A stretch of 64,000 nt of DNA from contig CAZKTA010000001.1 in assembly GCA_964555645.1 (NCBI GenBank), forward strand, positions 282,263 to 346,262, given 5' to 3'. This DNA comes from an uncultured Verrucomicrobiota bacterium. GTDB lineage: Bacteria; Verrucomicrobiota; Verrucomicrobiia; Limisphaerales; DTLC01. The translations under genes and the position numbers were made by a program. The notes below the pieces were generated by a model that was given only the letters and a program-made list of their open reading frames with translations, was not told where the DNA came from and made no database searches. Of this stretch, positions 1 through 64,000 are shown one piece after another (the first letter of the stretch is position 1; the number at the start of each line of letters is the position of its first letter).

Positions 1-965
1 TATGCGATCCCGCATGCGTTGCGTGCGCGTTGCAGGACTTCGCGTGCTGTTACGCGTGCTTTGGCTGCGCCTTCGCGCAGGATCGCGTGAACATAATCAA
101 GATTTTTCTGCAGTTCAGCCCTACGTTTGCGCGCATCGGCAAAGTATGCCCAGTAGTAGTCGAAAAGCACTTCCTTGAGTTTGCCATAGCCAAGCCCACC
201 TGTACGAAGGCGGTCTTCGTATTCTTGGGCAACATCTGGTGGGGCAACGAGCTTGAGCAGTTTGATTACCAGGTTCTGGGCTGCGTCAGGTTTGGGTACC
301 TCGGGCGCGCGGCTGTCGGTGACAATTGACATGACCTTTTTGCGCAGCGTTGTTTCCTCGCCAAAGATCTCGATTGTATTGCCGTAGCTTTTGCTCATTT
401 TCTGGCCGTCTATGCCTGGCACCTCGGCCACTTCTTCACGGATCAGCGGCTCGGGCAACACAAACGTCTCACCGTAAATCCGGTTCCATTTGTCGGCTAT
501 GTCACGTGTCATTTCCAGATGTTGCTTTTGGTCCTGGCCAACCGGCACGATGTTCGAGTCGTAGATCAAAATATCAGCTGCCATTAACACTGGATACGCA
601 AACAAGCCGTGATTTGGGGAAATGCCCTTAGCGGTTTTGTCCTTGTAGCTGTGAGCGCGTTCGAGCAGGCCCATCGGCGTGACGGTAGATAGCAGCCAGG
701 TCAGCTCTGTGACCTCTGGCACGTCTGATTGCTTAAAGAAGACTGCCTTTTGGGGATCAAGCCCGCACGCAAGAAAATCGAGTGCAACCTCGATAGTGTT
801 TTTGCGCCTTTCGTCGGCGTTGAACAGCGATGTCATCGAATGCAGGTCGGCGATGAAATAGAACGCCTCGCCTTTATCCTGCAGTTCGATGGCGGGCTTC
901 ATCATGCCAAAGTAATTGCCAAGGTGCAGTGCACCTGACGGTTGTATGCCAGATAAGATTCTCAT
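1..965 (-). CDS. trpS: tryptophan--tRNA ligase (3' end runs off the window start)
   Basis: Hand translation of the minus strand from the ATG at 965 gives MRILSGIQPSGALHLGNYFG (HIGH-type motif) and later DGQKMSKSYGN (KMSKS). The frame stays open to position 1, so it is absent from the ORF track. Confidence 0.9.
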   Translation of the reverse strand, partial: MRILSGIQPSGALHLGNYFGMMKPAIELQDKGEAFYFIADLHSMTSLFNADERRKNTIEVALDFLACGLDPQKAVFFKQSDVPEVTELTWLLSTVTPMGLLERAHSYKDKTAKGISPNHGLFAYPVLMAADILIYDSNIVPVGQDQKQHLEMTRDIADKWNRIYGETFVLPEPLIREEVAEVPGIDGQKMSKSYGNTIEIFGEETTLRKKVMSIVTDSRAPEVPKPDAAQNLVIKLLKLVAPPDVAQEYEDRLRTGGLGYGKLKEVLFDYYWAYFADARKRRAELQKNLDYVHAILREGAAKARVTAREVLQRARNACGIA

Positions 966-1047
966 GCCGGCCTGAAAGCTTAGTGATTAGCGCCTGACAC
1001 GCAAGCCGGTGTTTTGCATTACGACGGGTGCGCCAGGTTGAAGTTGC

Positions 1048-2070
1048 ATGTTTGTTGTTGGGCGGCTAATTGTTTGGGTGGCAATTGTGAGCACTGACGC
1101 ACAAATCCTGGCGGCGTTGCGTTCCGCCGGCCCGAACGGTGTATCCGGAGTTGAACTGGCACAGCGGCTCGGCATTAGCCGCGCAGCCGTTTGGGCGCGA
1201 ATCGAGGAACTGCGCAGGCTCGGTTACGAAATAGAGGCAAGCCCGGTCCACGGCTACAGGTTATTGAACTGGCCGGATTTGTTGCATGCAGACGATTTAC
1301 TTGCTCGACTTGGTAAGACGCGTGTTGTAGGACGCGACATTCGCGTGTTTGAGCAGACCACGTCAACTAGCGATGTGGTCGAGAAACTCGCGCGGGATGG
1401 TGTGGCCGAAGGCGTTGTTGTGTTTGCCGAGGCACAGACATCTGGGCGCGGCCGGCTCGGGCGCAAATGGTTTTCGCCGGCGCGCAAGGGGCTGTGGTTT
1501 TCGGTTCTGCTGCGCCCACCGTTGCGGCCACAACAAACAACACAATTGACAATAGCCGCTGCAACTGCGCTTGTGCGGGCTATCAAAGCGCAAACGGCGC
1601 TCCAGCCTGAAATCAAGTGGCCAAACGACATCCTGGTCCGGGGCAAAAAAGTGGCCGGTATCCTCACAGAGTTGAGCGCTGAGCTGGACCGCACCAAGTA
1701 CGTTGTGCTCGGCGTCGGCATTGACGTGAATGTAAGCGCAAGAGAGTTTCCCGCTGAGCTGCGGCAGCTTGCCACATCGCTCAGGGTCGAAACCGGGCAC
1801 TTGATAGACCGCGCCGAGCTAGCCACGCGCCTGTTACGCGAGCTTGATGGGGATTATTTACGTGTGTGCGCGGGTGAGTTTGAGGTGATAGCAGACGAAT
1901 GGGCGCGGTATTGCACGACACTTGGCCGGTACGTCGTAATTCGGATTGGCGAGCGCAGCGTGGGAGGACGCGCCGAATCACTTGCGCCCGACGGGGCGTT
2001 GCTGTTGCGCACCCAACACGGGCACATCGAGCGTGTCATTGGAGGGGACGTGACCGTCGAAAAGCAATGA
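1048..2070 (+). CDS. birA: bifunctional biotin--[acetyl-CoA-carboxylase] ligase / BirA repressor
   Basis: N-terminal HTH (GVSGVELAQRLGISRAAVWARIEELR) and the BirA signature GRGRLGRKWFSP. An alternative in-frame GTG start lies at 1087. Confidence 0.9.
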   Translation: MFVVGRLIVWVAIVSTDAQILAALRSAGPNGVSGVELAQRLGISRAAVWARIEELRRLGYEIEASPVHGYRLLNWPDLLHADDLLARLGKTRVVGRDIRVFEQTTSTSDVVEKLARDGVAEGVVVFAEAQTSGRGRLGRKWFSPARKGLWFSVLLRPPLRPQQTTQLTIAAATALVRAIKAQTALQPEIKWPNDILVRGKKVAGILTELSAELDRTKYVVLGVGIDVNVSAREFPAELRQLATSLRVETGHLIDRAELATRLLRELDGDYLRVCAGEFEVIADEWARYCTTLGRYVVIRIGERSVGGRAESLAPDGALLLRTQHGHIERVIGGDVTVEKQ

Positions 2071-2341
2071 GTCCAGGTGCCACGCAAACTTTGCCGAAGC
2101 CGGGGCAGCAAGCCTGCGTGGGGTGCTGCGCTGTTTTCCTGGACCCGGACACACAGGTTAAAGTTCTAGTGAAACAAGTGAGCTTGCATGCGCAATACCG
2201 GGTTGTCTGCTCTCCAACCTCAAGCTTCGCAAAAGGCGCGCTTTCCGGTGCTGCCAGGCTTGGTATTCTGCCGCGGCCGTGTGGCGTTGCCTCAGCGAAG
2301 CGACTCTACCAATTCAGTCTTTCAACACTAAAGTAAAACGA

Positions 2342-3100
2342 ATGGTTCTGCTTTTGGATATAGGCAACACCAACACCCATGTCGGACTTGCAGACACGAC
2401 GCATGTGCGAAAACGCGCTGAGTTCCCCACCAACGCGTGGTCAACCCGGAAAGGCGAGCTGTGCCTGAAAAAGTTTACGGGCAACACACAACTTGAGGGA
2501 GCAGCCGTATGCAGTGTGGTGCCGCACGCAACCGAGCGGGTGTTTGCCGTGCTGCGCCGGTTAACCTCCGGCACAATCCTCAAATTGACGGCACGCACGG
2601 TGCGGACGACACGCATTGATTATCCGAACCCAAACAAAATCGGGCCGGACAGACTGGCAAATGCAGTAGCCGCATTGCACAGGTTCGGTGCGCCAGTTGT
2701 TGTTATTGATTTTGGCACAGCAGTGACAATTGATGTCGTGGATGCTCGGGGCTATTACATTGGCGGCGTGATTGCGCCCGGGCTAGCTGCGCTGACAGAT
2801 TACATGCACGAGCGCACCGCTTTGCTGCCGCGAGTGCGATTCCGGTGTGTTCGGCGCGCAATTGGGCGCAGCACGAAAGAAGCTATGCTGCTCGGTGCGA
2901 CCTACGCGTTGACCGGGCTAGTACGCGAGGCGTTACGCGGCATCAGGCGTCAGCTGAAAACGAGCCGGCTACGTGTAGTTGCCACAGGGGGCTGTGCAAA
3001 GTTAATTTGCCCCAACCTGCCCGAGGTAACCGCAGTTGTGCCCGAGCTGACCTTGGATGGGTTGCGGGTCGAGTGGTACGCGAACTGGCTTGAAAGCTGA
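2342..3100 (+). CDS. coaX: type III pantothenate kinase
   Basis: Starts MVLLLDIGNTNTHVGL (DxGNT motif). It lies within ORF 2279..3100, and the internal ATG at 2342 fits the family N-terminus. Confidence 0.9.
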   Translation: MVLLLDIGNTNTHVGLADTTHVRKRAEFPTNAWSTRKGELCLKKFTGNTQLEGAAVCSVVPHATERVFAVLRRLTSGTILKLTARTVRTTRIDYPNPNKIGPDRLANAVAALHRFGAPVVVIDFGTAVTIDVVDARGYYIGGVIAPGLAALTDYMHERTALLPRVRFRCVRRAIGRSTKEAMLLGATYALTGLVREALRGIRRQLKTSRLRVVATGGCAKLICPNLPEVTAVVPELTLDGLRVEWYANWLES

Positions 3101-3121
3101 AGCGATCAACACAACACTGTC

Positions 3122-3997
3122 GTGCGCATGAACCGTATCATTGGCCGGTTTGCTCGACTCAAAAGTGAGGGCCGTAAAGGACTCATCATTTACATAGGCG
3201 CGGGTGATCCGAACTTGGAAGCCACGCGGCGGCTTGCACTTGCGTTCGACCGTATCGGCGTTGACGTGCTCGAGCTGGGTGTGCCATTCAGTGACCCGCT
3301 TGCAGATGGGTTGGTTAATCAATTGGCTGCGCAACGTGGGCTGGCGTCTGGGACTACACCGCCTAAGGTGCTTGAGGCTGTTGCCCGAATCCGGCGTGAG
3401 TCGCAAATACCAATCGTGCTTTACATCTATTTCAACCTAATGCACCGGTACGGCCCCGAGCGGTTCGTAACAGATGCTGCAGCGGCTGGTGTTGACGGGT
3501 TGCTCGTGCTCGATTTGCCGCCGGAAGAGGCCGGGCAAGTCGAGGCGGCGATGCGCAGGGTTGACTTGTGCAATATTTATTTGGTAGCCCCCACAACACC
3601 CGAGCGGCGCATCGAGATGATTGTCAAGCGGGCCACTGGGTTTGTGTATTACATCTCGCGCGAGGGTGTGACCGGCATGCGCGACACGCTGCCGCCGGAC
3701 CTGCCGGCTATGATCGGTAAGATACGAGCGCATACGTCGTTGCCAATTGCTGTCGGGTTCGGTATTTCTACATCCGAGCAGGCACGCGCAGTGGCGGCTC
3801 TGGCCGATGCAGTTGTGGTCGGTAGTGCTGTGGTAAACCGGATCGCACAATGCGGCAACTCACCCGAGCTAGAGCAACGCGTGGTTGAGTTTACGAAACC
3901 GCTTGTTGAAACTGTCAAATCCGTGGGCGCGCACGGATGTAATCCCGGTTGTAACGGAGCAGTTGCGGGACAGGGAAAACTTGAGCAACGCAGGTGA
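3122..3997 (+). CDS. trpA: tryptophan synthase alpha chain (no adjacent trpB)
   Basis: Motif LELGVPFSDPLADG and the overall TrpA layout, plus a roughly 30-aa C-terminal tail. Confidence 0.9.
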   Translation: MRMNRIIGRFARLKSEGRKGLIIYIGAGDPNLEATRRLALAFDRIGVDVLELGVPFSDPLADGLVNQLAAQRGLASGTTPPKVLEAVARIRRESQIPIVLYIYFNLMHRYGPERFVTDAAAAGVDGLLVLDLPPEEAGQVEAAMRRVDLCNIYLVAPTTPERRIEMIVKRATGFVYYISREGVTGMRDTLPPDLPAMIGKIRAHTSLPIAVGFGISTSEQARAVAALADAVVVGSAVVNRIAQCGNSPELEQRVVEFTKPLVETVKSVGAHGCNPGCNGAVAGQGKLEQRR

Positions 3998-4014
3998 ACA
4001 AATGGAGGCAAGAT

Positions 4015-5652
4015 ATGCGAAATATGACCTTGCTTGTTTTGGGCGTGATGATCGGACGAATGGTGTTTGGCCAAAATCAAACTAGCATTGAATCGGGCGC
4101 CACAGCTACACAGTATCCGATAGCTCCCGGACCGTTCGAGCCTAGTTGGGAATCGCTAACCAACTACAGTTGCCCCGAATGGTTCCGGGACGCCAAGTTC
4201 GGCATTTGGGCGCACTGGGGCCCACAGTGCCAACCCGAACGCGGCGACTGGTACGCGCGCAACATGTACATCGAGGGTCACTCACATTATAAACATCACG
4301 TAGCCACATATGGTCACCCCTCCAAGTTCGGCTTCAAGGACATCATTAATCAATGGAAAGCGGAAAAGTTTGACCCTGACAAACTGTTGGCGTTTTATAA
4401 GCGGTGCGGTGCGAAGTATTTCATGGCACTGGCAAATCATCATGACAACTTTGACAATTGGAACTCCAAATACCAGCCTTGGAACTCAGTTGCGATTGGC
4501 CCCAAGAAAGACCTCATCGGCGCATGGGCCAAGGCGGCCCGCAAGCATGGCTTGCGCTTCGCCGTTAGCGTGCACGCATCGCATGCATGGTCGTGGTACG
4601 AGCCTGCCCAGGGCGCAGATAAACGGGGCGAATACGCTGGTGTACCCTATGACGGTAAGCTTACCAAAGCTGACGGCATCGGCCAGTGGTGGGAAGGGTT
4701 GGACCCGCAAGACCTGTACGCGCAAAATCACCCCCCTGGCGAAAGACTTGTCTGGGAATGGGACCCTGCCAAGGGCAGCAGTGTCCCTGACGAAGCCTAC
4801 ATGCGTAAGTTTTACATGCGGACCAAACAGTTATGGGACGATTACAGGCCGGACATGATTTATTTCGACGATACCGTGCTGCCGTTCCATGGTGTGACGG
4901 ATGCAGTCGGGCTGCACCTGGCGGCGCATTTCTACAACACGAGCATAAAATGGCACGGCAAAAACGAGGCGGTCGTGACCGGCAAGCACCTCAAAGGAAT
5001 GCAGCGCCGCGCGCTTGTGTACGACATCGAACGCGGACGTGCAACCGATATCATGGCTGAGCCGTGGCAGACCGACACTTGCATTGGACATTGGCATTAC
5101 GACCGCGACCTGTTCATCAATCACAAGTACAAAACCGCTGCGCAAGTCATTCCGATGCTCACCGATATCGTGAGCAAGAATGGTAACCTGATGTTGAGCG
5201 TGCCGGTACGCGGCGACGGCTCGATTGATGAAGACGAAGTAAAAATTGTCTCGGACATTGGTGCATGGCTGCGGGTCAATGGCGAGGCGATTTACAAGAC
5301 GCGGCCATGGAAAATCTACGGTGAAGGCCCAGCAACAAAAGTTACCGAGCGCGGCCAGTTCGACGGTTTGCGCGACGTTTACTCTGTGCCATTGACAGCT
5401 CAAGACATCCGGTTCACGCAGTCGAAGAACGGTAAAGTTCTGTACGCAATCGTGCTTGGGTGGCCTGACAACGGGCAGGTGACCATAAAAGCACTTGCGC
5501 AAGGCTCGTCCTATTGGCCAGGTCCTGTCAAACGCATTCGAATGCTCGGTGTGCCTGGCAAATTGCGGTTCTTCCGGGATGAGACTGGACTGACCGTGAG
5601 CTTCCCGGCCAAGAAACCGTGCGAGTTCGCTTACGCACTCAAGATCGAGTAG
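4015..5652 (+). CDS. secreted alpha-L-fucosidase, GH29-like
   Basis: Signal-like N-terminus MRNMTLLVLGVMIGRMVFGQ, then AKFGIWAHWGPQ and KYFMALANHHDNFDNWNS, which are typical of GH29. Confidence 0.8.
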   Translation: MRNMTLLVLGVMIGRMVFGQNQTSIESGATATQYPIAPGPFEPSWESLTNYSCPEWFRDAKFGIWAHWGPQCQPERGDWYARNMYIEGHSHYKHHVATYGHPSKFGFKDIINQWKAEKFDPDKLLAFYKRCGAKYFMALANHHDNFDNWNSKYQPWNSVAIGPKKDLIGAWAKAARKHGLRFAVSVHASHAWSWYEPAQGADKRGEYAGVPYDGKLTKADGIGQWWEGLDPQDLYAQNHPPGERLVWEWDPAKGSSVPDEAYMRKFYMRTKQLWDDYRPDMIYFDDTVLPFHGVTDAVGLHLAAHFYNTSIKWHGKNEAVVTGKHLKGMQRRALVYDIERGRATDIMAEPWQTDTCIGHWHYDRDLFINHKYKTAAQVIPMLTDIVSKNGNLMLSVPVRGDGSIDEDEVKIVSDIGAWLRVNGEAIYKTRPWKIYGEGPATKVTERGQFDGLRDVYSVPLTAQDIRFTQSKNGKVLYAIVLGWPDNGQVTIKALAQGSSYWPGPVKRIRMLGVPGKLRFFRDETGLTVSFPAKKPCEFAYALKIE

Positions 5653-5786
5653 TAGGTTCGTTAAGCTAGTCTAACAGTGCGCGCGTAGCAGAGATTTAAA
5701 ACCGGCCAGCAAAGGGTTCCCCGGGCCGATGGCTAGGTAATACAGTGAGTGGTATCTGTGCTGTCTACAGTTAAGGATAGTGTACC

Positions 5787-6077
5787 TTGACCGGCTGGTG
5801 TGGCCCTGTTAAACTTCAGTCGGTGACTAGGGGAGTGACAGTTGAGTTGCCGGAAGAAGTGGTGTGGAATTTTGGCAGCGACGAAAGTCGGTTCGCCCGA
5901 GAGCTGCTTGAAACGGCAGTAATCAAATGGTATGAAAAGGGCCGCATCTCGTCCGGCAAGGACGCTGAGTTGCTTGGCATCGGCCGTGCCGATTTCCTCG
6001 ATCTGCTGCTTTGCCACAAGGTTTCTCAGTTCCAATCCACGCCAGAAGAATTGCAACAAGAACTGAAAGGTGCCTGA
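5787..6077 (+). CDS. UPF0175-family antitoxin-like protein
   Basis: VTVELPEEV...ELLGIGRADFLDLL pattern. It overlaps the downstream PIN-like ORF by 8 nt. An in-frame GTG at 5823 is a possible true start. Confidence 0.7.
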   Translation: MTGWCGPVKLQSVTRGVTVELPEEVVWNFGSDESRFARELLETAVIKWYEKGRISSGKDAELLGIGRADFLDLLLCHKVSQFQSTPEELQQELKGA

Positions 6078-6563
6078 ATCTCGGGTCATCAACACCTCGC
6101 CAGATATTTTGCTCGCAAAGGTTGGTTTGCTGGGGCTCGTGCCCCCGATTACTGCGAAGCTAGTAATCTCTAAGCCCGTGTCAGGCGAAATCTTGGGCGC
6201 CAGCGGCGATGCCGCTGCGACACGCCGGCTCAACAGGGCCGGAAGCCAATTTGTGCAACGTGCTGTGCCGGAATTACCAGTCATTGCCAGCTATGAGATT
6301 TGCGGTGGGGATTGCGCTGTTCTATCTTGGGCTGTGGCGCATCCTGGATTCGTTGCGGTGGTGGATGATCGTTTAGCGCAGGCTTTTGTCACAAGCCTTG
6401 GGATTAGAGTTGTGGAGATGTTGAGGGGGTGTCTGCCGGTTGGGAAAGCCCGGGCTTGTTTCTGAAGCAAAACCTCATCTACTGCAGATTTTGGAGTCTG
6501 ATGGTTACATCAGTGACGAATTATTGCGCAAAGTACTGCTTGTTGTAGGGGAAGTAATATGAA
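6070..6563 (+). pseudogene. DUF3368 (PIN-like) toxin, apparently frameshifted in a G5 run
   Basis: Frame 1 ends ...GIRVVEMLRGCLPVGKARACF* at 6465. Shifting frame at GGGGG (6425-6429) gives GVCRLGKPGLVSEAKPHLLQILESDGYISDELLRKVLLVVGEVI* (stop at 6561-6563), which matches the usual DUF3368 C-terminus. Confidence 0.6.
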
Positions 6564-7689
6564 AACTAAAACCGATGCCAAAGACCGTTTTGTGATCATA
6601 ATGGCAGGTGGACGCGGCGAACGGTTCTGGCCATTGAGCCGCGAGACGCGCCCGAAACAGTTGCTCGCATTGGTGGGTAACAAAACACTGTTGCAACAGG
6701 CACTTGACCGTGTGTTACCGCTTGTGCCGGCCAAGAACGTCTTCGTAATTACGAACCAGGTGCAGTTACCCGAAGTAGCCCGACATGTGCCAAAGGTCCC
6801 GAGATCAAATCTGATCGCAGAGCCGATTGGGCGCGATACTTGTGCTGCAGTCACGCTAGGCGCGGCGTTAGTCGGCGCACGCAGCACAACCGCAGTCATG
6901 GCAGTGCTGCCTGCCGACCATGTGATCCCCGAAGAAAAAAAATTCCAACAAGTGCTCGCAGATGCTTTTGATCTGGCCTCACGCGGGCAGGCAATTGTGA
7001 CGATTGGGATTAAACCCACCGAGCCAGCCACAGGTTACGGGTACATCCGTGTGGGTGCGCCATTGCCGCCCCCGACAGGTGCCAGATATAAGACGGCGTT
7101 TTACAAGGCTGAGCAGTTTGTCGAAAAACCTAACTTCGACAAAGCGCTCGAGTACCTCCAAAGCGGCCAGTACAGGTGGAACGCGGGCATGTTTATTTGG
7201 AACTTTGTGACAATTACCGAAGGGTTGCAAAAGCATCAGCCCGAAATGTACGAGGCGTGTCGGCGGTGGTTCGAGCTTGCTACAAAGCCAAGCAAGCTGG
7301 CGAAGCAGCTCGAAAAGGATTACCCGACGCTAAAGAAAATCTCGATTGACTACGCGCTAATGGAACATGCCCAGAACGTCGTTGTAGCGGATGGCAACTT
7401 TGCCTGGGACGACCTCGGGTCATGGACGGCACTTGCACGACACATCAAGCCCGATGCCGAAGGCAACTGCGCCGTGGCAGATTTCGTCCATGTTGACGCA
7501 GCGCGCAATATCATTTTTGATGCGCGCACAAAGGCGCATCGCACGCCAATTGCTGTGGTTGGCCTGCGCGATTCGATTCTGGTGCAGACCGATGACGCGG
7601 TCTTGCTTGCGCACAAGAGCCAGGCGCAGAAGGTCAAAGAGCTGGTCAAAAAACTCAGCCAGGACACGCGGTATAAAAAGTTGATCTGA
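6559..7689 (+). CDS. manC: mannose-1-phosphate guanylyltransferase (nucleotidyltransferase only, no PMI domain)
   Basis: MAGGRGERFWPLSR nucleotide-binding motif near the N-terminus; 376 aa. Confidence 0.85.
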   Translation: MKTKTDAKDRFVIIMAGGRGERFWPLSRETRPKQLLALVGNKTLLQQALDRVLPLVPAKNVFVITNQVQLPEVARHVPKVPRSNLIAEPIGRDTCAAVTLGAALVGARSTTAVMAVLPADHVIPEEKKFQQVLADAFDLASRGQAIVTIGIKPTEPATGYGYIRVGAPLPPPTGARYKTAFYKAEQFVEKPNFDKALEYLQSGQYRWNAGMFIWNFVTITEGLQKHQPEMYEACRRWFELATKPSKLAKQLEKDYPTLKKISIDYALMEHAQNVVVADGNFAWDDLGSWTALARHIKPDAEGNCAVADFVHVDAARNIIFDARTKAHRTPIAVVGLRDSILVQTDDAVLLAHKSQAQKVKELVKKLSQDTRYKKLI

Positions 7690-8060
7690 ACCGATACCCG
7701 CCTGTAGCTGCGCTTGTTAGAGTGCACGAATTCGAGCCGGTAACTTTTTCCCGAATTTACAGGATTTACAGGTCGGTTTGGATTCAGAACGGGCAGCGCT
7801 GGTGAGTTGGCCGCGCGCCTTTGGGGCATGAACGGGAACATTCTGTGCCGCAGCTTATTCCTAGCATCCGTAAAATCACCGCGGGCTGATAGCCCACCGA
7901 AGACAGGCTGAGAGCCTGTGCCACCCGGCGCGACTTGTTTTTTCAGGTTTTGTGGTCTGCGTGCTGGCGCGTGCAGCTACAGATTGGCAGCTGGTTGCGC
8001 AAAAAAATTGGCTGGTAACGCAGCCCGGAAAGATTCAATTTGATTCCTGCAATCCGGTTT

Positions 8061-8372
8061 ATGCGGTACACATTGGTCAAGTACACCGTTCGGCCCGAGA
8101 AAGTGGGCGAAGTAAAAGGTGCCATGCGCGAGTTTATTGCTGAGGTCAGCAAAAACGAGCCCAAAACGCTCTTTTTGGTTTTTCGTGCTGCTGACGGCAA
8201 CACGTTTTACCACCTAATGCGGTTCGAAAACGAGTCAGCGCGGCGCAAACATAATCAGTCAAAGTACAACGCGCACTTTGTGAAAAAGCTCTATCCGAAT
8301 TGCGTAGGCAGACCACAGGTAACCGAATTGCGCATGATTGAATCCACCAAGAAACAATGGCAATTGGCATGA
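8061..8372 (+). CDS. ABM-domain (antibiotic biosynthesis monooxygenase-like) protein
   Basis: A roughly 100-aa ferredoxin-like protein: MRYTLVKYTVRPEKVGEVKGAMREFIAEV...FYHLMRFENESARRKH. The start was chosen at an internal ATG of ORF 8040..8372. Confidence 0.6.
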   Translation: MRYTLVKYTVRPEKVGEVKGAMREFIAEVSKNEPKTLFLVFRAADGNTFYHLMRFENESARRKHNQSKYNAHFVKKLYPNCVGRPQVTELRMIESTKKQWQLA

Positions 8373-8459
8373 GCAAGTCTAGCAGCCAAGCTTGCCTTGG
8401 AGACGTTCCCGAAGGGTTTGCACGGCGGTTTTTCGCGCGTTAATTTTACAACTCAGACC

Positions 8460-11400
8460 ATGATTGGTTACGTGATCAAGAAAATTTTCGGCTCGAAGAA
8501 CGACCGTGAAGTGCGGCGGTTACGCAACACTTTGGTGCCGAAAATAAACGAGCTCGAGCAACAGTATCAGACGCTAACTGACGAGCAAATCCGCGCAAAA
8601 ACAGATGAGTTTAAGCGCAGGATCGAGGAAGGCCGGAAAGCACGCGGCTACTACGAAGCGCTCGAGCGAGCACGCAAGTTCGAGGCCGAGTTACGCAGCG
8701 ACGAGGCCAAGATCGAGCGGCGTAAAGCCTTCGAGATCGAGCAGGCAATTCTTGATGAGTTGCTTCCTGAGGCGTTTGCCGTGGTCAAAAACGTCTGCCG
8801 TCGGCTGGTTGGCCGGACGATCATGGTACGGGGTCATCCGGTTGTGTGGGACATGATCCCGTTCGATGTGCAACTGATCGGCGCATGGGCATTGCACAAC
8901 GGCCGGATAGCCGAGATGGCAACCGGCGAAGGTAAAACGCTGGTTGCGACGATGCCGGTTTACCTAAATGCTTTGACAGGGCACGGCGTGCATTTGGTTA
9001 CTGTGAACGATTATCTTGCCGCGCGCGACGCCGAGTGGATGGGCGAGATTTACAGGTTCCTCGGGCTGACGGTCGGGTGCATACAGCATGATCAACCGCC
9101 GCATGTGCGGCGGCAACAGTATTACTGCGACATTACCTACGGTACCTGCGCTGAGTTCGGCTTTGACTATCTGCGTGACAACGGCATGGCAACACGCAAA
9201 GAAGACCAGGTCCAACGCGGTCATTATTATGCGATTGTTGACGAGGTTGACTCGATCCTGATTGATGAAGCGCGCACGCCGTTGATTATAAGCGGACCGT
9301 CGGTCAGAGCGCTCGACAACGAATACGCAAAGCACAAATCGCAGGTTGAATCGCTTGTACGCGCGCAGGAACGGTTGTGCAAACGGTATCTGGACGAAGC
9401 AGATGCGTTTTTACGCAAGCTAAGTCGAGAGGGAGAACTTGACTCAGCCGAGCGTGATGAGCTTGAGCGGCAGTTGGGGCTAATGCTTCTGCGCGTTAAA
9501 ATGGGCATGCCGAAATCGGAGGGGTTATTGCGTATGCTCGAGAACCCCGAGAACCTCAAATTGCTGAACCGTATCGAGACCGAGCTGCACCTTGACCAGA
9601 AGAAAGCACAACTTTTTGCCCAAAAAGAAGAGTTGTACTTTGCAATTGACGAGAAAAATAACGAAGCTGACCTGACTGAAAAAGGCCGCGCGTTCCTTAG
9701 TCCGAGCGACCCAGACGCATTTGTGCTGCCTGACCTTACGGTTGCGTTACACGAGATTGACGCCGGACCCGAGACAGACGTGCGCAAACGCATGGAAGCA
9801 AAACGCAAGTTGCAGGAAGAGTTCGAAGCAAAAGCGCAACGGATCCACTGCATTTCACAATTGCTGAAGGCATACTGCCTTTATTTTAAGGACGTTCACT
9901 ACGTTGTGCAGGATAACAAGGTCATCATTGTTGACCAGAACACAGGCAGGCTGATGCCGGGTCGCCGCTGGAGCGACGGGTTGCATCAGGCCGTCGAAGC
10001 CAAGGAAGGGGTCGAGATCGAACGCGAAACACAGACGCTTGCAACCATCACGATCCAAAACTACTTCAGAATGTACCAAAAGCTTGCTGGTATGACCGGC
10101 ACAGCCGAGACCGAGGCGTCTGAGTTTTGGGACATATACAAGCTGGGTGTACTTGTCATACCGACAAACAAACCGTGCATACGAAAAGACTGGAACGACT
10201 CAGTTTACAAAACTAAACGCGAGAAATACAACGCCGTCATTAACGAGATCAAACAGATTCATGCCCAAGGCAGGCCAATACTTGTAGGCACAATTTCAGT
10301 TGAGGTCAGTGAACACCTCTCACGCATGCTGCAAAAGGAACGTATCCCGCACTCGGTGTTAAACGCCAAATATCATCAACAGGAAGCCGAGATTGTGGCG
10401 CGTGCGGGGCAACGCGGGGCGGTTACGATTGCCACAAACATGGCCGGGCGTGGCACCGACATCAAACTTGGCCCCGGCGTAGCCGAGCTAGGGGGATTAC
10501 ATGTAATCGGCACTGAACGACACGAGGCGCGGCGCATAGACCGGCAGTTACGTGGCCGTTGTGCGCGACAGGGTGACCCAGGCTCATCGCACTTTTTCAT
10601 TGCGCTCGAAGATGATCTGATGCGGCTGTTCGGGTCCGAACGGATTGTAAAGTACATGGAAAAGATGGGCCTTGAAGAAGGTCAGGAACTGCAGCATCCG
10701 CTATTGAACCGGTCAATCGAGCAGGCACAAAAACGGGTCGAACAACACAACTTCCAGATCCGCAAGCGCACACTCGAGTTCGACGATGTGATGAACAAAC
10801 AACGCGAAGTCGTTTACGGATTCCGCAACCAGATCATTCATGCCGAGGATGTGCGCGACCGGCTCATGGACATAATCGAGGAGGTCATTGTCGAAAAGGT
10901 TGACCAACTCACCACCCCTGAATTTGAACTCAAAGATTGGAAGATACGGCAACTGACAGACTGGGTGAACCTGACGTTCCCGGTGGGTATAACCGAAGCT
11001 GCCGTTGCCAAAGCTGCGGAAACTGCTACCGAGACGCCTCTCAAAGGCTCAATTTACGACGGGTTGAGCGCAGCACAGTTTGCTGTGTGCAATCTCATTT
11101 TCGATGCCGTGCGCAAGGCATACGAGCTGAAGATGAGCTTTGAAAACCCGGAGGCGCTGAAAGTTGTCGAGCGTTACATCATTTTGACCGCCATTGACAA
11201 GTTGTGGCAGGAGCATCTGTACGAGATGGACAGCCTGCGTTACAGCATCGGGTTGCGTACCTATGGGCAGCGCGATCCGTTGATCGAATACAAGGTCGAG
11301 GCCAAAAAGCTGTTCGACGAAATGATGGTCAACGTAAAAAGCGAGATTTGCAAAAACATTTTCCAGAGTGCATCCAGTCTGTTTGCGTTCGAGAATTACC

Positions 11401-11642
11401 TTGCCAGTTTACCTCAGCAAACCTTGCACCAAACATTCAGCGCGTTTAGCGGCGCGGGCACGAGAACCGCTTCCACTGCTGCGGCTGGGGCACCTCAACA
11501 GCGAAGGGCGAGCGACATTGTCAGCGAAGCAGCGGCTGCAGTTGACCGCTCGAAACCGGTTTGGACAGGGCCGAAGGTGGGCCGAAACGACCCTTGCCCA
11601 TGCGGCAGCGGTAAAAAATTCAAGCACTGCTGTGGCAGGTAA
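8460..11642 (+). CDS. secA: preprotein translocase ATPase SecA (long form, about 1060 aa)
   Basis: MIGYVIKKIFGSKNDREVRR N-terminus, Walker A MATGEGKTLVA, and C-terminal zinc motif CPCGSGKKFKHCCG. Confidence 0.95.
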   Translation: MIGYVIKKIFGSKNDREVRRLRNTLVPKINELEQQYQTLTDEQIRAKTDEFKRRIEEGRKARGYYEALERARKFEAELRSDEAKIERRKAFEIEQAILDELLPEAFAVVKNVCRRLVGRTIMVRGHPVVWDMIPFDVQLIGAWALHNGRIAEMATGEGKTLVATMPVYLNALTGHGVHLVTVNDYLAARDAEWMGEIYRFLGLTVGCIQHDQPPHVRRQQYYCDITYGTCAEFGFDYLRDNGMATRKEDQVQRGHYYAIVDEVDSILIDEARTPLIISGPSVRALDNEYAKHKSQVESLVRAQERLCKRYLDEADAFLRKLSREGELDSAERDELERQLGLMLLRVKMGMPKSEGLLRMLENPENLKLLNRIETELHLDQKKAQLFAQKEELYFAIDEKNNEADLTEKGRAFLSPSDPDAFVLPDLTVALHEIDAGPETDVRKRMEAKRKLQEEFEAKAQRIHCISQLLKAYCLYFKDVHYVVQDNKVIIVDQNTGRLMPGRRWSDGLHQAVEAKEGVEIERETQTLATITIQNYFRMYQKLAGMTGTAETEASEFWDIYKLGVLVIPTNKPCIRKDWNDSVYKTKREKYNAVINEIKQIHAQGRPILVGTISVEVSEHLSRMLQKERIPHSVLNAKYHQQEAEIVARAGQRGAVTIATNMAGRGTDIKLGPGVAELGGLHVIGTERHEARRIDRQLRGRCARQGDPGSSHFFIALEDDLMRLFGSERIVKYMEKMGLEEGQELQHPLLNRSIEQAQKRVEQHNFQIRKRTLEFDDVMNKQREVVYGFRNQIIHAEDVRDRLMDIIEEVIVEKVDQLTTPEFELKDWKIRQLTDWVNLTFPVGITEAAVAKAAETATETPLKGSIYDGLSAAQFAVCNLIFDAVRKAYELKMSFENPEALKVVERYIILTAIDKLWQEHLYEMDSLRYSIGLRTYGQRDPLIEYKVEAKKLFDEMMVNVKSEICKNIFQSASSLFAFENYLASLPQQTLHQTFSAFSGAGTRTASTAAAGAPQQRRASDIVSEAAAAVDRSKPVWTGPKVGRNDPCPCGSGKKFKHCCGR

Positions 11643-11858
11643 AAAGTTTTAACGCTGTGTTTTAACGCTTGCCTAGATCGGCGGGTGTTCAACCGTAGGA
11701 TGCCGCATCGGTTTTATATCGGGGCGGTTGCTCGCGTTTCCGCGGGTCTTTATAGCTCGTATGGGCCCTGAATCTAGGGCCAATGTGCGGTTACAAATTG
11801 GCAGGGTGGTTTTGCCCAAGCCCGCCAATGTGAAGCTGAAGCTTAACTCTCGCTGCTT

Positions 11859-12455
11859 TTACTTTCTTGTGCGTCGGATTAGCATCAGCACAAGTGCAGC
11901 CACACCAAATCCAATTGTGCCAGGTTCAGGTATTACCACCGTCAATTGCGGCCAAGTGGCTGGGTCTGTGTTTTCCTTGCTGCCAAGGCCATACCCGCGG
12001 CCGCTGGTCTCGATTACGGAATAGTCAAAAATGAAAGTCGCCAGGCCACCCGCAGCAATCCGTTCGTTTAGGAAACTTACCAAGTTCGTTCCTGAGATAG
12101 TTGCAGTTGTGGTTGTGACAACCTCGTTACCTGCTGTTCCATCGAAATCAACTACGCGCAAAGGATCATAGGTGTTTTCGCTAACGTACTCTGTGCCTTT
12201 GGTATTCCACGTGAGTGTTAGCTCATCCCAGTTTTGTGGTGTGTTGCCAGCCACATCCTTCAGCCCCAATGCGCGGAAGCGTCCCGATGTTAGTGTATCA
12301 TTGCGTTCAGTGGTCGTGACTTTCGTAAGCGTTAGGGAGGCGTCCATTAATTGTGTGCCTGGCGCAAGGCTAGATAAATCAAATCTCACATAACCGAAAT
12401 AGTCACGGCCCGAAATCGAATACAGGTAAATGTAGCCGAGATTGCCGTAATTCAT
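11859..12455 (-). CDS. PEP-CTERM-anchored secreted protein; the 5' region appears disrupted (see finding)
   Basis: C-terminus VIPEPGTIGFGVAALVLMLIRRTRK is PEP + TM + basic tail. The body has the ...YVRFDLSSL...LTLTWNT pattern of secreted beta-sandwich domains. Confidence 0.75.
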   Translation of the reverse strand: MNYGNLGYIYLYSISGRDYFGYVRFDLSSLAPGTQLMDASLTLTKVTTTERNDTLTSGRFRALGLKDVAGNTPQNWDELTLTWNTKGTEYVSENTYDPLRVVDFDGTAGNEVVTTTTATISGTNLVSFLNERIAAGGLATFIFDYSVIETSGRGYGLGSKENTDPATWPQLTVVIPEPGTIGFGVAALVLMLIRRTRK

Positions 12456-12930
12456 GTTTTCGTAGCCGGGTTGGTTGCGGACGTATGTGTCTGCGACAGG
12501 TGTAAAGACATTTGTGACCTATGCGATCGCTGCTGAGGTAAGCAGACTTATAAAACAGCTGATAACTTCTTTATGTGTGCGCATCGCGCGACAAATTTAA
12601 AAAAAACCCAAATTTGTCAAGCTTTTTGTCTACTCCAGTTTATTTTGGTCGTGTTGAGGGGTCGGACACTCAGGGAGACGAGCAGGTTGCGCGCTTGCTG
12701 GATAAAATGGAAGGCTGGCATACACAGGCGCAGGATTCGGGCCCTGGGTGTGCTATTTAGCAGGCGTTAAAGAGCGCCGGCAACCGATTTTCCCTAAAGT
12801 AATTGAGGTTTTTTGGGCGCGGCTGACATACAAAAAACTTGTTTCGGGCTTGCTTGCGTGCAAATGTGTGGGTTCTTGGAACGAATTGAACTTAGTTTTG
12901 TTAAACCGAAAAAAGAAGCAGTTAGGCCTT

Positions 12931-13875
12931 ATGGCTTTGAATAGGTCAATGATTGTTCTGGTGTGCATTGCAGCGGCAGTGCTCGCCTGGACGAATGCGC
13001 TGTTTATTAAGGGCGCTGAGGCGCGTGCAGATTTGTACGGCGCGGAAGAGACTGTGGGGTCCGCCCATGCAACGCACGGTTTGCCTAAGGCGCCGCCGGT
13101 GTTGTTTAGGGTCGGCCCGTTGCCAGTCACAAACTCGATGGTTGTAAGCTGGGTTGTTGCGGTTGGATTAATAGTTTTTGCGCGGCTAGCCACACGCCAG
13201 ATGCAGGAAGTGCCGGGAGGTTTGCAAAACTTTTGGGAATGGCTGGTGGAAATTTTGCATGATTTCCTGGAGGGATTGATTGGGCGTGATCTTGTGCGCC
13301 GGACGTTTTGGTTTTTCGCCTCGATTTTCATTTTTATTTTGTTTGCGGATTGGGCCGGATTATTGCCCGGTGTAGGCACAATTGGCTGGGGAACAAAAAC
13401 TGCGCATGGCTTTGTTGTTGAACGGCCCTTGTTCCGCGGCGCAAACGCGGACTTGAACATGACATTTGCGATGGCGACAGTGTTTTTTGTTTGCTGGACG
13501 ATTTGGGCATTGCAAGTCAACGGACTCAAGGGATTTCTGCTGCACATCTTCGGCCCGAAAGGCGATACCACCGGACTGTTGCGAGTCATGTTGATTGGTA
13601 TGTTTGTGTTTGTCGGTTTGCTTGAGGTTATCTCGATTCTGTTTCGGCCGGTGTCATTGAGCTTTCGTTTGTATGGCAATATTTACGCAGGCGAAAATCT
13701 TTTGGAAGCAGTGACGGCAGTTGCGCCTGCGCCGTTTAGCTGGCTTTTACCGGTGCCGTTTTATTTGCTTGAGTTGATGGTCGGCGTCATTCAAGCGCTG
13801 GTTTTCATGTTGTTAACTGCTGTTTTCACGATGTTAATTTGCACACACGAGCAGGCAGAACAGGCAGAGGAATAG
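12931..13875 (+). CDS. atpB: F0F1 ATP synthase subunit a
   Basis: Polytopic membrane protein with SLSFRLYGNIYAGE (conserved Arg region). It is first in the atp operon. The start is taken at MALNRS within ORF 12748..13875. Confidence 0.85.
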   Translation: MALNRSMIVLVCIAAAVLAWTNALFIKGAEARADLYGAEETVGSAHATHGLPKAPPVLFRVGPLPVTNSMVVSWVVAVGLIVFARLATRQMQEVPGGLQNFWEWLVEILHDFLEGLIGRDLVRRTFWFFASIFIFILFADWAGLLPGVGTIGWGTKTAHGFVVERPLFRGANADLNMTFAMATVFFVCWTIWALQVNGLKGFLLHIFGPKGDTTGLLRVMLIGMFVFVGLLEVISILFRPVSLSFRLYGNIYAGENLLEAVTAVAPAPFSWLLPVPFYLLELMVGVIQALVFMLLTAVFTMLICTHEQAEQAEE

Positions 13876-13935
13876 CCGCACCATTAAGAAATGACGACTT
13901 AGCAGCAAAATTTAACAACAAAGTACCAGAACTGC

Positions 13936-14157
13936 ATGAACACTATGATAATGCAAATGGCAGCTGAATTGACAGGTAACGTACACGTTGCTGCGGCGTG
14001 CTTGGCTGCGGCAATTGGAGTGGGCTGGATTGGGGCAAAAGCTTCAGAAGCAGTCGGCCGCAATCCAGGTGCATCAACAAAAATCCTCGTGCAATCAATT
14101 CTTGCGATTGCATTTGCCGAGGCGATTGTGTTTTACGCGATCTTCCTCGCCAAATAG
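13936..14157 (+). CDS. atpE: F0F1 ATP synthase subunit c
   Basis: 73-aa hairpin proteolipid with GRNPG loop and the carboxylate in AFAEAIVFYA. Confidence 0.9.
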   Translation: MNTMIMQMAAELTGNVHVAAACLAAAIGVGWIGAKASEAVGRNPGASTKILVQSILAIAFAEAIVFYAIFLAK

Positions 14158-14217
14158 ACACTTGGCCAGCTCAACCGGGGTACATGGCCAGGTAGAGCCT
14201 TTTGGCGTTGGTATTAT

Positions 14218-14781
14218 GTGCTTATGACGATGACAAGTTTCATTGTATTTGCGGATATCGGCGGCGACTTGGCGGGCAAAGCAGCCCAGATCGGGCGCGA
14301 TTTTGGTGTTGATTGGCCGATGTTCACGGCCCAGGTGATAAGCTTTTGTCTTGTGGCGTTTCTGTTGCATCGATTTGCTTACAAACCTGTCCTCGTCGCG
14401 CTCGAGCAACGCAGACAGCGTATAGCGGAGGGCTTGGCAAACGCAGAAAAGATCAAGGCTGAGTTGGCTAGTGCACAAGCCAAAGCACAAGAGATAATTG
14501 CCCGGGCTGTCCATGAGGGAGATCGGTTGATTGACGAGGCGCGTAAGACGGCTGCGCAACTGCAACAGCGTGAAATGCAAAAGGCAATTGCAACCGCCCA
14601 AGCGCTCATTGAAAAGGCTCGGCAGACCACAGAGCTTGAACGCACGCAAATGTTGGCTGAGTTACGCGGTGAACTTGGTAGGCTGGTGGTCGAGACAGCG
14701 GTTCGTGTCACGGGCAAAATACTCACAACCGAAGACCAAAAGCGGTTGGTCGAAGAAACCACACGCGAGCTTGCGGCTTGA
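14218..14781 (+). CDS. atpF: F0F1 ATP synthase subunit b
   Basis: N-terminal TM segment followed by a long charged coiled coil; sits between atpE and atpH. Confidence 0.75.
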   Translation: MLMTMTSFIVFADIGGDLAGKAAQIGRDFGVDWPMFTAQVISFCLVAFLLHRFAYKPVLVALEQRRQRIAEGLANAEKIKAELASAQAKAQEIIARAVHEGDRLIDEARKTAAQLQQREMQKAIATAQALIEKARQTTELERTQMLAELRGELGRLVVETAVRVTGKILTTEDQKRLVEETTRELAA

Positions 14782-14825
14782 GTGTATTGCGGTCGTCCGG
14801 CGGGGTGGTAATCCGGTAAAAATTT

Positions 14826-15239
14826 TTGCAGCTCGTGAAAATATCAAAACAGGCCAGACGCTGCGCAAAACAGCTTTTCAAAAGTTGTTTACGTGACGGT
14901 CAGCTCGACGACGATAAAGTCAAGCGAGCTGTGAATGTGTTAATTGAGGCAAAACCGCGCGGGTACCTGGCTGTGCTTGCACATCTTAGACGGCTGGTAA
15001 AGCTGCAAGTGCAACGCAGGACCGTGTTGGTTGAAACCGTTGTAGCGCTCGAACGTGAGCAGAGTCAACGCCTACGCGAACAACTCGAGAAGCGGTACGG
15101 ACCGGGCTTGCGGTTTGAATTTGTGCAACGGCCCGAGTTGATCGGTGGTGTACGCGTGCAGGTGGGCAGTGATGTTTACGACGGAACAATCCGTGCGCGG
15201 CTTGAGGAGCTGAGGACCCGCTTTACATCGCATAAGTGA
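14826..15239 (+). CDS. atpH: F0F1 ATP synthase subunit delta (short, 137 aa, TTG start)
   Basis: OSCP-like ends: ARRCAKQLFKSCLRDGQLDD at the N-terminus and ELIGGVRVQVGSDVYDGTIRARLEEL at the C-terminus. An in-frame TAA at 14817 prevents a longer N-terminus. Confidence 0.7.
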   Translation: MQLVKISKQARRCAKQLFKSCLRDGQLDDDKVKRAVNVLIEAKPRGYLAVLAHLRRLVKLQVQRRTVLVETVVALEREQSQRLREQLEKRYGPGLRFEFVQRPELIGGVRVQVGSDVYDGTIRARLEELRTRFTSHK

Positions 15240-15260
15240 GGTTTAGTCGAGTAGCAAGAT

Positions 15261-16793
15261 ATGAGTTCAATATTGCAGGAGATCGAAGCGCAGATTGCCA
15301 GTGCAAAAACTGCCGTGCTCAAGCAGAACATTGGCATCGTGCGCGAAGTGCACGATGGCGTGGCCAAGATCGAAGGTTTGGCCGACGCGATGTACAACGA
15401 GATGCTCGATTTTGGCGACGGCCTGATGGGGTTAGCGCTCTCTCTGGAGGAGACAGAAGTAGGGGCGGTTATTTTGGGTGATTACCTTCGCGTCCGTGAG
15501 GGTCAGACGGTGCGTACCACTGGCAGGGTTCTTTCCGTACCAGTTGGCAAAGCGCTCCTAGGGCGAGTTGTAGATGCGCTTGGTCGGCCGATTGACGGCA
15601 AAGGACCAATTGCAGCAGAGACAACTTATCCAGTTGAACGAATTGCGCCTGGGGTGATCAAGCGGCGCTCGGTCAATCAGCCTGTGCAAACCGGTATAAT
15701 GGCCATTGACGCAATGATACCGATTGGACGCGGCCAGCGCGAGCTTATCATAGGCGACCGTGCAACCGGCAAGACAACTATTTGTGTGGATACAATCATA
15801 AACAACGCACGCCTGAACCGTGAAGCCGACGAACGCGGTGAAAGAGACTACCGCCCATTGTACTCGATCTATGTTGCAATTGGGCAGAAGCAGTCAAACG
15901 TTGCGCGCGTGATAGCCGAGCTTGAGAAAGCCGGTGCAATGCCGTACACGATAGTTGTTGTTGCCGCGGCATCGGATTCTGCTGCGGACCAATACTTGGC
16001 GCCGTTTGCGGGGTGTGCAATGGGCGAATGGTTCATGGACAACGGCATGGATGCGCTTATTGTGTACGATGACCTTTCGAAGCATGCGGTGGCGTACAGG
16101 CAGGTGTCACTTGTACTCAAGCGGCCATCTGGGCGTGAGGCATATCCGGGTGACGTGTTTTATCTGCACAGCCGGTTACTCGAACGCGCTGCACGCATGA
16201 ACGAAAAACACGGCAATGGATCGCTTACAGCCCTCCCAATCATTGAGACACAAGCAGGCGACGTAACGGCGTACATACCAACCAACGTAATTTCGATTAC
16301 CGACGGCCAGATTTATCTCGAAACCGACCTGTTTTACCAGGGTGTACGGCCTGCAATTTCAGTCGGTATTTCAGTGTCACGTGTCGGTTCTGCCGCGCAG
16401 GTCAAGGCAATGAAACAGGTGGCCGGCCGGGTTAAACTTGACCTCGCGCAGTTCCGTGAACTGGCTGCGTTTGCGCAGTTCGGCTCCGAACTCGACCCAC
16501 TTACACAGGCGCGGCTTGAGCGGGGCAAACGGATTATCGAGCTTTTCAAACAACCACCCTATAACCCAATCCCAGTTGAAGTCCAGGTGGCCGTGCTTTG
16601 GGCTGTGCAAAACAATTTTATGGACGATGTGCCGGTCGAGAAGATCAAAGATTTCCAAAATAAACTCACAGAATTTCTCACGCTGCGCAAGAGTGCGTTG
16701 CTGACGCGAATCCGAGTTGAAAAAGCTGTCACCGACGCACTAGCAGCGGAACTAAAGAGCGCGCTGGAGCAGTTCAAGCAAACATACCGGTAA
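15261..16793 (+). CDS. atpA: F0F1 ATP synthase subunit alpha
   Basis: Walker [11 protein letters not shown]; 510 aa; operon position. Confidence 0.95.
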
Positions 16794-16801
16794 AAACGCC
16801 A

Positions 16802-19125
<2,324 letters not shown>

Positions 19126-19155
19126 TTCGTTGATTCGGATACAATCCAACACAAC

Positions 19156-19566
19156 ATGGCAGCAACACTGAGGCTTGAAATAGTTACGCCCGATGAAGTT
19201 GCTTACAGCGACGACGTCGAGATGGTCACGCTGCCCGGTATCGAGGGGCAGCTTGGCATTTACCCGAATCACGTGCCGCTGGTGACACAGATTGTTCCGG
19301 GCGAAATTGTTGCTCGCAAGGCCGGACGCGATTATTACCTTGTTGTAGGGGAAGGATTTGTTGAGGTCACACCGCGTTATGTTGCGGTGCTGACTGATAT
19401 GGCTGTTGGTGGCGATACACTCGATGACGCAAAGACCGAAGAAGCACGACGTAGAGCCGAGGCGCGCATGGCAGAACGTATGAGCCAGGCTGAAGTTGCA
19501 TCTGTCAGCGCCGCAATAGCGCATTCGCTGGCGCAACTGCGGCTCCGGCGCCGGTCACCCCGTTAG
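19156..19566 (+). CDS. atpC: F0F1 ATP synthase subunit epsilon
   Basis: LRLEIVTPDEVAYSDDVEMVTLPGIEGQLGIYPNHVPL is a typical epsilon N-domain. Confidence 0.9.
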   Translation: MAATLRLEIVTPDEVAYSDDVEMVTLPGIEGQLGIYPNHVPLVTQIVPGEIVARKAGRDYYLVVGEGFVEVTPRYVAVLTDMAVGGDTLDDAKTEEARRRAEARMAERMSQAEVASVSAAIAHSLAQLRLRRRSPR

Positions 19567-19584
19567 TCAAGATTGACCCGCATC

Positions 19585-19616
19585 GCATGCCGCGTTTGGC
19601 ATGTGCGGCGGCATGC
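19585..19616. terminator. GC-rich hairpin between convergent atpC and the reductase gene (candidate bidirectional terminator)
   Basis: Perfect 9-bp arms GCATGCCGC (19585-19593) and GCGGCATGC (19608-19616) with a 14-nt loop. There is no clear U-tract. Confidence 0.35.
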
Positions 19617-19670
19617 CGGCTGATCACCAACCCGTCCTCCCAACGGGTCTTGGCTCGAATTTGGGAGCTG

Positions 19671-20384
19671 TCACCGGAGCGCTTCCAGTACGAGGAACAG
19701 CTCGTTTCCGGTGCGTTTTACCGATTTCAGCCTGAACACTGAACCCAGAGCGAGCTTTGGCATGCCTTTGCCATCTGCGATTGTCGGCGCATTTGCCCCA
19801 CCGAAAATCAGCGGACAAATTGTAAGATGCAGTTCGTCCACCAAACCCGCCTTGAATAATGCATCATTTAGTTCTCCCCCACCTTCGCATACGAGTCGCC
19901 TTACACCCCATCGGGTATATAACCAGCGTAATGCTGTGCGGAAATTGATTTTGTCTTTTCCGCAAATTTTGACAATTGCGCCAGCGGCTTCGAGTCTTGA
20001 GAGCCTGTGTTTCGGTGCGCGGCGCGTTGTCAAAACTATTATTGGGGAAAATCGCTTGGTGAAAATATGGGCGTTAGGGCTTACACTAGCTCTGCCACTG
20101 ACTACAACGCGCAGATTGTACTCAGCTAAGCCGCGTTTGAGTCTGAGCCTTCGGAACCGCTCCGGCCCAGGCCCGAGATTGAGTTGTTGTGCCTGTACCG
20201 TGCGCGCGCCGGTCATCACCGCATCTGCAGTTGCACGCAGCTCGAGCAGATGCTCCAGGTCGCGTCGGCTGCCGAAGGTTGAGACTGCACGATTGGCAGT
20301 TGTAATTTTACCGTCGGCACTCATTGCCATATTGACTATTACATACGGCAAATTGCGCCCGGGGTTTTTTTGCCCGGAGTTCAT
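19671..20384 (-). CDS. RibD C-terminal-domain / dihydrofolate-reductase-like reductase
   Basis: YVIVNMAMSADGKITTANRAVSTFGSRRDLEHLLELRATADAVMTGARTV pattern. It overlaps queA by 4 nt. Confidence 0.7.
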   Translation of the reverse strand: MNSGQKNPGRNLPYVIVNMAMSADGKITTANRAVSTFGSRRDLEHLLELRATADAVMTGARTVQAQQLNLGPGPERFRRLRLKRGLAEYNLRVVVSGRASVSPNAHIFTKRFSPIIVLTTRRAPKHRLSRLEAAGAIVKICGKDKINFRTALRWLYTRWGVRRLVCEGGGELNDALFKAGLVDELHLTICPLIFGGANAPTIADGKGMPKLALGSVFRLKSVKRTGNELFLVLEALR

Positions 20385-21451
20385 AAGATCAGCATTGCGT
20401 CGCCGTAACTGTAAAACCTGTACCGAAGTTTGATTGCTTCTTGGTACGCCCGCAAAATTATGTCGCGCCCAGCCATTTGCCCGGGCGCAGCAAACGCACT
20501 TACCAGCATCAGCAGCGTCGAACGCGGCAGATGGAAATTTGTGACTAACCCGTCCACAATCTTGAACGTGAATGGCGGGTAAATAAAAAGTGATGTCCTA
20601 CCTGTTCCAGCTACAAGTGCGCCCCCGGTTTCACAGGCGACACTCTCAAGCACACGAACTGTGCTTGTGCCGACTGCTATGACGCGCCGGCCTGCTTTTT
20701 TTGCTTCGTTAATCGCAGCGGCAGTTTCGGCGCTCAGTTCATACCGTTCTTCATGCATTTGATGTGCTTTGACTTCGGTCGCACGCACAGGTGCGAATGT
20801 GCCGAGACCAATGTGCAGCGTGACAAAAAGCACCTGAACACCTTTTCCTTTTATTTGGGCAAGCAACGTTTCCGTAAGGTGAAACCCTGCTGTTGGGGCA
20901 GCTACTGAGCCGGGAACACGCGCGTACACTGTCTGATAACGAGACCGATCGTCCGGCAAACTTTTGGTCCGCGCACGTCTGATGTACGGAGGTAGCGGGA
21001 CATCCCCCAATCTGTCTAGTACATTTACAATGTTGGTCACGTCTATGAATTGAACATGGCATTGGCCAGCCTCTTGTCTTGCGACGACCTGGGCGGTTAC
21101 CTCCAGACCGGCGCTGTCAGTCAGGGTTATTTTTGTGCCCGGACGCGCTCTTTTAGCTGGTCGGACCAGCGCCCGCCATAGGTTGCGTTCGAGTTCTTCC
21201 AGCAGCAAGATTTCCATTTTTGCACCTGATTTTGTCGTGTACCCCCGCAGTCGGGCTGGAATTACACGTGAGTCGTTCAGAACAAGCAGATCCCCAGGTC
21301 TAAGGTAATTCAAAATGTCACGAAACACGCGATGCTCGATCAATCCTGTGGGCCGGTGCAAAACAAGCAGACGGGATTCATCGCGCTGCGGCGCCGGCGC
21401 CTGCGCAATTAGTTCTTCCGGAAGGTTATAGTCAAACTCTGCCGTTTGCAT
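20381..21451 (-). CDS. queA: S-adenosylmethionine:tRNA ribosyltransferase-isomerase
   Basis: MQTAEFDYNLPEELIAQ N-terminus and the C-terminal RFYSYGDAMLI pattern. The start is at an internal ATG of ORF 20381..21478. Confidence 0.9.
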   Translation of the reverse strand: MQTAEFDYNLPEELIAQAPAPQRDESRLLVLHRPTGLIEHRVFRDILNYLRPGDLLVLNDSRVIPARLRGYTTKSGAKMEILLLEELERNLWRALVRPAKRARPGTKITLTDSAGLEVTAQVVARQEAGQCHVQFIDVTNIVNVLDRLGDVPLPPYIRRARTKSLPDDRSRYQTVYARVPGSVAAPTAGFHLTETLLAQIKGKGVQVLFVTLHIGLGTFAPVRATEVKAHQMHEERYELSAETAAAINEAKKAGRRVIAVGTSTVRVLESVACETGGALVAGTGRTSLFIYPPFTFKIVDGLVTNFHLPRSTLLMLVSAFAAPGQMAGRDIILRAYQEAIKLRYRFYSYGDAMLIL

Positions 21452-21683
21452 ACGTACGCGTATCTTAACAAGTTGCAAAACAAACCTGTAACAGTTTCGA
21501 GTTATTCCGGACGGTCTGGCCTTTGCTTTTAGATGAAGGATTGTACGACTGGCAAGCCGGCAGAAAGCGGGCTGCCAAATATCAAGTGGTTCGGTGTTTT
21601 TAGGTTAGTTGTTCGAGGCGCCGTGGTTGGACTGCCTACCGGGGCTGTGAACAAATTGTGAACAATTTTTCCTTAAAAAAGTA

Positions 21684-21712
21684 TTGACGCTTGTGAGGCA
21701 TTGTGTATTAAT
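21684..21712 (+). promoter_or_regulatory. candidate sigma70-type promoter of the dcw cluster
   Basis: TTGACG (21684-21689), a 16-17-nt spacer, then TATTAA/ATTAAT (21706-21712), about 55 nt upstream of the mraZ ATG. Confidence 0.4.
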
Positions 21713-21730
21713 GTGTCGCGTTGTGTGCCA
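21691..21730 (+). promoter_or_regulatory. four 10-bp-phased (T/A)TGTG direct repeats; candidate MraZ operator
   Basis: Consecutive decamers TTGTGAGGCA / TTGTGTATTA / ATGTGTCGCG / TTGTGTGCCA overlap the -10 region. Further TGTGA copies sit at 21646, 21657 and 21736. Confidence 0.45.
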
Positions 21731-21767
21731 ATATGTTGTGAAAAATAGTTGGTAATGGGCGTTTGGG

Positions 21768-22229
21768 ATGAAAGAGGTTGGCGAGCCAAAATTGATTTAC
21801 AACGGGTTTTTCCAGCATGGCGTGGACGCAAAGCGGCGTGTGCAAGTGCCTGCCAAGTGGCGGCCCAAAAAACCCGGTGCGCAATTTACGGTGATTCTCT
21901 GGCCCAAATACGCGGTTGGCAAATGCTTGCGTGTGTTGCCTGAAGAACGAATGGCGAAGTTGATGGCTGAGATCGAGCAAATCCCAAATTCAGACCCGAA
22001 CAAGACGGTGCTCATGCGGATAATTGGCACGCAATCTGTCCAAGTGAATTTGGACAAGGGCGGTCGGATTTGTTTGCCGGAGGAAATGGCGAGCGAGGCG
22101 GGCATCAGTGACAAAGCGGCATTGGTGGGTTTGCTAGACCAATTCGAGATTTGGGCCCCGGAGCGGTACGCGCAGATCGAAATGATGGACAAGCAAATGG
22201 CACCCGATGCCTTCAAGATATTGCCGTGA
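21768..22229 (+). CDS. mraZ: transcriptional regulator MraZ
   Basis: Two SpoVT/AbrB-like halves: GVDAKRRVQVPAKWR and LDKGGRICLPEEM. It is the first gene of the dcw cluster. Confidence 0.9.
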   Translation: MKEVGEPKLIYNGFFQHGVDAKRRVQVPAKWRPKKPGAQFTVILWPKYAVGKCLRVLPEERMAKLMAEIEQIPNSDPNKTVLMRIIGTQSVQVNLDKGGRICLPEEMASEAGISDKAALVGLLDQFEIWAPERYAQIEMMDKQMAPDAFKILP

Positions 22230-22231
22230 TT

Positions 22232-22810
22232 ATGAGCTTGGTCAAATTACTTGCGATTGGCAAAAGTTTGATCTCGATAAAGGACAAACCAAACCATTAT
22301 CGGATGGTGCGTTGGGGTTGGCCGGTGAAATTTTTTTCGCCGGCAAACCCGTTTGCGGTGGCATCAGAGCCAACCACTCCGACAGACAATGTCCGGGCCA
22401 GGGAAAGTGCGAACGCCCAAAATCAGCCACCTGCTACGGTGCATAAAGAAACTCAATCGGCAGGTGCTGACGACTCGATGTCGAAGTCGGCTGGGCCGGT
22501 GACGAAAGCTGCGTCGAAGTTTCTGGGTGCATTGAGTCTGTTACCGTCTAAGTCGCATTTGAAATTACATCGAGGTGCGCACCTGCGGATGCAACAGCCG
22601 GTTCAATGCGAGCTTTCGTTAGAGACGGTAAAGGTTGTCCGGAACGACCTTAGTGAAACAGACCTTGAGGTTGTCCCGATACGGTGTGCGCCTGCGAAAT
22701 CGCTGGCCAAAGTTGATGCTGCAATTGCGGCGCGGACATTAACGGGTGCAGATGGGCCGGGCGAAACGTGCGAAACAGCCAGGTCTGGTGAGCTTATAAG
22801 GCCGGCATGA
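22232..22810 (+). CDS. hypothetical protein inserted between mraZ and rsmH
   Basis: The ATG lies 3 nt after the mraZ stop. The protein is 192 aa: N-terminus MSLVKLLAIGKSLISIKDKPNHYRM, a long low-complexity middle, and C-terminal LSLETVKVVRNDLSETDLEVVP. I did not recognise any family. Confidence 0.5.
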   Translation: MSLVKLLAIGKSLISIKDKPNHYRMVRWGWPVKFFSPANPFAVASEPTTPTDNVRARESANAQNQPPATVHKETQSAGADDSMSKSAGPVTKAASKFLGALSLLPSKSHLKLHRGAHLRMQQPVQCELSLETVKVVRNDLSETDLEVVPIRCAPAKSLAKVDAAIAARTLTGADGPGETCETARSGELIRPA

Positions 22811-22822
22811 TGGCCATGGCGT

Positions 22823-23758
22823 GTGTTGGGCTACTTTCATAAGCCGGTGATGTTGGCCGAGGTACTGGCCGCTATAAGGCCGAGGTCGGGCGGTTGCTAT
22901 GCCGATGCCACGGTTGGTGGAGGGGGGCACGCAGCGGCGATTTTGGCTGCCAGCGCGCCTGATGGATGGTTGTACGGGTGCGATCGTGATGGCGCAGCTA
23001 TCGAGGCTGCAAAGGAACGGCTGGCTGAATTTACCGGTAGATTCGAGCTTAGACAGGCGAACTTTGCGAGTATGGCGGATTGGATACCGGCGAATAGCTG
23101 CGACGCTGTACTGTTCGATCTAGGGCCAAGCTCGGCGCAACTGGATAATGGTCAGCGCGGCTTCAGTTTTGCGCATGACGGCCCATTGGACATGCGGTTT
23201 GATATCAAGCAAGCGCTGACGGCGGCGGACCTTGTGAACAACGCAACCGAAGTAGAGCTTGAGACGATTTTTCGTGAGTTCGGAGGCGAACAGAAAGCGC
23301 GAAAGTTTGCCCGCGCAATTGTACGTGAGCGGCAGTTGATTCCGGCCGGATTTCAGAGCACGCGGCAATTGGCGATGTTGATCGAGCGGCTCGTGCCACG
23401 CGCCGGCAGGCGGATACATCCGGCGACGAAGGTTTTTCTTGCGTTGCGCATAGCTGTGAACGACGAAGTTGGCTCTTTAAAACGCGGGCTTGAGGCCGCA
23501 TTGAAAATCCTGAAGCGGGGCGGCCGCCTGGCCGTAATCACGTTTCATTCACTCGAGGACCGGGTTGTGAAGGAGTTTGCGCGCGCCCGGGCGCACGGTT
23601 GTTTGGGTTTCGGTGCAACCGATGCGGCGGGGGTTGGCATGCCGGGCGCGCCCTGCTTATGTTGGATTGAGCGCAAGCCGGTCCGTCCAACTGAAGCTGA
23701 GGTGTTGGATAACCCGCGCAGCCGAAGCGCGAAACTGCGCATCTTTGAGAAGGTGTAA
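22823..23758 (+). CDS. rsmH: 16S rRNA (cytosine1402-N4)-methyltransferase
   Basis: HKPVMLAEVL, DATVGGGGHA and FHSLEDRVVK motifs. Confidence 0.9.
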   Translation: MLGYFHKPVMLAEVLAAIRPRSGGCYADATVGGGGHAAAILAASAPDGWLYGCDRDGAAIEAAKERLAEFTGRFELRQANFASMADWIPANSCDAVLFDLGPSSAQLDNGQRGFSFAHDGPLDMRFDIKQALTAADLVNNATEVELETIFREFGGEQKARKFARAIVRERQLIPAGFQSTRQLAMLIERLVPRAGRRIHPATKVFLALRIAVNDEVGSLKRGLEAALKILKRGGRLAVITFHSLEDRVVKEFARARAHGCLGFGATDAAGVGMPGAPCLCWIERKPVRPTEAEVLDNPRSRSAKLRIFEKV

Positions 23759-24148
23759 ATGGCACGCAACAGGAAATACAACTCTGGTACGCCGAGCATA
23801 ACGGACTTGTTTAGGTTGGTTGTGTTATTGGTCTTGGTGGGCGTGATGGTTGGGGTGGGATACGTGTGGCAGAAAAGCCAGATTTATCAACTCGGACAGC
23901 AGATTAAAAAACGCGAGCTGTACCTGGCAGAGTTGCGATACGAGAACGAAAAGCTTCGGCAGCAGCTGGCCACGTTGCAGTCGCCGACCGTTCTAGAGGC
24001 GCGCGTGCGCGAGCTTAACCTTGGTCTGGTGCCAGTGAGTGCGCAGCACGAGGTTTTTACTTTGATCGAGCCGCAGCCTGAACCTTTGGTGGTTGAACCC
24101 GGGCGCGAGTATGCGGCTCGGCAATTGAGGGTTGCGGTGGTGGAGTGA
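23759..24148 (+). CDS. ftsL: cell division protein FtsL-like (bitopic, coiled coil)
   Basis: Single TM (LFRLVVLLVLVGVMVGVGYVW) followed by a leucine-zipper-like segment; sits between rsmH and ftsI. Confidence 0.6.
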   Translation: MARNRKYNSGTPSITDLFRLVVLLVLVGVMVGVGYVWQKSQIYQLGQQIKKRELYLAELRYENEKLRQQLATLQSPTVLEARVRELNLGLVPVSAQHEVFTLIEPQPEPLVVEPGREYAARQLRVAVVE

Positions 24149-24170
24149 AAGCGGGCGTTTGAAAGTTTTG

Positions 24171-24222
24171 GCCGCCGCCCGCGTTGCCGTCGGAGAGGGA
24201 CCGATGGCCGCGGGCGGTCGGC
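24171..24222 (+). other. GC-rich intra-operon hairpin between ftsL and ftsI
   Basis: CCGCCCGCG (24175-24183) pairs with CGCGGGCGG (24209-24217). It can be extended by GCCG/CGGC with one bulge. Confidence 0.35.
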
Positions 24223-24236
24223 AAAAGGTTTGGTAG

Positions 24237-26162
24237 ATGGCAAAAAAAATCCAACTTCGCCGGTTATGGATCATGGCAATCTTGCTGTTTGCCGGGTTTA
24301 TCGGGCTTGGGTACCGGCTGGTTGATCTGCAAGTTTTCCAACATGAACAGCTAAGTTCCATTGCAGAAGAACGACGCCGGCTTAACTTGGTGCGTGAACC
24401 GCGCCGCGGCCAGATCTACGATGTCAGAAGCAATCTTTTGGCCACGAGCACTTTTGTTAAAACGGTTTGTGCCGACCCTGTTTTGGTAGGTAACCAACAG
24501 GCGCTTGTTGCGCGCACACTTGCACCGTTGCTGGAGATTGATCAGGAAGAAATTTACAGGCGGCTTTTCCCGCGCGTGCGGCGCACCGACTCAGGTGAAA
24601 TCGTTACAAACAGGTATGTCGTGCTCAAGCGCAAGGTGCCGGCTGAAACATGGCAGAAGATTTATGAAGCAATGGCAAACCTGCCTTCTGGTCGCGATGA
24701 AAAAGCCTTTACGCGGGCAGAAAGAGTTTTCTGGCGCGGCCTACGGCAGAGGGCGATTTTTGCCGACCCAGTTGATGATCAGCTTCGGGTGTATCCGAAC
24801 CGCTCGTTGCTGGCGCACGTGCTCGGGTACGTCGGCATGCAGGAACGTGACTTCGGCGGTAAACGCCTTATTGAAACGTACGGTCTGGACGGGATCGAGC
24901 TGGCGTTGAACAACCAACTCGCCGGCGTACCGGGGTGGCGTGTGACGGCTAGAGACCCGCGCCGACGCGAGATAGTAGGCTTGCGTCAGCAAGATGTCGA
25001 GCCGCATGATGGTCTGGACGTAGTGTTGACAATTGACCTTGTGCTACAACACACGGTGCGTTCTGCGCTGGTCGAGGCGGTTGCCAAACACCAGCCAGTC
25101 AGTGCAAGTTGTGTGGTTGTCAGGCCGCAAACTGGCGAGGTTCTTGCCATGTGCGTGTTGCCGGATTTCGATCCGAATGAGCCCGGCAGTGCACCTATTG
25201 AAGCGCGTCGGAACCGGCTGATTTGCGATGTGTTCGAACCCGGCTCGACCTTTAAGATAATAGTCGTATCTGCGGCATTGAATGACGGGGTTGTGAGTTT
25301 GACCGACACATTCCATTGTGAAAACGGCAGGTTCGCCTATGCAGGTAAGATACTGCGTGACCATGAGCCGTACGGTGTGTTGACTGTGGAAGAGATCATC
25401 ACCAAATCGTCAAACATCGGTGCAGCCAAGGTGGGGCTTAAACTCGGTGCACCTGCATTGCACAAGTATATAACTGAGTTTGGCTTTGGCACGCGCACCG
25501 GCATTCCGCTTCCGGGTGAAGTTTCCGGCATTGTGCATCCGTTGAAGGATTGGACAAAGCTCTCGATTACAAGGATCCCAATGGGCCATGAGGTTGCTGT
25601 TACACCATTGCAGATGGTCATGGCCATGTGCGCAATAGCAAACGGCGGTTGGCTGATGCGCCCGATGCTCATTGACAGGCTTCAGGATACCGAGGGCCAT
25701 ACCGTAGTGAAATTTCAGCCACAACCCATTAGACAGGTGATAGCCGAGAACACAGCCAAACAAATGGTTCAGGCGCTCAAAACTGTCACCACACCTGAAG
25801 GCACTGGCGCAAAGGCCGCCCTGGAAAACTATACTGTGGCAGGTAAAACCGGCACGGCACAGAAAACAGCCCCAGGTGTGCGCGGGTATGTGCCCGGGAA
25901 ATATTTTTCATCGTTTATCGGGTTTTTCCCCGCAGACAGACCCGAAGTTTGCATCGGTGTGTTTTTGGATGAGCCCAAGAACGGCTATTACGGTGGCCAG
26001 GTCGCTGCCCCGGTTTTCAAGCAAATCGCAACGCGGATCGCGCAATACCTAAACATTCAGCCCGATGTCGTGCAGCAGTCGCCGGTAGGCCACGCTGAAG
26101 GAAAACTCAGCGCAGGCAGGGCAGGGCGTGGTGCTGGACGTGGTAACGGACCGAAAGATTAA
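24237..26162 (+). CDS. ftsI: peptidoglycan D,D-transpeptidase FtsI (class B PBP)
   Basis: N-terminal TM and the transpeptidase motifs STFK, SSN and KTGT. Confidence 0.9.
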   Translation: MAKKIQLRRLWIMAILLFAGFIGLGYRLVDLQVFQHEQLSSIAEERRRLNLVREPRRGQIYDVRSNLLATSTFVKTVCADPVLVGNQQALVARTLAPLLEIDQEEIYRRLFPRVRRTDSGEIVTNRYVVLKRKVPAETWQKIYEAMANLPSGRDEKAFTRAERVFWRGLRQRAIFADPVDDQLRVYPNRSLLAHVLGYVGMQERDFGGKRLIETYGLDGIELALNNQLAGVPGWRVTARDPRRREIVGLRQQDVEPHDGLDVVLTIDLVLQHTVRSALVEAVAKHQPVSASCVVVRPQTGEVLAMCVLPDFDPNEPGSAPIEARRNRLICDVFEPGSTFKIIVVSAALNDGVVSLTDTFHCENGRFAYAGKILRDHEPYGVLTVEEIITKSSNIGAAKVGLKLGAPALHKYITEFGFGTRTGIPLPGEVSGIVHPLKDWTKLSITRIPMGHEVAVTPLQMVMAMCAIANGGWLMRPMLIDRLQDTEGHTVVKFQPQPIRQVIAENTAKQMVQALKTVTTPEGTGAKAALENYTVAGKTGTAQKTAPGVRGYVPGKYFSSFIGFFPADRPEVCIGVFLDEPKNGYYGGQVAAPVFKQIATRIAQYLNIQPDVVQQSPVGHAEGKLSAGRAGRGAGRGNGPKD

Positions 26163-26213
26163 GATGAAAAACCGAGACAATAGGTTTGGGTCGCAAAACG
26201 CACAGACCCGGCG

Positions 26214-27647
26214 TTGCCGAGGAGGGATAGTTCTGTGGAAAAGCGAACGATAAAGTTTGTTGTTGAGGCGTGTGGTGGTGAGCTTGTGTGGGGGACGGCT
26301 GACACGGTTTATAACCGTGTGTGTACCGACTCACGCCAAGTACGTGCTGGCGACCTGTTTTTTGCGATCAAGGGTGAACATTTTGACGGGCATGACTTCG
26401 TAAAGGAAGCTACACGACGCGGCGCGGTGGGGGCGGTAGTCAACCGCCAATTTACACGGGACGGTTTACGTAAAAATTGTGCGCTTGTCGTAGTTGACGA
26501 TACGCGAAATGCACTTGGTCAATTGGCGGCAAAGCACCGTGCTGATCTTGATGTGATGGCTGTTGCCGTTTGTGGGTCGAACGGCAAAACAACTGTTAAA
26601 GAAATGATTGCAGCTGTGCTGCGCCAGCAGTTCAGCACACACTGGAGCCAGGCAAGCTACAACAATGACATAGGCGTACCGCTGACGTTGCTCGGATTAA
26701 CAGCTGCACACGAGGTGCTTGTAGCGGAGGCTGGCACAAATCATCCGGGTGAGCTGGCGCCGCTGCTGCGGATGATCCGGCCGCGTTACGGTGTGCTTAC
26801 CAACATCGGGCGTGAACACATGGAATTTTTTGGTGATCTGGCGGCAGTTGCCCAAGAAGAAGGTTGGTTGGCAGAGTTGTTGCCCGCAGACGGTTTGTTC
26901 GTCATAGACGGTGACGGCGAATGGGCAGACTACTTGCTCGGACGGACCCGTGCGCGCGTGGTAAAGGTTGGGCTGTCAGACAAAAACAATTGGCGTGCAA
27001 CTGACATTCAAGTTGATGTACAGGGCGTAAGTTTCAACGTGATTGCGCCCAATAAAGATTACTGTGGACAGTATCGGGTCAATTTGCTCGGGCGTCATCA
27101 GGCTGTGAATGCTCTGTTTGCGATCGTGGTCGGTGAGGAACTAGGGCTAGGCCGCGCTCTGATCCAGCGCGGCCTGGCCGAATGCAAACCGGCGCCGATG
27201 CGTCTCGAGCTGTCAGAACGACGGGGCATTTGGATTCTGAACGATTCATACAACGCAAACGCAGAATCTATGGCTGCCGCGTTGCGTACATTGGCTGAAC
27301 TGCCGTGCGCAGGCAGGCGCGTGGCTGTTTTGGGTGACATGGCTGAGCAGGGTGATTACAGTCTGGCTGTGCATGCTGAGGTCGGTCGGCTTGCAGCCAA
27401 ACTTGGCATTGGCCAATTGTTTGCCATAGGCAAAATGTCGGCTGTCACAGCACGGGCCGCACGTGAAGCCGGACTGGCTCGCGTGATGGATTTTGCTGAT
27501 CTCGAGACCGCAGCCTGTGCGGTGCGAAAATTCGTTAAACCGGGCGACCTGGTGCTTTTGAAGGCGTCGCGTGCAGCCAGATTCGAGCGGTTGGCTGAGG
27601 CACTCTATGCTTCGGAATCCAAAAAGGCAGAATGTTGTTTTATCTGA
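26214..27647 (+). CDS. murF: UDP-N-acetylmuramoyl-tripeptide--D-alanyl-D-alanine ligase
   Basis: TDSRQVRAGDLFFAIKGEHFDGHDF, VCGSNGKTTVKEM and LNDSYNANAESM are MurF-type rather than MurE-type. Confidence 0.85.
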   Translation: MPRRDSSVEKRTIKFVVEACGGELVWGTADTVYNRVCTDSRQVRAGDLFFAIKGEHFDGHDFVKEATRRGAVGAVVNRQFTRDGLRKNCALVVVDDTRNALGQLAAKHRADLDVMAVAVCGSNGKTTVKEMIAAVLRQQFSTHWSQASYNNDIGVPLTLLGLTAAHEVLVAEAGTNHPGELAPLLRMIRPRYGVLTNIGREHMEFFGDLAAVAQEEGWLAELLPADGLFVIDGDGEWADYLLGRTRARVVKVGLSDKNNWRATDIQVDVQGVSFNVIAPNKDYCGQYRVNLLGRHQAVNALFAIVVGEELGLGRALIQRGLAECKPAPMRLELSERRGIWILNDSYNANAESMAAALRTLAELPCAGRRVAVLGDMAEQGDYSLAVHAEVGRLAAKLGIGQLFAIGKMSAVTARAAREAGLARVMDFADLETAACAVRKFVKPGDLVLLKASRAARFERLAEALYASESKKAECCFI

Positions 27648-28777
27648 GCCAGTTTATTTTGGAAGAATGCAAGGGAACAATCTGGGCAGACTGGTTATCG
27701 CCGCTGCGATTGTTCCGTTACATTACGGTGCGCAGCGCAGGTGCGGCTATAACTGCGCTTGTGCTCAGTTGGTGGCTCGGCCCGAAAATGATTGCGTGGC
27801 TGAAATATCACTTCGGCCAGAATTACCTCGACCGCGCGGAGGCTCAGGGGGATTTAAAGCGGCCAACCACGGCAAAGCTCGGCACGCCGACCATGGGCGG
27901 GTTGCTGATCATTTTGACGTTGAATTTTTCAACCTTGGTTTGGGCGCAATGGAACACGCTGGTGCAACTTACACTGTTGTCAGTGGTTGTTTTGACCGGG
28001 TTGGGGTTTTACGACGATTACCAGAAGGTCGTTCGGGCAAACCCGAGCGGTGTAACTACCCTGGTCAAACTCAGCGTGCAAACTCTGCTGGCGCTGTTTA
28101 TTGGATTGTATCTTTGGCTTGTGCCAGCCACAAGCAAGCTTGTGGCGGACATTATGGTGCCGTTTTACAAGTACCCGCTTGCGACTGGTGTTGCTGCAAT
28201 CGGCATCCTAATCACCGTGGTGGCAATTGTGGGCAGTTCAAACGCAGTGAACCTAACCGATGGATTGGACGGGCTTGCAATCGGATGCACAACAATAGTC
28301 GCATTTGCATTTCTTGCGATGACCTACTTGGCAGGGAATTTTCGCACCGCAATGTACCTGCAAATTCCATACGTACCAGGGGCGGGCGAGCTTACTGTGT
28401 TCTGCGCGGCCATGATCGGAGCTGGCATGGGCTTTTTGTGGTACAACTGTCATCCGGCGCAGGTGTTTATGGGCGACACCGGTTCACTTCCGCTGGGCGG
28501 CGCCCTTGGGATTATTGCGGTGCTGATTCACCAGCCGTTTGTGCTGCTGATTGCCGGTGGCGTGTTCGTCTTGGAAGCAGTATCGGTCATCATTCAGGTA
28601 GGCTACTTCAAATATACCAAGGCACGGTACGGAGTTGGCAGACGCGTGTTTCTGATGTCGCCGTTACACCATCATTTCGAGAAGAAAAACTGGCACGAAT
28701 CACAGGTTGTCACACGGTTTTACATCCTGTGCGTGCTGTTTGTGTTAATTGCACTCAGTACACTCAAGATCAGATGA
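27632..28777 (+). CDS. mraY: phospho-N-acetylmuramoyl-pentapeptide transferase
   Basis: GTPTMGG, NAVNLTDGLDGLA and PLHHHFE motifs. It overlaps the murF end by 16 nt. Confidence 0.95.
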   Translation: MLFYLSQFILEECKGTIWADWLSPLRLFRYITVRSAGAAITALVLSWWLGPKMIAWLKYHFGQNYLDRAEAQGDLKRPTTAKLGTPTMGGLLIILTLNFSTLVWAQWNTLVQLTLLSVVVLTGLGFYDDYQKVVRANPSGVTTLVKLSVQTLLALFIGLYLWLVPATSKLVADIMVPFYKYPLATGVAAIGILITVVAIVGSSNAVNLTDGLDGLAIGCTTIVAFAFLAMTYLAGNFRTAMYLQIPYVPGAGELTVFCAAMIGAGMGFLWYNCHPAQVFMGDTGSLPLGGALGIIAVLIHQPFVLLIAGGVFVLEAVSVIIQVGYFKYTKARYGVGRRVFLMSPLHHHFEKKNWHESQVVTRFYILCVLFVLIALSTLKIR

Positions 28778-29051
28778 GGCTTGATAGTGTCAGTTTTGTG
28801 CCGTTGGCGGTACAAACCAGCTTTGGTACGGCTGGGTTTTGCGGCCGAATTAGCCGGTTACCGACCGCAATTTGTAGTAGTGACATTGACTTTGACGCCA
28901 ATTAGTATGGCGTCGTTGGCTTTGAACAACAAAATGTTGGTGTTTGCAAAAGACCAATTTGCGCCGGAGTTTCTTGAGGGGAAACCCCGCCGCAATAGAC
29001 GTTAAAAAATCAATTCCTCGAGAAAGAAATTTAACAACAAAATCAAGTGTT

Positions 29052-29831
29052 ATGAGTGAACCAAGCTTTAACAATCAGGCGAATCAAACGATCGATCCGC
29101 GAAACGAAGGTCGTGCACGGTTGCGTGTGGCAATTTTTGTTGTGTTGGGACTTCACCTGGCATTGTTGTCAGGCTTACTAATACTCGGCTGCAAACGTGA
29201 GGAACCAATTCCGCCAGCTGAGCAACCGACGTACACCGCGCCGCTGTTTGAACCTACAAATGTGCCCACGATCCAAACATCTGCGCCGCCGGTGGGGCCT
29301 ACAGTTGTTGAGCCGGTACCGACTGTGCCGACACAACCTGTGCCTGAGTCAGCACCAAGTCCGACCGAATACACGGTTGAATCGGGCGACACGTTCTACA
29401 GCATCGGCAAAAAATTTGGTGTGAGCTATCTTGCCATCGAGGCGGCAAACCCTGATGTTGACCCGCGCAAACTTAGGCCTGGCCAAAAGATAATAATCCC
29501 AGCACAAACAACACCCCATATTTCAACCGGACCAGGTACAGCGCCTGCGCCGACGGCTGTTGGTCAGGAAACAATCTATGTCGTTAAGTCAGGTGATACT
29601 TTGACTAAGATCGCCAGACAATTCGGCGTGACCGTGAATGCAATTAGGCGGGCCAACAACCTCACCACAGACAGGATCAAGGTCGGCGACAAGCTGAAGA
29701 TACCAGCTCGGGCAACCGAACCTACTGCACCGGCGCCTGTTGCGCCAACGCCAACTCCGCAAGGTGGGCAACCGGTGCCAGTTCAACCTTTGGGTGCAAC
29801 ACAGCCTGTGGCCAGCCCAGCCCCGGCTTAG
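29052..29831 (+). CDS. bitopic membrane protein with Pro-rich linker and two LysM domains
   Basis: TM segment RVAIFVVLGLHLALLSGLLILG, a P/T/A-rich linker, then YTVESGDTFYSIGKKFGVS...IIIP and YVVKSGDTLTKIARQFGVT...LKIP. The start is at an internal ATG of ORF 28944..29831. Confidence 0.8.
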   Translation: MSEPSFNNQANQTIDPRNEGRARLRVAIFVVLGLHLALLSGLLILGCKREEPIPPAEQPTYTAPLFEPTNVPTIQTSAPPVGPTVVEPVPTVPTQPVPESAPSPTEYTVESGDTFYSIGKKFGVSYLAIEAANPDVDPRKLRPGQKIIIPAQTTPHISTGPGTAPAPTAVGQETIYVVKSGDTLTKIARQFGVTVNAIRRANNLTTDRIKVGDKLKIPARATEPTAPAPVAPTPTPQGGQPVPVQPLGATQPVASPAPA

Positions 29832-29870
29832 TAGTTTTCAGGTAGTTCAGTTGGTCGGCCAACTTAAGCC

Positions 29871-31037
29871 GTGACACACAACCCGAATATAGCCTTGCGC
29901 TTTGCCGTTGGAGCCATTGTGTTGGCGACGGGTGTGTTATTGTCTTTTGGACTTGTAATGGTCTACAGCACCACCATGGTTCAGTGGGGTACATATTATC
30001 TCACCCGACAGCTTATGTGGGCATTGTTGGGTGTGGGTGTGTGTGTCGTTGCCGCAACGCTTGATTACGCTTTGTTCAAGAAACTTGCGTGGCTGTTGTT
30101 TTTTGCTGCGGTTGTATTTTTGGTGCTTGTGTTGGTGTCGCCTTTGGGTATCGAACGCAATAATGCAAGACGCTGGTTTGGCTACGGCAGAACCTCGCTG
30201 TTCCAACCGTCTGAACTTGCAAAGTTGGCGCTTATCATTCTGCTGGCGTGGTACTGCGACAGGTTCGAACGCCAGATGAAATCATTCCGGCGCGGTTTGC
30301 TTGTGCCCGGGCTGTTGATTGGATTGGTTGGTGGTCTTGTTTTTGTCGAGCCTGACTTTGGTACGGGGATTTTGATCGGCACAATAGGCGGTGCGATGCT
30401 GATTGTTGCCGGGGTGAGCCTTCGGCATGCTGTGCCGTTGGCGCTTTGTGCACTTTTGGGACTTGGAATGTTCGCGTGGCACAACCCGAAGTGCTTTGAG
30501 CGGATAATACCCGGCTGGCTCGATCAAGAGAAAAACAAGGAGGGTGCAGCTTACCAGTCTTACCAGGCGAAACTCGCGATAGGATCAGGTGGCTGGAAGG
30601 GCCTTGGCATAGCCAACGGGGTGCACAAGCTCGGTTTTGTACCCGAGGCACACACGGATTTCATTTTTTCTGTGATTGGCGAGGAAACTGGTCTTATTGG
30701 GACGTTGGGTGTGATAGCGGGTTTCGCAGTATTTGTTGTGAGCGGGATTATAACTGCCAAGTATGCCCGAGACACCTTTGGGACGTTATTGGCTTTTGGT
30801 ATTACGTTTTGGATCGGGTTGCAAGCAGCGATTAATATTGGTGTTGTAACGAGTGCGCTGCCAAACAAGGGACTGCCCTTGCCGCTCATCAGCTACGGCG
30901 GGTCGAATCTTGTTGTTACTCTTTGCAGTGTGGGGATCCTGTTGAGCATCGGGCTGCGTGCGTTGGCTTGCCAGAGTGCCCATTTTGAAGAGGTTGAACC
31001 GGACGAAATTGCTGAACCGGAACTTAGCCGATGCTAG
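29871..31037 (+). CDS. ftsW: SEDS peptidoglycan glycosyltransferase FtsW
   Basis: Polytopic protein with the QPSELAKLALI motif and the PLPLISYGGSN C-terminal motif. Confidence 0.9.
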   Translation: MTHNPNIALRFAVGAIVLATGVLLSFGLVMVYSTTMVQWGTYYLTRQLMWALLGVGVCVVAATLDYALFKKLAWLLFFAAVVFLVLVLVSPLGIERNNARRWFGYGRTSLFQPSELAKLALIILLAWYCDRFERQMKSFRRGLLVPGLLIGLVGGLVFVEPDFGTGILIGTIGGAMLIVAGVSLRHAVPLALCALLGLGMFAWHNPKCFERIIPGWLDQEKNKEGAAYQSYQAKLAIGSGGWKGLGIANGVHKLGFVPEAHTDFIFSVIGEETGLIGTLGVIAGFAVFVVSGIITAKYARDTFGTLLAFGITFWIGLQAAINIGVVTSALPNKGLPLPLISYGGSNLVVTLCSVGILLSIGLRALACQSAHFEEVEPDEIAEPELSRC

Positions 31038-32215
31038 GTGCACGCACACAGTACAGCGTTGCAATTGCCTGCGGTGGCACGGGTGGGCATCTTTTCCCTG
31101 GACTTGCTGTGGCCGAAGAGTTGGGTCGGCTCAACGTTGCTGTATCACTGTTGGTTTCACCCAAGGACGTTGACCAACGCGCTGTACAAGCGGTGCTCGG
31201 GAGGTCTGGGGTGAGTGTTGTAACCCTGCCAGCAGCTGCATTTCAAACCGGCAGCAGAATCGCTTTCATTCGCGGGCTTGTTAGATCGTACCGGCTGGTG
31301 TCGGGTGCATTTCGCAAGACGCCGCCCGTGGCAGTCCTTGCGATGGGCGGTTTTACAAGCGTTGCACCTGTGTTGGCCGGCAGACGCATCGGCGCGCGGG
31401 TGTTTCTCCACGAATCAAACGTTGTGCCGGGACGTGCAAACCAGTTTATTGCGCGGTTTGCTGATGAAGCTTTTCTTGGCTTTGCCGAAGCAGCACAGCG
31501 GCTTAACTGCAGAAAAAAGACCGTCACAGGCACCCCAGTACGAGCTGAAATCACAAGGCGTGACCTCGCCCAAAGTCGTGTTGCGCTTGGGCTTAAGCCA
31601 GACAGCCCGACGGTGCTTGTGATGGGCGGGAGTCAGGGTGCAACAGCGATCAACAATCTTGTGGCGGCTACTGTGGTTGAGATAAATAAGAGGCTTCCGT
31701 CCGTACAGTGGATTCACCTGACCGGGCCGAAAGACCAGGAAAGCCTCAAGGCAATTTATGCGCAGGCCGGCGTCAGGTCCATAGTAATGGCGTTTTGTGA
31801 TAAAATTCATCTTGCGCTGGGGGCGGCCACGGTGGCAGTTAGCCGGGCCGGCGCATCTGCGCTTGCCGAATTTGCAGCAGTGCAACTGCCTGCAATTCTG
31901 ATCCCGTATCCCAAGGCAGCTGGCAACCATCAGTTGCATAACGCGCGTACATTTGAGCGTGCCGGGGCAGCTATTGTTCTTGAGCAACACACTGCAAAAC
32001 CGGAGTTGCTTACGCGGACTGTGACGGAACTTGTTGAGAACACCGAGCTGCAACAAAAAATGCGGGCAGCACTTGGGCAGTTGCACAAGCCAAATTCTGC
32101 GGGTGAGATTGCAGACGCCATTTTGGGTGTTGTTATGCCTAAAGGGCGGTTGGCTTGCGAGTGCATTAGCGCAACTTCACCGCCGCCGAATCAGCATCTG
32201 TCTGTTATGCCGTGA
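31031..32215 (+). CDS. murG: UDP-GlcNAc:lipid I GlcNAc transferase MurG
   Basis: ACGGTGGHLFPGLAVAEEL N-terminal glycine loop and the later HQLHNA motif. Confidence 0.9.
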   Translation: MLGARTQYSVAIACGGTGGHLFPGLAVAEELGRLNVAVSLLVSPKDVDQRAVQAVLGRSGVSVVTLPAAAFQTGSRIAFIRGLVRSYRLVSGAFRKTPPVAVLAMGGFTSVAPVLAGRRIGARVFLHESNVVPGRANQFIARFADEAFLGFAEAAQRLNCRKKTVTGTPVRAEITRRDLAQSRVALGLKPDSPTVLVMGGSQGATAINNLVAATVVEINKRLPSVQWIHLTGPKDQESLKAIYAQAGVRSIVMAFCDKIHLALGAATVAVSRAGASALAEFAAVQLPAILIPYPKAAGNHQLHNARTFERAGAAIVLEQHTAKPELLTRTVTELVENTELQQKMRAALGQLHKPNSAGEIADAILGVVMPKGRLACECISATSPPPNQHLSVMP

Positions 32216-33159
32216 AAGCGTGTGTAACAAGCAAAGCCTTTAGTAGGACACATGCAGCCGAGCTTGCTGCCCAACTGTGCAGCTGTGTATCAGCCAGCAC
32301 TGTGGTGCGGGCGGGCGAACCACTTGCGCTCCACACCACATTGCGGGTTGGTGGACCGGCCGACGTTTACGTTGAGCCAGCTTGCGAGGAGGACCTGAGT
32401 GCTGTGTTGTTGTTTTGTCGTGAACATCATTTGCCGTGGCTGGTGATTGGACGTGGGTCAAACCTTCTTGTCAAAGACGGCGGAGTCCGAGGCGTTGTGA
32501 TTTGCCTGGCAGGGGCGGCATTCAGCAGGATCGAATTGGCCGGGCACCGCCTTGTGTGTGGCGCTGGGGCGAAATTAAGGGCCGTATCGGATGCAGCCAC
32601 AACCCATGGCTTAAGCGGGTTTGAATTTATGGATGGAATTCCGGGTAGCGTTGGGGGCGCGTTGCGTATGAACGCGGGTGCAATGGGTGCATGGACGCTG
32701 GATGTTGTTGAGCGCGTACGATGCATGGGGCGTGATGGCATAGCCAGGGAAGTTACGCGAGCTGAATTGATTGGCGAATATCGTGGGTGCGCGTTTTTTG
32801 ATGAGCACATAGCTTTGAGCGCGGTATTTTGTGGGCAACGAGCCGACCCAGCTCAAATTGCTGAGCGAGTTAGTTTATTCAGGCAAAAACGGTTGCAGAC
32901 ACAGCCTGTTGGGCCGAGTGCAGGCTGCGTTTTCAAGAATCCACACTGCATACCCGCTGGTAGGTTGATTGACGAGCTTGGGCTTAAATGCACGCGCATA
33001 GGCGGTGCATACGTGTCTGATAAACATGCGAATTTCATCCTTACAGACCAAGGTGCAACGGCAACAGACGTACTTAGGTTGATCGAGTTGATCAGGGAAC
33101 GCGTCAGGTCGGAACGCGGTATTGAATTGGAGCCCGAGGTGCGGGTTGTGGGTGAGTAG
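32212..33159 (+). CDS. murB: UDP-N-acetylenolpyruvoylglucosamine reductase
   Basis: LHTTLRVGGPADVYVEP, GRGSNLLV and FKNP patterns. Confidence 0.9.
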   Translation: MKACVTSKAFSRTHAAELAAQLCSCVSASTVVRAGEPLALHTTLRVGGPADVYVEPACEEDLSAVLLFCREHHLPWLVIGRGSNLLVKDGGVRGVVICLAGAAFSRIELAGHRLVCGAGAKLRAVSDAATTHGLSGFEFMDGIPGSVGGALRMNAGAMGAWTLDVVERVRCMGRDGIAREVTRAELIGEYRGCAFFDEHIALSAVFCGQRADPAQIAERVSLFRQKRLQTQPVGPSAGCVFKNPHCIPAGRLIDELGLKCTRIGGAYVSDKHANFILTDQGATATDVLRLIELIRERVRSERGIELEPEVRVVGE

Positions 33160-33220
33160 AGGTGAGCAACGTTTGGCTTCGCAGTGCTGGTGGTTTTGCA
33201 AGCTACAGACATGGTGTCAG

Positions 33221-34144
33221 ATGCACGAACGGCTTAACATAACTGTGATGCTTGGCGGCCCGAGCGCCGAACGCGAGATCTCGCTTCGCTCGGGTGCTGC
33301 AGTGGCGCAGGCATTGCGCTCTTTGGGGCATACAGTGCACGAGCTCGACCCGAAGGACGCCTCTTGGGTTTTGCCAGTTGGTACGGACGTGGTTTTTTTG
33401 GCGTTGCACGGTACATATGGCGAAGATGGCACAGTGCAACAGTCTCTCGATGCACTTGGAGTGCCATATACCGGCTGTGACGCGGAGGCAAGTCGGGTTG
33501 CGTTTGATAAATTGCTTGCAAAACAACGATTTGTTGCCGCTGGTGTGCCTACGGCAAGGTACACTACGGTTACTTCGCCCGAGGCGAGCTGGCCGATAGG
33601 ATGGGATCCGCCTGTGGTGCTGAAGCCGGTCAGACAAGGCTCAAGTGTGGGGCTACAGTTTGTCGAGCGTGTATCTGATTGGGCTGGAGCGTTAAGTGAA
33701 GCTTTCCGGCACGACACGCAGGTGTTGGTTGAGGAAAAAATCACAGGCCGTGAAGTAACAGTTGGGATTTTAGGTGAGCAACCTTTGCCGATTGTTGAAG
33801 TGCGGCCGAAGTCGGGGCGGTACGATTATCGCAGCAAATACACCATAGGTGCAACCGAGTATTTGTGTCCTGCACCTTTTGATGCGGAAGCGACCGCCCG
33901 TATTCAGTCTGTCGGCCTGGCTGCGTTTAGGGCGATCGGCGGGCGCGATTACGCCCGTGTTGACATGATGGTAACGTCAGACGGGCAACCTGTTGTTCTG
34001 GAGGTAAACACGTTGCCGGGAATGACGGAGACAAGCTTGTTGCCGAAAGCAGCAGCAGCAGCAGGGATTTCTTATGCCGAGTTATGCGAGCGGATGGTTA
34101 AGCTTGCATTGAGGCGTGCGCCGGCTGTTAAGTGCAGTGGTTAA
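33221..34144 (+). CDS. ddl: D-alanine--D-alanine ligase
   Basis: ITVMLGGPSAEREISLRSG, VLKPVRQGSSVG and LEVNTLPGMTETSLLP. The start is at an internal ATG of ORF 33122..34144. Confidence 0.9.
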   Translation: MHERLNITVMLGGPSAEREISLRSGAAVAQALRSLGHTVHELDPKDASWVLPVGTDVVFLALHGTYGEDGTVQQSLDALGVPYTGCDAEASRVAFDKLLAKQRFVAAGVPTARYTTVTSPEASWPIGWDPPVVLKPVRQGSSVGLQFVERVSDWAGALSEAFRHDTQVLVEEKITGREVTVGILGEQPLPIVEVRPKSGRYDYRSKYTIGATEYLCPAPFDAEATARIQSVGLAAFRAIGGRDYARVDMMVTSDGQPVVLEVNTLPGMTETSLLPKAAAAAGISYAELCERMVKLALRRAPAVKCSG

Positions 34145-34249
34145 AAACTGTTTGGCCGAGCGTGCGCTGCTGGAGATGCAATTGAGGTGGATTGTGTGGT
34201 TTTTGATGTAGGTCAAGAATGTTTGCTGAAAGGTGATGGGTTTTGAGCG

Positions 34250-35218
34250 ATGTGGTTTTTCAGGAACAAACAATCAAACCGGCGTTTAGGCAGGCGCGAG
34301 TTGCTTGATGTGAAGGCGCGTTCAGCCGCGGTACGACGGAGGCGGCTGCATTGGAGTGCGGTCGCGTTTGGTTTATCTATTGGGACGGTCTTATTTGGGT
34401 ATTTAGCTTGGCAGACAGTTAACTGGTCACTCGAGAGGTTTGTTTACCAAAACCCGGCCTATGCGATTAACCGGATTGACGTTTACACCGACGGCGTAAT
34501 TTCGCCTGAACAAATCCGGCTTTGGACGGGTGTCAGGCCAGGGCAAAATCTGCTTGCCCTGGACCTTTCGGCTGTCAAGAGGAACCTGGAACGAGTGCCG
34601 CATGTTAAGGTGGCAGCAGTCGAGCGTGTATTGCCCCACACGTTGCGGATTCGTGTAATCGAACGCGAACCGTTGGCTGTTGTTTACTTGCCGCAACAGC
34701 GTGCGTCAGGTGGATTTGAAATGCAGGCACTGTTTCTGGATGAGGACGGCTATGTACTTCCACCGCTTGGCAAATCGCAATGTGTTGGGCCCAGTGCGCA
34801 ATTTGCCGAGCAGTACCCGGTAATTTTGGGTATTAAGCCTGCGGAACTTGCGCCGGGTAAACGCCTTGACCTGAGCACGCACAGAAATTTGAAAGCCGCG
34901 TTGGACTTGATCGTCGCATTCGACCGGTCGCAAATGGTTGGTTTGGACAGCCTCCAGTGCATTGACATTTCGTCTGCAGATGTGCTGGAGGTTACAACAC
35001 AGCAAGGGGCTAAAATCACTTTTCCAGTTTCAGGGCTCGCCAGGCAATTGCGGCGTTGGCGCGAGATTTACGAGCTTGGTCAACGACTTGGCCGCACGAT
35101 TGCATCGGTTGACCTGGCTGTATCGGATAACATCCCGGTGCGGTGGGCCAATGCGCGGCCAAACTCGGCTGGCCAGGAGCAACCAAAACAAAACCACACA
35201 AGCAAGCGCGATGTTTAA
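34250..35218 (+). CDS. ftsQ: cell division protein FtsQ (POTRA)
   Basis: N-terminal TM followed by the POTRA-like segment INRIDVYTDGVISPEQIRLWTGVRPGQNLLALDLSAVKRNLE. Confidence 0.7.
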   Translation: MWFFRNKQSNRRLGRRELLDVKARSAAVRRRRLHWSAVAFGLSIGTVLFGYLAWQTVNWSLERFVYQNPAYAINRIDVYTDGVISPEQIRLWTGVRPGQNLLALDLSAVKRNLERVPHVKVAAVERVLPHTLRIRVIEREPLAVVYLPQQRASGGFEMQALFLDEDGYVLPPLGKSQCVGPSAQFAEQYPVILGIKPAELAPGKRLDLSTHRNLKAALDLIVAFDRSQMVGLDSLQCIDISSADVLEVTTQQGAKITFPVSGLARQLRRWREIYELGQRLGRTIASVDLAVSDNIPVRWANARPNSAGQEQPKQNHTSKRDV

Positions 35219-36437
35219 TCAAAAACCGATCATTGTCGGACTCGAGATCGGCACATCAAAAGTGTGTGCTGCAGTGGGCGAGTTTGATCCTGAATTATCT
35301 AGCCTGAAGATAATCGGCTTAGGTCAAGCATGTTCACGCGGTGTGCGCAAGGGCGAAATTGTTGACCCTGAACTGGCCGAAGAAGACATTCGCGCTGCTA
35401 TTGCGCAGGCTGAACAGATGGCAGATGTCGAGGTGCGTAGTGTTGTGTTGGGGGTGACTGGTAGTCACCTGCGCGCGCAAAACAATCGCGGTCTGCACCC
35501 GATTTTTTCCGCCGATCGCGTGATTACCGAAGATGACGTTCAGCACGTCATCAAGAATGCGAAGGTGGTGAATCTGCCTGCGCAAGACGTGATTGTGCAC
35601 ACGATTCGGCAACATTTTTTTGTAGATGGGCAGGGTGGCATTTCGAATCCAGTCGGTATGCTTGGTACAAAGCTGGAAGTCGAGATGCATGTCATGCACG
35701 GTAACCAAAATAGACTCCAAAATGCAATTCGCGTCGTCAAAGGGCTTCAGCTTGAGGTCGAGGACATTGTGTTCAACGGACTTGCTTCTGCGCTTGCCCT
35801 ACTGACAAATGAAGCCAAGGAACTGGGCGCGCTGGTCATAGACATTGGCGCGGGCACGACAGATTACGCACTGTATGCGCAAGGTGTTATCAGGCACACA
35901 GGCGTAATTGCAGTTGGAGGCGACCATTTGTCGAACGACATAGCCATCGGATTGCGCGTGCCACTGAGCCGGGCCGAACAATTGAAAATTGAGTGCGGGG
36001 CTGCGCTGGTCGATGATGAATGCAGAGGCAAAACGATCTCCATCAAGAACGGCGACGGTACACCTCTGAGGACCATCAGCCTTGAAAACCTGCGCACGAT
36101 AATGGCGTTGCGTGTGGAGGAAATCTTTCAGATCGTGGCGGAGCAGTTGCATGAGGCCGGGTTGTTGGATTACCTGCGCGCGGGCGTGTTTTTGTGCGGG
36201 GGCGGCGCGCGAATCCCGAATGTGACAACGGTTGCCGAGCGAATTTTCCAGGCACCCGCGCAAATTGGCCGCGCCAACGCAATCAACGGGTTGATTTCGA
36301 CCCTTGACCAGCCAGAATTTGCAACAGCGATCGGTCTTCTGAAGTTTGGATCGTTCAAGCACAAGGGAGACACCTATAAGGCAAGTTTGTCCACCGGGCT
36401 TAAGGGCACAATAAGTCAGTTATTTCGCAGGCTTTAA
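35211..36437 (+). CDS. ftsA: cell division protein FtsA
   Basis: IIVGLEIGTSKVCAAVGE, VIDIGAGTTDYALY and FLCGGGARIP actin-fold motifs, plus the amphipathic C-terminus GLKGTISQLFRRL. The longer ORF 34938.. overlaps ftsQ and is rejected. Confidence 0.9.
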   Translation: MFNQKPIIVGLEIGTSKVCAAVGEFDPELSSLKIIGLGQACSRGVRKGEIVDPELAEEDIRAAIAQAEQMADVEVRSVVLGVTGSHLRAQNNRGLHPIFSADRVITEDDVQHVIKNAKVVNLPAQDVIVHTIRQHFFVDGQGGISNPVGMLGTKLEVEMHVMHGNQNRLQNAIRVVKGLQLEVEDIVFNGLASALALLTNEAKELGALVIDIGAGTTDYALYAQGVIRHTGVIAVGGDHLSNDIAIGLRVPLSRAEQLKIECGAALVDDECRGKTISIKNGDGTPLRTISLENLRTIMALRVEEIFQIVAEQLHEAGLLDYLRAGVFLCGGGARIPNVTTVAERIFQAPAQIGRANAINGLISTLDQPEFATAIGLLKFGSFKHKGDTYKASLSTGLKGTISQLFRRL

Positions 36438-36452
36438 GGTGCGTTGCTTCAA

Positions 36453-37766
36453 ATGAGCACACAAGACAAACAACACGTGGTTCAGCAGCAGACCCAGCAT
36501 AGCGGCGAAATGCAGGTACGTTTTTTTGTAATTGGACGCGCAGGTGTTGCCATTGCTGAAGAACTGATTAGCCGCGGCTTCAACCCAAACAACTTTGTCG
36601 CAATCTATCGTGGCGATGCCTTACCTGCCAGTTCGCCCGTTTTGCAAAAGGTCGTCTTGCCGGTTGCACCACCCCCAAACACGTTGGGGTGGGAATCTCC
36701 GGAAGTACAGGACCGGGTCAAAGCGCAACTCGGTGGGAGTAACTTTGTGTTTGTTGTCGCGGCGCTTGGTGGATTGACAGGACGCGAGGTTGCGCCTGTG
36801 GTTGCGAAGCTTGCAAAAGACATGGGTCATATTGTGTTTGGATTTGTCACGTTACCGTTCGATTGCGAGGGTAGCTTACGTCAGAGTAGAGCGTGTGCGG
36901 CGCTGCAATTGTTGAAAAACTGTGCAGATGGTGTGCTTTGTTTACACAATCAAAAGCTTTGGAAATTGATCCCCGAAAACATGCCGTTGCCAAGTACATT
37001 CAAAATCTCAGGTGCATTATTGGCCGACGCAATCCACGGGTTTTGGCGGATGCTTGTGTGCAAGGGACTGATTGACGTTCACTTGAGCGAGTTGTGTATG
37101 GTGATTGGCGGACCGGACAACCATACTGCGTTTGGCGTTGCGGATGTATCGGGACAGAACCGCGCTCGTAAAGCAGTCGAAAAACTTTTGGCAAACCCGA
37201 CGCTGGATTCTGGGCAGGCGCTGCGTCAGGCCGAAGCTGTTGTTGTGGGGGTATTTGGCGGAGCGGACCTTGCGATGGCTGAGGTTAATTCAGTTGTTGA
37301 GCAAATCGGGCGGCATTGCCCGAACGTTCCTGTCATAACCGGCGCAGCTATTGACGAGTCGCTGGGTTCAAGGTTGGTGCTGGTGTTGTTTGCCGGACGG
37401 AGCCTCGGCAGGCCTGCGTGCGCAATGGCAACGCAAACGGCCGGTTCAACTTCAGCTTCAAATCTGGCGGTCACATCGCAAACGGCGGACCTTGAATTGT
37501 ATTTGATTCAGTCAAGTACAAGCCAACGACCGCATTCACGTGCCATACCGCCGCCGCCGGAACTGACGCAGGAAAAAATGCAGGAGTTACTTTCCAAGCA
37601 AAGCCTCAAAGGCCCAGCTGCAAAAATCCCGGTCAAATTGCGTCAGGGCCAGTTAAAGCTCGAGATAATCTCTAAAGGCAGGTTCGACAAAAGCGAACCA
37701 ACGATTTACAAGGGCGAAGACCTGGATCTGCCAACGTACTTACGGCGCGGTGTGCGGCTGAATTGA
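36453..37766 (+). CDS. ftsZ: FtsZ homolog with degenerate GTP-binding and GTPase motifs
   Basis: Colinear by eye with FtsZ (VFVVAALGGLTGREVAPVVAKLAKDMGHIVFGFVTLPFDCEG). Its C-terminal EDLDLPTYLRRG resembles the FtsA-binding peptide. It is the last gene of the dcw cluster. Confidence 0.8.
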   Translation: MSTQDKQHVVQQQTQHSGEMQVRFFVIGRAGVAIAEELISRGFNPNNFVAIYRGDALPASSPVLQKVVLPVAPPPNTLGWESPEVQDRVKAQLGGSNFVFVVAALGGLTGREVAPVVAKLAKDMGHIVFGFVTLPFDCEGSLRQSRACAALQLLKNCADGVLCLHNQKLWKLIPENMPLPSTFKISGALLADAIHGFWRMLVCKGLIDVHLSELCMVIGGPDNHTAFGVADVSGQNRARKAVEKLLANPTLDSGQALRQAEAVVVGVFGGADLAMAEVNSVVEQIGRHCPNVPVITGAAIDESLGSRLVLVLFAGRSLGRPACAMATQTAGSTSASNLAVTSQTADLELYLIQSSTSQRPHSRAIPPPPELTQEKMQELLSKQSLKGPAAKIPVKLRQGQLKLEIISKGRFDKSEPTIYKGEDLDLPTYLRRGVRLN

Positions 37767-38303
37767 GGCTGAAAGAGAGCTTCCATTTGAATTTTTAACC
37801 GGTTTTACATTCTACTCTACGTGTTTTTCATCTTTTTTGTCTACAGGTGGCAAGCCTTGTGGGCTTTCGGCGTTTGACAATTTGACTTGCAGTGCCAAGG
37901 GTGGTCGGATTCATTAACCACTCGCTGATTTACTCTATGGTCGAGTGGCTGAAGCTGCGCGTTGGGATAAAGTCGGGATAAATGTAGGGTGTCCGATATT
38001 TTTGCGTGGTTTTGAATGTTTGTGGCATGGCAGGTTTGTTCATGAGATGCCCAGGCAACCATGGGTCGTTTGCTGTTGATGTTCGGTTTGAGATTGCCCC
38101 GCGCTGCATCGCGCGGCGCTCGGAAAGCGCTTCCACAAAACTGCGAGTTCGTGCGAGTTGGCTTCGAAACTGGCCTAAGTGCGCCGGGGAGTGCAGGCAA
38201 AACTTTCAGGTTTGACCGAATGAACACCTATTCTGGTTGATTTCTGTCGGGCAAGTCTACATTCTTGCGCAAAAAACAGACTCGCAAAAAACTAAACCCG
38301 TTT

Positions 38304-39335
38304 ATGGCAAGAACATTGTTTCATCCGAGTGTCGAGGGCGCACAACATGGTGCAAAATCTCTCGAACAATTCCTTGACTTTGCTAAAAAAGCCGGTGCAA
38401 CCGGTGCACAGCCGTCGAACTACCTGCTTCAGGACGGCAAAAGGTTTAAATCTGCGCGCCAGATCAAGGATGTTTTCGAAGCCCGGGGCATGAAATTGGA
38501 CGGCATTTCCTGTCACTGTCCGTTTTGGGTACACACAACCGCCTGGACAGGCAGCCCGACAATCAGACCGTTCATACCGGCTGATGTTGCCAAAAAATCG
38601 CCAACTCAAATCGAGCAGTGGACCGAACAGTACCTGCTGAAACTAATGGACCTGGCGGCTGAGCTGGGTGTGCGTGTGCTACCAATGTTTTGGGGGGTTG
38701 CATTTGGTTGGGAACTTGCAACGGGTTATCCGTGGGGCTTTTGGAAGGGCGGAGATTATGACCTGATCGAAAAGGGCAAGGAACGATTTGTCAAAAAGAC
38801 GGCCCGGCTGCGTGAGCATGCACGGAAACTTGGGCTGTATTTGTGTCATGAGATTCACCCCGGCACCGCCGCGATGTGTGCTGATGATTTTAACCTGCTG
38901 GTCAAGATTTGTGACGGTGACAAATGCATGGCGGTTAATGCTGACCCATCGCACTGTTGGGAAGGCGAAGATTGGGAAACACGCTTCCGCAAGGTTGGCG
39001 ACCGCGTTTATGCCTGTCACGTTAAAAACCATGTTGTTCGCCCCGGTTATGCGCTTCGGTGCATGACGCCGAATTGGCCGGACCGCGCCATGCAGTTCGT
39101 TGATCTGCCGAGTGGCGACCTTAACATGACACGGTATGTTGAAATGTTGATAAACATTGGTTATCCACAACGGTACTGTCAGCTTACAGGTAGTGACACT
39201 GCACCGCTTGTGGTTGAGGCTGAAAGTGCATATCGCGACCTTGACGCCACCAGCGCGAATGGGATCGCGTACGTCCGCGATCATTTGTGTTTTCCGGTTG
39301 CAGAAGCTTCATTCGAGGAGGGCATGGGCGCATAA
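38304..39335 (+). CDS. xylose-isomerase-like TIM-barrel sugar phosphate isomerase/epimerase
   Basis: General AP-endonuclease-2/xylose-isomerase-fold pattern (GISCHCPFWVH..., LCHEIHPGT..., NADPSH). Family-level call only. Confidence 0.6.
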   Translation: MARTLFHPSVEGAQHGAKSLEQFLDFAKKAGATGAQPSNYLLQDGKRFKSARQIKDVFEARGMKLDGISCHCPFWVHTTAWTGSPTIRPFIPADVAKKSPTQIEQWTEQYLLKLMDLAAELGVRVLPMFWGVAFGWELATGYPWGFWKGGDYDLIEKGKERFVKKTARLREHARKLGLYLCHEIHPGTAAMCADDFNLLVKICDGDKCMAVNADPSHCWEGEDWETRFRKVGDRVYACHVKNHVVRPGYALRCMTPNWPDRAMQFVDLPSGDLNMTRYVEMLINIGYPQRYCQLTGSDTAPLVVEAESAYRDLDATSANGIAYVRDHLCFPVAEASFEEGMGA

Positions 39336-39575
39336 GTATATGGGCTTTATGAGTCTGCCTGCGCGGGCGGCAGCCGAGAATTTGTGGCTACAAAAGCCGT
39401 TATTTGAAAGCCGAGCTTGATTTGCGTCTGATTAATGCGCGCGTTTTTTGGCACAAAAAATTCTTGTGGAAAGTTCCGATTTGCCTGATATATTTCGGCG
39501 CTTGCAACGAGCTGGGCAGATTGAACCTGCGCAGCTCTGAGTTGTCTGGAGCAATGACAAAAACAACTTGATGCC

Positions 39576-40160
39576 GTGACGAAAAAGAAGACAACAGTAA
39601 AAAAGGACCCTGTGCAGGTCGCACCGGCCAGCAAGGCAACTGCTGCTGCGATCTTAGGTAGGCCCGTTGACCAACGCGCTGTTAAGGACGTGCCGCCAAC
39701 TATAAACCCGAAATGGGCTAAGTACTACAAACACCTGCTCGAGCTGCGCGAACAATTGCTTAAGCAGATGGACGGCTTGGCCAAAGAATCAGCTCAGGAA
39801 ATTCAAGCCTTTAGCGTTCACATGGCGGATTCGGGTACGGACAATTTCGACCGCGATTTTGCCCTTAGCTTGCTTTCGTCAGATCAAGATGCACTTTACG
39901 AGATCGAAGCTGCCCTCAGTAGGATTGAAAAAGGTACCTACGGCATATGCGAACTGACAGGTAAGCCGATCCCAAAGGCGCGCTTGGACGCCATTCCGTG
40001 GGCTCGGTACACTGTTGAAGCGCAGGCGCAGCTCGAGCGCGAAGGCGCGCTGCGTCAGCGCAGGTTTGCGCAACTAGGCGCAATCGAGGCCTCTGGTGTG
40101 GTCGAGTCAGAGGCTGAATCAGAAGAAGAAGGCGAAGAAAAACCAAAGGAAACCGAGTAA
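39576..40160 (+). CDS. DksA/TraR-family protein with degenerate zinc finger and acidic tail
   Basis: YGICELTGKPIPKARLDAIPWARYTVEAQ aligns to the CxxC-N17-CxxC finger, but only the first Cys is kept. The C-terminus is SEAESEEEGEEKPKETE. Confidence 0.7.
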   Translation: MTKKKTTVKKDPVQVAPASKATAAAILGRPVDQRAVKDVPPTINPKWAKYYKHLLELREQLLKQMDGLAKESAQEIQAFSVHMADSGTDNFDRDFALSLLSSDQDALYEIEAALSRIEKGTYGICELTGKPIPKARLDAIPWARYTVEAQAQLEREGALRQRRFAQLGAIEASGVVESEAESEEEGEEKPKETE

Positions 40161-40163
40161 CAA

Positions 40164-40331
40164 ATGCCCCGCGAAATTATCATACTCGAATGCACCGAGG
40201 CGCGGAAAGAAGGCAAACCGCCTTCACGCTACACAACCACGCGCAACAAGAAAAAAGGCTCTGAAAAGCTCGAGATCAAAAAATACAACCCGTACCTGCG
40301 TCGCCACACCGTACACCGCGAAATCAAATAA
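40164..40331 (+). CDS. rpmG: 50S ribosomal protein L33 (Cys-poor form)
   Basis: Hand-translated 55-aa ORF, below the ORF-track cutoff: [55 protein letters not shown]. Confidence 0.85.
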
Positions 40332-40336
40332 GCCTT

Positions 40337-40594
40337 ATGCCACGTAAGACACATCTAGAAAGACCCAGCGCACCCATCCGCACCGGGCGTGTCGAAATGC
40401 GTCCGCAGCGGCCTAAACCAAAAATTGATTTTACAGTCGAGGCGCTCGATTTCAAAAATGTGAATCTGCTGCGGCAGTTTGTGACCGAACAAGGCCGGAT
40501 TTTACCCAGGAAATACACGGGACTGCCGGCGCATTATCAGCGCAAACTAGCGCGGGCAATAAAGCGTGCTCGCCAGATGTTGCTGATGAGATAA
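40337..40594 (+). CDS. rpsR: 30S ribosomal protein S18
   Basis: [48 protein letters not shown]. Confidence 0.9.
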
Positions 40595-40709
40595 TACGTT
40601 GGCCCACATTTTTAGGTCTGGCTCACAACCGGCGGTCAAGCTGGTTGTGGTTGAGGCAGGTTTTCCGAGCAATGATGTCTTAAAGCGTTATGACGTGTTT
40701 TATCTGATT

Positions 40710-40785
40710 TGGTGGAGCCGAGGGGATTCGAACCCCTGACCCCCACAATGCCATTGTGGTGCTCTACCAACTGAGCTACGACCCC
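40710..40785 (-). tRNA. tRNA-Ala (anticodon GGC), CCA encoded
   Basis: The reverse complement is GGGGTCGTAGCTCAGTTGGTAGAGCACCACAATGGCATTGTGGGGGTCAGGGGTTCGAATCCCCTCGGCTCCACCA. It folds as a cloverleaf with a G3:U70 pair, anticodon loop AUGGCAU, and T-loop GGTTCGAATCC. Confidence 0.95.
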
Positions 40786-41365
40786 AACCGAACCGAATCG
40801 AATCTAATGTGCCCGCTCAAAAAGTCAATCTACACTTTCAGTCGGCCGGGTGGTCTTTCAGGCAGTGAACTTTTCACCACTACAACCAGCGCCACGTTGC
40901 GGGCGAGTTGTGTTTCAATTCCACTTTGAGATCGTACCAAGGCACCTTGTCCTGCTCCTATGGGATTGCTGGCTAGTGAACGGGCCGACCCGCACCGCTA
41001 CACAACGGCACAATTGCATGCGTAAATTTAAATTACGATGAGCTGTAATGACAATTTCCGGGTAACAAAGCCTCGCTAAACAGGTTGTTGAGAATGCCTG
41101 TTTTTAAAAGTTGACCACCGAAAAATCTCCGTTTTCCGCGAATTTTGTCGCTCGGGAATATTATTCAACTGCTTGCTGCCAGGTCTCATACGAAACTTGG
41201 AAACTGGCTGAAACACTTGTCGTTTCAGTCTGGCTTTGCCTTTAATTTAAGGCCGCAGCGCGGGTGTTGTGCGAAAGAGAGCTTGTAGAAGCATGCTCGA
41301 GGTCTATCCGTTTAAGATGCTGAATTGCGGGTACATGGATTGACATTGAAAAGACTGCCGAAGGT

Positions 41366-42050
41366 TTGCGCGGACGCTTTCGCATGAGCAAGATCGCCGG
41401 GCCGATAAAGCACGGCAGTTGTACCCTACGGCTGGGCGGGTTGGTGGAAAACACCTATACGGGCCTGACTCGCGTCAATGCCGGGCTGGTGGAGTTGGCC
41501 AAGAGCGGCCTGATTCTAGCCCGAGCCATTCCCGGCCAGCTTATCGTCGAACCCGGAGCTACCGTCCGGCTCCATGGACCTGAACGGTTATAGCGATGCT
41601 GTGAAAGGGTTACTCTGTACGCTGGCTGGGTCGAGACCCAGGACGGCGTCTTGTTCTTGGGCGGCGATCTGCGCGGCGACAGCACGGTTACCAACATCGC
41701 CATCATCGAAGGGCGGGTGAATCTTGGCATCGAGTTAACCTGCGATCTCGAATGGCCATGGCTGCGCCTTATCGAAGTGGCCGGCAGTAATTCCGTGTTG
41801 CGTCTGGGCGCCGACCTTGTAGGTGGGTGCGGCGGGTTACGCAAGACCGGCTCGGGCGAGCTGAGCTTGTCCGGGAGAAACCGTTACCTTGGACTCACGC
41901 TCATTAGCGAAGGGGTGCTGAGCATCACCCATGGGCAGGCTCTGGGCGACCCGTGGCAAGGCACGGTCGTGGAGCCGGGGGCCAGTCTGACCCTGGCCGG
42001 GGTTGGGGTTACGGTAACCAACGAAGCGTTGGCACTTTTTGGGGAACAGA
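41366..42050 (+). pseudogene. remnant of an autotransporter-associated beta-strand-repeat (PATR) protein
   Basis: GSCTLRLGGLVENTYTGLTRVNAGLVEL and GSGELSLSGRNRYLGLTLISEGVLSITHGQALG repeats. There is an in-frame TAG at 41591-41593. The typical ...DLNGYSDAVKG... segment reads in another frame around 41577-41615. No signal peptide or C-terminal domain is present. Confidence 0.65.
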
Positions 42051-42390
42051 ACCGGCTCTTTCAAGCTCGGATAGCACGAGTGGCAGGTGTCCAAGCGCGC
42101 ACGCTAAATAGGCCCAGGTTAAGTAAACCCTTGGACGCCTTAGTACACCCCCCAACAGCCCACCGAAGGTTTGTGAACGTGGCGCTGTGGTTATCCGGTC
42201 AGTTGTTTGTGGCAGCGCGGACAGAGCAGAACTGGAAAAAGTTTCAGCGGGTCGCCGAAACGCTCGCATGCGCTGTGCCGGTGGTGTGTGCCGCGGCGCA
42301 GTTGTGAAACAGTCGGGTTAGGGTGCAGAGCAGACACGGAAAAAAATTCTTGGCAACGGGCGCGATTACTGGCATGAGTAAACCGCAAAA

Positions 42391-44880
42391 ATGCGTATGC
42401 AAACAAAAAGAGTTGTTTTTTTGGTGCTGTTGGTATTTGCGCTCATATCGGGCGCAGCAACCGGTTACGGTAGCGAAGCTGATATTGTAATACCGGACCT
42501 GAAAGCCGCCAGGTTCGGCAACGTAAGCGGTCTGACGCTGCTGTACATAGGGCTTGGTGTGTGTGCCTTGGGCGCGGTTTTTGGCTTGGTGCAGTATGCA
42601 CAAACCAAAGGCCTGCCTGTACACCAGCGCATGCGCGAAGTGTCGCAGACGATCTGGGAAACATGCAAAACGTACCTGCAACAACAGGGTAAATTCCTCG
42701 CGATCTTATGGACGTTGGTTGCAATCTGCATGATTTACTACTTTTTGGTGCTGCAGCATGAGACCGTTCCAAGAATGTTGCTGATCTTGGTGTGCTCGAT
42801 CCTTGGCATTCTTGGCTCATACGGTGTTGCCTGGTTCGGCATCCGGATAAACACAGTTGCAAACTCGCGTGGTGCATTTTCGTCGTTGCGCGGCAGATTG
42901 CTCGACACGCTTATTATTTCGCTTCGGTCAGGCATGAGCGTCGGGTTGTTGTTGGTGAGCGTTGAGCTGTTCTTCATGATATGCATATTGGCATTTTTCA
43001 AGGACCTGGCCGGGCCGTGCTTTATTGGGTTTGCAATTGGTGAATCACTTGGCGCAAGCGCGCTGCGTGTTGCAGGCGGTATTTTCACCAAGATAGCCGA
43101 TATCGGGTCTGACTTGATGAAGATCATTTTCAAGTTGCCTGAGGACGACCCGAAAAATCCAGGTGTGATTGCCGATTGCACCGGTGACAACGCCGGCGAC
43201 TCGGTCGGGCCGACTGCAGACGGCTTCGAGACATACGGTGTAACAGGCGTTGCACTGATTGCATTTCTTGCGCTAGCACTGACTGCACCGGAGCTGCAAA
43301 CCGCATGCGCACAACTATTGGTTTGGTTATTTGTGATGCGTATTTTGATGATTCTGACCTCGCTGGTATCGTACTTTGCTAACCAGAAGCTTAGTGATGC
43401 GCTATACGGCAAAAGAAAGGATTTCAATCCTGAGGCGCCGCTGACAAACCTGGTGTGGATCACCTCGGGTATCTCGATAATAGTGACCTTTGTGGCGAGT
43501 TACCTGATGCTGGGCGGCATGAGTGATTATCCGGGGTTGTGGTGGGCGCTGGCGGCCATCATCAGTTGCGGCACGATTGCAGGTGCGCTCATACCCGAGT
43601 TTACCAAAATCTTCACCAGCACGCACTCTAAGCACGTGCAGGAGATCACAAACTGCTCACGCCACGGGGGTGCATCGTTGAACATTTTGTCCGGGTTTGT
43701 TGCCGGCAATTTCTCCGGGTTCTGGAAAGGGATGGTGATCTTGCTGCTGATGTTCATCAGCTACAAAGTGGCGACGTTCGATGGCTCGCCAGTGACAAAG
43801 TTGCTTGGGATATACGATTTTGCGCCGCCGATTTTTGCGTTTGGGTTGGTTGCATTTGGTTTTCTTAGCATGGGGCCGGTTACAATTGCGGTGGACAGCT
43901 TCGGTCCAGTCAGCGATAACGCGCAGTCAATCTATGAGCTAAGCCAGATCGAACAGCAAAAAGACCTCAAGCAAGACATACAGCAAAACTTCGGGTTTGA
44001 GCCTGACCTTGAAAATGCAAAGTTGTTGCTCGAAAAAGCTGACGGGGCGGGTAACACCTTCAAAGCGACGGCCAAGCCGGTGCTCATAGGCACTGCAGTA
44101 GTGGGCGCAACCACGATGGTTTTCAGCATCATCATGTTGCTTGAGGGTAAGTTCGGCAAAGCGGTTGAGCACCTGAGCCTTGTGCAGCCGGAGGTGATCA
44201 TGGGCCTTTTGATCGGTGGTGCTGTTATTTATTGGTTTACAGGTGCGTCAACCCAGGCCGTTGTAACAGGCGCATACCGTGCTGTGGTTTACATCAAGAA
44301 CCATATCAAGCTCGACGCTGCGCGCGCGTCGGTTAAAGACAGCAAAGAAGTAGTGCGGATCTGCACCATCTACGCGCAACGCGGCATGATCAACATTTTC
44401 TTTGTCGTATTCAGCATGGCATTGGCACTTGCGTTCTTTGACCCGTATTTCTTTGTGGGGTACCTGATTGGCATAGCGTTCTTCGGCCTATTCCAAGCAG
44501 TGTTTATGGCCAATGCAGGTGGCGCGTGGGACAATGCAAAAAAGATTGTTGAAGTTGACATGCGCGAAAAAGGCACTGCACTGCACGCGGCAACTGTTGT
44601 TGGGGACACGGTGGGCGATCCGTTCAAAGACACGTCTTCGGTTTCAATGAACCCAATCATCAAGTTCACCACGTTGTTTGGCCTGCTTGCAGTAGAGATT
44701 GCGGTCAAGATGATCGAAAACGAACGCGCTGGCATCAGTAGTCCGCTGATGCGAGTCATAATTGGTGCTGTGCTGTTTGTGGTAGCGCTTGTGTTTGTAT
44801 GGCGGTCGTTCTACGCAATGCGGATACCTGAAGAGTCTGCTGAAGCGTCGGAGGCTGCTGAGCAAACGTCAAAAGCGTAA
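42391..44880 (+). CDS. hppA: membrane-integral proton-pumping pyrophosphatase
   Basis: IADCTGDNAGDSVGPTADGFETYG, GGAWDNAKK and GDTVGDPFKDTSSVSMNPIIK motifs; 829 aa. Confidence 0.95.
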   Translation: MRMQTKRVVFLVLLVFALISGAATGYGSEADIVIPDLKAARFGNVSGLTLLYIGLGVCALGAVFGLVQYAQTKGLPVHQRMREVSQTIWETCKTYLQQQGKFLAILWTLVAICMIYYFLVLQHETVPRMLLILVCSILGILGSYGVAWFGIRINTVANSRGAFSSLRGRLLDTLIISLRSGMSVGLLLVSVELFFMICILAFFKDLAGPCFIGFAIGESLGASALRVAGGIFTKIADIGSDLMKIIFKLPEDDPKNPGVIADCTGDNAGDSVGPTADGFETYGVTGVALIAFLALALTAPELQTACAQLLVWLFVMRILMILTSLVSYFANQKLSDALYGKRKDFNPEAPLTNLVWITSGISIIVTFVASYLMLGGMSDYPGLWWALAAIISCGTIAGALIPEFTKIFTSTHSKHVQEITNCSRHGGASLNILSGFVAGNFSGFWKGMVILLLMFISYKVATFDGSPVTKLLGIYDFAPPIFAFGLVAFGFLSMGPVTIAVDSFGPVSDNAQSIYELSQIEQQKDLKQDIQQNFGFEPDLENAKLLLEKADGAGNTFKATAKPVLIGTAVVGATTMVFSIIMLLEGKFGKAVEHLSLVQPEVIMGLLIGGAVIYWFTGASTQAVVTGAYRAVVYIKNHIKLDAARASVKDSKEVVRICTIYAQRGMINIFFVVFSMALALAFFDPYFFVGYLIGIAFFGLFQAVFMANAGGAWDNAKKIVEVDMREKGTALHAATVVGDTVGDPFKDTSSVSMNPIIKFTTLFGLLAVEIAVKMIENERAGISSPLMRVIIGAVLFVVALVFVWRSFYAMRIPEESAEASEAAEQTSKA

Positions 44881-44899
44881 TTGTTTGGTTGATTTGGAG

Positions 44900-44946
44900 C
44901 CGGGCGGTCAGCCAACCGATGCTTGCCCGCCCGGTTTATTTTTCTT
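44900..44946 (+). terminator. Rho-independent terminator after hppA
   Basis: CCGGGCGG (44900-44907) pairs with CCGCCCGG (44927-44934), followed directly by TTTATTTTTCTT. Confidence 0.55.
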
Positions 44947-45045
44947 CCCTGCCCACAAAAGGCATCGTGCCGAGCTGACGCGACTGCAGATAATCTGCAA
45001 ACAAAAAAGTCTCTAGTTCGCAGTTTGTGTTGTCACCAGCCGGGT

Positions 45046-46338
45046 TTACGTTCGGCTTGCCAGAAACTCCATAATGCGCGCGGGAGCCTGATTGGTTTCG
45101 AGCAACCACGCCATTGTTTGCATGTAAGGCGCAACATGCCTGAAAAATTTCTTGTACCCGGTACAGAGGTAGCTAAGTGCGTACTCACCGTTGGGCGCTG
45201 GCAAAAATCGGTGTTTGGGACATCCACCGTTACACAGAAAAAGCACGCTGCAGCTACGACAAACTGTGGCCAGGGTGTCGAACTTGTCATTGCCAAATTT
45301 AACCTGTGGTGCTGACACCGCCAGTGCAGCCAGCTCGTCGTGCATTATATTGCCAAGTTTCCAGGGCGGATAAACGTAATGGTCGCAACTGTACACGTCG
45401 CCGTTGTGTTCGAGCACAAGCGCGCGACCGCAACGCTCGGCAAATGCGCACAGCCCCGAGCCGAGTCCTAGCCAGTTTGACAGGGTCACATCAAACAACT
45501 GCACAAAAACCTTGCCAACGTCGTGTCGAACCCACTCGTCAAAGACCGTACACAAAAAAGTGCCGTATTGCTCTGGGGCGACGCTCCAATGCATGAGGTC
45601 CGGTGGGTTGCGATTTGCATTCTGCGATGGCATGGTTGGCTCCGAAAAAATGTACCCCTCGGCATGCAAATGCGCCGGAGCCGCGCGCTCAACCAGCGGG
45701 ATAAATTGAATAAACCTGCTGCCGATATTTTTCAGGAACCGGTACACTTCAAGCGGTTGCTCGGCGTTAAGCCGGTGCACGACAGTTAGCGTGTTGAATT
45801 CGACTTTATATTTCTTGAGCAGGTCGAGCCCGCGCATGACGCGCTCGAATGTTGGCCGGTGCAGTTTGTCGTGCCTGTAAGCATTGTGCAGTTCGGCTGG
45901 GCCGTCTATCGAGATGCCAACCAGAAAGTTGTTTGCTGCAAAGAATTCGCACCATTCAGTGTCAAGCAACGTGCCATTTGTTTGTATGCTATTGAACACG
46001 GTTTTGGTGCCTGCGTACCTGGCCTGAAGCGCAACTGCTTTCCTATAAAAGTCCACCCCTAACAGTGTTGGTTCGCCGCCCTGCCATGCAAAATGAACCT
46101 CCGACACGGGTTGACTTGAGATGTACTGGCGCACATACGCTTCAAGCACAGCTTCTGACATGCGCCATTTTGTTTGGGTTCTGCAATACCGCTGTTTTTC
46201 AAGGTAAAAACAGTATTGGCACGCCAGATTGCAGACGGGCCCGACCGGTTTTGCCATCAAATGGAATGGCTCCGGCGCTGCACTGGTCTGTGATTGGCTC
46301 ACGTGCACGAGCATAGGTGCAGGAGTCGGTTTGGGCAA
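45046..46338 (-). CDS. anaerobic sulfatase-maturating enzyme (radical SAM/SPASM)
   Basis: CNLACQYCFY radical-SAM cluster motif and a C-terminal Cys cluster (CRSCSVLFLCNGGCPKHR). It is divergent from the sulfatase gene. Confidence 0.9.
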   Translation of the reverse strand: MPKPTPAPMLVHVSQSQTSAAPEPFHLMAKPVGPVCNLACQYCFYLEKQRYCRTQTKWRMSEAVLEAYVRQYISSQPVSEVHFAWQGGEPTLLGVDFYRKAVALQARYAGTKTVFNSIQTNGTLLDTEWCEFFAANNFLVGISIDGPAELHNAYRHDKLHRPTFERVMRGLDLLKKYKVEFNTLTVVHRLNAEQPLEVYRFLKNIGSRFIQFIPLVERAAPAHLHAEGYIFSEPTMPSQNANRNPPDLMHWSVAPEQYGTFLCTVFDEWVRHDVGKVFVQLFDVTLSNWLGLGSGLCAFAERCGRALVLEHNGDVYSCDHYVYPPWKLGNIMHDELAALAVSAPQVKFGNDKFDTLATVCRSCSVLFLCNGGCPKHRFLPAPNGEYALSYLCTGYKKFFRHVAPYMQTMAWLLETNQAPARIMEFLASRT

Positions 46339-46416
46339 TTCTCGCCGCTGCGAAAGGATTAACGCACGAATCGCAGGTTTGCCTTTTTTGCAATTTAAAC
46401 CTTATGATGTGCGGCG

Positions 46417-47937
46417 ATGAAATTGCCCGCTCGAACTGGCTGTTCACGGCGCAAATTTATTAAGACCGTGGCTGCAGCTTCAGTGGCAGCGTCGCTACCG
46501 GCTTTTTTGCCGGGGGTGAACGCTGGAGCTAAACGCAGGCTGAACGTGCTGTTAATCATGTCGGACGATTTACGTGTTGAGCTGGGCTGTTACAGCAGCA
46601 TGTTCGGCGCACAGACGCCTAATCTGGATGCACTTGCGCGTGTCGGGGTACGGTTTGACCGTGCGTACTGCCAATTCCCGCTTTGCAATCCCTCGCGTGT
46701 TTCAATGTTGACAGGCCGTACACCAGCCGCAACAGGTGTGCTTGATAACAGGACAGATTTTCGTGCGTTGCATCCTGACTGGGTCACATTACCGCAACTG
46801 TTTAAACAGCACGGTTACACTTGCGTGAGCGCAGGCAAAATTTTCCATGGCGGCATTGACGACCCAAAATCTTGGAGTACACAGGCCGATTCAGACGAAC
46901 GCACTGGCACAGATGGTAATCGAGGAGCGCCCCTACCGAACGCACCCGCACGCCAACACGCCCAGGCGACATCTGCAGAAGGCAGTCAAACGCCGCAAAC
47001 GGCGGCCAGCCGGGCGGCTTACTCGGACAGGATTGTTGTTCTTGATGGCGACGGCGAAGGGCACGGCGATTACCGCACAGCCGAGCGCACAATTGCAAAT
47101 CTGCGCAGGCTAAAAGATCAGCCTTTCTTCGTCGGGTGCGGATTCGTCAAGCCGCACAGCCCACCCACTGCGCCTAAACGGTTCTTCGACCTTTACGATC
47201 CGGACAAGATCAAACTGCCGCCAGATTTTGCGCCGGAACCGACTGTGCCCATGGGTTTTCCTGCCGCTGCGATCCGGAAGCGCAATGCAGACTTGTTTAT
47301 CGGCCGGCCAGCGTCCGAGGCTGAAGCAAAACAGCTCATCCGTGCGTATCTGGCGTCGGTGTCGTGGATGGACTGGAACGTCGGACGTGTACTTGCTGAA
47401 CTGGATCGCCTTGGCCTGAGAGAGAACACAATTGTAGTTTTTGTCAGCGACAACGGTTATCAACTCGGCGAGAAAGGTAAATGGTCAAAGGCAGGTTCAC
47501 TGTTCGAGATGGGCACGCGTGTGCCGTTGATCATAGCTGCGCCTGGGGTCAGTGCTAATGCACGTGTTTGCAGGCGGATTGTCGAGCTAGTTGACATTTA
47601 TCCTGCACTGGTTGAGTTGTGTGGGTTGTCGAAGCCTGATGTGCTCGACGGCGCAAGCTTGGTGCCATTGTTAAATGATCCGTCACGTCGGTGGCACAAA
47701 CCGGCGTTCAGTGTCTGGAGTGAGGATGGCAAAACCTTTCACGGTGTAGCTGTGCGAACCGAGCGATGGCGTTATGCTGAGTTCGGTCCCGAAGGTGTCA
47801 ACGGCGCGATGTTGTTTGAGCCTGAAAAAGACCCGTTCGAGCTGCGCAATCTTGCCTCTGACCCGAAATACAAATCTGTTTGCACAGAACTGTCTGTGCT
47901 GGTCCGCAAGTACGCCGCAAGGTTGGGCAAGGCATAA
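46417..47937 (+). CDS. Cys-type sulfatase with twin-arginine signal
   Basis: SRRKFIKTVAAASVAASLPAF Tat-like signal, LLIMSDDLR, and the active-site motif LCNPSRVSMLTGR. Confidence 0.9.
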   Translation: MKLPARTGCSRRKFIKTVAAASVAASLPAFLPGVNAGAKRRLNVLLIMSDDLRVELGCYSSMFGAQTPNLDALARVGVRFDRAYCQFPLCNPSRVSMLTGRTPAATGVLDNRTDFRALHPDWVTLPQLFKQHGYTCVSAGKIFHGGIDDPKSWSTQADSDERTGTDGNRGAPLPNAPARQHAQATSAEGSQTPQTAASRAAYSDRIVVLDGDGEGHGDYRTAERTIANLRRLKDQPFFVGCGFVKPHSPPTAPKRFFDLYDPDKIKLPPDFAPEPTVPMGFPAAAIRKRNADLFIGRPASEAEAKQLIRAYLASVSWMDWNVGRVLAELDRLGLRENTIVVFVSDNGYQLGEKGKWSKAGSLFEMGTRVPLIIAAPGVSANARVCRRIVELVDIYPALVELCGLSKPDVLDGASLVPLLNDPSRRWHKPAFSVWSEDGKTFHGVAVRTERWRYAEFGPEGVNGAMLFEPEKDPFELRNLASDPKYKSVCTELSVLVRKYAARLGKA

Positions 47938-48567
47938 ATCCCGACGACCCGTTTGCGAATGATAGGGGTGACAGCCCAAAAACGTCGGATGATTAAGTTG
48001 CGTTGTGGCAGCACATGTACCACGGCTCGCGTATGCGTTGCTTTCTACACCCTAGCGCGAAACACCCGTAGCATGGATTTGTTGCTCATTCAATCTACAC
48101 GCTGTTGCACGTGAGTTACCGTAGGCGCGGTCAGCTACACCTGCAGTAAACGGAATCCGAGTCCAGGTTTTCGTGTTCAAGTCGTACAGTGACATCTCTC
48201 TGGGTGATTGAAAGAGTGCCCTGGATTTTCAGCCTATACGTTGGTTGGCGCGCAAGTGCGGTAAAATGCACAGCGAGGTTCTCGCCGAACTGCTTGCTCT
48301 TTGCATGAGGTGGCTCGTGGTGTTGTCACGGATCGTGCGTTCGCAGTGCATTCTCTAGCCTGGAACATTTCAGCCTAAAAGTTGTAGTCCAAGTGGGGTG
48401 GCATTAAACGCAGTCATCGCGAGCGCTGCTTGTGACCGTACACGACACTCCGAGATGCATTGTATTCCTGGACGTGCCGTGTTTGTGCATGCGCTGAAAC
48501 AAAGGCTGACTGTGCGCAGACACAGTTAATCCAATTGCAGCCTTAGTAGGCCTGGCTGGGCACTTGT

Positions 48568-50940
48568 TTACTTTGCAAAAGGCTTGCGCAACAACCGCAG
48601 CGCATTGCCTATCACGATTATGTCGGACAACCCCATCGCCGCAGCGCATAGGATCGGGCTTAGAAACCCTAAAGCCGCCAACGGCACACTGGCTGCGTTG
48701 TAGAAGAACGCCCAAAACAGGTTTTGTTTAATGGTTCGTAGGGTGGCACGAGCTAGCCCGAGCGCTTCAGGTACGGCCTCAAGCTCAGAATTAAGTAGTA
48801 TCATGTCCGCAGCGTGGCGTGCGATGTCTGTGGCCTGCCCAACCGCAAGGCCCAGGTCAGCCTGCTCGATCGCAGGCGCGTCGTTGATGCCGTCTCCGAC
48901 AAAGGCGATTCGTTGTCCCTGTTGCTGCAGTTGTCTTACAAGGCGGGCCTTTAGTTCGGGTTTGATTTCTGCAAACACATTCTCGGTCGGTATCCCTGCT
49001 TGTTGAGCAATGCGCTGCGCAGTTGGTTCCGAGTCGCCTGTGACCATGTAAACTTTGAGTCCAGCGCGGGTGAGCCGATGCACAACATCGACTGCGCGCG
49101 GTTTAAGTGTGTCTTGTATGGCGAATGCGGCCCAAACCGTGTTGTCAATCGCCAGCCCGAGAACAGTTGCGCCATTGTTTGACCACTGTTGAATGAACGC
49201 GCCCGCGTCACCGAGTTGAGCACCGGTCTCCTCCAGCCACCGAATTGAACCCAGCCGAACGGTGACGTTGCCCGGCTTTGGCGCGTTACCCGGTTGACCC
49301 AGCATGGCTGCACTGATCGAGCCTTCAAGTCCGGCGCCTCTGAGCTCGTTGACCTTGGTGAAAGCGATCTCTGTTTTTGCGAGCTGTGCAATGGCCTTGC
49401 TGAGCGGGTGTGTCGAGTGCCGGGCCAAAGCAGCCGCCAGCGCTAGGGTGTTAATTCTCGTTGCAGATGTCCCGGCCTTGTTCATAGACGCATGCTCGGT
49501 GTTGGGATGACTTGTTTGCTGTTGAGCGCGGATTGCCTGCCATGTTTGAACGACAGTTGGTTCGCCGGTTGTTAATGTGCCGGTTTTATCAAACATGACA
49601 GCCGTGATTCGGCCGGCTTTTTCGAGTGCAACTCCGTCGCGAACCAGGATGCCACGTCGCGCAGCTGCGTTTGCTGCAGCCATGATTGCGGCTGGTGTTG
49701 CCAAACCCATTGCACACGGGCATGCAACGATTAGTACCGCTGCAGCGCAAATAAATGCGGCTGCCAGGGCTGGCTCGGGTGGATTTACATGCCACAAATA
49801 TGTGGCGAGCCGATCATGCACAGCGCGGGCTTGTTTGGGCATCAGACCCCACCATAAACCTGTACCGATTGCAATCAGTACGACAATTGGTACGAACACA
49901 CTGCTGATGCGGTCGGCCAGACGCTGGATGTTTGCGCGGCTTGTTTGCGCGCGCCTGACAGCGGCAATTATATTTGCCAGCGCAGTTTGTTCGCCTGTGG
50001 CAAGCACACGTTGCACAAGCGTGCCTGTTAGATTGATTGTGCCTGTGAACAACTGGCTACCAACTGATTTCTCAATCGGGATTGACTCGCCTGTGAGCAT
50101 TGATTCGTCCACAGCAGATCCACCTTCTATCACCACGCCATCGGTTGGGATCCGATCCCCGGCGCGGAGAACGACAAGGTCACCCGGCTGCAGTTTGGCT
50201 ACTGGCACTTCTGTGTCTGTTCCATCCGGATTTCGGCGGAGTGCCTTGTCTGGGGCAAGCTCCATGAGGGTTTTCAGGGCCACGGCAGCTTTTGCGCTTA
50301 CGTGTGTTTCGAGCCAGTGGCCGAGGCTTATGAGCGTGATGATCGCTGCGGCTTCGAGGAAGTATAGGTGCCCATCTCGAGCGGCGAGCAGTACCCAAGC
50401 GCTGTAGCCAAAGGCTGTGCTCGAGCCAAGCACAACCAGTGTGTCCATGTTCGACCGCCCCGCTTTGAGCTGTGTCCACGCGCCACGGTAAAACTTTGCC
50501 CCGGCGAATATCTGCACGGTTGCTGCAAGTGCAAAGCTGCTCCATCTGAACCAGGGCGCGTTGCCCAGGCCAAGCACCCATTCGCCAACTGCAAGCAGAA
50601 CGGTTACAATGGCGCCCAGCCACAGATTGGTTTGCCAATGTGCCTGCGGCTCAAGGCCGTTTTTGCCCGCGGCTGCCCCAGCAATTTGCGCGCTGTAACC
50701 TGCCCGTGCAATTGCATCGGTAACGGCCCCCACGTCAGGTACTTCCCCGGATGACCAGACAATCGTCACGCGGCCTGAATCAAACTCTACAGCTGCATCA
50801 GTAACGCCTGGCACGGATTTGATTGCCTGTGTAACTATGCGTGCGCAGTTTGCGCATGTCATACCGGTCACATACAGCTCGGTTTGTCTGAGCCGAGACT
50901 GCGCAGGTGCGTTTGATGTATATTGGCCGGTGCTGTTCAT
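48568..50940 (-). CDS. copA: copper-translocating P1B-type ATPase
   Basis: N-terminal HMA GMTCANCA, CPC in TM6 (ACPCAMGLATP), DKTGTLT and GDGINDAP. Confidence 0.95.
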   Translation of the reverse strand: MNSTGQYTSNAPAQSRLRQTELYVTGMTCANCARIVTQAIKSVPGVTDAAVEFDSGRVTIVWSSGEVPDVGAVTDAIARAGYSAQIAGAAAGKNGLEPQAHWQTNLWLGAIVTVLLAVGEWVLGLGNAPWFRWSSFALAATVQIFAGAKFYRGAWTQLKAGRSNMDTLVVLGSSTAFGYSAWVLLAARDGHLYFLEAAAIITLISLGHWLETHVSAKAAVALKTLMELAPDKALRRNPDGTDTEVPVAKLQPGDLVVLRAGDRIPTDGVVIEGGSAVDESMLTGESIPIEKSVGSQLFTGTINLTGTLVQRVLATGEQTALANIIAAVRRAQTSRANIQRLADRISSVFVPIVVLIAIGTGLWWGLMPKQARAVHDRLATYLWHVNPPEPALAAAFICAAAVLIVACPCAMGLATPAAIMAAANAAARRGILVRDGVALEKAGRITAVMFDKTGTLTTGEPTVVQTWQAIRAQQQTSHPNTEHASMNKAGTSATRINTLALAAALARHSTHPLSKAIAQLAKTEIAFTKVNELRGAGLEGSISAAMLGQPGNAPKPGNVTVRLGSIRWLEETGAQLGDAGAFIQQWSNNGATVLGLAIDNTVWAAFAIQDTLKPRAVDVVHRLTRAGLKVYMVTGDSEPTAQRIAQQAGIPTENVFAEIKPELKARLVRQLQQQGQRIAFVGDGINDAPAIEQADLGLAVGQATDIARHAADMILLNSELEAVPEALGLARATLRTIKQNLFWAFFYNAASVPLAALGFLSPILCAAAMGLSDIIVIGNALRLLRKPFAK

Positions 50941-51069
50941 GAGTCCGGTTTTGACACACAGTAAGCCATGTAATGCCGGGCGTCCAGTGGCTGGGCTTAC
51001 ATGTTACAGCCAGTTGATTAGGTTGGCTGCGGCCGGATGTGCTTGTTGTGGGGGATTCGCGGCTGCAGG

Positions 51070-52047
51070 TCAGGTTTCCAATACTGCCCCAAACCGCAAC
51101 CCGCGTGTGCTAATGACAAGCTCGGCCATGACGAGCTTTTCCATGATAGCCTCGTAAATGGCGGCGCCAAACAAGATGATGTCGGCGCGGTCAGGGGGCA
51201 GACCAACCACTCTTTTACGGTTTTCGAGTGGCATTTGCCAAAGCTGTTCGACGATGGCACGCACCTGGTCCAGCCGCAGGCGCATGCCGTCAATTTTAAG
51301 GCGATCAAATTTGGGCAGTCCGGCCTGGATACAGGCGAGCACAGCGCTTGTGCCGCCGGTGCCGACAAGTTGTAGCGAATCGGTTGCGTTCGGGTTTCCG
51401 GCTCCGGCTGGTGCTTTTGCCTTTGCACCTTGTGCAAGTGCAGGCTTTAGCTCAGGTTGCATCTCGCGTTCGATAAAATCCCTGAGCCATCGCCGACAAT
51501 TGGCAAGCTCGGCTGAAGTAGGCGGGTCACTGTGTTGTAACTGGTGCGCAAGGCGCACCGCACCGAGCTGGTAACTGCGTTGTAGCTGCATGTGGGGGCC
51601 GTTGCCGAGGATCAATTCTGTGCTGCCGCCACCAACATCAATTATTAACAGTGGTTTGCCTTCAAAAGCCGGGTCGGTCCGCACGCCGAGATACGCAAGT
51701 TGCGCTTCGCGTTCACCGGAGATAATCTCGACCGGCAGACAGACTGCCTGTTCCAGAGTGGCTTTAAGCTCGTCTGCATTTTTAGCTTCGCGCGCTGCGC
51801 TTGTGGCAAAAAGTTTTATGGACGATGCTTTGTACCTGAGCGCAATCGTGATGAATGCGCCGACAGTAGTTGCAGTTTGAGTAATTGCTTGTGGTTGGAT
51901 TTGGCCTGTGTCGTACAGGCCGTGGCCAAGCCGGGTTTGCCTGCAGTCTTCGTACACGGGATCAACTCGCTGTCCCGTGACATCGGCAACCAATAATTTG
52001 ATGGAGTTTGTGCCTACATCAATTACCGCACGCCGAACAGTCTGCAT
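51070..52047 (-). CDS. ppx: Ppx/GppA-family phosphatase
   Basis: RRAVIDVGTNSIKLLVADV and IIDVGGGSTELI motifs. The start is at an internal ATG of ORF 51070..52191. Confidence 0.85.
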   Translation of the reverse strand: MQTVRRAVIDVGTNSIKLLVADVTGQRVDPVYEDCRQTRLGHGLYDTGQIQPQAITQTATTVGAFITIALRYKASSIKLFATSAAREAKNADELKATLEQAVCLPVEIISGEREAQLAYLGVRTDPAFEGKPLLIIDVGGGSTELILGNGPHMQLQRSYQLGAVRLAHQLQHSDPPTSAELANCRRWLRDFIEREMQPELKPALAQGAKAKAPAGAGNPNATDSLQLVGTGGTSAVLACIQAGLPKFDRLKIDGMRLRLDQVRAIVEQLWQMPLENRKRVVGLPPDRADIILFGAAIYEAIMEKLVMAELVISTRGLRFGAVLET

Positions 52048-52205
52048 AACGGGCTTAATAATAGTTGGGCTGGACCCGATTGCAAAAACGAAATCCGAGC
52101 TAGCCGCCTTGCCAGAGGCCGCCGACCAACTGCAAAAATTACTGGCGCACAGCATTAATCGTGATATTGTTTTGCCCGACAAGACAAACACTAGTAAGCC
52201 AAAGA

Positions 52206-53675
52206 ATGGAACCTAAAGCTGATATTGCAGTGATCGGGCTGGCTGTGATGGGCCAGAATCTTATCTTGAACATGAACGACCACGGCTTCACCGTCGTGGC
52301 ATACAACCGTACCGTATCCAAGGTTGACGAGTTCCTCGCAAACGAGGCAAAGGGCACAAATGTGCTCGGAGCGCACTCGCTTCAGGAGATGGCCGCGTTA
52401 CTCAAAAAACCGCGCCGCGTGATGCTGATGGTTAAAGCCGGGCAGGCAGTGGACGAGTTCATCGAACAACTGCTTGGTGTTCTTGAACCGGGTGACATCA
52501 TCATTGACGGTGGCAACTCGAATTTCGAGGACACAATCCGACGCACCAAATATGTCGAAAGCAAAGGCCTGCTTTACATTGGCACCGGCGTAAGCGGCGG
52601 TGAGGAAGGCGCCAGACACGGCCCGAGCATTATGCCTGGCGGCAGCCCGGCTGCATGGCCCCATGTTAAACCGATTTTCCAAGCTATTGCAGCAAAGGTA
52701 ACAGACCCGACCACAGGCGCGGTCGAGCCGTGCTGCGACTGGGTTGGCGAAGGCGGCGCGGGTCACTACGTCAAGATGACCCACAACGGTATCGAGTACG
52801 GCGACATGCAGCTCATTTGCGAGGCCTACCATATTATGCGGGACGGCCTAGGCATGACGGCCGACGAAATGCACGAGGTGTTCAAGGAATGGAACGAGGG
52901 TGAACTGAAATCGTACTTGATCGAAATTACACGCGACATACTGGCTTTCAAAGACGAAGATGGCCAACCGCTCATAGACAAGATTCTTGATGCTGCAGGT
53001 CAAAAGGGTACGGGTAAATGGACAGTGATTTCGTCGCAGGAACTTGGCATTCCAATTACGTTAATTGCCGAGGCGGTTTATGCGCGGTGTCTATCGTCCA
53101 TGAAAGACCAACGTGTCGAGGCATCCAAAGTGTTTAAGCCGACCAAAACACAGTTTGCTGGCAACCGCAAACGTTGGATAGACGACATCCGCAAGGCACT
53201 CTATGCCTCTAAGATCGTCAGCTATGCACAGGGGTTCATGCTCATGCGCGCTGCAGCACAGCACTATGGCTGGAATCTAAATTACGGCGGTATTGCGTTG
53301 ATGTGGCGGGGCGGCTGTATCATCCGTAGCGTGTTCCTTGGCGAGATCAAGAAAGCTTTCGAGCGTAATCCAGGCCTGACGAATCTGTTGCTTGATCCAT
53401 TTTTTGCAAGGGCAATCAAGAGGTCTTTGCGCTCATGGCGCAAAGTTGTCAGTACAGCAATGCGCAGAGGTATCCCTGTGCCAGCCTTTAGCACGGCACT
53501 AGCCTTCTTCGACGGTATGCGCAGCGAACAGTTGCCGGCCAACCTACTACAGGCGCAACGCGATTACTTCGGTGCGCATACATACGAGCGAGTGGACAGG
53601 CCGCGTGGCCAGTTTTTCCATACAAACTGGACCGGGCGCGGCGGCCGCGTGGCAAGTACTACATATACCGTCTGA
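52206..53675 (+). CDS. gnd: NADP-dependent 6-phosphogluconate dehydrogenase (decarboxylating)
   Basis: ADIAVIGLAVMGQNLILNM Rossmann N-terminus, GGAGHYVKMTHNGIEYGDMQLI and AQRDYFGAHTYER. Confidence 0.95.
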   Translation: MEPKADIAVIGLAVMGQNLILNMNDHGFTVVAYNRTVSKVDEFLANEAKGTNVLGAHSLQEMAALLKKPRRVMLMVKAGQAVDEFIEQLLGVLEPGDIIIDGGNSNFEDTIRRTKYVESKGLLYIGTGVSGGEEGARHGPSIMPGGSPAAWPHVKPIFQAIAAKVTDPTTGAVEPCCDWVGEGGAGHYVKMTHNGIEYGDMQLICEAYHIMRDGLGMTADEMHEVFKEWNEGELKSYLIEITRDILAFKDEDGQPLIDKILDAAGQKGTGKWTVISSQELGIPITLIAEAVYARCLSSMKDQRVEASKVFKPTKTQFAGNRKRWIDDIRKALYASKIVSYAQGFMLMRAAAQHYGWNLNYGGIALMWRGGCIIRSVFLGEIKKAFERNPGLTNLLLDPFFARAIKRSLRSWRKVVSTAMRRGIPVPAFSTALAFFDGMRSEQLPANLLQAQRDYFGAHTYERVDRPRGQFFHTNWTGRGGRVASTTYTV

Positions 53676-53823
53676 GCCTAAAGAGCCGTTGTTTCAGAGT
53701 TAGGTAGTGGCACACGCCCCGAGTGTGTGTTGGTTGGTGATGCTGCGTAACTGGCTGGATAAGCTCCCCACATTGCTGCGGTACCATTAGCACTGGCGGG
53801 CCGCCAGTTGTTCGTTCTTGAGC

Positions 53824-53850
53824 TTGGGCACGCTTTTTAAGCGTGCCCAA
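53824..53850. terminator. perfect 12-bp hairpin between convergent gnd and the reductase gene
   Basis: TTGGGCACGCTT - TTT - AAGCGTGCCCAA. A second palindrome, ACTGGCGGgCCGCCAGT, lies about 45 nt upstream. No clean U-tract on either strand. Confidence 0.5.
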
Positions 53851-54042
53851 AATATCCGGGTTAATGCACGGTAAAATCTGCCCGTGCTCGGTAGCAGTGC
53901 AGCGAGCGATGCTGTGAAAAAGCCCGATGGCGGCGGGCAAGCTTTTACCGGGCAGTCGGCTAACAGGACTGGCGCGCCTCGGGGGCGCCGACAGGGTAAG
54001 TCGGCCTATCAGTTGGGCGCGGCTGGCGCGGTCCCAAAGACA

Positions 54043-54963
54043 TTACGCCTCGGCTAGCGCGCGGTTTACGCGTCTGATGGCTTCGTTAATCTCGCTTTCG
54101 TTTGCAAAGCCGATCACGATAGCATCAATGTCAGCGCACGCCATGGCGAACCTAATAGCTTTGTCGCGGTCAGCCGGGTCAGTGAAAGTGCCGTTGCCGA
54201 TTATTTTCATGCCGATGACACCGCAGCCATTGGCGTGCATTTTTTTGATCTGCTCCATGACAGGCGCGATGTCGTTTGTATGGCGGGCTCCCCACTCGAC
54301 CTGTTCACCATCAATAAATTTGCCCTGTGGATTAACACGCACCAGATGTACCTCGGCCCAATCGGTGTTGGCAGCGGCACGTAATGCAGGCAGTGTATGA
54401 CACGAGACACCCTTGGCGCGAATCCATTTCTTTTCCTTGGCTTGGTCGAAGGCGTCCATCACGCGTTTCCATTCCTCAGTCCAATTGCCGCGCACCATGC
54501 AATGAATGAGCAGGCTATCAATGTAGTCTGTGTTAAAGGTTTTCCTGTGCCGGTCAATCGCAGCCAACACGTTCTCGGGTTTGCCCGGTATTTTGGATTG
54601 AATGAACAACTTTTCGCGCGGCAGTCCTTTGATGGCGTCGCCGATCCACTCGAATGTTTGGTATGTCTCAGCGGTGTCAATGTACGTGATGCCCTTATCG
54701 AAAGCCGCGTGGACAAGCTTGATGAATCCTTGTTTGCCAAGAGCAACCTGTGTCCAGCCGTTGTTTGAGCCGGTGCCGAGGCCAAGCCGGCTTAGCTTAA
54801 GGCCAGTTTTGCCCAGAAGCACTTGATCAACAGCAGTCCGTTTTGGCAGCGGTGCAGTGGGCGGGTTTGTTTGGGTACCAAAGATGCGGGAAACAACCGC
54901 TAGCCCGGCCAAGCTTGTGGTTATCTTGACGAACTGCCGCCGCGTTAATGTCTGGTGCATCAT
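54043..54963 (-). CDS. aldo/keto reductase with twin-arginine signal peptide
   Basis: MMHQTLTRRQFVKITTSLAGLAVV (TRRxFVK) followed by an AKR body (GITYIDTAETY..., IDSLLIHC...). Confidence 0.85.
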   Translation of the reverse strand: MMHQTLTRRQFVKITTSLAGLAVVSRIFGTQTNPPTAPLPKRTAVDQVLLGKTGLKLSRLGLGTGSNNGWTQVALGKQGFIKLVHAAFDKGITYIDTAETYQTFEWIGDAIKGLPREKLFIQSKIPGKPENVLAAIDRHRKTFNTDYIDSLLIHCMVRGNWTEEWKRVMDAFDQAKEKKWIRAKGVSCHTLPALRAAANTDWAEVHLVRVNPQGKFIDGEQVEWGARHTNDIAPVMEQIKKMHANGCGVIGMKIIGNGTFTDPADRDKAIRFAMACADIDAIVIGFANESEINEAIRRVNRALAEA

Positions 54964-55086
54964 ACCGTTACGTCCGTTTTTTGAGTAAACCGTTAACCTG
55001 AATGAGCTAAAACGCAAATTGAAATTTGTGAGTGAGCTTTGTAGCAGTGTCATGACGGACCTTTTGCTGCATGCTCGGGAAGCGAT

Positions 55087-56556
55087 TTACTGTGCCAGAG
55101 GCGGCTTATGCTTGTGCCAGTCCGTGCTCTGTTCGTATGCATGAGCAATTTTGAGGATCGTTACCTCGCCGAAATGTTTGCCAAGGATTTGGAGTCCGAT
55201 CGGTAGTTTTGGGGATTTAGTAAACCCGCACGGCACGCTTATGCCGCAGATGCCGGCCAGGTTGCATGAGATAGTATAGATGTCTGAAAGGTACATCTGT
55301 AGTGGGTCGTCAATTTTTTCGCCCAGCCGAAATGCCGGCGTGGGTGCAGTCGGTGTCACAATTGCGTCCACTTGCTCGAACGCGCGTAGGAAATCTTGCC
55401 TGATGAGTGTACGCACTTTCTGTGCGCGCATGTAATAGGCGTCGTAATAGCCAGCGCTCAATGCGTATGTGCCGAGAATGATCCTGCGTTTGACTTCTGG
55501 GCCGAAACCCACGCCGCGTGTGCGGCAGTACAGTTCGGTCGGGTCGGCTCCGGCCAAGCGCAGGCCGTATCTGACGCCGTCGAACCTGGCAAGATTTGTT
55601 GATGCCTCAGCAGTGGCGATGATGTAGTAGGTTGCAATGGCGTATTCGGTGTGGGGCAGCGAAATTTCGAAAATTTCGGCACCTAGGGAGGCCAGGTGAT
55701 TAACAGCAGCTTCGACGGCTTGTTTAACCTCTGTGTCAAGGCCGCCGAGCATGTATTCCTTGGGCAAACCGATTTTGGTGCCCTTGATCGAGCAATTGAG
55801 CGCGGCGGCGTAATCGGGCACCGGCACAGGTACACTCGTCGAGTCGCGTGTATCGTGCCCTGCGATCACACCCAACAGCGTTGCAACATCGCGCACGGTT
55901 TTGCCCAGTGGCCCAATCTGGTCAAGTGACGACGCGTATGCCACTAGGCCGTAGCGCGACACTCTGCCATAGGTGGGCTTAAGTCCGACGCAGCCGCACA
56001 TTGCAGCCGGTTGACGAATCGAGCCGCCTGTGTCAGAGCCGAGGCTGGCAATGCATTCGTCTGCAACAACGGCGGCGGCTGAGCCCCCGGACGAGCCGCC
56101 AGGTACACGCTCGAGGTCCCACGGATTCCGCGTTGGGCCGAACGCAGACGTTTCTGTGGAGCTGCCCATGGCGAACTCGTCCATGTTAAGCCTGCCGAAG
56201 ACAACTGCACCTGCCGCCCTGAGTTTTTCGACGACGGTAGCATCGTAGGGTGAAATGAATCCATCGAGAATGCGCGAGGCGCAGTTGAGTCGGTGGCCTT
56301 TGACAGCAATGACGTCTTTTATGGCGATTGGGACGCCGAGCAGGGGTTTTGCCGGGTCGCCGGCGCGCGCGCGCAATGTATCGGCTGCTTCAGCTTGGGC
56401 GAGTGCATCTTGAGGATCATAGCTGATGAAGGCATGGATTTGGCCGTCTACACGCTGGATTTGCTCTAGGCAAGCACGCGTTAAATCGGCTGCAGAGGCT
56501 TCGCGCCGCGCAAGTATCGCGATCGCGTCGGATAAGGTAAGCTGGTTTAGGGTCAT
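55087..56556 (-). CDS. gatA: Asp-tRNA(Asn)/Glu-tRNA(Gln) amidotransferase subunit A
   Basis: Amidase signature [11 protein letters not shown]...[12 protein letters not shown]. Confidence 0.95.
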
Positions 56557-56637
56557 TGTTGCTCTAAACGACTAGTGCACTTGCGCTTTTCAGGCTGTAG
56601 ATCGGGTTTTGACATAGAGCCGCTGGTGTGCGGAAAT

Positions 56638-56931
56638 TCACTCGACAATTTTCGGCACGATGAACAGTCCATTTGTTTGGTTGGGTGCATTGCGCATGGC
56701 TTCTTCGTGCGGGAGTGAATGGTGAACCTGGTCTGGCCGGGTCACATTTGTCAGAGGCGCAGCGTGAGCGGTTGGCTCGACATTCGACACATCCAGTTGT
56801 TTAAGTTTTTCGACATAAGCCAGTACTTGGCCCAGTTGGACGGCAAATTTTTTTTCTTCTTCGGCTGTGAGTGACAGTCGCGCCAAATGCGCCACGTGTT
56901 TTACGTCAATTTCGACTGCGGCCATACGCAA
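56638..56931 (-). CDS. gatC: Asp-tRNA(Asn)/Glu-tRNA(Gln) amidotransferase subunit C
   Basis: VKHVAHLARLSLTAEEEKKFAVQLGQVLAYVEKL pattern; upstream of gatA. Confidence 0.85.
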   Translation of the reverse strand: MRMAAVEIDVKHVAHLARLSLTAEEEKKFAVQLGQVLAYVEKLKQLDVSNVEPTAHAAPLTNVTRPDQVHHSLPHEEAMRNAPNQTNGLFIVPKIVE

Positions 56932-57233
56932 TAAGATTAGGCGGCCAGACCGTATTTAAAAGCCAAAAACTTCGTGCCCCCAAGTCACGCTGCGCGGCCG
57001 CAGCTGCCGATGCTTTGCAGTTCGAGTTAGCAGCACGGCAGTGAATGAGTCCCGCCAGTACTCGTGCGCAACCGGGTCGGTTCAGTTGTACAAATGCTAC
57101 GTGTCAAAGCTCGTGGACGCCGAAATTTCGGGTTGCCGCAGTATGGCAGCTTGTTGGGCTAAGGCAGGCCAATTTTTCATCCCAAAGGCTTGACTACGAA
57201 CATGTGACGTCCGGGAGTGATTGATCGGAACAT

Positions 57234-57533
57234 CTAATCTTCGCCGAACTTGCGTTTAATGAGTCGTTCGAGTTCAGCCAGTGCCTGTTGTGCGTCGTGG
57301 CCTTGGGCGTAGAGCTTGAGTTTGCTGCCCGGGCCTGCTGCGAGCATCAACAGGCCGATTATGCTTTTGCCGTTTATCTTTTCACCATCTTTCTCGACAA
57401 ACACATCGCTGGCAAATCTGTTTGCCACCTTGACAAACATTGCAGCCGGACGCGCATGCAGGCCGAGTTTGTTTGTGATCTCGACCTCGCGCGTGAGTAT
57501 CTGGGGCGATTCAGCCTGTTTTTTACCGCTCAT
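57234..57533 (-). CDS. ptsH: phosphocarrier protein HPr
   Basis: GLHARPAAMFV (His15 site) and NGKSIIGLLML (Ser46 site). Confidence 0.9.
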   Translation of the reverse strand: MSGKKQAESPQILTREVEITNKLGLHARPAAMFVKVANRFASDVFVEKDGEKINGKSIIGLLMLAAGPGSKLKLYAQGHDAQQALAELERLIKRKFGED

Positions 57534-57681
57534 GCAGCGTGTTCGTTTGAAAAGTAGCTTGGTCGAACACCGATTTGCCAGCCAATTTTAATGCAGGTTT
57601 AGCATTTGCATGACACAAAAATGCGCGTTTTTTGGGGGAAACGCCTTGAATTTTGTGTTTCAGCATCAGGAAAAAGCCTCG

Positions 57682-58629
57682 CTAAAACTTGTCTCTACCC
57701 TGAATCTTTGCCAGGAGCCGGTCGCTCAACTCGCGAGCGGGGTTTTGGCCTGACTCCTTAAGTTTTTGGTGGAATGCGGCCACCTCTATCAACCGCGCAA
57801 GGTCGCGTCCGGGGGCGACCGGAATTACAATATGGGGTATGTTTACGCCGAGGATTTTGGTGTATTGTTGCTCGACGCCGAGTCGGTCCGCCTGTTTGAC
57901 CTGTTCCCACGGCTTTAGTGTCACAACCAGATCAACGCGTTTTTCGCGTCGGATGCTCTTTACACCAAACAACGCTGCAACGTTTATTACGCCGATGCCG
58001 CGCACTTCCATGTGATCACGTGTTACATCTGCGCTTGTGCCGATTACATCACGCCCCTCGACAAGAGTGACCTTGGTAACGTCGTCAGATACAAGGCTGT
58101 AGCCGCGTTCGAGCAACCCGAGAACACTTTCGCTTTTGCCTATGCCGCTTTGGCCGCGAATGATCACACCCACACCCAGGATGTCAACCATGCTGCCCAT
58201 TTCCAACCCGTACGGTGCGAACATTGTTTCCAATGCCAACGTGGCGCGGTTGATGAATTTCATCGTGATGAGCGGGCATTCAAACACCGGCACATCAAGT
58301 TTTTCAGCCATTCTCAAGAATAGCCGGTCGGGGTGCAGGTTTCGGCAGAACACAACGCACGGTATCTTGTGCGAAAAGAGCAGCTTGTAAGCGCGCTCGC
58401 GTTGTTCCGGTGTGAGCGATTTCAAATAGTACGCCTCGGCGTAGCCGAACACTTGAATGCGCCTGCCGGCGAAGTATTTAGTGAACCCGGTTAACAGCAG
58501 ACCGGGCCGGTTAACCGTCGGTTCACGAATGATGCGTTTTAGGCCGTTTGCACCCGCAATAAGCCGAAGTCCGAGTTCGTGTATCTGTTCGGTGTATAGC
58601 CGTTCGACTGTAACTGTGTCGCGTTGCAT
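57682..58629 (-). CDS. hprK: HPr kinase/phosphorylase
   Basis: Walker A GQSGIGKSE and the HprK C-terminal domain pattern (LVSDD...MEVRGIGVINV). Confidence 0.9.
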   Translation of the reverse strand: MQRDTVTVERLYTEQIHELGLRLIAGANGLKRIIREPTVNRPGLLLTGFTKYFAGRRIQVFGYAEAYYLKSLTPEQRERAYKLLFSHKIPCVVFCRNLHPDRLFLRMAEKLDVPVFECPLITMKFINRATLALETMFAPYGLEMGSMVDILGVGVIIRGQSGIGKSESVLGLLERGYSLVSDDVTKVTLVEGRDVIGTSADVTRDHMEVRGIGVINVAALFGVKSIRREKRVDLVVTLKPWEQVKQADRLGVEQQYTKILGVNIPHIVIPVAPGRDLARLIEVAAFHQKLKESGQNPARELSDRLLAKIQGRDKF

Positions 58630-58744
58630 AAGTCGTCACATTTTTTCCAGGCGCGCGCGTCGGCACAGCAGACCACCTCCCGAAACACTGCCGTTGCGCG
58701 CCGGAGCTGATACAGTGGACGGTTTCTTGACACGGGTCGAGCTC

Positions 58745-59539
58745 TCACAGGTTAAACTCCGGCCCGAGGTAAATCTCACGCGCTTTCGGGTCGGTAAGCA
58801 TTTCCTGGCCGCCACCTTCATAAAGTATTTGGCCGTTGTAAATCAGGTATGCCCGGTCAACCAACTTGAGCGTTTCGCGCACGTTATGGTCGGTGATTAG
58901 TATGCTTAGGCCGCGCTCTTTGAGTCTGCGAACAATTTTTTGCACCTCATAGACTGCAATCGGGTCTATGCCTGTAAACGGTTCGTCCAGCAAAAGCAAC
59001 TTCGGGCTTGTGACAAGTGCGCGTGTAATTTCGAGCCGACGTTTTTCACCGCCACTTAATGTGTATGCTTTGTGTTTGGCCAGTCGGGTCAGATCAAGTT
59101 CTTCAAGCAGGTACGCAAGTCTGACCTGTCGTTCCTCAGTCGCGAGTTTGCAGGTCTCGAGGATTGCAAGGATGTTTTGCTCGACCGTCAGTTTCCTGAA
59201 CACGGACGGTTCTTGCGTGAGATAACCGAGCCCGAGCCGTGCGCGTTTATGCATTGGCAGGTGGGTTATGTCGCTTCCATTGAAATTGACCACACCTTCA
59301 TCGGGGCGGATTGACCCGGCTATGATATTGAACGTAGTTGTTTTGCCGGCGCCGTTTGGGCCTAACAATCCAACAATTTCACCTGCCCGGACCTTGATCG
59401 AGACACCGTTAACAACCCTACGTTTGCGGAATTGTTTAACGAGCTTTTCAGCAACTAAAAGTCCGTTTTGTGTAGTGTTGGGCGCTGCCGTTGAGCACAT
59501 TTGGCTTGTCAAATTCGGCTTTGAGCTGGGCGCGCTCAT
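58745..59539 (-). CDS. lptB: LPS export ABC transporter ATPase LptB
   Basis: GPNGAGKTT, LSGGEKRRLEI and LLLDEPF motifs; immediately downstream of the OstA-like gene. Confidence 0.9.
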   Translation of the reverse strand: MSAPSSKPNLTSQMCSTAAPNTTQNGLLVAEKLVKQFRKRRVVNGVSIKVRAGEIVGLLGPNGAGKTTTFNIIAGSIRPDEGVVNFNGSDITHLPMHKRARLGLGYLTQEPSVFRKLTVEQNILAILETCKLATEERQVRLAYLLEELDLTRLAKHKAYTLSGGEKRRLEITRALVTSPKLLLLDEPFTGIDPIAVYEVQKIVRRLKERGLSILITDHNVRETLKLVDRAYLIYNGQILYEGGGQEMLTDPKAREIYLGPEFNL

Positions 59540-60627
59540 TGACTTGGTTCGGATATGAGCTTGTCGGGCTGCAACGGCGTAGCAGACGCGTTTGTGGCTG
59601 TTAATCGTGGGCTGAGTTGACCGGGGTCAGTTACCGCCGAGGCGCCAATGTGTGAATTGGTTTGCCCTGGCGAAGTTGTGGTGTTGAGCCCAGGTTGTGA
59701 CACTTTCATGCGCGGGTTTGTGGCTGTGATGCGGCCGGTAAGCCGGTCAAAAATTATAACCTCGCCGGCAAGTGTTCCCTGGTCGGTGTGCAGCACCGGG
59801 TTGCCAGTGAGCTCGACCAGCTCGTTTGTGAGGTTGTCGGTCACATTGTGCGTGTAAACTGCCTTTTGGCCAGTGCCGCGGATTTTTTTACCGCGTCCGT
59901 CAATGGCGTCAAACTCGACATTGTGCTCAGCAACGATGCTTTCGATGTGTCCCGTGTCGGCTGGTAGGCGTGCTGTTAAACGGTCGCACCGAACGTTCAG
60001 CACTGGATTAACAACGCGCACATTGCCGGTGTAACGGGCTTCATTGGCCTTTAGATCGAACTCGGCATGGTCGGCGAAGATTTCAGTTGCCGGCTTTTGG
60101 GCGGGCGGAGATTCGGTTGTCAGGGGCGGGTTTGTCTGAGCGCCAACGGCCAGTAGCCCGCCCGCAACCGCAGCGGGTGCAATGAACCTTGCCGAGATCG
60201 TTTTCAAAACACAGTGCACGTCGTTCGAGATGATGAGGATTGCGTCGTCGCGCCGCCACAAAAAACCTTTGCCACGGACCAGTACGCGACCGTCACCAGT
60301 TTGAACCTCGAGTTGGCCATCCGAATATGCCAGTTTGTTCTCTGAATTGTAATTGCACACAGGCGCTTTTATTTCAAGCTCGCGTTCACCCGTTTGGCGA
60401 AACGTATTGGCCTCCAACTGGTGGATGACAATCGTACCGTCCGGGCGCAACTCAGCTTCGGCACCGCGAAGCATTGCCCTAGGCTGGTTTTCTTTTGGCG
60501 GGCTGAAATATTCAGGCAGCGAAAAATTCTTGATCCGGCCCGGCAGCATTTCCTGAGCGCATACAATCAACCTGCACGCTGTGAAGGTGATGCATAATAG
60601 GTGTGCAACGATTCTTACCTTATGCAT
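59536..60627 (-). CDS. OstA-like LPS transport protein (LptC-like N-half plus LptA-like C-half)
   Basis: Signal/anchor MHKVRIVAHLLCITFTACRLIVCAQ. The C-half IFADHAEFDLKANEARYTGNVRVV...KAVYTHN...VELTGNPVL is typical of the OstA_N fold. The start is at an internal ATG of ORF 59536..60729. Confidence 0.7.
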   Translation of the reverse strand: MHKVRIVAHLLCITFTACRLIVCAQEMLPGRIKNFSLPEYFSPPKENQPRAMLRGAEAELRPDGTIVIHQLEANTFRQTGERELEIKAPVCNYNSENKLAYSDGQLEVQTGDGRVLVRGKGFLWRRDDAILIISNDVHCVLKTISARFIAPAAVAGGLLAVGAQTNPPLTTESPPAQKPATEIFADHAEFDLKANEARYTGNVRVVNPVLNVRCDRLTARLPADTGHIESIVAEHNVEFDAIDGRGKKIRGTGQKAVYTHNVTDNLTNELVELTGNPVLHTDQGTLAGEVIIFDRLTGRITATNPRMKVSQPGLNTTTSPGQTNSHIGASAVTDPGQLSPRLTATNASATPLQPDKLISEPSQ

Positions 60628-60808
60628 GCTGGATTTTTCAAAGGAGTGTCGTGCGGCGATACCGGTGCGGCTGCGGCAGCCAAAGCCGGCTGGCGCCTTT
60701 TCACTTTTGTGGTATTGCACACGCGTCATTATGTTGTAGGTCGCCTGCTACAAGATGCCAACCAGAAAGCCATAGGTCTAGGAAGCAGAAACCGGTTGGG
60801 TTCCAAGG

Positions 60809-61735
60809 TTAGCAAGCCTGGACAGGTCTTGCTGGTTGGTTGTGGACAGCTTCGAACACGCGGGTTAGGTTGTCGAGCAAAGCCGGCATATCAGATAATC
60901 GGATCATGTTTGGCCCGTCGCTCAGTGCGCGTTCTGGGTCCGGGTGTGTTTCAATGAAAATGCCGTCTGCGCCGGCCGCAATAGCTGCGCGCGCAAGCGC
61001 GGGTGCAAACTCGCTTTGGCCGGATGAACTTTTGCCTGCACCGCCGGGCAGCTGGACCGAATGGGTTGCATCAAACACGACCGGACAACCAAACTTGTGC
61101 ATGATCGGGATCGAGCGCATATCGGCGATCAAGTTGTTGTACCCAAAAGTTGTGCCGCGTTCGGTTACCAATAGTCGTTTTGCGCCGAAATGGCGGGCCT
61201 TGTCTACTACTTGTTTCATGTCGTTGGGGGAGAGGAATTGGCCTTTTTTAATGTTGAGAATTCGGCCTGTGCAAGCAGCAGCCTTTATCAGGTCGGTCTG
61301 GCGGCATAAGAAAGCTGGGATTTGCAGTATGTCCACCACCTCGGCTGCAGCCGCCGCCTGCGTTTCGGCATGAATATCTGTCAGCACAGGTACACAAACT
61401 TTTGCACGCACATTTGCCAGTACTTTAAGCCCAGATTCCAAGCCCGGGCCGCGAAACGACGTTGGCGATGTACGATTGGCTTTATCGAAGCTTGCCTTGA
61501 AGATGTAAAAGATGCCGAGCTTTTCGCAGACTTTCTTCAGGAACGTTGCCACGGCCAAGCACAACGACTCGCTCTCGATTACACACGGCCCGGCTATCAA
61601 GAACAGCCTTTCGCGGCGCCTCAACAAGTTCCAAAGTGCTACATTAGTCGGCACAGGCCGTTCTATACCAGCGCGCAAACCAGAAGTAAATCTGCGTTTC
61701 AAATTGTGTGCCACTTCTAGGTTCCAGTCTGCCAC
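60809..61735 (-). CDS. kdsA: 3-deoxy-8-phosphooctulonate synthase
   Basis: [22 protein letters not shown] and [11 protein letters not shown] motifs. The ORF has a roughly 40-aa N-terminal extension, so the true start is uncertain. Confidence 0.9.
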
Positions 61736-61750
61736 CAGACTTGGTTTGGG

Positions 61751-63097
61751 TCAGATAACCGTGCCATGCGGTACAACACCGTCGCGTGGTATGATAACTA
61801 TGCCATCGCGAATGTAAAAAAGCTCATGGTCGAGGTTCTCCGGTTTGCCCGCTGGCGTGATCACTACGTTATCACCAATCCGCGCATTTTTGTCTATGAT
61901 GGCATTTTCGATTCGCGTGTTTTTGCCTATGCCAATCCGCGGTCTGCCTGCCATCAGGTTTGCTTCAACCGATTCAGGCGTTTCGTAGTAATCGCATCCC
62001 ATCGCGACCACACGGCGCAGATAGCTGCCGGACTCGACTATGCTTCGTAGTCCGATCACACTGTCAATAATTCTTGCCTTGTTAATGATGCACCCCTCGG
62101 AGATGAGCGCGTGCTCAATATGCGCGCCGTTGACCTTGGAGCTTGGCAAAAACCGTGCCCGCGTGAAGATCGGTGCCGTCATATCATAAAAATTGAATTT
62201 GGGCAGTTCCGAGGCCGCATCAAGATTCGCCTCAAAGAACGACCGGATCGTCCCGATGTCTTCCCAATACCCCTCAAAAATGTAGGCATAAACACGGTGT
62301 GACTGGATTGCCATTGGGATCACATCTTTGCCGAAGTCAGTAAGCTCGTTCGCAAGCAGTGGGCCAAGCACATCCCGGTTGAAGACATATATGCCCATTG
62401 ATGCAAGATACACTTCGCCGTGCTGTTTAATACCGAGTGATTGGCACATGTCGGCAGGCAGCTTCAATTGGTCCAGCAGACCAGGCTCGGCAGGTTTCTC
62501 AACGAACCTCTTGATGCGCTTGTCGCCGTCGATCTGCATTATCCCAAGCTGATTAGCCTCTTTGCGCAGGACAGGTTTTGTTGCAACCGTAACTTCCGCA
62601 TTTGTTTGGGCATGTTGCGCTATCACATCCCGGAAATCCATCCGGTAGAGCTGGTCGCCGCTCAAAATTAGCAGATATTCAAAGTCGTAGTGCATGAAAT
62701 GCGGGAGGTTTTTCCTGACGGCATCGGCGGTGCCCTGGTACCAGGATGAATCCGACGGTGTCTGGCCCGCAGCCAGAATCTCGACGAACCCACCACTGAA
62801 CTGGTCAAAGTTGTATGACTGCAAAATGTGCCGGTGCAAAGAGACCGAATTGTACTGGGTTAGCAGATAAATCCTGCGGAAGTTCGAGTTGATGCAGTTC
62901 GAAATCGGCACATCAACAAGTCTATACTTCCCAGCAAGTGGCACAGCAGGTTTTGCCCGGTCACGCGTCAGTGGGAACAACCGCCTGCCTGCGCCGCCCC
63001 CCATAATAACGCACAGCACATTGCTGGTATTGATGCACTGCTCGACCGACAACGCCATAACAAAAGCTTTATACATCCTGCCAATGTAGAAGCGCAA
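61751..63097 (-). CDS. glgC: glucose-1-phosphate adenylyltransferase
   Basis: MGGGAGRRLFPLTRDRAKPAVPLAGKYRLVDVPISNCINS. Alternative in-frame ATG starts lie at 63076 and 63058. Confidence 0.9.
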   Translation of the reverse strand: MRFYIGRMYKAFVMALSVEQCINTSNVLCVIMGGGAGRRLFPLTRDRAKPAVPLAGKYRLVDVPISNCINSNFRRIYLLTQYNSVSLHRHILQSYNFDQFSGGFVEILAAGQTPSDSSWYQGTADAVRKNLPHFMHYDFEYLLILSGDQLYRMDFRDVIAQHAQTNAEVTVATKPVLRKEANQLGIMQIDGDKRIKRFVEKPAEPGLLDQLKLPADMCQSLGIKQHGEVYLASMGIYVFNRDVLGPLLANELTDFGKDVIPMAIQSHRVYAYIFEGYWEDIGTIRSFFEANLDAASELPKFNFYDMTAPIFTRARFLPSSKVNGAHIEHALISEGCIINKARIIDSVIGLRSIVESGSYLRRVVAMGCDYYETPESVEANLMAGRPRIGIGKNTRIENAIIDKNARIGDNVVITPAGKPENLDHELFYIRDGIVIIPRDGVVPHGTVI

Positions 63098-63638
63098 GCC
63101 TTACCTCTGCATGTTTCGGCGCTATCTTTTTAGTTGAGTTGGCCAAAAGCACGCCGTTTCCGGTACTACCAAAATTGTCCCGCGCACGTTGCGGTCGAGC
63201 CGGTCCACATAAATGGTTTTTGCCGACAAAGCCTGGGATTATGATGCGTATCATTTTCAGTATATCGCCACGTGGGTGCGTACCGAGCCAACCGGCTGAA
63301 AAGGCCAAGGAGCGCCCAGGCTGGAAGCCCAGCTGGGAACGCGCAAAAATTTTACAGAAAAAACCGATTAAAGAGCCTGAGAAAAGCTCGTTTTTGCCAT
63401 GTATTGTGAGGGAAAAACCGCATCCGATTTTTTTTACAAAAAAATCCTTGCTATCCAACCTGTAGTGGTTAGGTTCGCCGCTGTCCCAACTAATTGGGTA
63501 TCCTGTGCCTATGGTGCAGCCCGGGTGCGGGGTATGTTAAAGATGAAATTTTGAGGTAAGTGGTGGGCGGCTCGGTGCGTGGAACCGCCCGGATGTTTTG
63601 ACGTAAAACCGAACCGAGAAAGCTTTTTTGTTTGAGCG

Positions 63639-64000
63639 ATGATCGAGACTCGCCAAGATGCTGTTGTCCCGGAACGGGCAAGTCAGGAATTGCCCGCTTC
63701 GGGTGCAGGGAATGGTTGTTGTGTGCAGCAGTCCGACAGTGCGTTGAGCGGCGCACTACAGATTGAACGCGTATTTAGCAACCCGAATGTGAGCCCGTTT
63801 GATCAGGTTGAATGGGAAAGGCGCACAGCAGAGATTACCGATGATAACGGTAAGGTCATATTTAAGCAGGAAAATGTCGAGGTACCTAGTTCGTGGTCAG
63901 TACTGGCCACGAAGGTTGTGGTATCGAAATATTTTTATGGCGAACTGAACACACCGGAACGTGAGACATCGGTTCGCCAACTGATCCATCGTGTATGCCG
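63639..64000 (+). CDS. nrdJ: class II (adenosylcobalamin-dependent) ribonucleotide reductase, N-terminal fragment running off the window
   Basis: Hand translation gives MIETRQDAVV...LQIERVFSNPNVSPFDQVEWERRTAEITDDNGKVIFKQENVEVPSSWSVLATKVVVSKYFYGELNTPERETSVRQLIHRV. It is open-ended, so it is not in the ORF track. Confidence 0.85.
   Translation, partial: MIETRQDAVVPERASQELPASGAGNGCCVQQSDSALSGALQIERVFSNPNVSPFDQVEWERRTAEITDDNGKVIFKQENVEVPSSWSVLATKVVVSKYFYGELNTPERETSVRQLIHRVC

What the first reader, a model, noticed from the sequence alone, without database searches (positions are those of the whole stretch)
36453..37766. dcw-encoded FtsZ homolog that appears to have lost every canonical GTP-binding/GTPase motif but keeps the FtsA-binding tail
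A by-eye alignment with E. coli FtsZ (recalled from memory) is colinear over the whole globular domain. The residues that contact nucleotide are nevertheless substituted:
- T1 VIGVGGGGGNA becomes VIGRAGVAIA
- NTD becomes YRG
- T3 GLGAGANPEVG becomes TLGWESPEVQ
- T4 tubulin signature GGGTGTG becomes GGLTGRE
- T7 synergy loop NVDFAD becomes DVHLSE

In contrast, the extreme C-terminus (GEDLDLPTYLRRGVRLN) still resembles the conserved FtsA/ZipA-binding peptide (DYLDIPAFLRKQ). The neighbouring FtsA has intact ATP-binding motifs and a membrane-targeting helix.

The ORF is uninterrupted (437 aa), so it does not look like a decaying pseudogene. That would imply a nucleotide-independent, or differently regulated, FtsZ-derived scaffold at the end of an otherwise intact division cluster.
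Basis: partly seen in the sequence, partly recalled or inferred. Interest (0 to 1): 0.8.

Follow-up and report, generated by a model that had tools for sequence, protein, structure and literature searches.

The report
FtsZ division protein without GTP pocket
An uncultured Verrucomicrobiota lineage keeps its cell-division gene ftsZ intact and under selection, although the loops that normally bind and sense GTP are replaced or free to vary, which suggests a division scaffold that no longer runs on GTP in the usual way.

Summary
ORF 36453-37766 (+) encodes a 437-aa FtsZ homolog, the last gene of an intact dcw cluster. It has the FtsZ fold: AF2 pLDDT is above 90 for most of residues 21-318, and TM to solved FtsZ is 0.75-0.86.

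- **Lost:** the phosphate-binding loops. T1 is VIGRAGVA, T2 is YRGD, T3 has no glycine motif in any register, and T4 is GGLTGRE.
- **Kept:** T5 (E, R), T6 (N), the H7 Phe, and an acidic residue at the T7 catalytic position (D212E).

The protein scores 132 bits against the NCBIfam FtsZ cut-off of 295. The loss is clade-wide: orthologs at 54-94% identity from at least ten independent assemblies sit at the same locus. Selection is purifying (dN/dS about 0.15, against 0.05 for FtsA). T3 has become unconstrained (13% pairwise identity, against 78% in sister lineages). The replacement residues (R, R, R/E) and the 43-aa C-terminal tail are conserved. FtsZ has gone from one of the best-conserved dcw proteins to the worst.

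My best reading is a pseudo-GTPase FtsZ that still docks to FtsA. This is a new variant of a known family, and I found no prior description. Two things remain untested: the biochemistry, and whether a second canonical ftsZ lies elsewhere in the genome.

The parts
36453..37766 (+). ftsZ ortholog, 437 aa, with a degenerate nucleotide site
   Evidence: Pfam Tubulin and FtsZ_C. PDB FtsZ E = 3e-34. TIGR00065 scores 132 bits against a cut-off of 295.2. AF2 model and Foldseek match FtsZ.
36528..36557 (+). T1 loop region, residues 26-35, VIGRAGVAIA. E. coli G17V, G20R, G21A, G23V, N24A; G19 and G22 kept.
   Evidence: R or K at the G20 position in all 9 degenerate-clade sequences.
36606..36617 (+). T2 region, residues 52-55, YRGD in place of NTDA. 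T44R is invariant in the clade.
36660..36710 (+). T3 / start of H3, residues 70-86, PVAPPPNTLGWESPEVQ. The glycine-rich GLGAGAN motif is absent, the stretch is 8-9 aa shorter, and it is unconstrained within the clade.
   Evidence: three different registers, none conserving the motif. Pairwise identity 0.13 in the clade against 0.78 in sister lineages. pLDDT dips to 67 here.
36762..36791 (+). T4 tubulin-signature region, residues 104-113, ALGGLTGREV (G107L, T110R, G111E).
36855..36881 (+). T5 loop, residues 135-143, PFDCEGSLR. Retained; equivalents of E. coli E138 and R142.
   Evidence: Invariant in all 117 relatives.
37065..37094 (+). T7 loop / H8, residues 205-214, GLIDVHLSEL (N207D, D209H, F210L, A211S, D212E).
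37407..37634 (+). Disordered linker, residues 319-394.
   Evidence: pLDDT below 50. Highest dN/dS of the gene, 0.2-0.37.
37635..37763 (+). Conserved 43-aa C-terminal module KLRQGQLKLEIISKGRFDKSEPTIYKGEDLDLPTYLRRGVRLN. Its last ~15 aa resemble the FtsA/ZipA-binding peptide.
   Evidence: Nearly invariant in 103 relatives. dN/dS 0.02-0.05. Found at the C-terminus of FtsZ-length proteins or fragments in 733 representative clusters.
35211..36437 (+). ftsA, 408 aa. Overlaps ftsQ by 8 nt and ends 15 nt before ftsZ.
   Evidence: TIGR01174 scores 378 bits against a cut-off of 176. Start fixed by orthologs. C-terminal amphipathic segment has hydrophobic moment 0.53-0.61.
34250..35218 (+). ftsQ (POTRA_1).
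22823..34144 (+). Upstream dcw genes: mraW, ftsI, one Mur ligase, mraY, a LysM protein, ftsW, murG, murB, ddl.

Best explanation
This is the orthologous dcw-cluster FtsZ of an uncultured Verrucomicrobiota lineage (class Verrucomicrobiia, known only from metagenome assemblies), and it has become a pseudo-GTPase.

**Shown here:**
- It keeps the two-domain FtsZ fold and is co-transcribed with ftsA.
- It keeps a very strongly conserved 43-aa C-terminal module that ends in a canonical-looking FtsA-binding peptide.
- It is under purifying selection.
- The phosphate-binding half of its nucleotide pocket (T1-T4) is rebuilt with bulky charged residues: G20R, T44R, G107L, T110R, G111E.
- The gamma-phosphate-sensing T3 loop has lost all constraint.

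**Inferred:**
- It no longer binds or hydrolyses GTP in the canonical, Mg-dependent, glycine-loop way. It therefore cannot use the GTP/GDP switch that drives treadmilling.
- It still works in division as an FtsA-tethered scaffold. It is probably a constitutive, nucleotide-independent polymer or oligomer, because the T7/H8 face and the S9-loop interface residues stay conserved.
- The FtsA / FtsQ / FtsW-FtsI machinery supplies the dynamics.
- It may represent an intermediate on the road to the FtsZ-free division seen in Planctomycetota and Chlamydiota.
For: **Homology and fold.**. Foldseek TM (target-normalised) to S. aureus, E. coli and M. tuberculosis FtsZ is 0.75-0.86.

**Motif loss.** Reproduced by three alignment methods. 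Of 73 positions invariant in a canonical reference set, 35 are changed here, against 7 in near-canonical sisters. The protein fails the FtsZ equivalog threshold, 132 against 295 bits.

**Orthology.** In L002, L003, L004, L006, L007, L008 and L010 the degenerate protein lies directly after a complete ftsA, and L009 and L005 show the same arrangement on contigs cut within ftsA. Where the contig extends downstream (not L006 or L008) the same genes follow as in the window.

**Not an artefact.** About ten independent assemblies from NCBI, ENA, JGI and Logan carry it.

**Selection.** dN/dS is 0.155 (dS 0.41) and 0.148 (dS 0.94). The GTPase domain gives 0.12-0.19 and the tail 0.02-0.05.

**T3 is unconstrained; T1, T4, T5 and T7 are still conserved with new residues**.

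**Stepwise series in the tree.** Near-canonical, then P0040/P0103 (G107K), then P0015/P0007/P0008 (G20R in P0007/P0008, G107R, T3 motif lost), then the core clade (T110R, D212E).

**Lineage-specific acceleration.**
- FtsZ is the least conserved dcw protein between the most divergent clade members (for example 54% against FtsA 78%) and among the least in every comparison: 77% against FtsA 90% in the closest pair, where MurG (70%) and the LysM protein (74%) are lower.
- In a near-canonical sister pair it is among the best conserved: 83% against FtsW 65% and FtsQ 70%.
- ATP synthase beta is 96-100% identical across what appears to be the same clade. That link rests on one ATP-beta hit having the same longest-contig length as a clade FtsZ and was not verified.

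**From memory, not checked here.** Nucleotide-free M. jannaschii FtsZ polymerises about as well as the GTP form (Huecas and Andreu 2004). If so, a nucleotide-less FtsZ polymer is physically plausible.
Against: - No biochemical or cell-biological data exist for any member; all are uncultured.
- The ribose/base contacts are retained: E138, R142, N165, F182, and N/D186 in most clade members. Thr and Gly of the signature are kept, and the catalytic D212 is only changed to Glu. That is what one might expect if some nucleotide or other ligand were still bound.
- The three conserved new arginines could bind phosphate themselves.
- Erosion is not statistically concentrated in motif positions: 20/35 against 15/38, Fisher p = 0.16.
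- A second, canonical ftsZ elsewhere in the genome could not be looked for.
Confidence: 0.6

Rival explanations
1. The pocket is re-engineered, not dead. The protein still binds a nucleotide or another phosphorylated ligand. The new conserved arginines (G20R, T44R, T110R) would replace the glycine-loop backbone amides and Mg2+. Assembly would then be regulated by a different ligand, or by binding without hydrolysis (a class-II pseudo-GTPase, like the alpha-tubulin N-site).
For: - T5 E and R, T6 N and H7 F are invariant, and N/D186 is kept in most clade members.
- The replacement residues R, R, R/E are themselves conserved across the clade.
- T1, T4, T5 and T7 are as conserved within the clade as in sister lineages.
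- The acidic T7 residue is kept as Glu.
Against: - The T3 loop, which senses the gamma-phosphate, is unconstrained.
- G107L puts a bulky side chain into the signature loop.
- The window protein and its 94% relative have also lost the residue at position 186 (Gly), and the window protein alone has P164H.
- T5 and H7 residues may be conserved for structural reasons only.
Confidence: 0.2
2. The genome holds a second, canonical FtsZ (or BtubA/B-type tubulin) elsewhere. The dcw copy would then be a specialised non-catalytic partner or regulator that co-assembles with it or caps it, as ARC3 or non-hydrolysing tubulin subunits do.
For: - Pseudo-enzymes usually arise beside an active paralog (general knowledge).
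- Only 64 kb of the genome could be inspected.
- Some Verrucomicrobiota (Prosthecobacter) carry extra tubulin-family genes (PMC1845146).
Against: - The degenerate gene occupies the ancestral ftsA-ftsZ position in every locus recovered.
- The erosion is graded along orthologs rather than following a visible duplication.
- No second Tubulin/FtsZ ORF is in the window or among the called genes of the related loci.
- Most bacteria have a single ftsZ.
Confidence: 0.12
3. It is a decaying relic. Division has already become FtsZ-independent, and the gene is drifting towards loss.
For: - FtsZ is the fastest-evolving dcw protein in the more divergent comparisons within this clade.
- It has the longest branches in the family tree.
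- One MAG (RMH97) has the gene split into two ORFs with an altered C-terminus.
- PVC relatives have lost ftsZ altogether (PMC12283558).
Against: - dN/dS is about 0.15 over dS up to and beyond saturation, with an intact 437-440-aa ORF in all other assemblies.
- The tail has dN/dS 0.02-0.05.
- The C-domain and T5/T7 are as conserved as in sister lineages.
- ftsA, which is lost together with ftsZ in Planctomycetota and Chlamydiota (PMC12283558), is fully intact.
Confidence: 0.05
4. It is a sequencing, assembly or alignment artefact.
For: None beyond the general possibility.
Against: - The same substitutions appear in independent assemblies from four repositories.
- Registers are confirmed by HMMER and MAFFT.
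- The reading frame is uninterrupted.
Confidence: 0.01

Closest known systems
Canonical bacterial FtsZ (E. coli, S. aureus, M. tuberculosis; TIGR00065, PF00091 + PF12327)
   Same: Two-domain fold (TM 0.75-0.86). Position after ftsA at the end of the dcw cluster. Disordered linker plus a C-terminal D-x-D-[ILV]-P-x-[FY]-[LIM]-R-[RK] peptide. T5 and T6 residues and the H7 Phe.
   Different: About 25% identity. T1, T2, T3 and T4 are not glycine-rich. T7 is DVHLSE. It scores 132 bits against the 295-bit equivalog cut-off. There is an extra ~28-aa conserved segment upstream of the tail peptide.
Near-canonical FtsZ of related uncultured Verrucomicrobiota (P0009-P0013, P0016, P0107 and others; annotated 'cell division protein FtsZ')
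   Same: Same family, the same 43-aa tail, the same dcw context (L011, L012), and the same T7 His (D209H).
   Different: They keep GVGGAG..N, NTD, GLGTGGDPE and GGGT/AxTG, and they pass TIGR00065 (314 bits). They differ from the canonical reference set at 7 of 73 invariant positions, against 35 of 73 here.
Verrucomicrobium spinosum FtsZ
   Same: A verrucomicrobial, dcw-encoded FtsZ described as among the most divergent bacterial FtsZs, with an essential C-terminal region (PMC1845146, PMC12283558, PMC9871819).
   Different: V. spinosum retains the tubulin signature GGGTGSG and was called 'canonical' (PMC1845146). The window protein does not retain it.
Tubulin-superfamily members that lack nucleotide motifs: the plant ARC3 FtsZ-like domain and some archaeal FtsZ paralogs
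   Same: An FtsZ-derived fold without the canonical GTP-binding motifs. Motif-lacking archaeal paralogs are noted in PMC2875224; ARC3 is from memory.
   Different: Those are extra paralogs beside an active FtsZ, and they lack the FtsA-binding tail and the dcw position. This one is the orthologous dcw copy, with the tail.
PseudoGTPase septins
   Same: A filament-forming GTPase family in which some members have degenerated into non-binding or non-hydrolysing subunits yet still assemble through the former nucleotide interface (PMC10731463).
   Different: An unrelated fold (P-loop). Those septins act in hetero-oligomers with active subunits.
FtsZ-less PVC bacteria (Planctomycetota, Chlamydiota)
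   Same: The same superphylum. They show that division can become independent of FtsZ GTPase activity (PMC12283558, PMC5147048).
   Different: They have lost ftsZ and ftsA entirely. Here both genes are retained and selected.

Membership tests
FtsZ (bacterial cell-division tubulin homolog) | Two-domain tubulin/FtsZ fold (Rossmann-like N-domain, H7, C-domain) | tested here: met
   Pfam PF00091 and PF12327. AF2 pLDDT is above 90 over most of residues 21-318. Foldseek top 50 are all FtsZ, TM 0.71-0.86.
FtsZ (bacterial cell-division tubulin homolog) | Score at or above the curated equivalog cut-off (NCBIfam TIGR00065, 295.2 bits) | tested here: not met
   132.2 bits, and only residues 84-312 aligned. 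Orthologs are annotated 'hypothetical protein' at NCBI.
FtsZ (bacterial cell-division tubulin homolog) | Tubulin signature motif GGGTG[ST]G (T4) | tested here: not met
   GGLTGRE.
FtsZ (bacterial cell-division tubulin homolog) | Glycine-rich T1 loop GGGGxN, T2 NTD and T3 GxGxGxxP | tested here: not met
   GRAGVA, YRG, and no T3 motif in any of three registers.
FtsZ (bacterial cell-division tubulin homolog) | T7 synergy loop NxDxxD that supplies the catalytic acids to the next subunit | tested here: not met
   DVHLSE. Only the last acidic position survives, as Glu. The His at 209 is shared with 99 of 117 relatives.
FtsZ (bacterial cell-division tubulin homolog) | Conserved C-terminal peptide that binds FtsA/ZipA | tested here: inconclusive
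   The sequence LDLPTYLRRG resembles the consensus and is nearly invariant, with dN/dS 0.02-0.05. Binding to FtsA was not testable.
FtsZ (bacterial cell-division tubulin homolog) | Gene located after ftsQ-ftsA at the 3' end of the dcw cluster | tested here: met
   The ftsA-ftsZ adjacency is seen in all nine orthologous loci (L002-L010), and the longer contigs show the full upstream dcw order.
FtsZ (bacterial cell-division tubulin homolog) | GTP binding, GTP hydrolysis, GTP-dependent polymerisation | not testable with these tools
   Needs purified protein.
Accessory FtsZ-like paralogs (ARC3, FtsZl1/FtsZl2, archaeal extra FtsZ/CetZ) | Present in addition to a canonical FtsZ, outside the dcw position, without the FtsA-binding tail | tested here: not met
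   It occupies the orthologous dcw slot and has the tail. The existence of another FtsZ in the genome was not testable.
PseudoGTPase (functional class, not a homology family) | Derived from a GTPase family, catalytic and binding motifs lost, fold and selection retained | tested here: met
   Motif loss, fold, purifying selection. Actual loss of nucleotide binding was not testable.

The most novel reading that the evidence does not exclude
A free-living, peptidoglycan-making bacterial lineage divides with an FtsZ that has given up the GTP switch altogether. The former phosphate pocket would be filled by conserved arginines and a glutamate. These would pair directly with the acidic T7 loop of the next subunit, giving a nucleotide-free FtsZ polymer tethered by FtsA. 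The wider verrucomicrobial family already carries T7 D209H (99 of 117) and the signature change T108A (74 of 117). That family would then record a stepwise evolutionary route from GTP-driven treadmilling FtsZ to the FtsZ-free division of Planctomycetota and Chlamydiota.
Probability: 0.3. Interest if true: 0.9.

Novelty: new variant of a known kind. Interest (0 to 1): 0.72.

Why it matters
GTP-driven treadmilling of FtsZ is regarded as the organising principle of bacterial cytokinesis. The nucleotide site is also a drug target and the basis of the HMMs used to annotate FtsZ.

A dcw-encoded ortholog that is clearly under selection, still carries the FtsA-docking tail, and has dismantled its phosphate-binding and gamma-phosphate-sensing loops would be a natural separation-of-function allele. 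It would ask what FtsZ does when it cannot cycle GTP.

It also gives the PVC superphylum an intermediate state between FtsZ-dependent division and the unexplained FtsZ-free division of Planctomycetota and Chlamydiota. Reviews currently describe that transition only as presence or absence of the gene (PMC12283558, PMC5147048).

On the practical side, these proteins fall below the curated FtsZ threshold and are deposited as 'hypothetical protein'. Presence/absence surveys may therefore score such genomes as FtsZ-less.

Tried and rejected
- **Genome-collection scan wasted.** A genome-contig scan with the single protein returned only an unrelated Saccharibacteria FtsZ. I therefore could not name the organism or search whole genomes for a second ftsZ.
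- **Exact look-ups failed.** Look-ups of the window FtsZ and of the 100%-identical ATP synthase beta P0288, which sits on a 523-kb contig, found no record. The source assembly could not be reached.
- **Motif enrichment not significant.** I tested whether substitutions are concentrated in motif positions. They are not: 20/35 against 15/38, Fisher p = 0.16. The whole globular domain is accelerated, the N-domain somewhat more. The informative signal turned out to be loss of constraint in T3 specifically.
- **Pseudogene rejected**.
- **Artefact rejected** (independent assemblies).
- **Horizontal acquisition not indicated.** GC content is like the neighbours and synteny is conserved.
- **No RNA element.** Rfam found only a tRNA in the window.
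- **Small ORFs downstream are spurious.** The 59-aa ORFs called downstream of ftsZ in L009 and L010 are not conserved beyond the closest relative.
- **Tool gaps.** The AFDB fold library was not available. AF2 coordinates were not exposed, so pocket geometry could not be inspected.
- **Literature.** Searches, and reading, found statements that verrucomicrobial FtsZ is very divergent. None described loss of the GTP-binding motifs. Pilhofer et al. 2008 is not in the held library.
Full report
**What is there.** The ORF at 36453-37766 (+) encodes a 437-aa protein. Its ATG lies 15 nt after the ftsA stop, behind an AAGGTG Shine-Dalgarno-like sequence. No terminator-like site scoring above background lies between the two genes. 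It is the last gene of a complete division and cell-wall cluster:

- mraW (22823-23758)
- ftsI (24237-26162)
- one Mur ligase (26214-27647)
- mraY (27632-28777)
- a LysM protein (28944-29831)
- ftsW, murG, murB, ddl
- ftsQ (34250-35218)
- ftsA, whose true start is 35211 (408 aa)

The protein matches Pfam Tubulin (only residues 84-172) and FtsZ_C, and solved FtsZ structures at E = 3e-34. An AlphaFold2 model built on a 103-sequence alignment is confident over most of residues 21-318. Blocks of ten residues average pLDDT 80-97, dipping to 67 at residues 71-80, the T3 region. Residues 320-415 are disordered. Foldseek places the model on FtsZ structures with target-normalised TM 0.75-0.86 at about 25% identity. 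It is therefore a genuine FtsZ-fold protein in the FtsZ position.

HMMER alignment to M. jannaschii FtsZ pairs GGLTGRE with GGGTGTG and DVHLSE with NVDFAD. Alignment to S. aureus FtsZ pairs VIGRAGVA with GVGGGGNN and IYR-GD with INTDGQ. A MAFFT alignment with E. coli FtsZ and 120 relatives gives the same registers. My recalled E. coli sequence was checked against PDB entries. In E. coli numbering the changes are:

| Loop | Changes |
|---|---|
| T1 | G17V, G20R, G21A, G23V, N24A |
| T2 | N43Y, T44R, D45G |
| T3 | no glycine motif in any of three alternative registers; the S3-H3 stretch is 8-9 residues shorter |
| T4 | G107L, T110R, G111E |
| T7 | N207D, D209H, F210L, A211S, D212E |

I defined a canonical reference set of E. 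coli plus five fully canonical verrucomicrobial FtsZs. Of 73 positions invariant in that set, 35 differ in the window protein. Only 7 differ in the near-canonical sisters P0009 and P0013. The protein scores 132 bits against NCBIfam TIGR00065, whose cut-off is 295. P0013 scores 314. NCBI accordingly labels orthologs 'hypothetical protein'.

Not everything is lost. These features are retained:

- T5 (PFxxEGxxR, with the E138 and R142 equivalents)
- T6 N165
- the H7 Phe (F182)
- the first two Gly plus Thr and Gly of the signature
- an acidic residue at the catalytic D212 position

Some of the deviation is also not specific to this gene. Among 117 relatives, 99 carry His at D209, 109 carry Ala at G21, and 74 carry GGGAGTG (T108A). 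Only four are fully canonical. From memory and unchecked, T108A is the E. coli ftsZ3 change, which impairs GTP binding. The window protein is thus the extreme end of a continuum within a large verrucomicrobial FtsZ family. The literature already calls this FtsZ family one of the most divergent among bacteria (PMC9871819, PMC1845146, PMC12283558), without mentioning loss of the nucleotide motifs.

**The loss is clade-wide and orthologous.**

- Eight protein clusters at 51-94% identity share the degenerate pattern.
- Their genes come from independent NCBI MAGs (GCA_025061935.1, GCA_041082115.1 and others), ENA and JGI metagenomes, and Logan assemblies.
- In every recovered locus the gene sits directly after ftsA (a complete 408-aa ftsA wherever the contig reaches that far). 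Where the contig extends downstream, it is followed by the same AP-endonuclease-family, DksA-like, rpmG and rpsR genes as in the window.
- In a neighbour-joining tree the core clade (window, P0001-P0006) is monophyletic. It is nested inside P0007/P0008/P0015 and then P0040/P0103, and it has the longest root-to-tip distances: 1.8-1.95 against a median of 1.38.
- The motifs change stepwise along this series. G107K/R comes first. Then come loss of the T3 motif, F210L, and (in P0007/P0008) G20R, T44R and G111E. T110R and D212E come last.

**Selection.** Nei-Gojobori estimates on unsaturated pairs give dN/dS of 0.155 (P0002-P0003, dS 0.41) and 0.148 (window-P0002, dS 0.94). By region:

| Region | dN/dS |
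|---|---|
| N-terminal (GTPase) domain | 0.12-0.19 |
| C-domain | 0.08-0.09 |
| linker | 0.22-0.32 |
| 43-aa tail | 0.02-0.05 |
| FtsA, same genome pairs | 0.05 |

The gene is therefore not a pseudogene, but it is several-fold less constrained than FtsA. Between the more divergent clade members FtsZ is the least conserved protein of the cluster, for example 54% against FtsA 78% and AP endonuclease 89%. In the closest pair it is 77% against FtsA 90% and MraY 91%, with only MurG (70%) and the LysM protein (74%) lower. In a near-canonical sister pair it is among the best conserved: 83% against FtsW 65%, FtsQ 70% and MurG 68%. Between P0013 and the window it is the worst of eight proteins, at 45%. 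ATP synthase beta is 96-100% identical across what appears to be the same clade; that link rests only on one ATP-beta hit sharing its longest-contig length (24,395 bp) with a clade FtsZ and was not verified.

The most telling result is regional. I compared five diverse core-clade members with five sister-lineage members of similar overall divergence (0.60 against 0.64 pairwise identity over the globular domain). The T3 stretch is 13% identical within the core clade and 78% identical within the sisters. T1, T4, T5, T7 and the C-domain are as conserved in the clade as in the sisters. The gamma-phosphate sensor has been released from constraint, while the rest of the former pocket is held in a new conserved state (R/K at G20, R at T44, R at T110, E at G111).

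**The tail.** The last 43 residues (KLRQGQLKLEIISKGRFDKSEPTIYKGEDLDLPTYLRRGVRLN) are nearly invariant across 103 aligned relatives. A search of 1.84 billion representative proteins found this module in 733 clusters (E ≤ 0.001). Among the best 150 listed, nearly all matches lie at the very C-terminus of proteins of FtsZ length (about 430-460 aa) or of contig-cut fragments. Its final part follows the FtsA/ZipA-binding consensus; I compared it with E. coli DYLDIPAFLRKQ and, from memory, B. subtilis LDIPTFLRNR. The cognate FtsA passes its equivalog threshold easily, 378 against 176 bits. It shows the phosphate-1, phosphate-2 and adenosine motifs in its translation. It ends in an amphipathic segment with a hydrophobic moment like that of the E. 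coli membrane-targeting helix. Binding itself is not shown.

**Most likely mechanism.**

*Shown:* fold, orthology, selection, motif replacement, loss of constraint in T3, and tail conservation.

*Inferred:* the protein cannot bind and hydrolyse GTP in the canonical way. That follows from bulky or charged residues in the glycine loops, no T2/T3 to coordinate Mg2+ and the gamma-phosphate, and an altered T7. It therefore lacks the GTP/GDP switch needed for treadmilling. It continues to act in division as an FtsA-tethered scaffold. The T7/H8 face and the S9-loop residues (the D269, L270 and L272 equivalents) remain conserved, so it probably still self-associates head-to-tail. Nucleotide-free FtsZ is reported to polymerise (Huecas and Andreu 2004; from memory). 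A speculative refinement is that the new arginines and glutamate in the former phosphate site pair directly with the acidic T7 residues of the next subunit.

**Rivals.**

1. A re-engineered ligand pocket, favoured by the retained ribose/base contacts and the conserved arginines.
2. A non-catalytic partner of a second canonical FtsZ elsewhere in the genome. This could not be tested. No other tubulin-family ORF is in the window, and genome-wide searching was blocked.
3. A decaying relic, contradicted by dN/dS and by the intact ftsA.
4. An artefact, excluded by the independent assemblies.

**Comparison with what is known.** By homology, fold and genomic position this is an FtsZ. It fails several features that define the family operationally: the equivalog score, the tubulin signature, T1-T3, and the canonical T7.

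- It differs from known motif-less tubulin-superfamily proteins (ARC3, extra archaeal paralogs; PMC2875224) in being the orthologous dcw copy and carrying the FtsA-binding tail.
- It differs from V. spinosum FtsZ, which is divergent but keeps GGGTGSG and is essential (PMC1845146, PMC12283558).
- Functionally it is best described as a pseudo-GTPase, analogous to degenerate septins (PMC10731463).
- Reviews of PVC division describe Verrucomicrobiota as retaining a classical FtsZ-based machinery and treat FtsZ loss as a presence/absence event in Planctomycetota and Chlamydiota (PMC12283558, PMC5147048).

I found no description of this intermediate state in the searchable literature. The key 2008 paper by Pilhofer et al. 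was not available.

**Verdict.**

- It is a new variant of a known family.
- It would surprise a cell-division specialist.
- It offers a natural experiment on what FtsZ does without its GTP cycle.
- Confidence in the pseudo-GTPase scaffold reading is moderate (about 0.6), because all evidence is from sequence and because a second ftsZ cannot be excluded.

Noticed in passing
Relatives P0009-P0120: The wider verrucomicrobial FtsZ family already departs from the canonical motifs. Of 117 relatives, 99 have His in place of the T7 Asp209, 109 have G21A in T1, and 74 have GGGAGTG (T108A) in the tubulin signature. Only 4 are fully canonical. Several other members show independent erosion: P0015, P0040, P0052, P0056/69, P0091, P0103.
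   Followed up: partly
window 28944-29831 (+); also L002, L006, L008, L011: A protein with two LysM domains sits between mraY and ftsW, where murD usually lies, and this is conserved in related loci. L012 has a MurD-like ligase there instead. Only one Mur ligase is in the window's cluster, and murC, murD and a second murE/F are not in the cluster.
   Followed up: partly
window 22151-22810 (+): A 219-aa ORF with no Pfam match lies directly upstream of mraW, in the position usually held by mraZ.
   Followed up: no
P0121 + P0122 (MAG with locus-tag prefix RMH97): In one MAG the orthologous gene is called as two ORFs (180 and 285 aa), with about 13 residues missing in H7 and a frameshifted C-terminus. 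It is 98-99% identical to intact copies. This is either assembly error or a real recent disruption.
   Followed up: partly
P0005, P0123 (NCBI MAGs): NCBI annotates the degenerate orthologs as 'hypothetical protein' because they fall below the TIGR00065 cut-off. Presence/absence surveys could therefore score these genomes as lacking FtsZ.
   Followed up: yes
window 34938-36437 versus 35211-36437: The mechanical ORF for ftsA starts at TTG 34938 (499 aa). Orthologs show the real start is ATG 35211 (408 aa, MFNQKPIIVGLEIGT), overlapping ftsQ by 8 nt.
   Followed up: yes
window 36945-36947 (His165) and 37011-37013 (Gly187): The window protein alone has P164H in the T6 'PN' motif; its 94% relative P0001 keeps Pro. 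The window protein and P0001 have Gly at the guanine-contacting 186 position, where the rest of the clade keeps Asp or Asn. This suggests erosion of the base-binding side is still continuing.
   Followed up: partly
window 17668-19125 (+), ATP synthase beta; P0288: A 100%-identical ATP synthase beta is in the protein database on a 523-kb contig (NCBI and Logan), but neither it nor the window FtsZ could be located by exact look-up. Clade members share 96-100% ATP-beta identity while their FtsZ falls to 54%.
   Followed up: partly
window 37767-38264: A ~500-nt gap follows ftsZ. It holds a weak terminator-like hairpin right at the stop codon (37765-37783). It also holds a 59-aa ORF that is conserved only in the 94% relative and is probably not a gene.
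   Followed up: partly
window 40713-40785 (-): A single tRNA gene, the only Rfam match in the window.
   Followed up: no
window 42391-44880 (+) and 51070-52191 (-): A membrane H+-pyrophosphatase and a Ppx/GppA-family phosphatase are encoded nearby. There is no evident link to the ftsZ finding.
   Followed up: no
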